Source of the DNA: Blasia pusilla | Lineage: Eukaryota | Length of the DNA: 64,000 bases | Direction of reading: 5' to 3' | Assembly: GCA_050084515.1 (NCBI GenBank) | Contig: CM114271.1 | Location: 39,928,001 to 39,992,000 of the forward strand | Part shown: in pieces, positions 1-64,000 of the stretch | How positions within the stretch are numbered: position 1 is the stretch's first letter | Layout: each line of letters begins with the position of its first letter | Notes under the pieces: generated by a model | Database searches by the model: none | What the model was told of the DNA's origin: nothing | Seen by the model: only the letters and a program-made list of their open reading frames with translations | Position numbers and translations under genes: made by a program

Positions 1-173
1 ATTCCACGCTACAGTGAACATTCAATCCTACTGTCACCTGTCATTGCATTTCATTGTGAGCATCGAAGAAATATTCATATCACAATATATTTTACATCAG
101 AGCCAATTGCGGCCTAAACTCTGAAACTAAGCAACATGCTACAGAGTCTCAAGCAGTCTTGATATCCGCAGCG

Positions 174-3100
174 TCATCTTTCACATGGTTCCACAAGAGG
201 TGTAGATGCCATCCTGCAAATTATTTGCAGCGCATTCGAAACCATGCCATCAGCGAGATGGGTTGGTCCAGGTGCACCGGACCTCACGGCCCTGAAACAA
301 AGGTCTGCTAATCTATCCAGCTAACCTACAACCCCCCAGCTTCTCAGAATTCGAGAAATGGGTAAAGCTGTGCTGCTTTTAGAGACTCGAACAAGAGATT
401 CTAAATCGGATTTCAAGGAATAAGTTTAATGAGAAAATTACATCAGATGCGATTGTTCAAATGCACCCCAGATCTCGGCAATCTCTTCCTGAGAAAGGGC
501 AACAGAATTTGTGTGAGGAAGAGATCTCTGGGGAGTGGAAGTAGCCGAGGCTACTGGAGTGGTGCCAGTTGATCTCTTGGGAGTTGCAGGCAGAGAGGAG
601 GCGGGAGTGGTTGGAAGGGAACCGCGAATCTTTTGCAAAAGTGATCTGCCAAAACTAGCCAAAGGATTAGGACTCCAGTTAGCAGTTGGACTAACTTTCT
701 TGTGGTCTTCCTTGTCGATGGAGTCGAGCAAAAACTGAAAATCTTCCAAAGAAAGGGATGAGGCCTCTGGATAACTATCGGGATCCCTGAACAGCTTAGT
801 CGAGCATACGAGAGAAGTTCTCTTGTCTGGCGTCGTGCTGGAAATAGAAAAAGGATAGGAAGCCCTCCTACCCAGAGCCACCTGTCCGGCGTCCTCTTTC
901 TCTCCTACAACCGAGATCAAGTCTTCAGTAGCCGGTACTTCCGAGGCCTGCATCGAGTATTCAAGGATGCCATATCAATCTCCAGCGAATATCTCAGAGT
1001 TGAAAGGGAATATCACCACTTCCAATCAGGAATTGTAAGGTGGAAATTCTGATCCTAGCAAAGCTCACTTGTGGAAATTACTACAGGCAAGAAAAACGAG
1101 AGCCGAACTATCGAGCTCCAGCCACCAGTCGATCACCTTACAGTTGATCTTCGAAATCAAGGGGGAGGAGATGGAAACCTGAACAGTTCCAAGCTCGATC
1201 GATCACCTTCCACTCGAGGAGCTTCGAGTTTCCTTCTAAACTCCACCCGCAAGAAGTATCCAATATCAGATACCTCTAAACAAAAATCCACTTTTTTGCA
1301 TGATCAACCTAAGATAACTCTAGGAATCGGAAGCCTGAAGACGACACTTAGGCCGGCTTCTCGTAATGGTTTGACAAACTGGGTACTTCCTTGTGATCAA
1401 AATTCACGACTAGAGGAAGTCAATCTCGAGAATGTATGTCAGCAGAAAGGAAAACTTCATGGACATATACCTGGGGTGAACTTTTCGATGATGGAAGACT
1501 TGGACTGACTTTCGGCTCGTCAAAACTTCGTTGATGTTGCACTTGAGAGCACATCTCTGTAGCTCGAGAGGTATCTGAAACTTGTGAGGGCAGAGAAGTG
1601 CCACAGCTTATTCCGGATTGAACATTTTGGGCACCGTTGCAGTCACCGGCCATAGAGAGGTCACCGGTTTCCGCGGTCGCCTCATTCCAATTATTCTCGA
1701 TTGAAACACCAGCATCCTTCTCATCGAACTTTGAAGACTTATCGACGTAAGATAGCTCACTTGGCTGCGCATCTCCGCGTGGAGACTTCAGGTTGCCGCT
1801 GAACAGTTCAGTCAATTCGGAACCGACAATTTGCAACCCTTCCACCCCGTGTCCACTCATGCGGCGAACATCAGACGTCACCAGTAGAGTTTCTAACTCG
1901 AAAAAGCGGGCGAACGAGCTGCCTGATATGAACTCCTTCTGTCCAGGAAAAGGGTGCGAATCAAGTTGTGACAGGGAATACTTCGCAGCGTTGTCGGAAC
2001 CGGCACCGCCCTCTGGCCCAAAATTCAGCACCACCTTCTTAGAAACCTGTAGAAATGCTTTCACGTCTTCAGCAATGTCATTATCTAGCACGGCAGCCTC
2101 CCTTTCGTTGACTTGAGTATCGCAAAGTTGATCTGACCAACTCTCCAACTCTGGAGTCTGCAAATCAATTGACAGGCCACCCTCGGCCAGGCTTTTCACC
2201 TTCTTGGCCGAGGGTGGGTAGTCCTTCGGAGACAGAATGTCTTCTGATACAGTGGACTTTCTTTTCAATTCCGGAACCATGTCTGCAGGACAAATTCCAT
2301 TCAGTATCTTCTCGCTGATGAGCCCATCTCGAGAGTTACGGAGTCCGTCACAGGAGGCGGATACCTGTAAGAATCCACTGTCCAGGACAGCCTCCGTTGA
2401 TAGAGCGAGTTTGGATATGGCAACGGGCAACCCCGCTTCCATGAAGGTCTTGGCGGGCGGTGTCTTACTTCCAGACCGTCGCTCCTCTTCCTCTTCGAAC
2501 AAGGCGTTATTGTAAAGAGCATTCGCCTTCCAGTAGGCGTCCTCTCCTTCCTGAGGCGCGCGATCGATGGGTAACCTGGTCCTCACTGACCGTACTGTAG
2601 TCGGTGTTTCAATATGGACTTCGTCATCCTCAGAGTGATCAAATGAATCTGTAAACGCTTTAACAGAACTATCTCGGGCTTTCTCAGGAGAGATCAACGA
2701 AACGAAGGATTCATCATCACTTTCTTCAGTATCTATGTGAGATGCTTTGGGCTCAGGCAACTCAACGCGCGGTTCTGGAGACTTCTGTTGGACTGCATTG
2801 GCCATCGATACAACTTCTTCCACTAACAGTGTTGAATCAGGATCGGCTATCGCGGAGAGAATAGACTGCAGAGAACTTCCCATAGAACCGACGGATGATT
2901 TAGGCGAAGATGGCGCATGGGAAGTGCTTTCAACATCAGGTAAATGAGGTGGATTTTCTGCTGTAGAATCGAGTGATTGGACGAGCCGACTAGATGGTGA
3001 TTTCATTGGAGGTGGGGAAGCATCGAGGGCTTGGAACTCCTTCTCGGTAAGGGAAGGTCTTAAGGGCCGCCGAGGAGAGACCCTTCTGGGCAACATGTCT

Positions 3101-3843
3101 TCGACATCAACGTTTTCACACGCCTCCCTCCTCGGGCCCCTGACGCCCTTTGAGGTTACAGGTACCGGAAGAACATTCTGGTTTGTCTCCGTCAGAACTC
3201 CTCTACCCTGACCACCCACGACAATTGAAAATCACATCAACGTATGCGCCATCACGTGCAAGAGACAGATCCAGGTAGAAAACATATGAGCAGCACAATG
3301 AGATGAGTTTGGATAAACTGAAAGCAGTCAGACGGAATACGAGACTAGAGAAAAGCCGAAAAGTCTTCTCAGACGCTGGTTGTGGCATTTCGGGAGGAGG
3401 AGAGGAATTACCTTGAACGGAGTGGTAGGCTTTGCGCCAACATTCTCGATATCCTGCTGTGGCAAACTGACCGAAACTTTGCAGTCGTTGCTCTTCTTAG
3501 GAGCTGCAGACAGTTTGGGCCTTTCGGTGAAAATGGTTGTGGATAGAAGAGTCCTGTTCATGTCTTTCGAATCCCTGCTCAGTCTAGTATTGGACGTCAC
3601 AGGCTGCGTGAGGGAAAGACTATAAGATCGGCTCTGGGGCCTGTTCACCAGTACTTGACTCTCGCACACCACTGGTTTCTCTTCCTCGGAAGGTGGCATA
3701 TCTTCATACTTCACCCACCGTGTCTGATGCGAATTGCTGAGCCGACCCAGGGCAAAGCCGACACCGTCATCCGTTCTCACAGGAGAGCTAATGTGCTGAA
3801 TGATGGCATCCTGCCCGCTCTCCTTGCTCATACACTTCCCCAT
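174..3843 (-). CDS. Multi-exon gene for a large Ser/Pro/acidic low-complexity protein of unknown function, predicted N-myristoylated and palmitoylated
   Basis: Exon 1 (3412-3843) starts MGKCMSK. A GT..AG intron (3208-3411) joins it in frame (PFK|GRG) to exon 2 (1471-3207; donor CAG|GTATAT). A further exon lies at ~441-948 and a likely last exon ends in TGA at 174-176. Exon structure between ~950 and 1470 is unresolved. Confidence 0.65.
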
Positions 3844-4695
3844 TTCGCACTCTGCTCACTCCCTCTACTTCTGTCCGGAACCAATTCAAACCACAACCGC
3901 TAGATCTATACAAACATTCCTATGCTTGCGAGCTGAAGCGGTAATAGATCCCTCAACTCCCTGGCAACCACAGCAAGGCAAATGCAGTTCTCGCAAGTGG
4001 GAAACAACCGCATACTTGCTTCGCTCTTCCACTCCTCTTCCTCCCTTCCGCCTCAGTGAACACACGACTACTCTGCCCTATCCTACACCAGTCGGGAAGT
4101 GGTGATAACCTGTTTCTCAAGAGGAACCCACAACTTCAAACGTCAGAGCCAACGGCCCAAAGAGGCTTCCGCGTCGAGGCATTCACATGTCAATCACCGG
4201 GATTGGAATTTGAATCACGAATAAAGCACCCCAACACCCTACCTTGTCCTCTTCCGATCCCACTCGGTAGACGTCAAAGTACATGAGACAGTAGATTCCA
4301 ACTGCAGCACAGGCTCGTGAAGAAGAATTCATTCAGCAAAGAGACGTTGAGGAAGTTGGAGTCATGTCCTCTCCCGGACTCCCACGCTCTGTCGATGCCA
4401 AACCAAAAGAGAGGGAGCGCTTGAATCCGGGGCTGGCGGGAGAATTTTCAAAATCGGCCCCAAATCGTAGTTAATGCTAATCAGGTTATTAAATTACAGT
4501 ACGGGAATTCGTTAGGTCTCTCAGGTGGGTCCCCCCACTCTTTCTCGCCTTGTCAGTTCCATACAAGAACGCTCGTTATCGTTGTCGTATCTTCTGATGA
4601 GGTAGGTTCTTTTATCCAAAGTTATCTCTTGCTATAGTGAAAGGACGAAACTACAGTCCACGGATATATCAGAGCTTCCGGTTATGCTAAAGGTT

Positions 4696-4856
4696 TTTTC
4701 ACAGCATCTCTGGTCGAGATTACTCCCCCACCATCATTGTTTTGCGGTCACCCTCTCCACTGAGAACGGAGGCTTTTCACAGCATCTCGGGTCGAGATTA
4801 CTCCCCCTCCTGCCCCATCATTGTTTTGTGGTCACCCTCTCCACTGAGAACGGAGG
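4696..4856. repeat. Two-copy tandem duplication of ~80 bp
   Basis: ttttcacagcatctc...ccactgagaacggagg occurs at 4696 and 4774 with few differences. Confidence 0.9.
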
Positions 4857-6929
4857 TTGTTAACTAGAATGTAACTATTCCTGACATGGAATTTAGCATT
4901 TTTCGCTCAACGCGGAAGTTAATTATGACATCAACCGGTGAAATGAAAAAGGTTTTTTTCTTTAACAAAGGACCCCACTATAACATCGAGCTGGTGCCCG
5001 TGGGAGATTGAACCACATGGAAATCTTTTTTATATCATCTAACGATTCCTTATACACTACATTGTGCTCCTTATTTAAAAGTTTATTTGAAAGTTCATAA
5101 GATAATGAGTATGCGACGCCCGGTTGACGGGAAATGGTGAAAATGGAGTCGATGGAAATCCGGGAAGGGAGTACAAGGTATGGTTTAGGGTGCCTCTGCA
5201 GAAGTTGGACAAATACTAACACTATGCAAATGCTTTTAGTTTACTTCACATCAAATCACGAACCAGGTTAAGATCACACGAACCATGCTAAGCTCTCATT
5301 AATTTCTCACGGATTAAATTATATATCTCCATACAAAATTCTCATCTCATGGTGGATAGGATCACATGTGATACCCACAATTTTGTATTTTTGAAGAATT
5401 ACATCTTTTTATTCAACGAAGACTTGTATATACACTATGATTTTGATATTATGGTTATTATTATATATTATGGAGAAGAATGAGTAAGATTAAAGTGAAT
5501 CACGAAGCTCCAATGACAAGGCAGAGAGATAGAAAATCAAGGATTTGCCTGAGAGGAGAGGAGAATAAAATAACGAAGTCTAAAGACCCATCAAGAAGCT
5601 TCGAAAAGACAACGGAGATCTGTTAAGAACTTGTCTATGAAGTGCTTCGCTCCTGAACGAATCATGAAGAAGAAGAAGAAGAAGAAGAAGAGAAAGAAGC
5701 ACTTCGCTCTTGAACGAAGCACGAAGAACGAAGCACCTGGAACAAGAACAAAGAATAGAGCACTTCGTCTTCAGATTAGGAGAAAGAGCTTTGTCCTCAA
5801 GCTAAGCAAAAGAGGTCCAGACTTAGCAGCGAAGCGAAGCTAAGATTAACAGTGATTTCAAGGGACACATAGTTAGAACACTTAGAATAGGAAAATGCGC
5901 AACTCTTTGTATCCGATAAATAGTTAAGACAGTTTTGTTATGCGGATTCATGGGGATCTTAGGAAAAGAGAAGAACACCATAGATCTAGATAGTTACAAA
6001 TGTTGAAGAGACACCAGCTTCATCAAGGACGCTTCAAATCTTTGGATCACTCATACTTCAGAGAGTATTTAAGAAACATGAAAGTAGCCATCATCATTGT
6101 TGTCTTACACAGTCCTCTTGTTGTAGGAATGGTCCGAGCAAGGGAGTAATACCCTCTCGAGCTTGTATACACTTTTGAAGCTTTCTCATTCTTGATGGAA
6201 TAGTAAAGCAATCATTCATTCATTCTGATGTGCGATGCTTATGTCTGAGTATTCTTTTTGGGTCTGTAGAGTGAAGAGTGAATCAGGCGAACCTTTCTCA
6301 TCAATGGAATAATCAACATGGAATTGTAGGAAATCTGTTTGACAGAGAGTATGCCTGCCGAGACAGATTGAGTTTCGAAAGTAGGAGAAGCCAGCTTTCA
6401 TGTTGAGGTCTCTGTGAGGTTTCTTTATATCGACAGGAAATCTACCTGAGCGTGCTATCAACTCCACTAGAGAGAATTGAGAAAAGAAACTTTGGTCCTA
6501 AAAAAGATCTGAAGATATTGATAAGATGTTGAATCTAAATTATTCAACCTAAATACAACTATTACAATAGAGTTGTAATTTCGAACTCTCTTTTCATCAA
6601 AAAATTATCCTCTTGGGGATCAAACTCAGTAAACAACTGTAAAATTGAAACTCTTATACATTACATCACACAAGCCAAAAGTGATGTGCTCAATAGCTTG
6701 CACGTCCAAGACAAAGAAAAATGAGGCTTATATGTAAGGGTTGTAACTATTGTAAATTAGTGATACACCGGTTAAATTATCTTCCATATTTAATTCTCGA
6801 AATTTTTAAATCTCATTTAAAATCAAAATAAGTCGTTGTACATACCATTGATAGTCCCTAGGCAAACAAGTGTACCCATTGGTAGGATCGATATCTCAAC
6901 ATCATCGGAAGTTGGAGAGATAACTCGTA

Positions 6930-7810
6930 TATATGAAGAGGATGCATGTGTTACAAGTTTGGGAGGATGGTAGAATACGCGTAGTGTCTCGTCCTTCACA
7001 AAAAGCATGTTTGGTGCAATACACCCACGAGGAGTTGGAGTGAAGTGGACATACAACTTGCTCTAGATACATAATTAGTGGAGAGGCATACAAACTTATG
7101 TTAAACAGTTTGTTGTCAGATGCGTGGTGTGTGATCAAATCCGTGCATCGTTCAATGCTTCAACTCCCTAATTGCATCCACTTCCAATCATGTTTATTGG
7201 ATTTTTACGACCTTTATCTTTGACGGACGGCCACAATGGTTATGTGTTGGTAATGGTCGGGCACTTCTCGAAGTGGATAGATCTGGTTGCATTTTCTGAC
7301 AAAGCGAGTGAGGGAGCTTTCTTAGATTGAGTGTTGAGTCATTATCGCATATTTACTAAGGTTTTGATAAAGCTCAATATGGAGTTTCGCGGAAAGTTTC
7401 ACGCCTTGAATGATGAGGCACTAATTGACCACCATATTGTTTTGCGAGATTATCATGAGGCATATGGATTAGCGGAGAGATTTGTGTATATGATGAAGAG
7501 AGGGTTATGCAAAGATTTCTTGCAAGGAGATCACTTAGGAGATTGGGACCTATAGTCACCGTGGTTGGCGATGGGATAAAGATTCAACAAGCAAGCATCC
7601 TTAGCATCATTCTCAGTGTATTTTTTGCTTTATGGCCAAGAGCTTGATTTACTTGTGGCCATTTGTCATGATGAGAGTGAGGTGTTGAACATTGATGACC
7701 TTGATGTATTGATGTGAACATGTTCTTTGAGGGCTAAGTTATTTCGTAAAGTTATGCCTATAACGTTTGAGAATTTGGCAATTACACACGTCATGCATAT
7801 ACGTATTGCT
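6930..7810 (+). pseudogene. Degenerate Gypsy integrase fragment, same family as 35459-44734, in opposite orientation
   Basis: Fragments such as WEDGRIRVV, HEELG, YGLAERFV and GDHLGDWDL match the integrases at 36566-37700 and 42100-43080; many stops. Confidence 0.85.
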
Positions 7811-7834
7811 ATACAATATACATCACTTTTATTG

Positions 7835-8636
7835 ACTACACACACATACATACAAGATACCATACTAACTCATGACATCTAAACATCCACACAATCTAGT
7901 ACCAAAATATCTCCAATTAAATCGATAAATTCTCAAATGTCTCTCACAAAGCTACATCTCTCTCTCATATGAAACCAAACCCGTTCTTTTAATGAAATGT
8001 TCGGGTTACTCACAATGCAAGAGGAATATAGCTCGGCTGTCTCATCCCAAGAGGTTTAACAAAGAGAGAATGAGCTCTAGGGCTCTCTCTCCTTGAATAT
8101 ACTCCCTTCCCTCTCCCTTCTCTCTCTCCATGGTAATCTATGCTTGCAGGTCACCTTCCTAGGCTCTTGACCTACTATAGGGAGTAAAGCGCAGCTACCC
8201 AAAGTGGAAAAGCAACTTCATTCATAACAAAAACTCACCCGAAAAAAAAATATATATATATAGGTTGATCTTTGATCTCCTGAGGTTGTCCTCCAATATC
8301 CTTGGAGGCGCTCTACTATAAACTCGTAGATCCAACTAAAAAGACATCACAACTATCGTGGGCATACACATTGTTACAAAACATATATCGTTGTCACAAA
8401 CTACACTCACAAACATATAAGATACCATACTTACTCATGGTATCTGAACATCAAGTTGATTTAGTACCAATCCAATCCCCTAGCTAGTGGTTAGGTCCCT
8501 CTAACTCCAGATAGCCATCTATCCCTACCTATCGTGACACGCATCTCTAAAACACTAAGAGCAAAAAGGTCGGGTGCTCATCTGGCCTCATCATTAGTCG
8601 CCTTCTTGTCATCCATATCACAAACACAAGTTTGGA
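7835..8636 (-). mobile_element. Diverged LTR plus adjacent 3' internal sequence of the DNMT/PHD Gypsy family
   Basis: Colinear with ~35490-36405 (caagaggttt/caacaaagagagaatgagctc; cattagtcgccttcttgtcatccatatcac). Confidence 0.8.
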
Positions 8637-9149
8637 TTTATAAAAAAATGTAGCAGTTCTCTACATACATCCAACTATATTATACTCTCATGGACCATAT
8701 TTTTTATTTCCATTCACCTTTTTCAATTTTGGTCGATATATGAAATCCGTAAAATCCACTATAAGGATATTATCGTATTTCTTATACTCGACTTGCTTGG
8801 AAACTTAATTTCCATAAGAGATCATCTAGTTTGGTTCACGAAGTTTCACTCATTACATCAATGGGATAATTCTTTTACACTACTTTATTGCATAATGTTA
8901 CCTTCAAATTTGAGACAATGTTACTTAGTGTCTTGTCTCTGCAATGATCTTATCTCCATAAATGCATTTTTGGGGCATATTTACAAACCAAACCCATTCT
9001 AGGTGAGATCAAAAGGAATGCAATCGCTAATATGTGGAGTGAATATGCTTGAGAGATCTTATCCAAAACTTTAGACCTGGTTTCTCCTCACCTATAGTTC
9101 AACATCTCTCGTGAAATATACTCCACGCAAATGAGCCAGAGCATGCATG

Positions 9150-10680
9150 CTAATAGTGAAAATTTTATGTCCACTACAAGTGGCATATCTATTGATATCC
9201 TCAATATAGAGCAGTTGCATCTTTTCCATAAACTTACAGATCTCAATATTGTGACTTCATTATTAACTACCACAGCAAGCATTGATGTTGTTCACTTGCA
9301 TGTAAGTGCTATAATTGTTCATTCAGCGTTTCCAATTCCAATTAAGGGTAATCTACCATCAATGCACATTGATCCGTATATGTGCCTCAAGGAAGCCAAA
9401 GTCATAGTTATAGACGAGTGTTCCATGTCAACACCCCGCCGACTGCAGATTGTTGCCATGAGGTTCCACTAGGTATCTTCATGGACAAACTTAGATCCAT
9501 TCTTAAAGAAACTCCTTGTGTTGGTAGGTGATCTCTCTCAACTCCTCCCAATATGCCGTAATAAATCATCTCCACTTTGCTTACTCTACCACATTTCATC
9601 GTTACTACACTACTAAGAACAAATATCATCTATCTAGAATAATGATACATAGTTGTGATCCTCTTTGTTTGAGTTTCTTATCCCACGTCAAACACACAAG
9701 GCCAAACCTAGATGATATAGACTCTTATTTAGGGCAATGCCTTCTTGATAAAGATAGTGCCGTAAACTTTTTGGATGAGAATATACAAATTATTTGTTCT
9801 CATCGTTCTGACGTATAGCTCTTTAAACTCATTTCATTGCAAAGAGTATATGGCCATGGTGAGATTCTTCTTGTCCATATCTCAATTGATGCACCCATGG
9901 AGCCACAATTCCACCATTGGATTAACGACAACGATTTGAATCAACTAAAATTTCCCGCTATTGGTTGCAGGGTGCTATTGAATTCAAACATCGACATGAG
10001 TAACGAGGTAGTGAATGGTGTCTTTATATAGTTTTTTAATATATCTATGATACCAGACACATAACAACTATCGTTGGTAAGCTCAATTCCAATAGCAAGA
10101 TCATTTGTATAATATGAACAAATTTCTCTACCTCGCGATGCGGCCCAAACCAGAAGGACCAGAATAGAGCATTCCCTACCATTCTTGGCTATGCAATGAC
10201 AAGCCATAAGAGTCAAGGCCTCACCATCGGGGGGAAAATGTTTTGGTAACAGAATTGGCTTTTGCATCTGGTCATATATGTAGAAAACTGCTAAAGAAGC
10301 ATAATTGGTGGGAAACGGCTCTCACACTCTCACACCACCATGGAGAATACAATTTTGCAAAGAGAGAATGAGTGGAGGCTGATCCTCTTCTCAATTATAT
10401 AGGGTATGTACAAGCAACCCTAACCCTAATCTTAACATAGTCTCGATTTAGATTAATTGTGATTAACTAACCCTAGTTAAGCTAATCACAGTTAACTGAC
10501 TAATTAAGATTAAGCCTCCCTATTTCGTGTTAGTACCAAATGTAGCAGTTCAAGTGTCTCAAGAGCATTACTGTAACTCAATCTTCAATATTATATGTGT
10601 TATGCTCTCAAGAGTTAAGGGTACATCCCAATCATGCATCCTTGGGTCCTTATGGCCATCAGATTTTGATGTATTTCCCC
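9150..10680 (+). pseudogene. Degenerate PIF1-family helicase, probably Helitron-derived
   Basis: Motifs VIVIDECSM (Walker B), VGDLSQLLP, IGCRVLLNSNID, YAMTSHKSQGLT and FASGHI..VMLSRV, the last split by an insertion. Frameshifted. Confidence 0.8.
10279..10590. mobile_element. Probable solo LTR (~312 bp) inserted in the last helicase motif
   Basis: Starts TGTAG, ends CAATA (decayed CA), flanked by ATATA/TTATA. Removing it rejoins the G-H-I / V-M-L-S-R-V motif. Confidence 0.65.
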
Positions 10681-11244
10681 AAACATGATTTTCTCTACAT
10701 TCACTTTATTTCTTGATTAAGTACAATGAATATTTTTCACTAGTATGGTGACTAGCTACGAATCAACAAGGGGTTGTGGAAGGAAGTCTCTTGCATCAGC
10801 CTCACAAATTCCAAGTGTAGAGAAGCTAACGTCCCCCGCAATACCTCTATGACACTCCAAATTTGTTTTGAGTGACAGCACCTCGACCAATCACCAACAT
10901 TCTCTACATATACCATAGGTGTTGCCAAGTCGACATGAACAACATGATCAACAAACCACTAAATTTTGTGCAAGACACTAGTTTGTTGTTACATAACATA
11001 TCTATGTTTCCTGTTACTAACTGCAATATTGCCAGATACTAAAGTTATGCGTACACTTTTCCAAGATGATTTTGAATGATATGCTCGAGCTACCTCACAA
11101 TATTTGTCATAAGATTAATTCAGCCAACTGATGCATAGTTGAGGTGTGCTAATAGCCTAGGCCTAGATCAATTGTACTATGGAGGTGATGTGTCCATCCA
11201 ACAAATGAGCCGACTCATTGATCAAAGGAAAGCTTGGGCAACGT

Positions 11245-13199
11245 TGTCGCAACCCTCATAACCAAACAACACCAAATAGGCGTCAAGCAGAACATCAGAA
11301 CTCAAATGGACTCACACTGCAATGTTTGCGCTTTGGAAAGGCGTTTGGTAAGGTCTCTTGGAAAATTCCAAGAGACGAAACGCAGAACAGAGTTGTGCGT
11401 TTTGTGCGTAAGTGGTTGCGACTAGGAAACTTTTGGAACACGACTAGCGTTTGGGGAATTTGACTATGTTTTGGACCATAACGTTTAGCCCCAAGATGCA
11501 TTTGGGACAAGTAAGGGCGCACTGGAAATCTTATCTTCAGACGCTTTCAACACACCAAAGATCTCAACAAACGCATAAGTACAGACTGAGATATTGGCCA
11601 AAAACAACTGTGAGAGCAACCGGGTTGAGGGCCAATTGGAGAGGCTCGGGTGTCTTTCCCTATGGTAGGGGGACCCTGAAGATCCCCATAAGTAGTAGTA
11701 AGGCAGGAGTCTTTCGAAGATGTCTTGGAGCACAAATCCCACTTTGAGCGCCAAATGGCGTCTCTGAGTGTCGCGACCCTCATGACCAAACGAGTGCCAA
11801 AGCGGAACATCGGAACATTAGCGGGCTCACGGTAAGATGGTTTGCGCGTTGGAGTAGTCTCGAAGAAGAGACAAGAGACGAGACGCAAGCGAGGCTTTGC
11901 GTTTCAGATGTTATGGTCGCAATTGAGAAACCTGGACCAAACACGGAACAAGACTTGAAAGAGTTGAGTCTAGGAAGTGGGTTGCCAAAGGAAGAATCCG
12001 GATTTGGAACGCCACTAGCGTTTGAGAGTTTCCGAATGTATTTATGGCCATAACTTTTAGCGCCAAGATGCGTTTGAATTAAACAAGGGTGCGCTGGAAG
12101 GCTTATGGAAATATGGTTCAAACGCACTAAAAATCTCTACAAACGCAATAGCAGCGGCTGAGAAACAACCCGGAAACGACTGTAAGTAGAGTCAGGTTGA
12201 GGGCCACAATGAAGGGCCCGACCCTTCTTTTCCAAAGGAGGGGGGTTATTGGAGAACCCCTGAAGTACTAGTAAGGGGGAAGGTCTCCGAGAGTGCTTGG
12301 AACTCGAACCCCACTTTGGGCGCCGTGGGGCGGCTCAAGGGCATGGAACGGATTGAGAGTTGGGGTTGGGTTCGAAAACCTTAACCAAGTCTACGGAGGC
12401 GATTTTAGACATCCCTCTTGAATTTCACCCCGTGACTCAATTACTTGGGTCTTGGATTGGAACTCGCACGAGGTCCGTTGAACAGTTGGGATCGCTAGGT
12501 GCGCAAGTGCCATTTTAGGTTCTTGGGCTAGTCAGGAAATCTGTTCCAAGTCTTGAAGGACTTGCCATGTTTTGGAAACTAGGAATTAATGAAGGTTGAG
12601 CTTGATGAGACGCCGAGTTGAGAAGTCAGTGGGTTGGAACGCTGGTTGGCCCAGAACCGACTAATGATAGTGCGTGTTTGGGTGCATATTGGTGATGAGA
12701 TCGTGTCCTACTGAACGCTTCCGCAACACTAAAGATTGACGTTCAAGGAGAGTAGGGGCGCGACACTGAGGCACGGGATGGAACGGGAGTTTGGCATTGG
12801 AACTCGAAACCCAAACCTGATCCTAGGAAGTGGACTTTGTACGCCACACTTGGATTCCAACCCGAGATTTGCTTTGTGTGAGTCTCGGCTAGGGACTTAT
12901 TAGATGTCTATAGGAAAGTTGGAATCTCCAAGCACGAAACGCTGTTTGAGGTTCCTGAACCGACTAGAAAGTTTGTCCCAAGTCTTTCGAGACTTGCCCG
13001 TATTGTAAACCGCGAAACTAGGAAGGTTGAGCTTGATGAGAGACCGAGAAAGAAATTGGAAAGTTAGCCCGTTAATTGATCCAAGACCCCACTAACCAGA
13101 GTGCGTGTTTGGATGCAAATCAGTGTTGAGAGCGTGACCTACTGAATGCACGCTTCCGCAACAACAAGATTAACATTCAAGGAGAGTAGGCGCACGACA
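11245..13199 (+). mobile_element. Solo LTR (TGTCG...CGACA) carrying a nested related solo LTR
   Basis: Termini tgtcgcaacc and gcgcacgaca. Colinear with the inverted copy at 14582-15609 once 11769-12765 is removed. Strand is relative only. Confidence 0.8.
11769..12765 (+). mobile_element. Nested solo LTR, ~1 kb
   Basis: TGTCGCG...CGCGACA termini with a perfect 5-bp target-site duplication CTGAG (11764-11768 and 12766-12770). Confidence 0.9.
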
Positions 13200-13409
13200 A
13201 AGGGCATGCAAAGAACTAAAGAATCAAACACCTACAATAGGTAATTCCTTGCCCATTCTACATTTTGAATGTCTAAGCTTTACTTCTATGAAAATATCTA
13301 TTGATGTCTGTTGAACCCATTGTTCATACACTTAAGTATTAAAAAAGAGGTAATGATGCATAGGGGGATCCCGTTCAATGAGTTAGAGTTAATCCGTCAA
13401 CAAAGAGCT

Positions 13410-13509
13410 TGTCGTGCACATATATATCGTTGTCACCAAACACACACACGATCCCATGCTAACTTATGACGTCCAAACATCGAGACAATAAATACCAAAA
13501 TATCTCCCA

Positions 13510-13556
<47 letters not shown>

Positions 13557-14035
13557 AAACCAAACCCACTTTCCTAATGTGAGGCTTGGATTACACACAT
13601 AAGGTAAGGAGGACCATAGTTCCGTCGCCTCATGCCAAGAGGTTCAACAAAGAGAGAATGAGCTCTCAAGCTTTCTCTTCTTGAGGTATACCTGCTTCTC
13701 TCTCCCAAGATCTCTCCACCGTACATAAACTATGGTCATAGATCACCTCCTTGGTTTTCAACCTATTGTAGGAGAGCAAGACCACTTCCAAAAAGTCATG
13801 TTAACTATACTCAAAACATCAACTTACCCTAAATAGTAAGTTTCTCAATATGGCTCCAAATGAGCTGAAACGAAGAGGAAGTATGTTCTTTCAGGTTACC
13901 TGTGGCCTCAGAAGGCCATCCTTGACCTCTTGATGTTGTCCTCCATAATACTTGAAGGCGTTCTTCTAGATCTTACCGATCTAATCTAAAAGACATGATG
14001 TCATGCAAATACACATCACTGCCAATATACATCGG
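13410..14035 (-). mobile_element. LTR copy of the DNMT/PHD Gypsy family, containing a (CT)n microsatellite at ~13514-13552
   Basis: Starts tgtcgtgc; colinear with 35459-36130 (gatcccatgctaac, gccaagaggttcaacaaagagagaatgagctctcaag). Confidence 0.8.
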
Positions 14036-14581
14036 CAGTAATGCACAAACATGTCTAAGATCCATCTACATAGGAACCCTAACATCTCCACATATGAAGG
14101 ATTTGACAAACCCAATTATAAAGTTGAAAATGATAAACTCTGATGAAATCTGCAATCAAATGTGTTTCGTCCAACCAACCATATTCATGAATTATATACA
14201 CGTTGTTGTAATAGCAAGAGAAAATGTACACAAGGACTCCCATATCCATCAATCCTCCAATTATGTGATCTTTTATATCGACCAATCCTAACCCACTCTT
14301 CAAGAGAGAATCCGGACTCAATACATGCAAGTTGCACAATATTACAGATCCCAACACGGGTCTGATCCTAAAGGTAGATGAGCTCCAAATGAGCTTCATC
14401 CGAGGTATATCCCCACGGGCACCTCCATGGTTACATGTACACATACATCACCTCCCTCCTAGCAATCACTACTAACCTATAGTACATAGGTATTAACTCC
14501 CTAAAAATTATAGATGTGGTTGGATCATGAGACCAACTACCTACTAACCCACGACCCTATAAGTCCAAGTGGAGCCATACA

Positions 14582-15609
14582 TGTCGTGCGCCTACTCTCC
14601 TTGAACGTTAATCTTTGTTGTTGCGGAAGTGTGCGTTCAGCACGTCACGCTCTCAACGTTGATCTGCATCCAAACACCACTCTGCTTAGTCGGGTCTTGG
14701 ATCAATCAGCGGGTTAACTTTCCGAGTTCTCGTCTCGATCTCTCATCGAGCTCAACCTTCCTAGTTTCACAGTTTACAACACAAGCAAGTCTCGAAAGAC
14801 TTGGGACAGACTTTCTGGTTGGTTCATGAACCTCAAACGGCGTTTTTCGCCTGGCGATTCCAACTATCCGATGGACATCCAATGAGTTCCTAATCAAGAC
14901 TTGCACAAAGATAATCTCAGGTCAGAATCCAAGCGTGGTGTATAAAGTCCACTCCCTTGGATTAGGTTTGGGTCTCGAGTTCTAATGCCAAACTTCCGTT
15001 CCATCCTGTGCCTCTGAGACACTGTTTGGTGCTCAAAGTGGGGATTCGTGTTCCAAGACATCTTGGAGAGACTCCTTACTTACTAGTACTTCTGAGGATC
15101 TCCAAGGTTCCCTACTTTGAGGGAAAGACACCCGGGGCTCTCCAATTGGCCCTCAACCCGATTGCTCTCATAGTCATTTTTTACCAATATCTCAATTTGT
15201 ACTCATGCGTTTGCTAGGATCTTTAGTGCGTTAGAAGCGTCTCAAGATAATATTTCCAATGCGCTCTTATTTGTTCTGAACGCATATTGGAGCTAAACGT
15301 TATGGTCCAAAAAAAAGTCCAATTCCCCAAACGCTAGTCGTGTTCCAAAACTGGTTCTCACCTTTTTGGCAACCAGCCTTCCAAGACTCAACTCATCTCA
15401 AGTCTTGGCTCGCGTTAAGTTTAGGTTTCCTAATCGCGACCACTAATGCATGAAATGCATAACTTATTTCTGTGTTTCGTCTGTTGGACTTTTCCAAGAG
15501 ACCTTCCAAAAGCCTTCCCAAAGCGCGATCATGGCAGCATGAGTCCACTTGAGTTCTGATGTTCCGCTTGGCGTCTATTTGGTGTTGTTTGGTTAAGAGG
15601 ATTGCGACA
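14582..15609 (-). mobile_element. Solo LTR, inverted relative to 11245-13199
   Basis: TGTCG...CGACA termini with a perfect TSD ATACA (14577-14581 and 15610-15614). Confidence 0.9.
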
Positions 15610-16204
15610 ATACATGCCTGGGAAGGTCAACCTCTCCAAGGTTGCCACTCCTCATAAAAGGAAGGGTAACCTACACTCCTAGGTTACCTCTTAAGAACAG
15701 GTCACATATGACCTCTCAAAATAGGGAATTTGAAGTACAAGACCCGTGTAAGGCCTCGATACTATCTCACCCTATGCCTCATTTACCATGACAGTGACAA
15801 GTTGATCATTTTACACGGCTTACACTTGGTATAAAGAATGATCAGTTTGAATCATCATGAAACTACATGTTGATATGCTAGTAGATCTTACCTCTACTAA
15901 GGTGTCTCATCTTCTTGCTCGCCTTAAAGGTGCTCATGAAGATGGGACTATATCTAAATGTTTGACCTAAAATACCTAAAATTTGGGCGCCCGTTGTTGT
16001 ATAGTAAAATCAACCAGTGTGTAAACTCCTTCGTCATTAAGTGTTAGATAGAGTTTCATTAGTATTAAGTAAATTGGCTTAGAAAAAGGAGATTCTTATG
16101 TTTAAACCTCTTTATGGTGCCTCTTTTATGCGGGCCCAACTTTAGAAAAAGGAGGTAATAAATAAAAGATGACTTTATAAAAGTAAAGTAATTGCTTTAA
16201 TGAA

Positions 16205-17215
16205 AAGGAAAAGTAGTCTTGGTTGGTGGCTAGGTTAGTTGGGGTAATTTGGAAAATATCATGTGTGTAAAAGAGGATATTTTGGAAGAGATAAGAGGAA
16301 ATCTACTTGTGTCAAAATGTGATTGGCTAAGCCTTGAGAGGAAGCCATGTGGCACAAGATAAGATAAGCTCTATTTCGTACTCTTGTGGATCCCTTGTGA
16401 GTATATAAAGAGAAGGGACCTTCAAGGGTTCATCACCTTCTATTCCACATCTTGAGTCTCTCGTGTCTCTCTTGAGTGTATGGCTTTGGGATTGATTGCT
16501 CTTCCAATGAGAATGGATCACCCCTCTTGGGAGAGTAACTTGATCATGGTCTATTCTTCGAGAGGTTTCTAGAGTGTGGTGTGTGTGTGTGTGGGGGGGA
16601 TGAGAGCTTTGTCACCGTAGAGGAGTTTAGTCATACTAAAATAGCGGATGTTTTGGCTTGTTACTTTCCCAATGAGAGTGGATTACCCCTCTTGGGAGAA
16701 TAACTCCGCCAAAACCCATTCTTGAGGAGAGTAGAGAATATCTGTCAAGCATGGATAGGGGTGGAGCACGAGCTGTGCCCGACTTTCCTTTCCTCAATCC
16801 TTACCATGTCAAGGTACTCTTTGTAGACAGACACTGGTTCACTCGCTATTTAGTTTATCACTTTGGGGAGGCGTTCATGAACCAGGTCACGCAATCTCCA
16901 ACTCCGGTGATTCTTCCTATCGTCACATATGGAAGGACATGGGATTGTACTTTGTATGTCCTTATATAGCGATCCATGGATGTCAATAGGCCTGGTCAAG
17001 TAGGGTTTAACACTAGTTGTGTTATCTTCCTCGTGTACAAACGTAAAATAGTTTATAGGGATTTTATAGTTAGGAATTTCGGGGTCCGATGTTACGAAGA
17101 AGTGATCGCCTCGGCACTTCCATTTGTGATACCTGTCGTGAGAGAATGGAGAGTGTACATCATAATTTTGTATTGAAAAAGGGGAACTTATTAGAGAGTT
17201 CACCTTGCATCGACC
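16205..17215. repeat. Dispersed ~1 kb non-coding repeat, copy 1 (probably transposon-derived)
   Basis: Colinear with 33865-34862 from tagtcttggttggt to agagagttcaccttgcat. Confidence 0.85.
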
Positions 17216-20200
17216 GCATCTACCGCAGCTAGAAGGCCCGCCCTTGCTTGAAGAAAGATTCTCGACACGACACCGTTCTCTTACATCCACTTAACTCAAT
17301 GCTTTAGATCAGATAAGTCGGACTGATTTGAACCATAGTCACCTTTATTTTCTCCAACTAATAGTCAAGCTAATGTCATAATTTTGTCTTCTTATTTCAT
17401 TCCACTTATGAAATGCGTCCTTACGCTTTATAGTCCAACTTTTGTTGTCACATCTCATAAGTATGATGTACTTATGTAGAGCTAATAGTGCATGTAACTT
17501 CATAGTCATGTCTTTTAGTGTTTATATGGGGCTATCATTTTGCATATCATCAATGAAGTGCACATTTTTACTGTCTCGGCTTATGATTTATTATTCATAT
17601 TTATATCCACATGTGTGTCTTTTCAATTTTTGAACACGTTGGTTGCTTGGTAAAGTCTAGTGTGCATAAGATATTCCTATTGCTATATTCCATGGTTAGG
17701 AAGAAACAAAAGCGTGTTTCACACTTGACTAGTTGTGATTATCCGACATCCATGAAGCAATTTGGGGCACGATACAACACATTACATGCCGTACTGACAT
17801 ATATTGGCAAGGATGAATAGAGTCACATCACCACAATTGCAAAACTTCGAGAACATATTGGTTCTATTTCAGTTGGGCTTTTCAACTTACGCTAGTACAT
17901 TGTTGATGACAACTGTGAAGACACAACTATTGCCGATGAAGTTTCCCACTTGCAATTAATTATTCATGTTTGCAAGTTGACTTAACTTGTCTCTTTCAAT
18001 TCCCAATGACCTCTCTGAGCTTGCATGCGCGTTGTAGAATGCATCCTTTTTTTTCATTACTTATAAAGAGAGTATATATGAATATGTCTTTGGTTAGTAC
18101 AGTTTTGAGGCCGTGGTTTTTAAGGATGTTTGAGTTCAACATAGAATAGACCTGCTACTTTTTTATGAACCCGCACTTTTCTCAACTGAATATTGTATCT
18201 CGACAGCTCTAGTATGCATGCGTATATCGCGTTAACTAATTTTCAGTAACACACACAACATTTTGTGGCTATTCTACGTAAACTCACTTCCCACTACGAT
18301 GTGTTTTTTGTTTCAATCCCATCTAATATATGTTCCTGGAGTCACAACAAGAGCATAATGAATGGAGTGTATTAACTTAAGCAAAAATCTTATGTGTGTA
18401 CCATTCAGATCTTTCACACAATCTCAACCATTGTACGTTTATTATTCTATTTCTCCATCCTGAATGTTTTAACTACAATGTTGTTCATCAATAGGAAGTA
18501 TAAATCACTTCATTTGAGGAAACTATGGACATCAACGCCAATAAATTGTTCATCGTTTACCCTCTGCAATAGCAAGTTACATCAAATGTACCCTAGACAA
18601 CAACTATAGCGAGTCACAACATAGCCACTCACACTGCAACCTGCATTATACCATTTGTGTACTACACATTACTTATTGAAGTAACATTGTTTTTCAATGA
18701 AACCATTATACATGGGTATTGAGTAATTTCATTACATACTTCCGTGAAGCATTAGATTACTTACTTTAGGTTAACAATAAATAACTACCATACCTATTTT
18801 TGTTTCAGAAATGAAATGCCCATTTTTAGATATTTTTTAGAAACCAAAATTGATAGACCATGTTCCAATACAATTGGAACCTTTTGAGTTTTGAATTATT
18901 GTTCCAACTAATATTTTGAGTATGCTGCCCCACGATGTCTAGTGAAGTAATAACATTCAACCAAAATAAGATTCATGGAAATAGGATTTATATAGGGATA
19001 TTTCGATTCATAGCGGTTGATATCGAAATATGGGGAGGATGTCAAAACACATGTCACCCCGATGGCGACACGTGTTTTGACATCCTATGGGGATAACCCA
19101 GGTAACACAAAAATTAACACAGGAATTAAATCCAAACTAACACGCTAGATCTCTTTTTCAAGGGTACATGGCCAATATGCTAGTCATGTAATAAGATAAC
19201 CCGAATTTAATCATATAATCAATAAATTCAAAATTCCACATCCATGGGCACCCTAAACGGGCTCCCAGGTAGTGGATTAGGGTAGAGCGGGTAGCTTGAA
19301 GCTAGGCCGAGTAAATGTAGCCTGGGGCGCTCCAAGCCAAGGCTCGGGTAGTGACTTCATACATTCCCGGACTTTGCGGCAGTAAGCGATTCCAGTCCAA
19401 GAATTTTCGAATTCCAGTCTCAAGTTTCAAGATTTCGGAATGAGAAGGCCGATTTAGCATCTTGGAATTCTAAAAACCGTTTCAAAAGTCTAAAATTTGT
19501 CAGACGCCCTTGCAGAGATTGGAGAGTCCAAGCTGCTGCTTTGCTTCCTGATCAGCTTTGGTTGCCACAAAAGCATCCGATCCTTCGAGTGCGGCAGCAA
19601 AAACGACGCCCTGGATTCGATCGATGTCGCATCACAAGCATTAACTCTTAGTTCCTGATTCCATGAGGATGAAAGTTGCCACATCGGGATCCGACGACTT
19701 CTCTCTAGCGCGGCGCGCAGGCATTCCGCCAAGAGTGTGCGAGTTTTTCTTGCCCAGCGACGGAAATCGACTACAAATCCGGAAACGAAAACGAACATGC
19801 GAATCCGTAACCTAGTGTCACGTCGAAAGAAACGCGGGCTCAACAGGACGCTTATCTTCCAGAGGCGAAACGACGTTATAGACCGAAAGAACGCACTCTG
19901 ATCTACCATCGACTTTCGTGACTGGCTTAGAACCTACAGAAGAAACTCTACTCCGATGTGTGAGAGCTGTTGCACATGGGATCTTTCCCAAATCGAGATC
20001 TGAGACCTCTCGCTGTCCATGGAGACGATCGTAACAATGCGGCAACTCCGCTATTGCAAGTACAAAGTTCCGAACTCTCAAAATCGGCACATGGCTGACG
20101 TCTGGAGGCGACGAGCCTGCAACAGTCCCCTCCTACGTATCGCGCGTCTGTCGAGAGCGGAACGTGTGGACAGAGAACCCTAATCTCCTACGAAGCTCCG

Positions 20201-20329
20201 ATAAGATAGTTGGTTGGTTGGAGTCAGGACGCAGAAGATGGAGGACCGCCTGTGGATCGCGGAGCAACGAAGTCCGGGCCACGGGCGTTTCTCCAGTCGT
20301 GTGGCTCCGGGCCTGACACGCAGGCGAGT

Positions 20330-20455
20330 GCTATCCACGCCTATCCAGTTATAATTCCTCCCACCAATCAGCAGGTTTCTGACGAGTGAACCCCTGCGCC
20401 ACTCGGATCGCACTTGGGGCTCCATCCACAATCTTTACCTCTGGACTATATACGA
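20330..20455 (+). promoter_or_regulatory. Putative plastocyanin core promoter
   Basis: TATA-like ctatatac at ~20445, about 100 bp before the ATG; CCAAT at ~20364; two ctatcc (GATA/I-box-like) motifs at 20331-20346. Motif match only. Confidence 0.4.
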
Positions 20456-20545
20456 TCTCACTACGCAACGTTTACTTGCACAGCACCTTCAACGTTTGTT
20501 TCCTTTGCACTCTACCAGAGCCCGACAGATAGCAAACAGGTCGCG

Positions 20546-21043
20546 ATGGCTTCCCTCGCAGCAGTGTCCGTGTCCGTGCCTTCATACGCCGCATTGAAGG
20601 CGGCCGGGAGCAAGAAGGTGACCGTCTCCCGATCTGCCGCTGTTGTGTGCAGCGCAGCACCCGTGGAGAGCAACTGGTCGAAGGCGGCCAAGGTTCTCGT
20701 CGCCACCGGCGCTGGAGTTTTGTTGGCTGCCTCGTCGGCCAGCGCAGCCGTCACCGTGAAATTGGGCGCTGATTCAGGTGCCCTCGTATTCGAGCCCCAA
20801 GAACTCACCATCCCCGCAGGGGAAACCATTAAGTTCGTAAACAACGCAGGTTTCCCTCACAATATCGTGTTCGACGAGGAAGACATTCCCGCTGGAGTGA
20901 ACGCTGACGCCATCAGCCAAAGTGAGTACTTGAATGGACCGGGAGAAACTTACTCACTCACCCTGAACGAGAAGGGTGTCTACAACGGCTACTGCGAGCC
21001 CCACCAGGGAGGTGGCATGAAGGTGAAGATCACCGTGGAGTAG
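20546..21043 (+). CDS. petE: Plastocyanin precursor (165 aa, intronless)
   Basis: MASLAAV transit peptide, hydrophobic thylakoid signal ending ASA, mature [13 protein letters not shown], and copper ligands in PHNIVF and [10 protein letters not shown]. Confidence 0.97.
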
Positions 21044-24000
21044 ATGCCACTGCAGAGCCCAGCGACCAGGAGAGAGGCAGAGCATACCTTTAAAGGTGAT
21101 TGTAAATTGTTACATGACACTAGCAAGCCGAGAAGCTGTGAGTAGAGAGATCGATTGGGGCTGAGTGTTTGAGTTCTATTTGTTAATACACTTGTACTTC
21201 ATTGTGCAATAAAACGTCGGAATTCGCGGATTTTATTCATGAAACGTCTCGTTTGTGACAGTCGAGATGACAGTTTCTTCACTATTCACGTCTCTCTTTC
21301 TCATGGATTTCCTGTTATCTAATGTCGGTAGCATCTGCAGTCGGCGGAAGGGTTTCTGTAGTCCAAGGAAATCTGTAATCGAGATAGGTGAGAAGTCTCT
21401 GAACCACATCGGACGACGGATAGAGGTTGTCATATGACTGACGAAGCTATCGTTTACCGAAGTGAGCAGCTGTTGACGCGATTTTTAAGCACATCGGTTG
21501 TGACTCAAGAGTGGTGGTGCACTGGCGAGCTTGATCGGCTTCTGTCCAGCGCGTCTGATGCGAGGACGTTGGACGATACATAAGGGTTCCGAAAAGAAGC
21601 TGATAAACCTTACCAGGATAGTTCTCTGCCACGCAATGACATACGATTTCCGGCCAAAAGGAAGCTGATGTATCTGGCATCTTCGAGAAAATAACCGAGT
21701 AGCCCTTCCCCTCTCCTCCTATCTCGCCCGAAATGTTGTCGGGTTCGCATGCGGCAGACCGTAACTGGAACAAGGATGGTGAAGGTAAAAGGGATTACCA
21801 TGGAGTGCACCCTAGGTGCGCATTCCGGTGCGTCGGGATTTTAGCGGGAAGATCGGTTATCGTAGGTAATATATGAACTTGTTCTGCAAATTGGCGAGGA
21901 GCTGAGAAGATAAGTGAACTAATTACGTCTTTCTTAGAGTTCGAAATCCACATCCCACACGCTTTTGAACAGTGTATGCACCGATGGGTGGAGCGTGAAG
22001 TTAAACCTGTCTAGAAGTGAAAAGAAAAGTGTTCAGAGCCGCCCACGAGAGTCGAACAGGCGGGCATGTACAGCGTTTGCAATGTCCAGTGTATATCTAC
22101 GCGTTTCCGCTACACCGCCGAGTGTTGCTCACTGAATTCCATTTCTTCGTGTCCCCAGCTGAGGTAGAGTAGCGTGAGCGAGTAGTTGTTGTCCGAGAAA
22201 TGGACTCTTCTTCCGCATCATCAGATAGAATTTTGGATAGGAAAACAATGAGGCTGTGATTCACATTTCCGATTTGTTTCGGAAAACAATTTGGGCAAAC
22301 CGATTCTCACGAGTCAACAGCTCGCCAGTAGCGAGAACTATTGGTTTTTTTTCCAGAAACTGGCCACAAACCGCTGAGAAACAATTCTCTAGTGGTGTTT
22401 ACTTCTTTTGGGATATTCTCCACAGTGGGGAGAATATCCCAAAAGCGATAGGTAATTGCCTACGAAATGGTCACAATTGGCCAAGACAAAATTCCCTAGT
22501 GTGGCATATTTCTCTGAAACCTTGGCAGAATCCAAATGACCTTAATTATTTCTCGAGATGACTATTCTCTAGGGGAGTTTGTCCGAGTAGGAAGTACGTA
22601 AAGGATGCATGCACTGGTGAAGAGAGATTTGTTCATTACCCATTAGTACTTTCCTGCTGTTCTTAATATTTTTATATTACTCCATAATTTCTCGATCGTC
22701 ACATGTAAGGAAAAAGGTGTTTGCAAATAAGTAGGCACTTTTCCATAATAATCTAGATAATGAACGTGATAAGTAATTTCCTTTTTCCTCCCAGACTTCT
22801 AGCCCTTTCTCTTCTTCCCAGACTTCTAGCCCGCCCAATTGTCTAAATCAATACCGACAAGACTCGTAACCCACATTGTATAATGTACCGCTCTCAAAAG
22901 AGTATTGCTTTCAGAAGAAAATTTCACATAAGCCTCTTTGGAGTTTAACTACTGTGTAAGCTTTACTATCTATGTGAAGGGGGTGCAAACGGTCGAAATG
23001 TGGTAATCTTTAACGTAGTCTAATTAATGCATCGCACGAAACCCACTGGTGAGCAGAGCCTTTCACGATTGGCCCGATACTTCTCTGTGGAGGTGTCAGG
23101 TATTGGGTCCGAAAGTTGAAGACTTGAAGATCGATGATTGTGACTAGGAAATTCATGAACTTTTCGATTGACTGCACTAGTAGAGACTGTAGGGATGGAA
23201 GGATCAACTACTCTCCATGAAGATGAAAACAACTCCACTAGTTTGTGCAAGTACCAGAATGGTGCAGAAGTAGTGTCGTGAACACCAATCGGAAGATGTT
23301 TCAATGTACGTTATGGCGATTGCTTACAATATGAAATTTCTTCCCAACAATGTTTTTGGCAACAAGTTGACTCTTAGGTTGCCATGAAGTTCTTTCCCTA
23401 CACTGCTACATCAGGAAAATGGAGTTCCTCGCTTGATCTGATTGTCCAACGACGAGTTTCGAATTCACTTACACACTGTATGAGCGAGCAAGATTCAATT
23501 GGGCATGCATTCCGTCAGATTGAATGCATTCAACTCGGGCATCATAAGAGCGTAACAATTTTGTGAGAGTTTGATGTGGCCACACCAAACTCGGGGTTAT
23601 ATCCCGCCGGTGGCCGGATATAACCCCGATAGTGTTACAGTGTTCTGATAACGTTCAAAGCTTATTCGGGTCCTCTTACTCGTTATTGAGATTCATTTGT
23701 CTAGTGAGACATAGTTCAGGAACGATTTTCACTCTGTAGGAATGATTTTCCGGCGGTGCCTTCGTCACGCCTCTTAGCCAAGCCACACAGTTTTTCAATC
23801 GTAACCAGAAGCTTTGATCAGCCACCTTTCTTCGGTGCCGACTAAGAAGGCCTGAGTCAACTTAGCCAATTCGACGTCAAGATCCACCCGAAGGGCTTTC
23901 GAGTCCGCCTCGCTTTTAATTCATGCTTATTTATCCATTAAATACTCTGATTGCGGCAGCTCTTACGGACTTTAACGCCGAGAACCGTCAGTAACGAAGT

Positions 24001-24672
24001 TGAGTAGAAGAGATACGCTCTTGGACACACGGCATGGGAGATAGAGAATGGTGCTCTCCGTGCGCAAGGCACTCTGGTTACAGTTGTACCACTGAGTCGG
24101 TTTCGCATTCTGCGTTTAATTGCAAACGCGCACTCAATGGTCCACGTCAAAGTTAAGACGGGTTGTACTTTCTTGGGTTGACCTAGTGGAATTTCTAACA
24201 AAAAAATTGAATTGAGTTCGAGGGTAGATGATTATGGATTTCGGACTTTTGGGTTCTGACGGGCCATGGTACAGAGACTCACTCTATTAACAGATTACGA
24301 AAGTTCATATATCCTCATCGAACCTCCACAAACTCTCAAGAACCGTGTCGAGACTTTTGTAGTGCGGAAGCCATCACTTCAGTTAAGACTTTACTCCAAA
24401 ATGGAAAAGTACACATACACTTTCCTCGCCTACTCCTGGGAGCAAGTTTGTGAAGCTTTGTTACCACCATCCTGAAGATAGCCTTAACACGTTCTGCACT
24501 AAAGTTTTTAATATAGTATTTACAAGAGAGATACTGCACAAAGTAACGAACAGACGACCATCTACGCTGTTTACAAGAATGAAAAAATTTCCGACGTCAC
24601 TTCCCGGTCAATCGACGGTTCAATTCAGAAATTTACACGGTTGAGTTCTCTGAAGTGGAGCAGTCCAGCGAT

Positions 24673-26061
<1,389 letters not shown>

Positions 26062-26849
26062 TCAACAACAGCGAGAGCACGAACGAACGAGCGAGCGGTG
26101 GAAGCAATACACAATTTCCCTACAACGGATTAGCAGTCTATAGAAACACACACAAGAATGAGAGATGTGGAACTGAAGTGATTGAGTAAACTAGTGGAAG
26201 CGCGGCGCTTTATGCTGCGGACACAATCGTCTTGGCCGGCAGTGGAAGGAAGGAAGGGTCACGATAGGTCTAACTTATCGCCTTTCTTCCAGCGAATTCT
26301 AAGATACTGAAGGTACGCGTATGATCATGCGCATTCACTGTCATGATCGTAGAGTATTAAAAACTATTTTTAAAATATTTAATATGGAGGATATTTTCTT
26401 TCTTCCGAAGCCCCTTATGGCTCTTCCTACTTCCTCTTTGGATCGACCGTGCCTTCCGTGGGTACTGAGCCTAATATTAACCCTAATAATTAATCTGCGA
26501 GCACAACATTGGAATGTGGATCATCCAACTCACACGACTATTTCTACCACTCCAAAGTCGTTGGCAAACTATTCAGAGAGCAAGAAATGAAAGTGGAGGA
26601 CAATCCATTGGGGACAGCAACGAACGGAAGAACTATACAACTTACTGGTACTACTAATAAGAATGCTCACGGGCATCAAAATTTAGGGTATACACAATTA
26701 ATCATATCATCCAGACCAATAAGAAAATGCCAATAAATGAATATTACGAAATTTAGAAAATATGTATCAATATAAAACTTCACGCATATAATGTTATTTT
26801 AATTTAATTTATCATTTCATTATATATAACATTTTTAGTGTAAATATTT

Positions 26850-29800
26850 ATTTATTTAGTAGTATTTTTATTATCTGTCATAATATAAATATAATTCCTC
26901 GAGCTTACTTTTGACAAGGTAATATATAATTGCCCATGAGAAAATACTGGATTGGAAAAGTAAATACCAATTCTATCTAATGTTTGACCTTGAGACTTAT
27001 CAATAATCATTGCAAAAGTAGGACGGATAGGAAATTGAAATCGTCGTAAATCAAAAGGTAGGCCGGAATCAGAAGCAATCAATGGAATGCGTGGAATGAA
27101 AACTCGAGCTCCAATATTTTTTCCCGTGATAATTTTTGCATCTATAAGATGTCGACTAAAGCCAACTATCATCAGCTGAGTCCCGTTTGCTTGTCCCTTT
27201 GCTCCATTCATATTCCGTAATAGCATTATCAGAGCTCCAATCTTCAAAGTCAAACAATGAGGTGGCAATCCCGATGGTAAATATGTATTCAAAAATTATG
27301 TTGGATAAACAAGTCTCATCTCATCATCGGAAACAAAATCAGCACTCAAGAAAGTATGCTCTTGCAAAAACAAAATAAATCATTAATAATAAGAGAGATG
27401 ATAGAAAAATGTAGCAATACAACAATCAAAATATAATAATGATATTCAAGAATATAAATATTACCTCTCTTGGAAATCGAGACATGATTTCAGTGTTTAT
27501 AATATCCATAGTAGTATTCTTGGTTGACAAAATGGATGTACCCCTCAATAAATCAATGTCACTCCACTTATGAACATCGTGTCCATAAACAATGACAATG
27601 AGATCATTGATCCTTGTGGTTCTAACAATTATCGCATCCGGAACTTGTATAAAATCCTCTCCAAGGTCCAAATGTAACCGTACACGACCCTCTCCTACCT
27701 CTAATAACCACCTTGCAAATGCTTCTTGCTCTTCTCGTGCATATCCTGCAAATAAATATAAGATGAAGGAAGAAGTAAATATTAAAAATAAACAAAAACC
27801 AGATGAACTGAAAAAGGTGAAATATTAGGTTTATTCTTTAATACCTTGTACAGTATTAACTCTCATGTTGGTAGTGAGTTTCAATAATCTCACGTTAGAC
27901 CAAATAAGAGATCTCCTAAGTGTTGCATGCATAACTGTGGCACGATCTCCACGACGAACAACTGGAAGAAGTTGTCGAAAGTCACCACAAAAAAAAAACG
28001 ATCTTCCCTCCATCGAGGATCCATCAAACCCATGATATCTTGGAAAGTACAATTAACGTCCTCAAATGCGTGACGATGGATCATAGGAGCTTCATCCCAC
28101 ACGATCAACTTTGCCTTTTGTATAAGGCGGGCCATATGACTATTGACCGATAGGCTGGAAAATCGATAATAAAACAATATGTGAGGAACATTTATGAAGG
28201 ATAAATCAAAGAATAAAACAATAATATGCATGCCATAAAAGGAAAAGAAATCTTAAATCTAGACTTACTTGCAAGTGGAACTTTCATGTAATTGGATAGG
28301 AATCTTGAATCAAGAATGAGAAGTACGACCTCCATCCAATAATAAAGCGGCAATCCCCGAAGATGCAACTGCAAAAGCTATATGACCCTCGCTCCGTACC
28401 ATTGCAAGAAGAAGGTTGTACAAAAATGTTTTTCCTGTTCTGCCATGACCATCAATAAAGAAAAGTTTTGCCTGAAAATCCATATTTTTCGTTATAGAAA
28501 AGCACTTTAAAAGAATAAAACTTAAAAAATTAAAAGAGTAACAAAATAATAATAAAATATACTATACATAATATCCATTTCCAGAAGGTGGTGCATCCTG
28601 TAAGATATCGCGAAAAGCATTATAAATAACTTCCCAAATAGCTCGTTGTCCATCATTTAAAGATATCTCTCCTGCTCTCATACGTTCGCAAAGCATATCA
28701 TGATCGTAGGAGAGCTCTTCCTCTTCTAGACGCGAAATAGATAAATCACGAGCTTGGAAATCAGGTTGCGGCATGTCAGGGAAGTCCGCCATACTCTTAC
28801 CATGATCTTGAAGATGGTAATGGACCTCCAATAACGCAAGATTAATAATATGAACATCCAATGGAAGGGTTGGAATACCAACTCTCTATTATAAGGAAAA
28901 AATATAGAAGTTAAAACGTAAATAAAGTACCTAAAATATTCATAAGAGAAATAAGACAAAAATTGACTTAACAAAAGGCATGCATATTACCTCACGCCTT
29001 TGATGTAGAAGATCTTCTGTCAATGGAACCAAAAACTGTTCCCACACCATAGCCGGAAGGGAAGGTGTATTATATAGAAGATTGATGGCAAAGAGTAGAC
29101 GTAATGAATAGCCAGTACGAATGACAACCGCCTCTTCAAAGCAAGAAAAGATCTCTCTATCGTCCTCCAAAAGTCCCATCTGAATAGCGGTCTCTTTGAA
29201 GGTAGGATAAACTACACCATCGATGGTTCTCAAATCTTGATATGATTGAGCTCCTCTCACATGATGGAGAAGTAATCGTAACCAATGACGCTCCCCTTCA
29301 GCTAGGATTAGCCAAAAAAAAAGTATTAGGAAGGAAGCATGAATGTGATTTTAACATTAACTCAAATTTTTCCTTAATAATTGTATCTTAACAAAGAATA
29401 GAAAGTTTACATGGATTTGTCATATACAGACGTCCAATAGGATGTCCACATCCTTTTCGTGCACGTTTACGCGGATGCCATTGCTTCTTATTCCAAGAGT
29501 AATGAGAAGGGAACTCCAAATAAAGATATTGTCGCCCAGTCAAATCAGAAACATTTGTTGCAAACCATTGAGTGAGAGTGATTTCCTTACTTCGTTCCAG
29601 AATATTACCCAATGAATCTTGCCCATGAAAATATACCATTTGACTGTTTGGAAGAGGAACAATCAATCTCACAATATTTGGTTGCTCTGCATGTAGACTA
29701 AACTTGAAGATTCGCCAACATGCTTCTGAAGAAGAAATATACCTTCATACCATACAATATAAATATTGTTAGAGTCCCACATAATATCATAGGAAAAATT

Positions 29801-32800
29801 GGGAGATCTTGAAAGATAGAAGGGATCGAAATACCTTGCATCAAGATATAATTATGTCGCATCAATAGTATCCTCTCCTGATGTAGTATTTTCCAAGGTA
29901 TATGATATTGCATCAGATCTTTTGTACACATACTTATAAAAGTACTTTACTGCCAAGATGCTATTTGTTATCTCCAGATTGATATGACAATCAAATAAAG
30001 TACATAACATTGGATTGTATGGAACCGCCCAACGATTATCAAAGTCATGATTTGACTTATAATCAATCTGCCATTATCACGCCTGCATAAACACATATAG
30101 AAGTATGTTAATAGTTGGGGAAAATAGATAGCACACTAATAGAAGAACATTAAATGACAAAATAAACAACAAAACCAATGAATTACCTCTTATAAATAAC
30201 ATATCCATCCTCATTCTCCATTGTCATTGATACAAAGGGCATTGGGTATCCTTTGGAATATTTTATTGTCGTTTTATCCGTGCAAGGTGTAGTTGGATAT
30301 ACTACTCCACACCGACCATGAATCATACAACTTCTTACAGTAGAATGTAGCCTAGGATGAGTCATGGGATTCAGAATCTCAGCATATATAATATCGTCAA
30401 AATCAGAGGTTGTCCTTGGCTTATCCTTAGAAGCAAGAATAATTAGGATATGCACATGTGGTAGCCCTCTCTTTTGGAACTTGACCACATGAATGCATCC
30501 TACCACTTGACCCAAAATATGCTTATCCAATATAAGTCTCAAAAACTCCTTCTTTTGTTGGAAAACACGTACAACGAGGTCATGACGATCTGACGTTGAT
30601 TGCCCATGAAGCAGAGCAGAAGTAATCTCTGGCCATTTAGGATTGCAAGTTATAGTAAAAAAGTAGTCAAGCTTCCCAAAATGTCTCACAATGGCCATAG
30701 CATCATGGTATAATTGATGCATGTGACGGGATCCTCCTATGAAAGACGAAGGTAAGATAATACGTCTCCCTATGCCTTGACCGTTCACATCATCCTGAGT
30801 CATGGCATCTCTGACACCTTGGTATGAATCAACTCTCAACTCTTTTTGATGCAATCGTATCCAAGTTAGCCGTTGCATTTCGATAGTCGCATACATATCC
30901 ATCATACATTCTTGAGTAAGACGACCAAACCTCAACAACCGATTATTATCCATAGCGTTAGCTCGCATTTGAAGTATGAATGAAGCAAATTGTAAAGTTG
31001 TAATGGTCTTTGAACTCGCCTCATGAATGGTAACCTCACCTTGAATTTCTCCTTGTACAATATCATCTCTATCTTCATCCATCATAGCATCCCCTCTTAA
31101 CGGCAAATCATCTCTATGATCATGTTGCACTTGCAAAGGTATCCCAGGATGCCAACGTGCTTCATCATAAACAAAAGGAAAAACAAAGTGCAATGGGATA
31201 TATGCTTCATTCAAGTTTGACAGACGACGAATCCCTCCTCCATGTAAGCGAACAATAATATCACGTCCTTCTACTTGCTCACTCCCATCTCCAGGCAAGA
31301 TAGATACAATCTCTAAAGCAACAGCAAGGTGTATCGTTTTGCATCGAGACCTCGCTTACTACCCTTAAGAACAATATGAAAGTCAGAATTACATGGATCA
31401 ATAGCCACATTTCGAAATAAAGCCACATATGGATTATGGGCATGTAACATATCTCTGGCCTCAATTGATCCCGATAATCTCCACTCATAATCCTTCTTCT
31501 ATGCTCCATCTGATGCTCATCATCATGAATATAAATTTGAGCGAATTGTGGAGGAGCACCACTTTCAGCATGAAGAGGTCCAATAGAATCATATACACCA
31601 CCTTAAATCCTGAAGTTTCCTATACGGCCTCGTTGCTCTATCACATGTGCCCAAGTAGATGCCAATTGAAGAGCACTATTATAGGCACGTGCATTACACA
31701 AAAAATGAAGACTATTTGAACTCATACCAGAAAGTAATTTTGCTAACCGATGCGACGGTGATCATCAAGGAAGAATCGGAGTTTAAAGTGGAGACTATCT
31801 TGCGTTCAAGATAGAGGGCCAGCAAGTATGAATACTTGGTCCATAAAACATACTAAAAGCCGAGCTTATAAACCTAGTATATTTCACTCTCTCACACTTC
31901 CAATGTAGAGCATTGCAAGTCGGACAAACAACATTCATAAGTCCAACACTAAAACGACCAATCATACTATCAATACGATCTCCCAACCTAAGAATTCGAA
32001 TGTGATTCTCTTCAAAGTTAGGAATACGTGCAATATTGAGCAACTTTTTCAAGTTCACAACCCTTCTAGATACAACATTTGGAATCGAGGCATGTATATT
32101 GTCTTCATTTTCTTCCATGTGGTCTTCACGATTGGCTGCATTGGCATCGCTCCTTATCAACGGATCACAAATATATGCAATCTCATGTACTTCATCCAAA
32201 TGTGATCCCACATTTGGAATCGAGGCATGTACATTGTCTTCATTCACTTCCATGTGGCCTTCACGATTAGGTCCATTGGCATCATTCCTTATCAACGAAT
32301 CGCCAACATGTGCAATCTCATGTACTTCATCCAACTGAGCATGTCTTCTTCTTTGGCCCTCAGCTCGAGCAACTTGAAGCATGTGAGATAATCGTAGATG
32401 ATTGGTAGGAACTGGAAGACTGCAAGCAGAGGTTAAGAAATTAATATATATGATTATAATAAGAATAAAAATACATACAAACATATCTATATTAAATTTG
32501 AGTATATAGTTTAGAAATATACATTGGAGATGGTAAGACCACAATCCTAGAGTTTGGAATAGCTTCAACTTCATGATGTACCATAATTGGCCTGCAAAAA
32601 AAATTGTTATTAGAAATCATTCATAAAAATTTAAGACCAAGTAGGAAGCATCAATAATAAAAGTATGTAAAACATACCTTGTATTAGCTTGAGTATGAAA
32701 GTCATTAGTAGTCATAGCCTCGACTTCCTCTCTAGGAAAAAGATTAACAAACAATTGATAAACATTCGCTTGGGCCAAATTATTGTGCCTTCTTCTCTGG

Positions 32801-33662
32801 CCTTATGCTCATGCAACTTGAGAGCTATTATGTGTTGAGGGTTGACGGAAGTGGAAGACTAAGAAAAACAATATTAATAAAAATTAAGTCAAAATAATTA
32901 AAATTAAAATTAAAAAACCAAAAAAAAGAAATTAATGAGTGGATGAAACATACATTGAAGACGATGTAGTGTCTATTAAAGCATGAAGATTTTCATTGGA
33001 AGGTGTTGCTACTAACCTGAACAAAGAATAAAAAAAAGTCATAATACGAAAAAAAATTATATAACTATTATTATAATAAAAAGTAGAAATATTATACATA
33101 AATAAATACATTCTAGTATTTGCGTCTGGTGAGCCATCGATGATGGATGGTTGTAATTCTTCCATCGAAGGAACATTCACAACAGCTTCAATAGATCTCA
33201 ATTCAACTAATTTAGCATGTCTTCGCTTTTGTCCTTGAGCTCTCACAATTTGATGTATATCACCTAATCGTTGCGGGTTCGATGGATTTGGAAGTCTACA
33301 TCACAAACATGAAAGATATTAAAGTCACACAACAAATCTAGAGTGTGCACATATGGTTACGATATCATTCTATAATCATAATGCTAAGTATCCTTACATT
33401 GGAGATGACAAAGTTGTTGAATGAGTTATAAATCGCAAATCTCGAAGCGACCTTCTGTTTCTTTGAGAAGCAACCCTTCTAGCCTTCTTATATGCAAGCT
33501 TCTCTGTTTCCTCCGAGGTTGGCGGAAGTGGAAGATAGAAGATGGAGCACTACATGAAATGTGGTGATCATGCTCCACATTAGGTAAAGAGACTACATTG
33601 GTGATGTTTGCGAATGGTCTTTTCTCATTTCGTCTCAATGGTTCCTCTTCAGATTCATGCAT
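26850..33662 (-). mobile_element. Decayed autonomous-type Helitron Rep/PIF1 helicase gene with AT-rich introns
   Basis: Rep motifs YFFTITCNPKW, FQKRGLPHVHILI (HUH) and KYFYKYVYK (~29925-29950). Helicase motifs [33 protein letters not shown] and FSHGQLY. N-terminal CPTCNALHWKCE. Stops and frameshifts present; termini not firmly located. Confidence 0.93.
32075..32335 (-). repeat. Coding tandem duplication (~132 bp unit) in the Helitron N-terminal region
   Basis: LDEVHEIA...LIR.DAN..NRE.HME.NEDN.HASIPNV occurs twice in ORF 31795-32574. Confidence 0.85.
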
Positions 33663-33864
33663 CTTGTGACAATATCAACCATCCGACCAAAATATGTATT
33701 TTCAATATAAAAATAATAATAGAAAAAAAAGAAAATTTTGTAAAAAAAACTTATACTTAAGATTTGGTCCGTGAATATTATAATCTATATTAAAAAATAG
33801 ATTTACATGATTAGTTCCTTCACTCCCATGCATGGCATGGACTGCCCACTAATAAGATTAAAGC

Positions 33865-34862
33865 AAAAATAGTCTTGGTTGGTAGCTAGGGTAGTTGGGA
33901 TAGTTTGGAGGATCCAAAGTGAGTTGATTAGGATATTTTGGAGGAGATAACATCTAATGTTCTTGTGTCAAAATGGGATTGGTTAAGCCTTGAGAAGAAG
34001 CCATATGGCACAAGATAAGATTAGTCTTGTTTTGTATTCTTGTGGATCAATTGTGAGTATATAAAGAGGAAGGACCTTCAAGGGTTCATCACCTTTTATT
34101 TCATTCTTGAGTTTCTCGTGTCACTCTTGAATGGATGGAATTAGGCTTGTTTGCTCTTCTAATGAGAGTGGATTACCCCTTTGGGAATAGTAACTTGACC
34201 ATGGTCTATTCTTCGAGAGTTTTCTAGAGTCTAATATGTGTGGAGATGGTTATTTTGAGAGATTTGTCATCTTAGGGAAGTTTTGTTATACTAAGGATAG
34301 TTGATGGTTTTGGTTTGTTATTTTTTCCACCGAAAGTGAATTATCCTTCTTGGTAGAGCAACTCCGCCAAAACCCATTCTTGAGGAGAATAGAGAACGTC
34401 CGTAAATTATAGATATGGGTGGAGCACGAGTGGTACCCCATTTTCCTTTTCTTAACCTATATCACGTGAAGGTTCTCTTCGTAGATAGAGACTCGTTTAC
34501 TTGCTATATAGTCTATCACTTTTGGGAAGCATTTATTACCGAGGTTACGCAATCTCCAACTCCAATGATACTGTCTATTGTCACGTACGGAAGGACATGG
34601 GATTGTATTTTGTATGTCATTATATAACGATATGTTAATAGGTCTGCTTTAGTAGGGTTTAACACTAATTGTGCCATTTTTCTTGTGTAAAAGTGTGAAG
34701 TAGTTTACATGGACTTCATAATTATGAATTTTTGGGTTAGATGTTATGAAGAAGTGATCGCCTCGGCACTATCATTCCTGATTTCCTGTCGTGAGAGAAA
34801 GAAGAATGTATATATTAATTCTATACTGAAAAGTGTAACTTCTTAGAGAGTTCACCTTGCAT
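33865..34862. repeat. Dispersed ~1 kb non-coding repeat, copy 2
   Basis: Colinear with 16205-17215. Confidence 0.85.
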
Positions 34863-35458
34863 GAACGTATGCCGTAACTATAAGCTTCTCCCATACTCAA
34901 ATAAAATTTATTTTCATGACAACGGAGTTATAATTTCCAACGGCCAATGTGCGTAATCATATGTACGTATCTCAATGTCCTTTCAAACATCCAAATGTTA
35001 TGCCCAAAGCTCTTTCATACATCAATTTAGATAAATATGTGTATTTTCCCAAAACCATAATGACATTAATAGATGGTTGAATGGTAAGATCTAAATTCAT
35101 TCCATAGTGATGGCCGGATGGTTACATTTTTGCGCGCAATAATCTTATAGTTTCTAAAAGGGGTTGCGTTCTATGCAATCGGCGGTAAAAGGGTGGAGGA
35201 AAATTTGAACTACATAACCAAAATTCATGGGTTTAAATTATTATATAAACTTTTATTTTATTTTATATAAAAAAATCAAGCTTTTTTTTATGAGAAAAGA
35301 TAACTATTTTTAAAAATCAATTAATTAAAAAAATTATTCAATAGTAATATAAATATTTCCGTAGTTTAAATTTACTCATTTCAATTACAAGAATAGACGC
35401 TGAATCTCCTAATGTCTTTTCTGACTTTGTAAGTTACAACGAACGACACCTTACAACT

Positions 35459-36102
35459 TGTCCAGCGTATACACATCGCTACACAACATACATCACTCTC
35501 ACCAAAAATCCACACAAACACGCACGATCCCATGCTAACTCATGACATCCAAACAACGAGACAAGAAGTACCAAAATATTTCCAATTAAAATAAAGATCC
35601 AATCTCTCTCAATACCATAGCTCTCAAATGTGTGCACTCTCACATATCTCTCTCAATGTCAAACCAAACCCACTCTCCTAATGAGATGCTTGGGTTACAC
35701 ACACAAGGCAAGCAAGACTATAATTCCGCCGCCTTATGCCAAGAGGTTCAACAAAGAGAGAATGAGCTCTCAAGTTATCTCTCCTTGAGGTATAGCCCTC
35801 CCCTCTCCCAAACTCTCTCAATGGTAACCTATGCTCCCAAGTCGCCTCCTTGGCTCTTGACCTGATATAGGAGGTCAATGGCTACTTAATACAAATAGAA
35901 AATCGACCATATACTGAAAATGGTACTTACCTAAAATAGTAAGTTTATGAATATGGCTCCAAATAAGCCGAAACGAAGGGGAAACCTGCTCTCTCACGTT
36001 TCCCGGGGTCTTAGTAGGTCATCCTTAACTTCTTGAGTATGTCCTCCACTACTCGTGGAGGCGTTGTATTAGATCTCATTGATCTATTTTAAAAGACGTG
36101 AC
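35459..36102 (-). repeat. 3' LTR (~644 bp)
   Basis: TGTC...GACA ends; homologous to 41305-41784, 44414-44734, 13410-14000 and 7835-8352. Confidence 0.8.
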
Positions 36103-36422
36103 AGTTATCGTGCGCATACACATCGCTACACAACATACATTGTTGTCACCAAACACAAACACACACACACAAACACGCACGATCCCATGCTAACTCGTGG
36201 CATCCACACAACGAGACAACACGTACCAAAATATTTCCAATCGCCCCCCTAGGTGGTGGTTAAGTCCCTCTAACTCATGATAGCCATCTATCCCTACCTA
36301 CCATGACATACATCTCTCGAACGCTAAGAGCAAGAAGGCTGGGTGCTCATGTGGCCCCATCATTAGTCGCCTTCTTGTCATCCATATCACAGACACAAGT
36401 CGGAATGTAGAAGTACCTACGC

Positions 36423-36565
36423 TATGTACATCTGGGATACATCCATCTTCCCTGAGGAACCCTAGTGAGAGGTGGCGTCAAACATGCCATATGCCATCCT
36501 CTCGAACATCCATCACAGACTAGCATAGTGGCTGCACCGTGGGCAAAACCACACAACATACTTCA
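36423..36565 (-). pseudogene. PHD finger at the integrase C-terminus
   Basis: In frame after a single TGA: SMLCGFAHGAATMLVCDGCSRGWHMACLTPPLTRVPQGRWMYPRCT*, a C4HC3 pattern with two Cys degraded. Confidence 0.88.
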
Positions 36566-37740
36566 CAAGCCTACAAGAACTATTGCTAAGCTTGGATCAT
36601 TTGTATCGTCAATGTTTGAAAGATGACATGACGCACAATTACGCACATGGTCCTTCCAAACCATACCATCGCGTCCCTCCAATAAGAGAACACCGGATGG
36701 CAAAACCTTACGCACTCTCAAGATGGTGCGCCCTGCAATCACATCCAAGGTCGTGCGTGCCGTCTGCAAGTAAACATAGTCTTCTTGATGAGAACTCCGC
36801 ATAGTATGTCGATAACCACCTCCCTGAATAGTCGCATACCTCAATGTATCCCGATGTTGCGCAATTGCCAAGTTCTCAAACGCCATGGGCATCACTCTCC
36901 GAAACAACTCAGCCCTATGAGAATTTGTTCGCATCCATACATCAGGGTTATCAAGGTTCAACACCTCACCAACATCTCGATGAATGGTCGTAGGTAAATC
37001 AGACTCTCGGCCATACAAGAGCAAGTACGGTGAGAAAGACACTAAGGATGCATGCTTGCTGAATCTGTATCCCATCGCCAACCACGGCAACTGGAGGTCC
37101 CAATTCCCTAGGTGACCTCTCTGCAAGCCATACTTGCGTAGTCCTCTCTTCACCGTTTGCACAACCCGCTCCGCTAGTCCATCTGCCTCTGGATGATCTC
37201 GCGAAGTAGTGCGATGGTCAATCAATGCCTGATCACATAAGGCCTAAAACTCCTCGCGGAACTGTGTATCCTGGTCTGTCAACATCTTAGATGGTATGCC
37301 GTAATGACTCAACACCCGATCTGGGAAGGCATACGCTACTCCCTCACTCTATCCACTTCGATAAGTGCTCGACCATCACCAACACATAGCGACTATGGCG
37401 CTCCGTCAAAGGCAAATGTCCTGCAAAATCCAAACTCCATGTATAACCTAAACCCATGATTGGAAGTGGATGCAACTGTAGAGTTGGAGCATTGAATGAT
37501 GCTCGGACTCGATCACACACCATGCATCTTGCAACAAACTGCTGAACGTGAGTCTGCATGCCTCGCCACCAATATTGAATCTTGAGCAAGCTGTACATTT
37601 GCTTCACTCCAAAATGACCCAATTCCTCGTAGGCATGATGCACTAAATGTCCTCTTTGCAAAGGATGAGGCACTACGCGCACTCTATCATCCTTCCACAC
37701 TCACAACACATGTGTCTCCTACCACCAAAACCGTCTGGCT
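36566..37740 (-). pseudogene. Gypsy integrase (HHCC plus DDE)
   Basis: HAYEELGHFG...CMVC; WSLDFAG; LTDQ; DGLAER. Confidence 0.92.
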
Positions 37741-38039
37741 CGCTATAGGATCCGATCCCGCTCTCTAGCACCCACTATGCTCGCGATGCTGCCAGTACGC
37801 GGGTATTCCAAGACCACTCCATCGTCGTGAATGTCTCGGCCACCTGTCATCTCCTCACCGGCCTCTGGATCTAAGAACTCTCCATCAGACCTTGCCATCA
37901 AAGTCTCAGCAATCTGGCTCTCTATAGCCAACAAGCCCAAATAGGCTGACGCATGTCATCTTGGCACCAACTCTCATCACTCTCACCATACCAACGAGCT
38001 TGAGTTGCATCTCGCTGACTAGGGCATGAATTACGGCTC

Positions 38040-39400
38040 AAACCATATACATCTTGGTTGAGCATCTCAAATCGAAGCACCACCTAGAAGTCATACTCCT
38101 GCAAAAAAGAGCCCGCCTCGCAAGCTTCCGTGTAAGCTTGTCGGACTCCATCAACCACTTAAGTGGCTGATGATGAGTAATGATGGTAAAGGGATTGCCA
38201 AATAGATAACATCTAAAATGTGTGATAGCCCACACTGTAGTCAAGCACTTGCCCTCATACAAGCTATAAGTCGCCTCTGCACCGTTGTTCGAGCAACTAG
38301 TGTAAGCCACCATAAACTCTCTACCATCATCATCATGCTGGATGAGCACGGCTCTAAGCCCCAACATGGTCCAATCGATATGCAATTGGAAAGGACGCCC
38401 TCTGATTGGTCTCCTCAATATGAGGGTGAACGTCAATCTATCCTTGAGCATCTGAAATGCTCTCTCCTGCTCATCCCCCCAGTGCCACTCCTCATCCACC
38501 TTGGTCAGCTAGGTCAACGGCTTCGCAATCCAGTTGAAACCCTTGACGTACCGTCGATAGACGTTCACCAATCCCATGAATGCCCGAACTCGACTCACAT
38601 CTGTAGGGTGTGGAATATGTGAAATAGCCTCTACCTTTGTCTACTGCACACCAAGGCCCCTTGGATATATCGTATGACCAAAGTACTCAATGTGGTCGTT
38701 GAAGAACTTGCACTTGCCTCGATGTAGTTTCGGCCCATGTAACTACAATCGTCGAAACACCTCCTCTAGATGTCGCTCATGCTCCTCAACCGTGGCGCTA
38801 AAGACTACGATGTCATCAATATAATACCTAGCAAAATCCAGACCTGCCTAAGATCCTATCCATGACCCTCTGAAACTCAGCCGGGGCGTTCTTTAACCCA
38901 AATAGTAAGAACCGCCACAAGTACAAGCAATCCTTCCCGTGAGGATCGATGCCCCAAAATATCGTCTTCTTCATGTTCTCCAATCTGATAGGCAGTTGAT
39001 GGTATCCGGCTCAAATATCTAACAAATTGAAGACCTTTGCATGCCGAATACCATCAAAGATCTCCTCACGTGTAGGCATGGCATACCTATCGGATTTTGT
39101 CTCCCCATTGATAGGTCGATAATCTCCACACATCCGCCTATCCGTCTAGTTGCCATGCACATCCTTCTTGGCGGGCATGATAGTGGCAGATGCGTACTCC
39201 CCATGCGACATCTCCTCTAGTCCTCCTCCGACCAAGTCCTGGCTCCCACTCTGAATCAGAGCCCTCTCCATGTCACTATACTTGTAGTATTGTCGGAAGA
39301 TCGGCGTGTCACTCAACAACTCAATGCGGATCCATGGACCCTTCAACGTACCCAAATGATGCATACTAAATTCAAAACAGCTCCTATAACTCGTAAGAAA
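38040..39400 (-). pseudogene. Reverse transcriptase and RNase H
   Basis: FGLKNAP and YYIDDIVVF (~38803-38826), IEYFGH; RNase H PFQLHID..., YEGKCL and HQPLKWL. Stops and frameshifts present. Confidence 0.93.
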
Positions 39401-39814
39401 TTGGTGTATCCGGCACCGCTCTCCTCCTATCAACTTAGGGTCCATATCTAGCTCCCAAGTCTCCATCGTCACTATGGTAGGACTCTGCGGCGCGGGTGTT
39501 GGTGGTTGCTATGGTGCAACTCCGTCTCGAACAATAAACTTGACTGCTCCCCTGCATCCAACTGCAAAATCGGATCTCCATGTGCAGTACCCGGAACCAC
39601 GCTTGATGTAGTGGCTACCATCTCCTGGCGTACCTGCAAAACATCCCAAGAAGTCCAAGGGTGTCTCTCCCGATCATCCTTGGTGTGTCGATCTCCTCGG
39701 GTCTTGCCCCCAGCCACTGCCTCAACCGTCTCGGTAGGCATGGGATTTACCAACACAACTATTGTGATCTGTCGCATTCTCAAACGACGCTGCTCAGCTA
39801 CTTATAAGTTGAAA

Positions 39815-40770
39815 ATCCACCTCAAGTAGTTCAGGTCCATCGCTTGACCCAAGACATGACATTGTGATGCCTCTGATAGTGACGGTACTACCATCACTCC
39901 TGTGGGGAATCCCATCGCTTGCTCTCGCTCATCGGCGTTGGGCTCCACCAACATGTGTACGTGGTCATCCTAAACCAAGCCAAGTCCGGCCTCCTTGAAT
40001 CAATAGGAATGCATGCATGCATGAAACTCACCAATGTGGGAAAGGCTGCCCGTGGCATGCCAATCTGGTTGACCACAGTCAACGAGGTCGATCATCTAGC
40101 CCCACTGACTGTGATCGACGACCCGGATCGAATATAGAATCCACCAACAAATCGGAGGGGCGGTCTACTCTCGCATATGCCCTCTGTAACACCTTATATG
40201 GTACCAAGTTGGTCCACTAAAGACGCGCGCGATGTGCTCGTGAACCCACACTCGTTGCATCCAAAAAAATTGTCGGCCCATCCATGCGTGCACCTGATGT
40301 GCACTCGTCACCACACGGGACCTCGAATCGCCCAAAATCAGTACATTCTCCAGAATTTATGTTGGAGGACGAGACTCATGCTCCAACAAGTGTCACAAGA
40401 TCCGCATCATCTCCCAAAACAACATGGACCTAGACTCAGCTAATCTGCTACCCCGTCCAACACTTGACTGGCCCTAACATGGCCAACTATCAATGACCAA
40501 GTCTATGGTCCCTACCGGCTCCAAGTCCTACGCCCCCAACAATGAAATGTCCCTCGGTAAGGAACCCTGGTAATCGTGAATGGCGGACGCATATAACAAG
40601 TCAAAAAAACATACGCATAACTATACCACATGGTGAAGTGAAGCGCGCCTCGCAACATCATCAATCTCCATATACATGTACTGGTGCACGTGCACTCCAG
40701 CGTACAAAACAACACATAACCAAATGCTGATCCCTCCGAAGAGTTCCAACACCCAAATACCCTCCTCTTG
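39815..40770 (-). pseudogene. DNMT3-like cytosine-5 DNA methyltransferase domain inside Gypsy pol
   Basis: Motifs in order: VLELFGGIS (I), YMEIDD (II), IDLVIDSWPC*G (IV; Cys codon 40477-40479), ILENV (VI; ENV 40342-40350), DATSVGSRAHRARL*WTNL (VIII), EPNADEREQAMGFP (IX), VLGQAMD (X). Confidence 0.9.
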
Positions 40771-41030
40771 GATGCACCACACAATCAGGGTGGTGTCCAA
40801 AGGGATCACAACAGCACTCCTGCCTACCTTGGGTTCCTCTAACCCATCACACTCTGGTGCAAACGTCTCACTCTACGCGGTCTCCACATGCCTAGTGGCT
40901 AAGCGTCAAAGCTCCTCAGTCAAGCCCAAAAGTGGCACCTCTCCTCCACGGACTGATGCGGCTACCATGACACTCCTCTCCATGGAAATGTCAGGAATGG
41001 GAGTATCCTCTGCATGGACATGTCCCTCAA

Positions 41031-41304
41031 TCAAATCACTAGGCAAGTGATGGCACTGCTAAATGCTGTTAAGGTTGCCATCTCTCGTGGCCGTCGCTCG
41101 ATCACTACACATGTGAATCGAATGGGTAATGAGGTAAGGCATCCATCACTTGACTGCCATCCTAGTCTGTAGGACGTTGACTTCTCCCAGTAATCCAGCG
41201 AACACCCCATCGGGTATAACACTGCTCCACCAACCAAGACCTCGTAGGACTCTTCATCAATCATTATCACCTTGGTTCGCACCACAGACTTGTTGTGCAT
41301 AGAC
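41031..41304 (-). pseudogene. Probable C-terminal part of the retrotransposon aspartic protease
   Basis: YEVLVGGAVLYPMG resembles the protease C-terminal motif and sits in the expected position. The catalytic DxG part and gag are missing. Confidence 0.5.
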
Positions 41305-41784
41305 ACGTCGCTACACAACATACATCGCTGTCATCGAACACACACACAAACATACACGATCCCATGCTTACTCATGGCATCCATACACAGAGGCGAGAAG
41401 TACCAAAATATCTCCAATTAAAGTAAGATCTAATCTCTCTCTACACCATCTCACACCATAGCTCTCAAAGATGTGCACTCTCTCTCATGTAAAACCAAAC
41501 CCACTCTCCTAATGAGAGGCTTGGATTACACTCACAAGGTTAGGGACCATAGCTCCGCCGCCTTATGCCAAGAGGTTCAACAAAGAGAGAATGAGCTCTC
41601 AAGCTCTCTCTCTTGGAGGTATACCCTCTTCCCTCTTCCAAGCCCTCTCAACGGTAATCTATGCTCGTAGGTCATCTCCTTGGCTCTTGACCTGCTGTAG
41701 CGGGTCAAGGGCCACTTACCAAAGTGGAAAGTCAAATATCCCCAATATGGGAATTTACCAAAAATAGTAAGTTTCTCCATATGG
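41305..41784 (-). repeat. Internal truncated LTR copy
   Basis: Colinear with ~35470-35955. Confidence 0.85.
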
Positions 41785-41786
41785 AA

Positions 41787-42095
41787 TTACATGGGCCGAA
41801 GCTACATCGAGGCAAGTGCAAGTTCTTCAACGACCACATTGAGTACTTTGGTCATACGATATATCCAAGGGGCCTTGGTGTGCAGTAGACAAAGGTAGAG
41901 GCTATTTCACATATTCCACACCCTACAGATGTGAGTCGAGTTCGTGCATTCATGGGATTGGTGAACGTCTATCGACGGTACGTCAAGGGTTTCAACTGGA
42001 TTGCGAAGCCGTTGACCTAGCTGACCAAGGTGGATGAGGAGTGGCATTGGGGGGATGAGCAGGAGAGAGCATTTCAGATGCTCAAGGATAGATTG
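41787..42095 (+). repeat. 309-bp inverted near-identical copy of 38434-38742 (RT segment)
   Basis: Reverse-complement match with about three substitutions; shares the same premature stops. Confidence 0.92.
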
Positions 42096-44198
42096 TCGGT
42101 ATAAGATCGTGGGTGCCGCCTGCTGTAAATACACGTAATCTCCAAGATGAAATCTCCTAATCCCTTGACGATAACTTCCTTCACAAATGGTCGCGTACCT
42201 CAATGTATCTCTATGCTGAGCAATAGCTAAGTTCTTAAAGGCCATAGACATAACTCTATGAAAAATCTCCGTCCTCTCAGAACATGCTTGTACCCACATA
42301 TCTAGATCATCAAGATCTAACACCTCCGCCATGTCACGTCGAATAGCTACATGTAAATGAAGCTCTCTCCCAAAGAGCAAAAAGTATGGTGAAAATGTCG
42401 CCAAGGATGTCAGCCGACTACAGCGATAACCCATAACCAACCATGGCAAATGAAGGTCCCACTCCCTGAACTGTCCTCGCTGCAAGCCATACTTGTGTAA
42501 TCCTCTCTTTACCGTCTCTACTACTCTCTCCGCCAACCCATCTGCCTCAGGATGATCTTTGGACGTGGTGCGGTGATCTATCAGCGCTTGACCACACAAG
42601 GCCTGAAACTCTCCCCTCAACTTGGTACCGTGGTCTGTCAACACCTCCGCCGGTGCACCAAAGTGACTAAGCATACGCTCTAGAAATGCATAAGTTGTTC
42701 CCTCGCTCGTCTTTTCCGATAGTGCCACCAACTCTATCCACTTGGAGAAATGCTCCACCATGACCAACACGTACATATGATGACGCCTCGTCAATGGCAA
42801 AGGTCCCGCAAAGTCTAAACTCCATCAATAACATAAACCCATAATCGAAAAGGATGTAACTGCGGAGTGGGAGCATTGAAGGATGCTTGCACTCTGTCAT
42901 ATACCATACATGTGGCCACAAACTTCTGTACCCGAGTATGCATGCCGCGCCACCAAAACTAAACCTGGAGTAACCTATAAGTACCCTTTACTCCAAAATG
43001 CCCAACTCCTCATGGGCATGTCGCACTACACGTGCACGTTGGGAAGGATGAGGTACCACTCGTATCCTACCATCTCCCCATACCTATAAAATGTGAGTCC
43101 CCTCCCACTTGAACCTCTTGGCTCCTTGTAGGATCCGATCCCGCTCCCTAGCACTCACTGTGCTCGCTATGACGCCAGTGCGCAAGAACTCCAGAACCTC
43201 CACGTCGTCATGGATATCACGACCACCTCTCGCCTCCTCTCTGATCCCCGGATCCAAAGACTCATCATCTAACCCCACCATTGGAGTCATCACCTGTGAC
43301 TGACCTACCATAGTCAACCAACAAAGATAGGCAGACGCATGCCAACCGGGCACCATCTCCTCATCACTCTCTCTGTGCCATCAAGCTCCTATGTTGTCTC
43401 TCTGACTCGGACATGGGTTATGACTCAACCCATCTGCATCCTGGTTCAGCCAACCTGGCTTCATACTCCTATAGTAATAGATCCCACCTAGCAAGCATTC
43501 CCGTAAGCTTGTCGAACTCCATCAACCACCTCAACGGCTAGTGATCAGTGATAAGTGTGAAAGGGTTGCCGAATAAATAGCACCTGAAATGTGCCACGGC
43601 CCACATTGTAGGCAAGCACTCTCCCTCGTAAGAGCTATATTTTGCTTCTGCAATGTTGTTGGATTGGCTTGCGTAAGCCACAACGAACTCCCTCTCCTCG
43701 TCATCTCTCTGACCTAGACCCAACATGCTCCCATCTGTATGTAATTGGAATGGGCGACCCCTAATCGATCTCTGTAAAATGGATGAGGACGTCAACCTGT
43801 CCTTAAGCTCCTGAAATGCTCGCTCCTCATCATCTCCCCACAACCAAACCTGATTAAGTCTCGTCAACAAGGTCAAAGACTTTGCGATTGCACTAAAACC
43901 CTTGACATACCGTCGATAGAAGTTTGCCAGTTTAAGAAACGCTCGGACTCGATTCACATCTATAGGGCGTGGAATCTACGCAATAGCCTCCACCTTTGTC
44001 TGCTGAACGTCTAACCCACTCAGGTATATGGTGTGTCCCAAGTACTCAATTTGCTCCTGAAAGAATCTGCACTTGCCTAGATGTAACTTAGTCCATGTAA
44101 GTGCAATTGCCAAAACACCTCCTCCACGTGTCGCTCATGCTCCTCAATCGTGGAACTGAAGATAAGAATATCATCTATGTAACATCGCACAAAATCCT
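42096..44198 (-). pseudogene. Second decayed pol copy (partial RT, RNase H, integrase)
   Basis: CYIDDILI at ~44162-44185; PFQLHTDG, YEGECL, LTDHG, DGLAER. Truncated at both ends. Confidence 0.9.
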
Positions 44199-44413
44199 TG
44201 GTAACCTGCGCGCACAGGTTATCAGGGTCAGATGACCTCGTCAACAAGTCACCTGGCTGTGAAAGACCTCAATAGGAAAATTTTCAGAAACGACGTTTCT
44301 AACACAATGGACCTATCCTCAACCTCATCCAAAAATGTGGGACATTTGGAGTCCGTTGGCTCCTATGCCCTATCCACGATAGATCTCGGCCTATCGGCTA
44401 CTCAGATGTGACA

Positions 44414-44734
44414 CCTTGAGGTATACCCCTCCCCTCTCCCAAGCTCTCTCCATTGTAACCTATGCTCCCAAGTCACCTCCTTGGCTCTTGACCTGATGTA
44501 GGAGGTCAAGGGTCACTTACTAAAAATAAAAAGTTGACCATATACTCAAAATGGTACTCTCCTAAAATAGTAAGTTACTCCATATGGCTCCAAATGAGCC
44601 GAAACGAAGGGGAAACCTCCTCTCTCAGGTTTCCTGAGGCCTCAACAGGTCATCTTCAACCTCTTGAGTCTGTCCTCCACTACTCGCAAAGGCGTTGTGC
44701 TAGATCTCACCGATCTATCCTAAAAGACGTGACA
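44414..44734 (-). repeat. Partial 5' LTR ending at the GACA terminus
   Basis: Colinear with ~35783-36102. Confidence 0.85.
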
Positions 44735-46957
44735 AACTGGAAAGTGTCTTATTAGGGTGGCATGTTACCTAAAATAACTTCATGGGAGGCTGCCCTAAAG
44801 TTTGACTGCCCGATGATTAAAGTGACTCAACCATAGATTAGAAAAAGCAAGTGAATGTATTGCCGTAAACTTTGATAGAGCTCTGGTTCGCGATGCAGAG
44901 TTTCTACATGACGATACTGCGGTAACCACAGCAAGGTCGATTCTCCCCTCGATTTCCATGAATATCCTTCTTGTCATCATTGTTAAGTCCGAACTCTATT
45001 TCTCCTAGATTTTCCTCGAACTCTTGACCTTGAGCTTTATGAATGAAAGACTTCTTCAATTGTAATATCTCTACTAATCGTACATTAATTGGAGAGTATA
45101 TGTCTCCTTTCTTCACCTAGGGTTTCCAACCAATCCAATTATAATACAGGTCCTTAGGTAACTTAAGATCAATTTTGAAATCAATTATTGAATAATGATG
45201 GATAATTGAAATTATCCGCCATTTACTAATGCATTGCACGAGTATGAACTAATTGATATTTTTTTGTGTGATTAGAATTCAAGAGCTTCTCTCTACAACC
45301 TCCACTATTAGGCCATTTGAATCGGTTCTCTTTGTCTCCTGCTGCCAAATATTCTTGTGGCATCTCGGTGCTAAGTCAATTTATAATGTAGAAGCTCCAA
45401 AATGCAAATTAATCCATAGGAACTTCTCAACCGTAGGAATCGAATGGAGAATCAGAGATGTGAGCCATTAATAAAAACATTTGGATTCACTACACTCCGT
45501 ATTAGTATTTGTCTACTCTCTCCACTCCATTCCATAAGTATCTTTTTTCTAACTTAGTGTCCAATTTAATTGGACACTGAATTAGAAAGAAGAATTACAC
45601 TCTCCATCGAGTTTGAAAAAAACCCAAAATGAAGACCCGCATACTGGTTTATTTTTCCTTCTCCGACGTGGCCTTGAGATCCTATTATGTTTGTGCGATT
45701 AGATTTTAGAGATTTTATATTTTTTTTTCTAATGTGGCCTTGTGTACATTTTTTAAAATTTTTTAATATCCTTTTTTAATATATAATTAAAAAAGGATGG
45801 GATTCAAAGACCCTTCCTCCGGTTTTGAGGTGTACATTTTGATGACACATATAACACCAAAACAAAACTAACATAACAAAAGAATTAAACTAAGAAGATG
45901 AACAAATTAGTGAGATACCACGCGTGATTTTCACGTATTTGCATAGGACATATATTATGCTAGTTTTCTCTTATTTCATATCCACCTTCCCCGGGCAGTT
46001 TAAGGTTTGCTTCGCCGTGGACGTGAAACAACGACACGTCGCGATGTTGATTTCGGAGACGATGCCGGGAAACGACGCGCGGGCACGACATACGAATCTA
46101 TGATCGGGCTGTTGCGAATAGCGGCAAAGACACGTCGATAGGCTACTTTCGGAGAAAATACCGCGTAACGACGCGCGCGCACGATAGAAGATGCGAGCGA
46201 GTCTGGCTCAACGGCGGCGACGAGAAGATAGAGTCAAGAGAGAAAGCAGCCGTCCTCGTCGATAGAATTTGACCACGAAACACAGACAGGGCAAGCCGCG
46301 AGACCGCGTCAAAGAATCGCTAACGATAACGTCTTGTTCCCGCCTTTCGTCCAGGCGTTGTGACCTCGTGGCGCGACTCGGAAAAGGGCTTTCGTCGGCC
46401 CCGCCCAAAGCTCACGCGGACCCGTCCCCATTGGGGTGCTGCGTCCGTGCGTGCTCGAGGTCGGGACTCGGGACTGGAAATACCCCAGACAGCGACTGTA
46501 CGCGTATCTCACCTCTTTCTTTCTTCATTATTCGTTTGTGGAAGCGCTCCTCCTCCGGTAGATGGCCAATGAACAATGCTCAAGAAGCTTTTTCCACGCG
46601 TCAACTTCGGACTGGGAGTCCGGGAGGGGATCCGCGTCGACTCGCTAACTCTCGGGGACGTCCCACGAGAATTCGCTTGGGGGACTCCGTAAGAATGGAG
46701 AGAAACCGGGAAGGCTCGGTAAACTACCGGGAGGTCGGTGCGACCCTGGTACTCCGGTTGCCAGGAGAATCGATCTGATTTCTCCACCGGTACCGCTATA
46801 GAGTACAGACTGTCCGACCAGTGTGGCGTAACAGTAACGTGGACGAAGGGCTCGGAGCAGCGACCTCCCACGCTGTGACGGGAAACAGAGAGGAAGTTTC
46901 TAGTCAAAGTCTGTCGCCGAGATGCTATCAAGGGGCGCCTCCCACGGCCGTTGTAGG

Positions 46958-48004
46958 AGATGTATTTGAATGGTGAGACCTAAATTCATTCCATAGTGGT
47001 GGCCGGGTGGTCACAAAGAGTACGGGTTTGGAAACTTTTTCGTCGTTTCGTAAGTTTTTAACACGTAAGTTTTCCCGAATTCACATGTGTACAGGACCAT
47101 TTAATTAATTATTAAATTTATTCTATAGTGGTGGTCACATTTTGGCGGATACAATCTTATCTATTTTATTAAAAAAGGACGGGTTTGGAAATTTATATGA
47201 TGTTGACACATAAACCTTTTTAAATCTCCCATATTGACACGTGTAGAAAAACATTTAATTAAGTTCTAACAAAAAGGACTAAGGGATTTTTTCACCCGTG
47301 CTTATCTATTTTATTAAAAGAGGAGGGGTTTAGAAACTTATATGGTGTTCATGCATAAACTTTTTAAAATCTTCCCGTATTGACATGTGTAGAAGAACAT
47401 TTAACTAAGTTCTAACGAAAAGGACCAAGTGTACTAAGGGATTTTTTCACCCGTGCTTTGCGCGGGCAAGATGCTAGTAGTTCCTAAAAGGGATTGCGTC
47501 CTGTGCAGCCCGTGATAAGAGGGTGGAGACAGCAGATGGTAAAAGGATGGAGGAAAAGTATAAATACATAACTAAAATTCACGGGTTTAAATTCCTACAC
47601 ATAAATTTATTTTTTAAATTAAAAATCATTTAAATTAATTTCAAACAATTTTATTGATTAATTTTTTTAATTATTAAAATAAAAAATTATTTAATAATAA
47701 TAGAAATATCTCCATATTTGAAGATTTATTCACTTCAATCACAGGGACAGACGATGAACCTCCCCGTGCCTTTTATGACTTTGCAGGTTGCAACCAACGA
47801 AAAGTGTCTCGTTGGGGTGGCATGTTACCTATAACAACTTCATGGGAGGCTGCCCTAAAGTTTGACTGCCCGATGATTAAACTGACTCCACCACAGATAA
47901 AAAAGCAGGAGAATGTATTGCCGTAAACTTCGGTAGAGCTCCGGTTCGGGATGCGGAGTTTCTACATGACGGTACTGCGGTAACCACAGCGCGGTCGATT
48001 CTCC
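46958..48004. repeat. Paralogue of the sequence interrupted by the Gypsy block (35070-35450 plus 44740-44946)
   Basis: Shared ctaaattcattccatagtg and catgggaggctgccctaaagtttgactgcccgatgattaaa...ggtcgattctcc. Confidence 0.85.
47160..47477 (+). mobile_element. Non-autonomous Helitron (318 bp) with an internal tandem duplication
   Basis: 5' TC; 3' hairpin cccgtgc-ttt-gcgcggg then CTAG; inserted between A and T with no TSD. The empty site aatctta|tagtt is visible at ~35141-35152. Confidence 0.88.
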
Positions 48005-51000
48005 ACTCGCTGAGTGCAGTGCCGCTCGTCAACTTCGCCACGCCAAGTAGTGGCGAGCAGTAGCTGGACGACATGATATCCTAGCATGATACGGTCCGAA
48101 AACATAATCACTTTAGGCAGGCGAAAGGAGCGAGCACTACCTTTCTCGAGCGAAGAGCCGGCATTCTTGCTACGGAGTTTCAATACCGAGCCGATAATTC
48201 CGGAGAGAGAGCGAGGAGCTGATAACTTCCCAAGTGAGTACATCACACCCGTGCTTCCCACCTTACCGACTGCGTTTATTGAGAGTGGGAGGAAACGACG
48301 TCGGACAAAACTAGGCGCGCACGGTCTCTACAGGTGAGGAATTGGAATCTGGAACTCTCTGGAGTCCGGACTCCTTACGTGTTCAGCAGCTTCAGCTTTC
48401 ACGCCGGCGTTTCTGGCCCGCGCAACGCGTGTGATCCGGATTCCCGTCGTGACGATCTTTCGAGAAGGTACGTATCCGAGATTCATGTGGATCGCTGTGC
48501 ATTCGGAAGGCTAGGACTCCAGGGCTGGCACTCCAGCTACATTAAAGATTCCTCCGCTGAATTCGTTATGAAATGTACAGCACAGTCGATACATTCCCTA
48601 GGGTTCTGGTTAGTTCTAGCATGTACGGAGAAGTTCCCTGGATTCAGACACACCTCTGGTATGTACTGGCCAGTAATTTCGGTGACTCTGGCGAGTCTGG
48701 CGTTCTTTTTCGAGACTCTTCTTTTTCTTCCCTTTTCCTCCCGGGAAATTCAAATGAAAAGATTTGGTTCGTGGTTGCCGCCCCAAGCGGTTATGGCAAC
48801 TTGTGGTCATTGGGGAGCCGTGTTACCAAGGTATGGCGGGTGCATGGAGACGATGAAAGTTTGGTAACTCGTGTTTGCGTCCATGGCGGCACCACGGCAA
48901 CATTCTTCTAACATGGATGGTAGATCATATGGGGTTCTCTATAATCTAATCGCTATAACTGTCATTTTCATGTCTACGAATGAACGAGAGAAGGTTTTCC
49001 GACTTTTCCTTGTGGGGCACAGGGGATATGTGTGATAATGATAGACATATGTTTCAAGACTTGAGTTTTTTTTTCTCCCATCAAGAATTTGGTTATGATT
49101 TCTGCAAGTAAAGGTTGCTTTTATTGTTCTCATAGAGCTTATCCACTTCCTCTACATCATATTCAGGTGTAGTTCACTGACGATTTTTTAATACGTATTA
49201 TTTTGAGAAAACAAGACCTAAGAAAATATTATGAAAAGACTTCACACTGTTTTTATTTTTAATAAGGTCGCTTATAATAACACTGTGCACATGAGTGTTC
49301 TTTTTCATAGCATTTATAATACTATCATCCGTGTCCTAGCTAGATGATTCCATTACATCGGGATTCAAGTTATGCCATTGTTTTCATTGGCTTCCTTTCC
49401 TGAAAGAATCTTAATGAATTCAATTGTCAGTTGTCCACTTACCTACATGACTTCGACCCGGGGCTATAGTTTTAAGACTATTACAAATATTTTAAGACGG
49501 CAATTTTGTCGAGTTTATTCACACAATTTAAAAAGGGCCTTTAATTCCAGTCCTACTTTATCAAAATTCAAAAAGAAAAATGGAAATCGTATACCAGTTA
49601 TGGGGGGAATCATGATTCTCTCTACCCTTGCGCTCATTTATTCTTGGGATTTTAAAACCAAGGTAGAATTAGATAATCCTGATAATTCTTGAAAGAAAAA
49701 ATAAAACCATTATGATCCTCTCACCATTGGGTAGGAAGTTGTAGCACAATGGACAACCTTCCCTCCCACCCCCCCTTCAACACATGGGTTTGAATCTAGC
49801 TACTCGCACTTCATTTTGTCCTCATACCACTCCCCACTTAAATCGGATTCTTACCCTCTTGACCTAACCCAAGGATGAATAGGCACTTTGACTACCACAA
49901 TGAGTATTTTACAAATTTTCATCTAGTATGGACATAATAGGGCCCATGAAAACATTAATCTTTTCCAATCTCATATCGGGTCACTTTAACCATAGGTTAT
50001 TTTTGTATAACATAATACCGCTTTCATTGTTTCTAGGTGTTACAAGCACGAGACTCGAGTGAAGTGGACATAGTGCTCTTTGCAAATGAGCAAGTCTTGA
50101 GTTTGAGGTCTTGGGTTCCAAACTGATTCTAGGTTCCCCATTTTGTCGATTTTCCTCTTCAACTACAATTCACTTCCAACTTGTTTCACACTAACTCGAG
50201 GAAGAATAGGCGCGAAACATGAAAGGTTTATTTTTGGCCTTTAAGAAAAATACCTCAACATCTTTGAATAGGAATCCACATTGTTCCTGTTGTATATACT
50301 TTTGCTTGGGAGCATTTTTTGCCACGAGTTTGAATTTTTTTTTTCGGCCCAACCCTCCTAAGTCTCTAGGAAAATATTTCCACCTCGAACTTTATAAGAG
50401 AGCAAAAACATGCTTATGGCGATTCTCCGCATTCATGTTTGCCTATACACAACCCTTCATTTTCATGGTCGTAAAGTAACTTTAAGCTCTTGGGATTTAG
50501 TGAGGTAAAGTCCATTTTGGCCTTGCAAATCTAGTGAAAAGTCATCCTTATAAATGAAGTCTATTTGCATAAATGTGAAGATTTTCATAATTATTTATAA
50601 AATTTTGAATTTCCAAAATTTTGAACGATATATTATGAAGAAGATTTGTATATGTGATTAATGTAATTTTTTTTCTTCAATCATAAAATTGTCCTAAGGG
50701 GAGTTTTGAGTTTCCCTTCTTATATCAATGAGGGAATGTATAAATCATAAATTAAATAGTTTGATAAGCTCATGAGATGCACTAAAAGACCATAAAGCAA
50801 GATAAGAGACAAAATTTTAAATGCATTTTTAATGACTGAAAATCTAGAATACAATTTATTTAAAATCAATCAATATTTTTAAAAAGGTAATAAAAATAAT
50901 TTCCCAAAATAATAAATTATGACATTCATACAATATGCACACCCATATTACCATAGATATAGCCATACACATGTTAATTAGCCTTTTTCCCAATCATTAT

Positions 51001-52137
51001 TAAGATCACTAGGATATCTGGAGTGAATTTATTAAAAGAAATCATGCCTAATATTTTTAATGTGAGTTATATTAGATCTGGGTTGAGCAAATTTCTCTTA
51101 AGTTGAGGAGATAATTCTTATAAAAATAAAAGAGATTTTTGACTCAAAGTTTGATTTGAAGATGAACGAATCTTAAGCACTTGAACTATAAATATGGGCT
51201 CCATCTTTTGGAATGCATGTCCATGGACACGTCCAAACTTGTCCGTCAATGTCCGTCCTACTGATACACTTGTCCGTTTGTGTGCAACCATTCTACACTC
51301 CCCCACTTTTATCGTACATTATAAGATGCCATACTAGGTCCTTTTCAAGACACTTTCAAATTCAACATATTAGCAAATTAAGCGTATTCAATCATCATCC
51401 ATGGGAAAAATCAGGAGGAATTATTTCTTAGCGGTGGAAGAAAATTATGTATGATTAAATTAGAATACATTTTTTATATAGAATTTGTAGGTAAATTTTT
51501 GAGGAATAAAACTTTTTGCCGTTACTGGAATTCGCATGGGAGAACATTTAATTGTCATATTACCACTCCACTATCACCTTATTTCTATTATTGAATTGAG
51601 GTTAGATTCAAGAGGAATACGCAAGGGGACAAAATGTGCCTGTTTTGACAGAGAGAGAATCGACGTTGACTAAATGAAGTGGGAGACGAAGTAAAAGGGC
51701 ATTCACATCTACTGGAGAACCATATCTTAACCATTTTCATTAAGCCCTCTGTGGTCATTCTTCTAAAATGTAAAATCCCGTAAAGATATACTAGTATATT
51801 GCACATCATCAGTCATGCCTGTGAGCACGAGTGGAGGGTTTTTGGTGCACTATTTTGCGTATGTATGGCCCATCCCATCAATGGCAACCGACAACAACAT
51901 GGGATCGATGCCTCTAGTGACTTTTGATGGATGGTCTAGGATGAATGGGGACATCACCTCTGAAACCATTTGTTATGCCTAGACTTGTTAAGTCACCTCT
52001 TAAACACTACACGTATCAACACCAAAAGAGGAAAAAAATATACACGCATTAATGCAAGAGGAAAACGTTCTCAAACCCCACCCTCTTTGAATAATATAGA
52101 TTTAATTACATTTTGACCATAAATTTATATATTAAGG

Positions 52138-52767
52138 GGAATAAAATATATGTAGAAAAAAGATGGGAAACCCATCACGATACAAAAGAGTGGGCATGGA
52201 GACCCAAAAAATAGACCTCAAGAGGCCGGAACTGGCCCCGAGGAGAAAGAAGGGGGCCTTCCTCCCTAACGACCAAAATCACCAACAGCAGAGACAATAT
52301 CAACAACACCTAGAGAACTATGACTACTACTAAGTGGGCCTCTAGCATTGGCGTCTCCAACCGCCTGAGCCCGCCGTAGAAGCCCATTTTCCTGGGCGCG
52401 CTGCAAAGCTATGGAGATCCGTTGCCTACAATAAAGTATCGCAGTGGCTAAGGACAACCCATTTCTCGACTAGAGATGATGGGCACAATCCGTAAGGAAC
52501 GAGTCAAACCTCTCCCACATCGCCTCGTACATCTCAATGGCTAGGGGGATAAATCGATGTCCGTCATGAAGTCGACTATAAATGTGGGTCTTCTTGACCG
52601 CCGCCACCGCCGCTCCTTGTAGCAATCTCCCTTGTGCTACCACTTGGGCTCGCATCGCCTCCCGCGTAGGATCCGTCACTACAACATCCGCTACCACCAC
52701 CTCAGACTCCCTCGTCACGTAGAGATCAACACGGATAAGGGAATCCCGCATGGAGTAGTGCCTCTCT
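52138..52767 (-). mobile_element. 5'-truncated 3' fragment of the RLE non-LTR element, inverted
   Basis: Reverse complement of ~56455-57095; encodes VVVADVVVTDP, FIPLAIEMY and ISIALQRAQ plus the 3' UTR. Confidence 0.92.
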
Positions 52768-53309
52768 ATATATTAAGTAGAGGATATAATTTGTCAATTA
52801 TCAATTACTACACGAGTATCCGTGCATCTCTTAGGATACATAGGGTATAGGGTTTATCATATCCGTGTATCGCACCATCCCTTAGGGTCCTTATTAGTCC
52901 AATCAATTAGTTAATAATTACAGTGCGATCCAAACCACCCCTCATTTTCCATTTCTACTCTACTCAATTGGATTTGCCAAACCAGTTTAAATTATTAACA
53001 ACAACCGCGTTCGTAGATATGCACGAGATGCTTCACACATACAAAAATAGGTTAGGTTCGCCCGGAAATGGTGTGTCGAGAAAGTTTGTTTGACTTGTCC
53101 TTTCTCCCTGAAATGCTCTGCGACCACCGGAACTGCGAACATGGCACGTCTATCCGGCCTAGATAATGACTTGCAGATTTGGAGGAGATGGGAGGGCGCG
53201 GCGGAGATCTACGGGATGGCGGCGGGGATGGGAAGGAGATTGATGGTGCGATGGAGGATGGAGGGGGGTCGTGTGTTATATCAAAACGGAGACACCGACT
53301 TCCTCTACA

Positions 53310-56300
53310 TTTTGATCCGTAGCGTCAATCTTCTAGTGAAGTATTTACCATTTTATTTTATTTTGTAGATTTTTGTTGTTTTAGGGTTTCTCATGCAGGT
53401 ATTAGGGTCCTCTTTGTTGTCTCGTTTTGTTGTAATGCTTTGAATGTTTCCAAGACAACTCATATTGTTATTCCACACCACCCCTTCTTCTTTTTCTCCA
53501 TGTCCTTATTCTGTAGCCACACACGTTCCTCCTTCACGTTTGACCCATGTTTTTCTCCCTTATCCCACTCTATTCCCATCTATTTTTTCCATCTATGCTT
53601 TTTCCATATTACTAGTACCTTCATACTATCTCTACATTATTTTGGGAAGGGGTTGGGCCATATGTCATAGGTGAAGAAGGTAGATGAGAGGTCATACTAG
53701 GGAGAGCATTTCCGTGGACGGGAAGAGAGTCGATTACCTTTAGGGCTAGTTCGAATGGGGGTTGTGGGGCGGATTTTGGTGGGGTTTGTCTCTCGAGTTT
53801 GACGGAGGGGGTCATGTTCTCTTCTTGGTGAGAGGTGTCCATGCCTTGACTCACATCAACCCCTCGCGTAGGGGCTCGTGGGTCGTCTAGTCGGGATACG
53901 AAATGCCCTTGTTGTCCCGAATTCTTCACTTGTTCAGGAATTCGGAACCATTTAGCGGCTAAACATCCTGACTTTGATAGATTCGGATGGGTGGTTCCTC
54001 CAGTCGATCATGGATGCTTACCGGTGCTTCATGCATCATTGCCCCCTCCCGAGGCATGGAAGTGGTTGAGGTCCCACCTTGGCAGCATCACATGTGTCTT
54101 TGAAACCCATTTTCCTTGCCTGAGGTTGTTCCATAGGATCCCCCATGCTATTCGGGATGAGCTTCGCCAGTCTTTCCTCCTTCCCTTATCTAGGATCGCA
54201 CTTGATCCTATGGATGAGCTCTCGTGGTATCTACTACTTCTCCTTCCACGATGGTGTCTTCGCTATACCCGAGGAGGGAAGGCTGGCCATAGAGAGGTTG
54301 TGGCCCGATTGCGGCGCTTCCGAGAAGGTGATTGGGAGTCTCTGGAGAGCGAGTTTGTGGCATATGCCAGAGGTAGCACTCCACGTGGTTTCCTAGCAGA
54401 CGATCTTGTAGCAGCCAGATTGCGACGATGTAGGAGACTTGGGCGAGCCGGGGAGTACTCGCGAGCGGCTCGCGCGCTACGCCCTATGCATATGGCTCCT
54501 CCTTCCGCTGTTACCATCGATGCCCTCCGAAGGCTACACCCTCGTCCAGTTGTTGACATCCCAGCATTTGTACGTGACTTCCATTCTGACAGGACCTTAT
54601 GCCTAGACCCGTCCCTCTTTGCACGCGCACTCGGGCGTTCCCCGAGGATAGCAGGTGGAGGGTTGTCCGGTATGATGTACGAACACCTTTGTGATTTCTT
54701 TCCATCCGAGGACTCTGCTCGGCTTTTCCGAGTTGCTTTAGGTTGCCTCTCACCTAGCTCAGGGGAGAGTGCCAACAGCAGTAGCCCATGTATTGGGGGC
54801 GGGGCGAATTTTGGCGTTATCTAAGGAGAGTGGAGGGATCCGTCCGATTGCCATAGGGGAGGTGCTCTTGTGGTTGGTGAGTCACACTATCGATTTGCAG
54901 TTCCGTGAGGCTTTCCAGTCACATCTGAGTCCGCACCAGTTGGGAGTTGCCACGCCAGCCAGTTGTGAGGCTGTAGGCTTAGGTTTGAGGGCTTGTTTAG
55001 ATATACAACCCGAGTGGGTGGTTCTCCAAGTTGATGTGGAGAACGCCTTTAACTCAGTGTCTCGGGCAACTATCTTCACGGAGCTGAGAGACGCAGGGGG
55101 TACCATAGCGAGCCTGATTCCCTTCGTGCATGCCATAAAAAGCATGCACAAAGGCTCTCTATTTTCACCACGGTAGGTTCGAGGAGGAGGTCACGGTCTT
55201 GGAGTCTGCTACCGGGACGCGTCGGGGTTATCCCTTGGGTGGTGCATTGTTTGCTTTGGCTCATAATTGAGCGGTTCTTTCTACGGTGGAGGCTTTCCCG
55301 GGTTGCATTTTCCCTTCATTGGCAAATGATACTCACATTGTCGGCCTGGAGACTTGGTTGTTCCTACATTTTAGCACTTTTTAGCACAGTTGGCACACGT
55401 CGGCCTCGCGGTGAAGGTGGGAAAGTGCAAGGCTTGGTCTTCATTAGGCTTGTCAGCGGATATTCATTTACCCGACGGTTTTTTGACACCTGCTGGAGGG
55501 CTTCGCGTCTTGGGAGTCCCACTCGGGAGCTAGGACTTTGTATCGAGTTTTTTGGCGGCGGCTCTTACCAAGGATCTTCTTCATGTCGACGATCTCACGA
55601 GGATTGGTGACCCTCAAGTAGCTTATGGAATCCTCTCGTCATGTTTTGCCCGTAGACATGGTTATCTGTGTAGAATGGTGTGGGCGACTAGCCATATTTC
55701 TTCCTTATATATATCCTTTGATAGAAAGATTATGCAGGTGTTTGGGGATCTTCTAGGACCCGGCTCATTAGAGTGCCCCGCGGGGGAGTTAGCTCGTAGA
55801 CAGGCTTCTTGTCCGATTGCCTTTGGTGGAGTAGGTCTCATAGCGACTGAGTTAGTGGCGTCTTCAGCCTTTTTAGGGAGTTGGGCCACTGTAGCACCCC
55901 TCCTTTGCTCCCGATTTTTGGTTAGGGATAGACCGCTACTTTTACAGTACGTTTCCCAGGTTGAGGATGGTCTTTTCCCACTTCAGTCTTCACTCACAGC
56001 TTGTAGAGACTCCCTTCTTGTTGAGGCTAGAGCAGTTCTTCCCGCTTTCTCTTCCCTAGTTACCTCAGCATATCAGGCTCCAATCTTCTTTGATGGAAGC
56101 CCACTTTGATGCATTGTTTAGAGCTACTATGTCGGACGGGAATATCCCCATGGAGGTTCGGGCCCGTATTCGCTCTTGCTCCGGAAAGGGGGCAGGCTCA
56201 TGGGTGGGAGCTCGTCCCCTCATCCCGGCTTTCCGCATCGCACCACTTACCTACACTATAGCGATGAGGTTCCGACTGGGCCTGCCCCAACCAACAGTGG

Positions 56301-57095
56301 TTGGCTCGACACATTGCGAGTGTCGCCGGAGTCTGGATCCACTTGGTGTGCATTTGGTACGGTGTCCAGTTGGGGGTGAGAGGATAGCCACTCACGATGC
56401 AATGCGGGATATTATGTTCTCTATTTCTCGGGAGAGTGGATTCCATGTACAAAGAGAGAGGCACTACTCCATGCGGGATTCCCTTATCTGTGCTGATCTC
56501 TACATGACGAGGGAGTCTGAGGTGGTGGTAGCGGATGTTGTAGTGACGGATCCTATGCGGGAGGCGGTGCGAGCCCAAGTGGTAGCACAAGGGAGATTGC
56601 TACAAGAGCGGCGGCGGCGGCGGCGGCGGTCAAGAAGATCCACATTTATAGTCGATTTCATGACGGACATCGATTTATCCCCCTAGCCATTGAGATGTAC
56701 GGGGCGATGGGGGAGAGGTTTGACTCGTTCCTTACGGATTGCGCCCATCATCTCCAGTCGAGAAATGGGTTGTCCTTAGCCACTGAGATACTTTATTGTA
56801 GGCAACGGGTCTCCATAGCTTTGCAGCGCGCCTAGGCAAATGGGCTCCTGCGGCGGGCTCAGGCGGTTGGAGACGCCAATGCTAGAGGCCCACTTAGTAG
56901 TAGTGATAGTTCTCTAGGTGTTGTTGATATTATCTCTGCTGTTGGTGATTTTGGTCGTTAGGGGGGAAGGCCTCCTTCTTTCTCCTCGGGGCCGGTTCCG
57001 GCCTCTTGAGGTCTATTTTTGGGGTCTCCATGCCCCCCCCTCTTTTGTATCGTGATGGGTTTCCCATCCTTTTTCTACATATATATTTTATTTCC
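53310..57095 (+). mobile_element. Non-LTR retrotransposon with RT, zinc knuckle and restriction-like endonuclease (CRE-like), copy 1, decayed
   Basis: GGIRPIAIGE, QLGVA, QVDVENAFNSVSR, GYPLG, LAND (degraded ADD), LRVLGVPLG; CEC...GVHLVRC; HDAMRD; ADL...ADVVVTDP; FIPLAIEMYG; stop at 56959-56961. 5' boundary approximate. Confidence 0.88.
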
Positions 57096-58004
57096 GGCAG
57101 CAGTTCAAGTTCCGAGTGTGCACTGTACAGAACGCACTCCTCCTCAAGGTCATCACAGTTTGTGTTCTCGTCTCATTAGGAATTCTTGATGGGACAATGA
57201 ATTATTGTAAGAAAATTTAATATGTTGGGTGTTTATGATTGCAGGTTTACTTTTCATGTGATTATCCAGTATTGCTTGTAATGATGAACTTTTGTATCTG
57301 GGCATTCTCGACTCAATTGATTTTCTTAATTTTTTCTCTATTTTTTAACGTTAGATCCGTGCACCTATGGGTAAAGTGAGATTTTCAATTGAATATGAAT
57401 GTTATCCTCTACGTTTTTAATTGAGAACTTCATGGGGCTTGGAAATTATTGTTTTGGTTGTATGGTGCAAGATTATGCTCGTAGTCCCGCAAGATGGAAA
57501 CTCATGAAGAAAACTCGTAGAGTATATTGAAAGATCACGCGGAGCCGTTGTGATGAGGACCCCTAATCCTGAATGTACTAGAAGACTGGGAGAACCGCTG
57601 GTCATAAAGGTGTACGAACCAGAGGTCGCGATAAGACCACTCGGGGCAATCCGCCAACGCTGGCTGAGGCCGGAGGTGCGGTGGGAGGTCCAAGTCCAGG
57701 TGAAGGTGGGCCCCGAATTCTCCCACCGGTTTATTTACTGATGCGTGTCATGTTGGGCTTGTGGGGCAGCCTGGTGATGCCCGAGGGTCGGAATGGGAAT
57801 AGTCCGTAGGGCATAATAACAAGATACCCAGTGAGAGATACTCGTGGGAATCTCCCGGTAATCATTGGCTCAAAAGTGAAGGCAGCGATTTTGGGCGGGG
57901 ACGGCGGGAGGCATGGACGGGGACGGCGGGAGGAAGGACGGAGGGCGTAGGGGACGAAAAGAGACGTGCTACATGTCGAAACGGAGAGCGTGACGAGAGC
58001 TTTG

Positions 58005-61000
58005 TTTTGATCCGGACCTTGCTGCATGGCGTGAAGTATTTTTATTTTTATTCATCTTTTTAGAATTCGGTTCATATTAGGGTTCCAAATGTGAATATTA
58101 GGGCTTAGCTTATTGTCATTTGGAGAAATTTCCCAAGGTAACGTCCTCTATTCACCCACCCTTCCCCTCCTTTCCCAAGTCCTTTCTTGTTTGTCGTATT
58201 TGTCGTATGTGCTTCTCATTTTGGTTCGATTCACATTTGTATTTATTACCCCTCCCGTACATACACTTTTCTTCTCATCTATTTTATCTCGAAGGGCCCA
58301 TGATCTTTTCACACTCTTAGCAACTCTACGTATTCATGAGTTTATTTTTGGGAGGGGTTGGGACTAGAAGTCCTAGGTGATGTCGGTAGGTGAGAGTTTA
58401 TGTTAGAGGGAGCATTACGTGGGACGGGAAGAGAGTGGTTTGCCGGGGACCGCTGTTCGAATGGGGATGATAGGACTCTATTGACAGGGGATTTTCGCAA
58501 GATTTTATTGGAGGGGGCCATGTCCTCTTCTTGGTGAGTTGCATCCATGCCTCGACCCGCATCGGCTCCCCGTGTGGGGACCCGTGGGTCGTCTAGTCGG
58601 GATACTAAATGCCCATGTTGTCCTGAATTCTTCACTCGTTCAGAATTCGGAACCACTTAGCGGCTAAACATCCCGACTTTGATAGATTTGGATGGGTGGT
58701 CCCTCCCCGCCGACCATGGATGCTCTCCGGTGCTTCCCGCATCATCGCCCCCTCCTGAGGCATGGGAGTGGTTGAGGTCCCACCAGGGCAGCATTATAGA
58801 TCTCTTCGAGACCCGTTTTCCCTGCCCGAGGTTGTTTCATAGGATCCCCCATGCTATTCGGGACGACCTCCGCCACGCATTCCTCCTTCCCCTCGCTAGG
58901 ATCGCCCTTGATCCTATGGATGAGCTCTCTTGGTACCTACTACTTCTCCTTCCACGATGGTGTCTTCGTTACACTCGGGGAGACGTGCTATAACCTCATA
59001 GAGAGGTTATAGCATGTCTGAGACGCTTTCGAGGAGGTGATTGGGAGTCTCTGCAGAGTGAGTTTGTGGCATTCGCCAGAGGTAGTAGTTCACATGGTTT
59101 CCCGGCGGACGATCCTGGAGCAGCCAGGTTGCGACGATGTAGGACACTGGGGCGAGCCTATGAGTACTCGCGAGCTGCACGTGCTCTTCGCCCGATGGAC
59201 ATGGCTCCTTCTTCAGGTGTTACCATCGATGCCCTCCGGAGGCTACATCCTCGTCCAGCGGTTGACATTCCAGCTTTTGCACGTGACTTCCACCCTGACA
59301 CGGCTATATGCCTTGACCCGTCCCTCTTTGCACGGGCACTCGAACGTTCTCCGAGGATTGCGGCCGGAGGTTTGTCTGGTATGATGTACGAACACCTTCG
59401 TGATTGCTTTCCTTCCGAGGACACCGCTAGCGGCTTCTCCGAAGTTGCTTCAGGTTGCCTCTCACCTAGCTCAGGGAGAGTGCCAGCAGCAGATGGCCCA
59501 AGTATTAGGGGCGGGGCGACTTTTTGGCGTTGTCAAGGAGGGTGGTGGTATCCGTCCGATTGCCATAGGTGAGGTGCTCTTGCGGTTGGTGAGTCGTACT
59601 CTCGCTTTGCAATTCCGTGAGGCTTTCGTCACATCTGAGTCCGCATCAGTTTGGAGTTGCCACGCCAGCCGGATGTGTGACGGTTGCCTTAGGTTTGAGG
59701 GCTTGTCTAGATGTACATCCAGAGTGGGTGGTTCTCCAAGTGGACGTGGAGAACGCCTTCAACTCAGATATCTCGGGCTACTATATTTCACGAGTTGAGA
59801 GACGCGGGTGGCCCCATGGCGAGCCTCATTCCCTTTGTGCAGGCTTTCTATGGGGCCCCTTCGGCCCTCTATTTCCACCATGGTCGATTCGAGGAGGAGG
59901 TCACGGTCTTGGAGTCGCCACGGGACTCGTCGGGGTGACCCCCGGGTGGCGCGTTGTTTTTGTGGCTCATTACCGAGCGGTTCTTTCTACGGTGGAGGCT
60001 TTCCCGGGTTGCATGTTCCTTCACGCAGATGATACTCATATTGTTGGTCCCTGGAGATCTGGTTGTCCCTCGCATTCGAGCACTTTTCAGCCAGTTGGCA
60101 CGTGTCGGCCTGGCGGTGAAGGTGGGGAAGTGCAAGGCTTGGTCTCCATTAGGCCTACGTGATGATCTACATTTACCCGACGGCTTCTTGCGACCTATCG
60201 GAGGGCTTCGAGTCTTGGGAGTACCGCTCGGGAGCCAGGACTTTGTATCGACTTTCGTGGCAGCGGCTCTTACCGAGGATCTTCTCCACGTTGATGATCT
60301 TACGAGGATTGGTGACCCTCAAGTCGCCTTCGGCATTCTCTCTTCTTGTTTTGGTCGTAGACCTGGTTACCTCACTAGAACTGTCTGGACATCTAGTCAC
60401 CTTTCTTCCCTATATAGATCCTTTGATAGGAAGCTCATGTAGGTGTTTGGGGATCTTCTAGGACCCGGCTCCTTAGAGTGCCCCATGGGGGAGTTAGCTC
60501 GTAGATAGGCCTCTTGGCCGATTTCTTTTGGTGGAGTAGGTCTTCTCTCGACCGAGTTAGTGGCGCCCTCCGCTTTTTTAGGGAGTTGGGCCACAGTGGC
60601 ATCCCTCCTTTGCTCCCGATTTTTGGTTAGAGATAGACCGCTCCTTCTACACTACGTCTCCCAGGTCAAGGATGGCTCTTTCCCACTTTAGTCTTCACTC
60701 ACAGCTTGTAGAGATTCCCTTCGAGTTGAGGCCCGAGCCGTTCTCCCCACTTTCTCCTCCTTAGTTACCTCCGGTCAGTCTGGGCACCAATCTTCCTTGA
60801 TGGAAGCCCACTTTGAGGCAGTTTTTAGAGGCACTATGTCTGACGGGAATATCCCCATGGAGGTTAGGGCCCGTATTCGCTCTTGCTCCGGAAAGGGGGC
60901 AGGCTCATGGGTAGGGGCGCGCCCCCTTCTCCAGGCTTTCCGTATCGCACCACTTACCTATACCATAGCGATGCGGTTCCGCTTGGGCCTCCCCCAACCA

Positions 61001-61760
61001 TCGGTGGTTGGTTCGACACACCGCGAGTGTCGCCGAGCCTGGATCCACTTGGTGTGCATTTGGCAAGTGTCGATTGGGGTGAGAGGATAGCCACTCACGA
61101 TGCAAAGGCGGGATATCATGTTCGATGATTGCTCGGGAGAGTAGCTTCCATGTGCTGAGAGAGAGGCACTACTCCATGGGGATTCCCTCATTCGTGCCGA
61201 TCTCTACATGACACGTGAGGCCGAGGTGGTTGTGGCGGACGTGGTAGTCACAGATCCACGCGGGAGGCGGGCGAGCCCAAGTGGTGGCCCAAGGGCGAAT
61301 GCTACAAGGAGCGGCGGGCGGCGAAGAAGACACATATCTCTGATCGACTACACGAGGGACACATCTTCATCCCCTGGCCATAGAGATGTATGGGGCTATG
61401 GGGGAGAGGTTCGACTCGTTCTTATGGATCGCCCATCATCTCCACTCGAGAAATGGGTTGTCCTTAGCTCTGCGATCTCAGACAGGCGGCGGGTCTCCAT
61501 AGCGTTGCAGCGTGCCAGGCTAATGGGATTTTTGCGGCGGGCTCAGTGTGGGAGACGCCGGCGCTAGAAGCCCACTTAGTAGTAGTCATAGCTCTCTTGT
61601 TGTTGCTTTGCTATTGTCTCTGCTGTTGGTGAGTTTAAATCGTTAGGGGGAATGCCCCCTTCTTCCTTTTCTGGTCCTGTTGTGGCCTTCAGGTTTTGAC
61701 TCTTTGAGTCCCCCTCTTTTGTACTTCCGATGGGTTTTCCATCACTCGTTTTTATCGAAG
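58005..61760 (+). mobile_element. Second, diverged copy of the same CRE-like RLE non-LTR retrotransposon
   Basis: Colinear with copy 1; GGIRPIAIGE, QVDVENAFNS and HADDTHI intact; many small indels. Confidence 0.88.
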
Positions 61761-61871
61761 TGCATCTTCGCCTTTTCTCCCAAAGGTGGGATCGAGCATG
61801 TTCTTTCTTTCTTTCAGGTTCAGGGCCCTACTCTGTGCATGAGGGCACGCGGGGCTGACAGACGTCGTGAG

Positions 61872-62000
61872 CGGTCTGAGCAGGACTGGAGGGTTTCCGG
61901 CGCACCGTTTTCGCGTATGTATGGCCCACCGCATCGGTGGCAACCGACGACAGCATGGGACCGACGCCTCTCTAGTGACTTCCGATGGACGGTGTAGAGG
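61872..62000. repeat. ~130 bp segment duplicated in degraded form at 51818-51940
   Basis: Shared tggagggttt...gcgtatgtatggccca...tggcaaccgac...ctctagtgact. Confidence 0.75.
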
Positions 62001-64000
62001 TGAGAACTTCGAAACGATCTCAACAGTCAATAGTTTGAAGTTCGTCATGCACTTCAACGTGACGAGCAACTCGGAGAAATGACGTGTCGCTCACTGTTTA
62101 AGATTGGTTTTTCATCCCGATGTCAACAAGCGACTTCCGGGAAAGGACGTATCTTGTGTTCTCCCCGCGTGGGACTATCTACTCCAAAGTTCGACATACT
62201 TACTGCAGTTGCGCAATTGGGATCCCTGTTTTGTATTTTCGAATGTTTATGTATAGAGTTAATTGTACAAGTATTTTTTTAAAAGTGGTTTAATATTTCT
62301 GTCGAGAAATATTTTCGACAAAGATCATATGTTTCTTAGTTAAAATATCATCATAAATTTTAAGATTTTGTTTCCAAAGAGGATAAGAAAAGACGACGAG
62401 GAGAGAAATATGAAAAATGAGTGAAAGGAAAGATTGTCAACAAGCAAGACAGAAAAAAATCTGTGTTTCTTTCGGTAATCTCGTCGTAAAATATTTTTTG
62501 TTACTCAATCGTTATTGGCGGTACCCCAAGGCAGTTTGGTTTGGTTGCATGCTTTCTCTCGTCAGAATTGACGATTACTTTCCATCGGCCGACTATGCTC
62601 CAAACCTATGGAAATCCTGATGGATCGTCATTCCCTTGGGAAAGCATTTACTTAGGGCATCTATATTACCATGGGAGAGTGTCTTTTTGATTTGCAAACA
62701 CATCTATGTTTGACACATGGGGACTGGACGACAAGAAAATGTTTCACATGACATAGACAATAAGAAAAAAATTCGAACTTGTATGAAACATCATTAATCC
62801 TTTCCCTTCACAAAATTCTTCAAATACTTCTTCATTTTCCGTTCTATTTAAAATAATACACTGGTGTGATAGTTCAAGGCCGTTGTACTAAGAATGGAAT
62901 ATCGAAAAACACGGGATCTATGCTATTAAAACAGCAAAGGTAGTGAGTTGAGACCTTTAAAATAAACCTCACGTATCTCCTTATGTTTTTGGAATAATTT
63001 TTTCTGTGATACGGAAAGATTATCAGGCGAAAACTCTCTTTTCGTATAAACTAGTGTGTCATGAAGTGCTTAGCGATGAATCTCCTCACGAAAAATCGGA
63101 GGCATTTTTCTCTGCTGGTTATGCGCCGGGCGGGTGATGACGAGTCGTAGCGGTGAAACCACGAGGCATACCGCTCGCAGTAAGCTTTCGGCCAAACGCA
63201 AACGACCCCATGACAGCTTCAACCCCACGCGGGCGGAAAACGTAGTCGGGAAACGACAGAGCCGGATCGGAAGAAAGAAGAGGAGGGGAAGAGCGGTAAG
63301 AACTGAACTCCGCTCCGCAGTGCCATGAAACTTGGGCGATGACTTTTGTGCGTCACGGTTGGGTGGTGGGGTGGGACCTCGTGGTTTCTTTTGGCGGAGC
63401 AGGTGCGGCGGGCGGGTCGGCTGAAGTGGGACGGGGTCAGGGCAGGAAGATGCTGAGGCAAGTTGAGCGGTACAGTCCAGTAGGAGACGGAAAGTCCTGC
63501 GGATCCTGCCGCGTTGCGTTGCCTTTAATACTCGACTCCGTAGCTGACAGCGCAACACGAACTGCTCGAGCTTCGTCGGTAGCATATGTCACTGTCTGGA
63601 ATATCGCCCTCGAGGTCCATTTATACCACCCGTGCCCTTGTGGAGGCTGTCTGTCTACTCAGCGATCAGCCTGGCAGGCTCGCCTTCCTCCCCACGTTTC
63701 TGTTCGCCACATCCTCACAACTCGCACGAACCGAACGATCGGTCGAGCTTGTGAGCGATCTTATGCTCGACATACCGCGCGGAGCTCTCGTCTACTAAAT
63801 TGTGTACACCATCTGCACTCCGCTCGTGCGAGGGTGATCTGTTCGCCGGGGTCGCTGAGCTCTGAGGCTCCGGATCGGCCTTCTCTTGCGCAATCAGGAA
63901 CGCCGAGAAGGATTTCACAGGGCTCAGCGATATTCGGGAGTCGTCCTCCTGTGAGTTTGAAGACGCATCTCGTTTTCGGTCGAGAGTAGGCATGCAGATA

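Follow-up and report, generated by a model that had tools for sequence, protein, structure and literature searches.

A PHD finger at the integrase end of a decayed Ty3/Gypsy retrotransposon with a DNMT3-like methyltransferase

Few retrotransposons encode a DNA methyltransferase of their own, and it is a puzzle why a parasite should bring along an enzyme of silencing. The locus described here, which lies in a window of 64,000 nucleotides from Blasia pusilla (the whole stretch of DNA that was analysed), combines the remains of such a methyltransferase with a PHD finger. It raises the question whether the PHD finger is a genuine part of the retrotransposon integrase or an accident of this one site, and what a histone reader might do for an element that also encodes a DNMT. 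The best explanation of the data presented below is a Ty3/Gypsy family of the green lineage, the pol of which has the order PR-DNMT3-like-RT-RNaseH-INT-PHD and which is framed by split direct repeats (A1...B1-A2-B2).

The C-terminal integrase ORF on the minus strand (36566-37243) continues in the same frame past a single TGA, as revealed by translation of the region 36300-37243, and the residues between this TGA and the closing TAG read SMLCGFAHGAATMLVCDGCSRGWHMACLTPPLTRVPQGRWMYPRCT (minus strand; Table 1). The preliminary description had placed a PHD finger in the integrase frame past one TGA, and both its residue string and its frame proved to be exact. Its interval of 36423..36565 does contain the PHD finger, but the start lies 2 nt too low, the coding part being 36425-36562. 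The Pfam model PF00628 matches SMLCGFAHGAATMLVCDGCSRGWHMACLTPPLTRVPQGRWMYPRCT with 38.6 bits, thus exceeding the gathering threshold of 24, and covers profile positions 3-47 of 47, which is far beyond chance expectation. An origin of the TGA from CGA, as had been guessed, fits the alignment with the 40 best relatives, in which this column holds Arg in P0003, P0004, P0006, P0008 and P0009 and Lys in P0005.

The finger itself is decayed. The first zinc ligand, Cys in 213/213 relatives, is Ser in the window copy (AGT, 36560-36562), and the seventh, Cys in 205/213 relatives, is Tyr (TAT, 36437-36439). The full Cys4-His-Cys3 set is therefore missing from the window copy, in which six of the eight ligands are left, and present in the family, in which each ligand is retained by 199-213 of 213 proteins. 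Most DNA reads covering position 36438 (32 of 35) give Cys at the seventh ligand; because each of them has at least two further differences, they derive from other copies.

Towards the 5' side of the element, the features of a Ty3/Gypsy pol in the order PR-RT-RNaseH-INT with an H2C2 finger and a DDE integrase were found on the same strand (PF17917, PF17919, PF17921). They are colinear with two relatives carrying RVT_1 and rve according to Pfam, namely P0017 and P0006, to which the integrase region corresponds at residues 1010-1513 and 511-1028, respectively. The Dnmt3-related C5-methyltransferase lies inside this pol, upstream of the RT and not adjoining the PHD, and was detected by PF00145 on a read-through translation of 39800-40872 with X at the stops. 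The window is colinear with P0017, a single ORF, over residues 156 (in the DNMT) to 1513 (the last PHD cysteine), and this stretch is continuous, without repeat interruptions. A Pfam chromodomain family was found neither in the read-through of the window nor in the 16 relatives scanned.

Table 1. Coordinates of the features of the insertion (positions are those of the whole window)
Feature	Position	Strand	Remarks
B2, 3' terminus of insertion	35447..35594	-	85% vs B1
A2, 3' long repeat	35595..36103	-	86.6% to 44414-44734; 79.5% to 41288-41784
B1, copy of the terminal ~135 bp just upstream of the 3' repeat	36105..36241	-	85% identity to 35465-35586
TAG closing the pol frame	36422..36424	-	one codon past the last PHD cysteine-Thr
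PHD finger, decayed	36425..36562	-	46 codons; 6/8 zinc ligands left; PF00628 E 1.1e-9
In-frame TGA, integrase/PHD junction	36563..36565	-	Arg or Lys in closest relatives
Integrase	36566..37973	-	H2C2 finger ~37500-37655, core, SH3-like C-terminal part; at least 2 frames, stops; PF17921 E 1e-14
RT end and RNase H	38012..38844	-	PF17917, E 7e-26
Reverse transcriptase, N-terminal part and core	38849..39472	-	P0017 474-654, 46% identity; P0006 12-219, 59%
DNMT3-like C5-cytosine methyltransferase, decayed	39805..40872	-	PF00145 E 1.8e-6, 28 bits vs cut-off 22
Aspartic protease region, C-terminal remnant	41040..41252	-	matches P0004 residues 6-78
A-B type repeat between both pol fragments	41281..41800	-	probably 3' repeats of a second copy
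Inverted 312-bp duplicate of 38431-38742	41787..42098		adjoins second pol fragment; 98.7% identity
Second RT-RH-INT fragment	42102..44197	-	more divergent, ~70% DNA identity; interrupted at 42102, before its PHD
A1, 5' terminus of insertion	44414..44734	-	starts TG at 44734 in element orientation

The methyltransferase motifs of the window copy are readily recognizable (I ELFGGI, IV SWPC*, VI ILENV, VIII HRARL*W, IX-X EREQAMGF...LGQAMD), with motifs I, IV, VI and IX-X sharing one frame and motif VIII lying in another (tblastn with P0017). A reading in a single frame contains nine internal stops. The domain has stops beside motif IV (SWPC*) and within motif VIII (HRARL*W), and frame changes in addition. 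Across the tblastn pieces obtained with P0017, from the DNMT to the PHD, the reading is broken by at least 15 in-frame stops and changes its frame six times, and the element is 5'-truncated at the protease remnant, against the A-B type repeat. The window copy thus does not combine conserved catalytic residues with coding integrity, whereas the catalytic residues are retained by the long DNMT segments of its relatives (see below); it is dead, a pseudogene without a function of its own, and uninformative on the function of the family.

The insertion is not bounded by simple LTRs. Its repeat layout is split, with the coding region between A1 and B1, and its ends were placed at 35447 and 44734 by comparison with a paralogous copy of the flanking repeat that carries no insertion (47664-47948). 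The same paralogue reveals that the insertion sits within another repeat and not at a gene. A putative, degenerate target-site duplication of 5 bp (AACGA / AACTG) matches at three of five positions. We rejected a simple-LTR model with a 5' LTR at 41288-41800, given that this repeat abuts the middle of the protease and that the empty-site paralogue puts the ends elsewhere. In its 5' half the insertion has been rearranged into a composite that includes the second pol fragment and the inverted duplicate. Among five related loci examined, two (L006 and L033) exhibit the layout A1...coding...B1-A2-B2 right after the PHD, and between A1 and B1 of L006 Pfam identifies the series DNMT-RVT_1-RNase H-H2C2. 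In L014, A1 and A2 are present and the locus ends inside A2; L018 has one inverted pair and L042 no repeats. Split repeats of the DIRS-like type A-coding-B-A-B are therefore found in the window, L006 and L033.

Whether the PHD finger is peculiar to this site was addressed by protein searches. When the C-terminal integrase part plus PHD (P0002) was used to query the word index, which was limited to longer proteins, 88 matches resulted, 77 with PF00628 and six also with PF00145 according to precomputed Pfam annotation. An exhaustive search of 1.84 billion representatives revealed 287 proteins at E up to 1e-30, and 146 of the best 150 of these align to query residue 258 or beyond, i.e. past the TGA into or through the PHD. 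Alignment through the PHD end was observed for 204 of 224 relatives, the ORF of the closest ones stopping 1-10 residues beyond. Intact relatives do not end before the PHD, and the preliminary description is not refuted on this point. The PHD is present in 213 of the 224 relatives, the DNMT in 80 and both in 79. The zinc ligands are kept almost throughout (of 213: C1, C2 and C3 213 each, C4 and H5 212 each, C6 211, C7 205, C8 199), and the shortfall at C7 and C8 is mostly due to gaps at truncated ends. The PHD finger is hence a family-wide and strongly constrained C-terminal extension of the integrase, in the position that the chromodomain occupies in chromoviruses, as had been pointed out in the preliminary description.

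The named sources of INT-PHD proteins are the liverworts, mosses, charophytes and chlorophytes Marchantia polymorpha, Riccia sorocarpa, Calypogeia fissa, Sphagnum magellanicum, S. fallax, Klebsormidium nitens, Closterium, Pleodorina starrii and Chromochloris, and relatives were found in at least nine genera of green plants and algae. The best named matches are from M. polymorpha (73% identity) and R. sorocarpa (86% over a part), and K. nitens contributes the gene models P0010 and P0030 (49-50% identity), P0067 and P0085. A local chimera is excluded by this distribution, with 204/224 relatives unbroken from the integrase through the PHD in at least nine named green genera, and by the co-occurrence of the DNMT. 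Capture of a host exon or a domesticated host gene might be suspected from Mp_7g09570 of M. polymorpha (P0004), a gene model of 612 aa with the annotation 'PHD-type domain'. However, this gene model itself turned out to be a mosaic of element pieces (protease, DNMT, integrase and PHD), and the window copy, with its stops and frame changes from DNMT to PHD, is far from an open host gene. Taken together, we consider an explanation by chimerism, exon capture or domestication to be extremely improbable. The Marchantia gene model should be flagged for annotators as a mosaic of a decayed element.

A polyprotein that contains both PHD and DNMT, as had been proposed from the window, does exist: P0017 is one intact, uninterrupted ORF of 1516 aa, colinear with the window and with the order DNMT-RT-RH-INT-PHD (Pfam: DNMT 82-140, RVT_1 550-713, RNase H 802-906, H2C2 1089-1145, rve 1164-1257, PHD 1470-1513). 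A second order, RT-RH-DNMT-INT-PHD, was identified by Pfam among the 16 relatives scanned, namely in P0045, P0050, P0058, P0074, P0080, P0109, P0141 and P0146. When the DNMT of P0017 was used as phmmer query against the 224 relatives, the following architectures were counted: INT-PHD (99), RT/RH-DNMT-INT-PHD (49), RT/RH-INT-PHD (35), DNMT-INT-PHD (26), RT/RH-INT (8), DNMT-RT/RH-INT-PHD (4), INT only (2) and DNMT-RT/RH-INT (1). The 35 RT/RH-INT-PHD proteins, which belong to the clade of the window, begin at most 217 residues before the RT match and are uninformative on an upstream DNMT; one of them, P0021, starts within DNMT motif X. None of the available relatives covers the interval from RNase H to integrase and also reaches far upstream of the RT, so as to display a PHD element devoid of a DNMT. 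PHD and DNMT thus co-occur in single ORFs, and the co-occurrence across family copies that the preliminary description had left to be checked amounts to 79/224 relatives.

Metagenomes provided further copies. A search with the type-A alignment resulted in 80 loci, the copies themselves being decayed, with a DNMT upstream of the RT in 35; of these, 18 run through the PHD end, and most of the other 17 are truncated at a contig border or extend into the PHD. A metagenome scan with P0017 alone as query found no relative. When the DNMT part of P0017 was compared with the word index, restricted to longer proteins and uninformative on cellular DNMT3, P0017 alone was retrieved, and the ESM Atlas responded to P0017 with generic Gypsy clusters (best score 0.89). 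A FastTree phylogeny of the INT-PHD part (98 rows; unrooted, local support of 79% for the basal split) consists of two halves, one comprising 47/49 RT-RH-DNMT-INT-PHD rows and the other the window together with every DNMT-first row and the rows that are undecidable. The order PR-DNMT-RT-RH-INT-PHD was observed in the window and among named streptophyte relatives, and RT-RH-DNMT-INT-PHD in a named chlorophyte (Pleodorina) and most unnamed relatives.

The label 'DNMT3-like' used in the preliminary description is appropriate: in a comparison of the P0017 DNMT with PDB sequences, 29 of 34 matches were DNMT3A/B/C (E ~1e-6), ahead of M.HaeIII and a plant DRM. All 59 DNMT segments of at least 250 aa retain the catalytic Cys, the motif VI E-N and the motif VIII R-x-R, an alignment result indicating that the methyltransferase is catalytically conserved outside the window copy. 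The Pfam DNMT model misses most of these domains (6/88 by precomputed annotation versus 80/224 by the family-specific search), and Pfam-based surveys therefore undercount DNMT-carrying elements.

What the PHD finger might read was approached by comparing the PHD of P0006 (56 residues) with PDB sequences. The best match was KDM5A PHD1 (E 1.1e-15), followed by CHD4, KDM5B PHD1, Lid, KMT2D, KMT2C, ATXR5, UHRF1, WSTF, DPF3, BHC80/PHF21A and AIRE. We take such neighbours (KDM5A/B PHD1, CHD4, UHRF1, BHC80, AIRE and others) to be readers of the unmodified H3 tail (K4me0 or R2) and not of H3K4me3. The family furthermore displays an acidic segment between C2 and C3, and a C-D-x-C motif with a near-invariant Asp (199/213 relatives). 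Judged by these neighbours and their specificities, the PHD is most likely an H3K4me0-type reader. It could instead recognize a mark of active chromatin, e.g. H3K4me3, and send insertions to promoters or other open regions, given that the PHD class includes many H3K4me3 readers and that the residue preceding the zinc-binding His is aromatic in 204/213 relatives (W 127, Y 60, F 17). However, the cage Trp of H3K4me3 readers stands two residues before this His, a position occupied by Gly in 193/213 relatives, and ING, BPTF, TAF3 and PHF8, which we regard as the classic cage readers, are absent among the 60 PDB matches listed for the P0006 PHD. The insertion of the window copy into another repeat instead of a gene also argues against a promoter-directed PHD, albeit weakly as a single case. 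A reader of active chromatin is accordingly a quite improbable solution.

We consider it probable that the window harbours a dead, 5'-truncated, liverwort-type member of the Gypsy-DNMT3 elements (KnitGypsy-Dnmt3 kind), in the active copies of which the PHD finger would tether integration to chromatin. This proposal assumes that the PHD remains on the integrase of active copies in its chromodomain-like position. By analogy with the chromodomain of chromoviruses, it could then anchor the integrase and its cDNA on nucleosomes. If it binds the unmodified H3 N-terminus, which is the most likely specificity (H3K4me0-type), it would steer insertion off promoters marked by H3K4me3, and the DNA of the element may be methylated by the DNMT either prior to integration or afterwards.

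A different division of labour is suggested by the ADD domain of DNMT3, which reads the same mark, H3K4me0. The PHD might serve the element's DNMT as the ADD serves DNMT3A/3L, i.e. sense H3K4me0 and license or position methylation of the new insertion, and play no role in target choice. This would be in line with the 79/224 relatives combining both domains, with the H3K4me0-type specificity of the nearest solved PHDs, and with the second domain order, in which the DNMT is located directly upstream of INT-PHD (49 RT-RH-DNMT-INT-PHD and 26 DNMT-INT-PHD proteins), so that a single mature DNMT-INT-PHD protein is conceivable. In the order of the window, however, more than 1100 residues of RT, RNase H and integrase lie between DNMT and PHD, which would probably end up on separate products of polyprotein processing. 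We therefore judge this coupling to be unlikely as a general account; it is more attractive for the order RT-RH-DNMT-INT-PHD, because DNMT, integrase and PHD are contiguous there.

Tethering of the integrase and methylation by the DNMT may also be joined in one broader and so far doubtful idea. A green plant and algal Gypsy clade would keep both an H3K4me0-type PHD on the integrase and an intact DNMT3-like writer, in two orders, and in the second of these one mature DNMT-INT-PHD protein might read the histone tail, integrate and methylate. If true, a transposon would possess its own equivalent of the ADD-MTase logic known from cellular DNMT3, and the element could enter silent chromatin already 'camouflaged' by methylation.

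Sequencing reads were also inspected. Of 2667 DNA reads on the stretch, 2388 are only partial, most of them with near-fixed differences; the partial reads stem mainly from other copies and are uninformative on the TGA of the window. RNA reads were obtained in three runs (101, 124 and 107); they are partial, with a likeness of 95-99%, and mostly have the first mate on the plus strand over conserved parts of RT and INT. Sense transcription of some related copies is hinted at by these reads, which have no bearing on the window copy. The sequencing-run index listed no RNA run for 36300-40900.

The findings extend the streptophyte Gypsy-DNMT3 kind into liverworts and mosses. They also tie it to a conserved, predicted histone reader on the integrase (213/224 relatives) and reveal that it has two domain orders. 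PHD and DNMT together constitute a testable pair, in that the specificity of the reader can be set against the pattern of integration and methylation.

DNMT-bearing Gypsy elements and PHD-bearing retrotransposons are each already documented, and the novelty is lower than the preliminary description had implied because of the precedents of Chlamydomonas REM1 and KnitGypsy-Dnmt3. The latter was published as a Gypsy-DNMT3 element of Klebsormidium nitens (de Mendoza et al. 2018, PMC5890265). According to this publication, its repeats are arranged as in DIRS elements, the layout A-coding-B-A-B being printed for SymbioDIRS in the legend of Fig. 4c, and methylation of element DNA by the element-borne DNMT was proposed by these authors for their elements. 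They also expressed the Symbiodinium and Klebsormidium methyltransferase domains in a host devoid of methylation. The family described here is alike in three respects: a Dnmt3-related C5-methyltransferase within a Gypsy-type polyprotein, with conserved catalytic residues (here in the relatives); DIRS-like repeats A-coding-B-A-B in the window, L006 and L033; and the presence of K. nitens INT-PHD proteins among the relatives, one of which, P0085, falls into the window's half of the tree. The hosts differ, Klebsormidium versus a liverwort-type element in the window. Membership in the Gypsy-DNMT3 kind is probable on the basis of the shared architecture, the repeat layout and the Klebsormidium INT-PHD proteins. 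The word 'PHD' does not occur in the text of PMC5890265 and three supplements, which refers to the text only; the drawing of Fig. 4c could differ.

A PHD-bearing retrotransposon is known as REM1 of Chlamydomonas (Perez-Alegre et al. 2005), according to passages of PMC6673714 and PMC8557442, and the figure legend for Gypsy-7a_cRei orders the PHD before INT (PMC9940879). Both resemble the present family as LTR/Gypsy elements of the green lineage with an accessory PHD, and the chlorophytes Pleodorina and Chromochloris are among the sources of INT-PHD relatives. In contrast to our INT-PHD order, the legend order of Gypsy-7a_cRei indicates that the position of the PHD may differ there. A DNMT is unmentioned in the passages describing either element. 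Fusions of transposable elements with PHD fingers were surveyed in 10.1101/2021.11.30.470311. The precedent of PHD-bearing Gypsy elements in Selaginella, named in the preliminary description, found no support in the REXdb paper (PMC6317226), in which the terms 'PHD', 'methyltransferase' and 'Marchantia' have zero occurrences each. The EpiLTRs/DAM-LTRs of euglenids and other protists (10.64898/2026.05.21.726589) are likewise LTR retrotransposons joining a DNA methyltransferase module with a chromatin reader, in their case a chromodomain together with adenine (DAM) and DNMT4-like methyltransferases; the preprint names 'streptophytes (Gypsy-DNMT3)' only as prior work. A PHD-DNMT pairing, a liverwort Gypsy-DNMT3 or the two domain orders were not found in the running text of the literature searched.

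Chromoviruses share with the present family a reader domain located C-terminally to the integrase. In their case it is a chromodomain with H3K9me as the likely mark, whereas here it is a zinc-binding PHD, for which unmodified H3K4 is the likely target. Cellular DNMT3A/3B/3L, on the other hand, combine a zinc-finger reader of the H3 tail and a catalytic domain of the DNMT3 type as parts of a single translation product, as this family does if the reader role predicted for its PHD is correct. They differ in that their reader is an ADD, while the element has a single canonical PHD that is closest to KDM5 PHD1 and CHD4. The element is furthermore devoid of a PWWP, and its PHD is attached to the integrase and, in the domain order of the window, lies far away from the DNMT.

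As indicated by the uninterrupted paralogue of its flanks, which shows the organization of an empty site, the 9.3-kb block carrying the focal Ty3/Gypsy element (35447-44734) is an insertion into a copy of another repeat. Within this insertion, the RT/RNase H junction is found a second time as an inverted duplicate of 312 bp, located exactly where the integrase of the more divergent second copy is cut off before its PHD. Judged by its identity of 98.7%, versus 80-87% for the repeats and approximately 70% for the pol copies, the duplicate is far younger than the rest of the nest. Gene conversion or a rearrangement in the recent past may have produced it, or it may be an artefact of the assembly. 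Further related pieces are present in the window, namely a third integrase fragment that, together with an adjoining B-A-B-type repeat block, spans 6945-8631, and an additional A-type repeat. All features are listed in the table.

Features of the window outside the focal coding region (window positions)
Feature	Position	Strand	Remarks
Inverted duplicate of RT/RNase H junction, 312 bp	41787-42098 vs 38431-38742		98.7% identity
Uninterrupted paralogue of insertion flanks (empty site)	47664-47948 vs 35307-35446 + 44732-44890
Third integrase fragment, cut before PHD	6945-7783	+	73% identity to 36863-37712
B-A-B-type repeat block	7794-8631		matches 35465-36400; orientation opposite to adjoining third integrase fragment
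Further A-type repeat	13442-14032
Polyubiquitin gene	24673-26061	-	one 462-aa open frame
Decayed Helitron-type Rep/helicase	26852-31355	-
Helitron_like_N (PF14214)	30186-31355	-	E 3e-52
Pif1 2B domain	26855-27295	-
3.4-kb direct repeat	53637-57068 vs 58342-61743		82% identity
Inverted pieces related to 3.4-kb direct repeat	52137-52767

The polyubiquitin gene comprises six head-to-tail ubiquitin units, and broken helicase ORFs lie between the two domains recognized in the Helitron-type remnant. The 3.4-kb direct repeat probably belongs to a further large repeat family or else forms a tandem element.

Reads from three RNA-seq runs with the same species label (X18-X20) matched the conserved RT and INT parts (36606-39218) with 95-99% identity, the first mate lying on the plus strand in almost all cases. 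The reads exhibited four to five differences apiece and loose ends, suggesting that other copies of the family, and not the window copy, are transcribed in sense.

The seventh zinc ligand of the PHD is lost both in the window, where it is replaced by Tyr (WMYPRC, 36437-36439), and in the closest metagenome relative of this PHD (L042), where Phe is found (WVFPRC). This may be a coincidence or point to a common weak spot. Among the relatives reaching the end of the PHD, 143 of 204 continue for more than 100 residues; in the window's clade, the ORF stops 1-10 residues past the PHD. Approximately 150-500 residues follow the PHD in ORFs with the order RT-RH-DNMT-INT-PHD (P0045, P0058, P0106, P0109, P0141, P0146, P0153), and no Pfam family was found in the extensions of these seven proteins.

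A family-specific phmmer search identified a DNMT with intact catalytic motifs in 80 of the 224 relatives. Of 88 proteins, only 6 were assigned a retroelement DNMT by precomputed Pfam annotation (PF00145), and a PF00145 search at E 1e-3 gave no DNMT match in P0106, P0044, P0153 and P0037. Because PF00145 overlooks most retroelement DNMTs, counts of DNMT-bearing retrotransposons from Pfam-based surveys will be too low.

The Marchantia polymorpha gene model Mp_7g09570 (P0004), annotated as a 612-aa "PHD-type domain" protein, comprises, in comparison with the window, a protease end, DNMT motifs I-II and IX, an integrase C-terminus and a PHD. It is a spliced mosaic of pieces from the same kind of element as that of the window and likely derives from a pseudogene instead of representing a host gene.

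What the first reader, a model, noticed from the sequence alone, without database searches (positions are those of the whole stretch)
39815..40770. Gypsy retrotransposon carrying a DNMT3-like cytosine methyltransferase between protease and RT
Seen: manual minus-strand translation across stops and frameshifts gives the main C5-MTase motifs in order: VLELFGGIS, YMEIDD, DLVIDSWPC(*)G with the catalytic Cys kept, ILENV, AHRARL(*)WTNL, EREQAMGFP and LGQAMD. They lie on the pol strand between a protease remnant and RT. Established: these closely parallel the DNMT3 catalytic domain (VLSLFDGI, DLVIGGSPC, FENV, AHRARYFWGNL, ERVFGFP). From memory, DNMT-bearing retrotransposons have been reported in dinoflagellates and the charophyte Klebsormidium; I do not recall a characterised land-plant family. 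Inference: the domain was part of the polyprotein and could methylate the element's own cDNA or target DNA. This copy is inactive.
Basis: partly seen in the sequence, partly recalled or inferred. Interest (0 to 1): 0.92.

Follow-up and report, generated by a model that had tools for sequence, protein, structure and literature searches.

The report
Dead retrotransposon carrying a DNA methyltransferase
This is a broken copy of a jumping gene whose own protein includes a DNA-methylating enzyme of the DNMT3 type, a kind first described in a green alga and here found in what looks like a liverwort.

Summary
On the minus strand, 40788-39802 holds a full-length but broken C5 cytosine methyltransferase domain (PF00145, E 4.8e-7). 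It has at least 6 in-frame stops and at least 2 frameshifts. It lies between a protease remnant (41294-41103) and RT-RNaseH-integrase (39469-36563).

It is not a one-off capture. The window is collinear with an intact 2188-aa polyprotein, gag-PR-DNMT-RT-RH-INT (P0079). The same order occurs in Marchantia polymorpha Mp_8g15430, Closterium proteins and 60 metagenome loci. The domain's closest solved relatives are DNMT3A/3B/3C only.

The element ends in split direct repeats (B-A-B; complete relatives are A-coding-B-A-B). This matches the figure legend for KnitGypsy-Dnmt3 of Klebsormidium (de Mendoza 2018).

Reads labelled with the source species show roughly 10^3 copy equivalents and one-stranded transcripts of the family. 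The window's plastocyanin is closest to liverwort plastocyanins.

Verdict: a 5'-truncated, dead member of a known kind (streptophyte Gypsy-DNMT3). My literature searches found no land-plant report, so it extends the kind to land plants. Self-methylation of cDNA remains inference.

The parts
35458..35586 (-). Terminal repeat B2, the 3' end of the element; ends ...GGACA
   Evidence: Direct-repeat families D7/D8/D10; alignment; sequence read
35587..36103 (-). Repeat A2 (about 517 nt; starts TGTCACG)
   Evidence: 86% identical over 300 nt to 44414-44713; alignment; sequence
36104..36241 (-). Internal repeat B1, a copy of B2 directly upstream of A2, giving the arrangement B-A-B
   Evidence: Several metagenome loci align to the window through B1 and stop at 36099-36108. 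B-to-A junction reads occur in DNA and RNA runs
36243..36254 (-). Polypurine-tract-like CCTAGGGGGGCG immediately upstream of B1
   Evidence: Read; the same TAGGGGGGCGA lies upstream of B1 in locus L031. Its function is inferred
36563..37742 (-). Integrase (zinc-binding and core regions), broken into several frames
   Evidence: tblastn with P0079 residues 1870-2177, E 6e-64; ORFs
38038..38508 (-). RNase H region of RT
   Evidence: tblastn with P0079 residues 1517-1798; ORF
38828..39469 (-). Reverse transcriptase, with an internal deletion near 39052 and a 1-base insertion at 38849 relative to most family copies
   Evidence: tblastn; indel and loose-end tables
39802..40788 (-). DNMT3-type C5 cytosine methyltransferase domain, pseudogenised (at least 6 stops, at least 2 frameshifts)
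41103..41294 (-). C-terminal half of the aspartic protease. The element is cut off here: no protease N-terminal half, no gag, no 5' repeat
   Evidence: tblastn with P0002 residues 645-713, E 4.7e-15. No gag anywhere in the window at E<=5. 972 DNA reads run on past 41290 into one consistent other sequence, agreement 0.9
41288..41771 (-). A/B-type repeat of a second, related element that abuts the truncated protease
41771..42098 (+). Inverted 328-nt duplicate (97%) of the RT/RNaseH segment 38431-38758
   Evidence: Inverted repeat I1
41907..44268 (-). Second element's INT-RH-partial RT, 67-79% identical to the first; it holds no DNMT, PR or gag
44414..44735 (-). A-type repeat (5' end of the second element, internally truncated). 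44734 is a family-wide element boundary
   Evidence: 828 DNA reads have diverse sequence beyond 44734, agreement 0.34

Best explanation
Window 35458-41294 (minus strand) is a 5'-truncated, mutationally dead copy of a Ty3/gypsy-type retrotransposon. Its Gag-Pol polyprotein carries a DNMT3-type C5 cytosine methyltransferase as an integral domain between protease and reverse transcriptase. The family has the layout gag(zinc knuckle)-PR-DNMT3-RT-RNaseH-INT and is bounded by split direct repeats A-coding-B-A-B. It is the same kind as KnitGypsy-Dnmt3 of Klebsormidium. It is widespread in streptophytes, abundant (about 10^3 copy equivalents) and transcribed in read sets labelled with the source species. 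That species looks like a liverwort by its plastocyanin. [quoted passage not shown] Inferred only: the DNMT is translated within the polyprotein, freed by the protease, packaged with RT and INT, and methylates the element's newly made cDNA (or DNA at the integration site) de novo. The incoming copy would then carry the host's own methylation mark.
For: PF00145 hit on the window piece. All motifs are present in order. Solved-structure relatives at E<=0.01 are DNMT3A/3B/3C only: 29 of 29 for P0007 and 29 of 29 for the window piece. With a family profile the top 29 are DNMT3 (E 3e-19 to 1e-14). DRM follows at 4e-10 on the N-terminal half only, then HhaI/HaeIII at about 1e-8, DNMT2 at about 1e-5 and DNMT1 at 0.25. 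Foldseek top hits are all DNMT3 (the model is only moderate, pLDDT 60). The window is collinear with P0079, an intact 2188-aa ORF holding zf-CCHC, Asp protease, DNA_methylase, RVT_1, RNase H and integrase. PR-DNMT or DNMT-RT order is found in Marchantia polymorpha Mp_8g15430 and in Closterium spp. proteins; a Mesostigma viride protein of undetermined architecture falls on the same side of the tree. Among the 60 metagenome loci, none places PR downstream or RT upstream of DNMT. DNMT dN/dS is 0.14 for L041 vs L042 and 0.12-0.17 for L012 vs five others. In the DNMT tree the window groups with L012, L006 and Marchantia (support 100) inside the PR-DNMT-RT side (48 rows), which a branch of support 99 splits from the RT-RH-DNMT-INT side (82 rows). 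B-A-B occurs in the window and in L015, L023, L030 and L031, with complete A-coding-B-A-B in L030 and L031. This matches the legend of Fig. 4c in PMC5890265. DNA depth over the DNMT bins is about 1300-1500, against about 1.3-1.65 in the low-copy bins 45152-46000. RNA reads of three runs lie 10-100 to 1 on one strand.
Against: No Klebsormidium sequence was at hand, so relatedness to KnitGypsy-Dnmt3 rests on architecture, not on a tree. The domain order of KnitGypsy-Dnmt3 is given only in a figure or supplements I could not see. No host DNMT3 or DRM sequence is in my tree, so placement inside DNMT3 rests on PDB ranking alone. Within the closest metagenome subfamily, DNMT dN/dS is 0.36-0.94, higher than RT at 0.26-0.56. 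That fits decay after insertion, but it also allows weaker constraint. Only 2 of the 60 loci have an ORF of 600 aa or more, so most sampled copies are dead. DNA depth over the DNMT bins is 50-70% of the neighbouring PR and RT bins. This could mean lower conservation, or that some copies lack the domain. The copy-number baseline rests on two bins, and reads were laid at 80% likeness or more. The RNA comes from other copies (most reads are under 90% alike), and its sense orientation assumes a dUTP-type library. Catalytic activity is untested; the published yeast assay of the Klebsormidium DNMT gave no methylation and was called inconclusive.
Confidence: 0.85

Rival explanations
1. One-off event: a fragment of a host DNMT3 gene was captured by, or merely lies nested inside, this single retrotransposon copy.
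For: The locus is a messy nest of two related elements with an inverted duplication, so chance juxtaposition is conceivable in principle.
Against: The same PR-DNMT-RT order sits in one intact ORF in P0079. It also occurs in Marchantia, Closterium and 60 metagenome loci. The nearest relatives among 1.84 billion representatives are transposon-borne DNMTs. Of the 150 listed hits, 50 matched my gypsy-domain queries. None of the 10 longer unmatched proteins scanned has PWWP or ADD; 4 of them carry retroelement domains (RVT_1 with Dam, copia RVT_2, copia-type gag, aspartyl protease). DNA depth is about 10^3 times the low-copy flank.
Confidence: 0.02
2. Convergence: the liverwort, Marchantia and Closterium elements acquired DNMT3 independently of the Klebsormidium KnitGypsy-Dnmt3. 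They resemble it in architecture only.
For: Retrotransposons have acquired DNMTs repeatedly (PMC5890265; preprint 10.64898/2026.05.21.726589, passages read). My data show a second placement (RT-RH-DNMT-INT-PHD/Tudor) in chlorophyte-type elements. DNMT also sits with copia and DIRS/Dam domains. No Klebsormidium sequence was compared.
Against: The unusual A-coding-B-A-B repeat layout combined with gypsy domains is shared with the published description. DNMT domains of all PR-DNMT-RT elements fall on one side of a well-supported split that includes Closterium (PR-DNMT-RT order) and a Mesostigma protein of undetermined architecture. This fits one old streptophyte lineage.
Confidence: 0.15
3. The domain is conserved but does not methylate the element's own cDNA. 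It may act on RNA, on host DNA near insertion sites, or as a non-catalytic binder or decoy against host silencing.
For: The Klebsormidium DNMT gave no methylation in yeast, reported as inconclusive. In L042 a single in-frame stop separates gag-PR-DNMT from RT-RH-INT. Several protein clusters of 1330-1339 aa in which Pfam finds only PF00145 exist; in the tree they are labelled PR-DNMT type, so they may be similar products ending after the DNMT. If so, the DNMT may be made in Gag-like excess rather than in Pol-like amounts.
Against: The catalytic motifs (FxGxG, PCQ, ENV, the RxR of motif VIII, motifs IX-X) are kept in intact relatives of both architectures. That argues for catalysis. SymbioDIRS-Dnmt3 domains do methylate CG de novo in yeast.
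Confidence: 0.2

Closest known systems
KnitGypsy-Dnmt3 of Klebsormidium nitens (de Mendoza et al. 2018, PMC5890265; passages and figure legends read)
   Same: A non-rearranged DNMT3-type domain inside the Pol polyprotein of a gypsy-type element. Repeats are arranged as in DIRS elements (A-coding-B-A-B). The DNMT is under purifying selection. The host is a streptophyte.
   Different: The host looks like a liverwort, so a land plant. Copy number is about 10^3, against 'fewer copies' in K. nitens. Sequence relatedness and the position of the DNMT in the K. nitens polyprotein could not be compared, because the figure and supplements were not available.
SymbioDIRS-Dnmt3 of Symbiodinium (same paper)
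   Same: A DNMT3-type domain in the Pol ORF, A-coding-B-A-B repeats, and the proposed self-methylation of cDNA.
   Different: Those are DIRS elements with a tyrosine recombinase. This family has a DDE integrase (rve), a protease and a zinc-knuckle gag.
Host DNMT3A/3B (animals) and plant DNMT3/DRM
   Same: Catalytic fold and motif order. They are the best and only strong solved-structure relatives.
   Different: No PWWP, ADD or UBA reader domains. Motif details differ (AGWPCQGHS, AHRxRxxWTNL, LGQAMDLN). The domain is not rearranged as in DRM. It is embedded in a retrotransposon polyprotein.
Chlorophyte-type gypsy elements with RT-RH-DNMT-INT-PHD/Tudor (database proteins such as Scenedesmus sp. 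PABB004 'pol' and Monoraphidium neglectum MNEG_11595). I found no paper describing them.
   Same: Clearly homologous transposon-type DNMT domain and a gypsy backbone.
   Different: The DNMT lies between RNase H and integrase, and a C-terminal PHD or Tudor domain is present. Their DNMTs form the other side of the tree split.
EpiLTRs (preprint 10.64898/2026.05.21.726589, passages read)
   Same: LTR retrotransposons that carry DNA methyltransferase domains.
   Different: Their DNMT is sister to DNMT4, sits at the 3' end of pol, and is combined with Dam and a chromodomain.

Membership tests
C5 cytosine DNA methyltransferase (Pfam PF00145) | Significant profile match | tested here: met
   E 4.8e-7, 29.9 bits against a cut-off of 22, on window 40788-40291 read with X at stops
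C5 cytosine DNA methyltransferase (Pfam PF00145) | Motifs I, IV (PC), VI (ENV), VIII, IX and X in canonical order | tested here: met
   the catalytic Cys codon is kept (SWPC*G)
C5 cytosine DNA methyltransferase (Pfam PF00145) | Open reading frame able to give an enzyme | tested here: not met
   At least 6 in-frame stops and at least 2 frameshifts in this copy. Intact in relatives L006, L012, L041, L042 and P0079
DNMT3 clade | Closest to DNMT3 among solved methyltransferases | tested here: met
   DNMT3A/3B/3C fill the top 29 places. DRM, bacterial enzymes, DNMT2 and DNMT1 follow at much weaker E-values
DNMT3 clade | DNMT3-like fold | tested here: met
   Foldseek top hits are all DNMT3A/3B/3C, E 4e-14 to 9e-12, TM 0.5/0.62. 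The model is only moderate: pLDDT 60, pTM 0.69, from a 5-sequence alignment
DNMT3 clade | Placement within DNMT3 in a tree with host DNMT3, DRM and other DNMT classes | not tested
   No named host DNMT3 or DRM sequences were available as protein records; my tree holds transposon-borne domains only
DNMT3 clade | N-terminal chromatin readers (PWWP, ADD) | tested here: not met
   No such Pfam domains in P0002, P0079 or the other scanned relatives
Ty3/gypsy (Metaviridae) LTR retrotransposon | Pol order PR-RT-RH-INT with a DDE integrase | tested here: met
   with the DNMT inserted between PR and RT
Ty3/gypsy (Metaviridae) LTR retrotransposon | Gag with a CCHC zinc knuckle | tested here: not met
   Absent from this truncated copy. 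Present in P0079, P0103, P0077, P0117 and Marchantia P0002
Ty3/gypsy (Metaviridae) LTR retrotransposon | Two identical-in-structure LTRs | tested here: not met
   The repeats are split: A at the 5' end and B-A-B at the 3' end (window). Read-level boundaries lie at the A start and the B end
KnitGypsy-Dnmt3 kind (PMC5890265) | DNMT3-type domain within the gypsy Pol polyprotein ORF | tested here: met
   Intact single ORF in P0079; the window is collinear with it
KnitGypsy-Dnmt3 kind (PMC5890265) | DIRS-like repeat arrangement A-coding-B-A-B | tested here: met
   B-A-B in the window; complete in L030 and L031. The published description is the legend read
KnitGypsy-Dnmt3 kind (PMC5890265) | Purifying selection on the DNMT (published Ka/Ks < 0.2) | tested here: inconclusive
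   0.12-0.21 between subfamilies and 0.14 for L041/L042, but 0.36-0.94 among close, mostly dead copies
KnitGypsy-Dnmt3 kind (PMC5890265) | Sequence relatedness to the K. nitens copies | not testable with these tools
   No K. nitens protein appeared by name. Supplements are closed

The most novel reading that the evidence does not exclude
One ancient streptophyte lineage of gypsy-type elements carries its own DNMT3 and has DIRS-like split repeats despite a DDE integrase. It has persisted from early streptophyte algae (Mesostigma, Klebsormidium, Closterium) into land plants. In at least one liverwort-like genome it is a high-copy (about 10^3), still transcribed family. Its enzyme would then be an unrecognised, transposon-encoded source of de novo cytosine methylation in bryophytes. 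The chlorophyte RT-RH-DNMT-INT-PHD elements would be its sister lineage.
Probability: 0.3. Interest if true: 0.72.

Novelty: new member of a known kind. Interest (0 to 1): 0.5.

Why it matters
Retrotransposons that encode the enzyme normally used to silence them are a rare twist in the arms race between genomes and transposons. So far they have been described in the green lineage only for Klebsormidium, with few copies and no demonstrated activity. Showing the same kind in land plants gives experimentally tractable systems: an existing Marchantia polymorpha gene model, and an abundant, transcribed family in a liverwort-like genome. These could be used to ask what a transposon-borne DNMT3 does. 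It might methylate its own cDNA, shape insertion-site chromatin, or contribute to the host methylome. The split-repeat architecture with a DDE integrase also raises an open question about the replication mechanism.

Tried and rejected
- **Source genome:** none is held, so no copy census or search for intact copies was possible.
- **Rfam:** no match at gathering threshold anywhere in the window.
- **Pfam on the three shorter DNMT pieces:** no hits, because they are too short.
- **Gag search:** nothing credible in the window at E<=5. The missing 5' part of the element does not lie beyond the second element.
- **The look-up of sequencing runs:** no RNA holder was listed for this stretch and only small word shares were found, so nothing can be said about this copy's own expression. 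Organism names are coded.
- **Naming the relatives:** most are unnamed metagenome or run assemblies. No Klebsormidium protein surfaced by name.
- **First metagenome scan:** an 11-sequence alignment was not conserved enough. A 5-sequence alignment worked.
- **Tree:** the IQ-TREE 'quick' run did not finish in 300 s, so FastTree was used instead. Supports are therefore local SH-like only.
- **CpG depletion as a sign of methylation-driven decay:** not evident in this copy. CpG observed/expected is 0.71-0.78, against 0.79 for the whole window. L012 shows 0.28-0.31. The read-level excess of T and A in the window where the family majority has C and G (673 against 326 places) does fit C-to-T decay.
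- **Canonical LTR pair for elements 1 and 2:** rejected in favour of split repeats.
- **Supplements of PMC5890265:** closed. They would show the KnitGypsy-Dnmt3 domain order, alignment and Ka/Ks.

Full report
**Observation.** I translated the minus strand of 41000-39700 in three frames. Read through with X at stops, 40788-40291 scores E 4.8e-7 (29.9 bits, cut-off 22) against Pfam PF00145. The three shorter pieces gave nothing. The same 166-residue piece finds Marchantia polymorpha Mp_8g15430 at E 9e-44, with 50% identity over 99% of the query. It also finds 512 proteins at E<=1e-3 in 1.84 billion cluster representatives.

I added the four window pieces to an alignment of intact relatives. They tile the whole domain: LELFGGIS (motif I), SWPC*G (IV), ILENV (VI), GSRAHRARL*WTNL (VIII), AFPTLVSF, EPNADEREQAMGFP and LGQAMDLN (IX-X). 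This copy has 5 stops in the N-terminal half and 1 in the motif VIII piece. It has at least two frameshifts.

**Anatomy of the locus.** tblastn with an intact relative (P0079) maps the window collinearly:
- DNMT: 40782-39814
- RT: 39418-38858
- RT/RNase H: 38844-38104
- Integrase: 37742-36836

The Marchantia protein adds the protease C-terminal half at 41294-41103. No gag is detectable anywhere in the window.

At 41290 the element is cut off by an A/B-type repeat of a second, related element (41288-44735). That element has INT-RH-partial RT only and is 67-79% identical to the first. It also holds a 328-nt inverted duplicate, 97% identical, of the first element's RT/RNase H segment. Read data agree with the truncation. 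In the DNA run, 972 reads continue past 41290 into one consistent sequence that the window lacks.

**Terminal repeats.** At its 3' end the element does not have a simple LTR. A polypurine-like CCTAGGGGGGCG (36254-36243) is followed by B1 (36241-36104), A2 (36103-35587) and B2 (35586-35458).

Complete relatives show A-coding-B-A-B:
- L031: A 1676-2017 and 10350-10691; B 10238-10350 and 10693-10805.
- L030: the same layout.
- L015 and L023: B-A-B.

In the source species' DNA reads, diverse flanking sequence begins at the A start (44734, 828 reads) and at the B end (36108, 784 reads). B-to-A junction reads are common and also occur in RNA. This is the arrangement that de Mendoza et al. 2018 give in figure legends. 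For SymbioDIRS-Dnmt3 they write 'A-coding region-B-A-B'. [quoted passage not shown]

**Is the DNMT part of the family?** Yes.
- P0079 is a 2188-aa uninterrupted protein. It has a zinc knuckle (530-547), aspartic protease (796-888), DNA_methylase (978-1226), RVT_1 (1421-1575), RNase H (1638-1766) and integrase (1895-2061).
- Marchantia Mp_8g15430 is gag-zinc knuckle-PR-DNMT, ending inside the DNMT.
- Closterium spp. proteins carry PR-DNMT or DNMT-RT.
- A scan of JGI metagenome contigs gave 60 loci (103 pattern matches, 60 confirmed). In none of them does PR lie downstream, or RT upstream, of the DNMT.
- These loci are 64-72% identical to the window at the DNA level. Only 2 of the 60 (L012, L042) keep ORFs of 600 aa or more.
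- In L042 a single in-frame stop separates gag-PR-DNMT (1369 aa) from RT-RH-INT (1047 aa).

A second architecture, RT-RH-DNMT-INT with C-terminal PHD or Tudor, dominates the other hits. It is named for Scenedesmus and Monoraphidium. I scanned 10 longer hits that had no gypsy match. Four of them carry retroelement domains alongside the DNMT (RVT_1 with Dam, copia RVT_2, copia-type gag, aspartyl protease), and none has PWWP or ADD. The nearest relatives of this domain are therefore transposon-borne enzymes, not host genes.

**Tree of the DNMT domains.** I built a FastTree tree of 130 DNMT domains, unrooted and with no host DNMT3 included. It splits PR-DNMT-RT elements (48 rows, including the window, Marchantia, Closterium and Mesostigma) from RT-RH-DNMT-INT elements (82 rows) with support 99. 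The window groups with L012, L006 and Marchantia with support 100. The window row fills only 43% of the columns.

**Which methyltransferase?**
- By sequence, the only solved structures matched at E<=0.01 are DNMT3A/3B/3C.
- A family profile ranks 29 DNMT3 sequences first (E 3e-19 to 1e-14).
- Plant DRM follows at 4e-10, matching only the N-terminal motif block against the C-terminal part of the DRM chain, as expected for a rearranged enzyme.
- Then come HaeIII/HhaI, DNMT2 and DNMT1 (E 0.25).
- An AlphaFold model of the L012 domain is moderate (pLDDT 60, pTM 0.69). Its Foldseek hits are all DNMT3.

**Selection.** Nei-Gojobori dN/dS on the DNMT domain is 0.14 for L041 vs L042 (dS 0.26). It is 0.12-0.17 for L012 against five others (dS near saturation). 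Among the close, mostly dead copies it is 0.36-0.94, compared with 0.26-0.56 for RT. The domain was therefore under purifying selection during family diversification. Recent copies are decaying.

**The family in its genome.** I laid about 1% of a whole-genome DNA run and three RNA runs, all labelled with the same coded species, on 33000-46000 at 80% likeness or more.
- DNA depth is 1300-1500 over the DNMT bins and 2000-3000 over RT/INT. It is 1.3-1.65 in the bins 45152-46000. That is on the order of 10^3 copy equivalents.
- Most reads are under 90% alike to the window copy.
- The window's frameshifting indels at 40010-40022, 41043 and 38849 are private to it.
- The window has T or A at 673 places where the majority has C or G, against 326 places the other way.
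- RNA reads lie 10-100 to 1 on one strand. This is the element's sense strand if the libraries are of the usual dUTP type. RNA depth is 18-31 over the DNMT bins.

**Host.** The window also carries plastocyanin, polyubiquitin, a Helitron and LINE copies. The best named plastocyanin relatives are liverworts: Marchantia paleacea 64%, Riccia 59-61%. The host is therefore most likely a liverwort not close to Marchantia.

**Mechanism.** The shown steps are the domain's identity, its integration in the polyprotein, its conservation and the family's transcription. The inferred steps are these. The polyprotein is cleaved by the element's protease. The DNMT travels with RT and INT. It methylates the new cDNA or the insertion site de novo. 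De Mendoza et al. proposed this for DIRS-Dnmt3. SymbioDIRS-Dnmt3 domains methylate CG in yeast, but the Klebsormidium domain gave no signal and the authors called that inconclusive. The split repeats with a DDE integrase imply a non-standard way of regenerating the ends. I cannot resolve it here.

**Comparison and novelty.** In the held literature, 'Gypsy-DNMT3' occurs in two papers only: PMC5890265 and a 2026 preprint that cites it for 'streptophytes'. Searches combining Marchantia, liverwort or bryophyte with retrotransposon and DNMT terms found no land-plant description (passages read). PMC12344493 mentions DNMT3 in Copia and DIRS structures 'as previously reported'. This finding is therefore a new member of a known kind. 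It extends that kind to land plants and to high copy number. This particular copy is dead.

**Left open.** No source genome was held. No K. nitens or host DNMT3 sequences were available. The supplements were closed.

Noticed in passing
window 35458-36254; L030, L031, L015, L023: A gypsy-type element with a DDE integrase but DIRS-like split direct repeats (A-coding-B-A-B). A polypurine-like tract lies directly upstream of the internal B. How the ends are regenerated is unexplained.
   Followed up: partly
L042:976-8226; proteins P0174-P0178: A single in-frame stop separates gag-PR-DNMT (1369 aa) from RT-RH-INT (1047 aa). Several independent protein clusters of 1330-1339 aa, in which Pfam finds only PF00145, may be similar products. 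If so, this suggests a conserved ORF1 ending after the DNMT, possibly with programmed readthrough.
   Followed up: no
proteins P0040, P0044, P0046, P0048, P0059 (Scenedesmus), P0202 (Monoraphidium): A large second group of gypsy polyproteins has the DNMT between RNase H and integrase, with a C-terminal PHD and sometimes a Tudor domain. It is apparently chlorophyte in origin. I found no paper describing it.
   Followed up: partly
proteins P0041, P0061, P0068, P0050: Related DNMT domains are also found with Dam plus RVT_1 (DIRS-like) and with copia-type gag or RVT_2. Some of these may be chimeric gene models of nested elements.
   Followed up: no
window 41771-42098 vs 38431-38758: A 328-nt inverted duplicate, 97% identical, of the first element's RT/RNase H segment replaces the end of the second element's integrase. 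It is a recent rearrangement, gene conversion or assembly artefact.
   Followed up: no
window 20543-21043 (+), 24673-26061 (-): An intronless plastocyanin precursor, closest to liverwort sequences at 59-64%, and a six-repeat polyubiquitin gene.
   Followed up: partly
window 26852-31355 (-): Helitron-like ORFs (Rep/helicase, PIF1-type) in several broken frames.
   Followed up: no
window 53850-56686 and 58661-61567 (+): Two diverged copies of a GC-rich element with long ORFs; read by eye as a LINE-like (non-LTR) retrotransposon, no domain search was run.
   Followed up: no
window 7001-7801 (+): Another gypsy-type integrase fragment, 31-37% identical to the family's integrase.
   Followed up: no
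window 44741-44951 and 47801-48009: Direct repeats, 90% identical and 3060 nt apart, next to the second element. They may be the ends of a small non-autonomous element.
   Followed up: no
window 33868-34735: Another repeat at about 600x DNA depth. Its RNA reads lie on the strand opposite to the DNMT family's reads, and a sharp read start lies at 33899.
   Followed up: no
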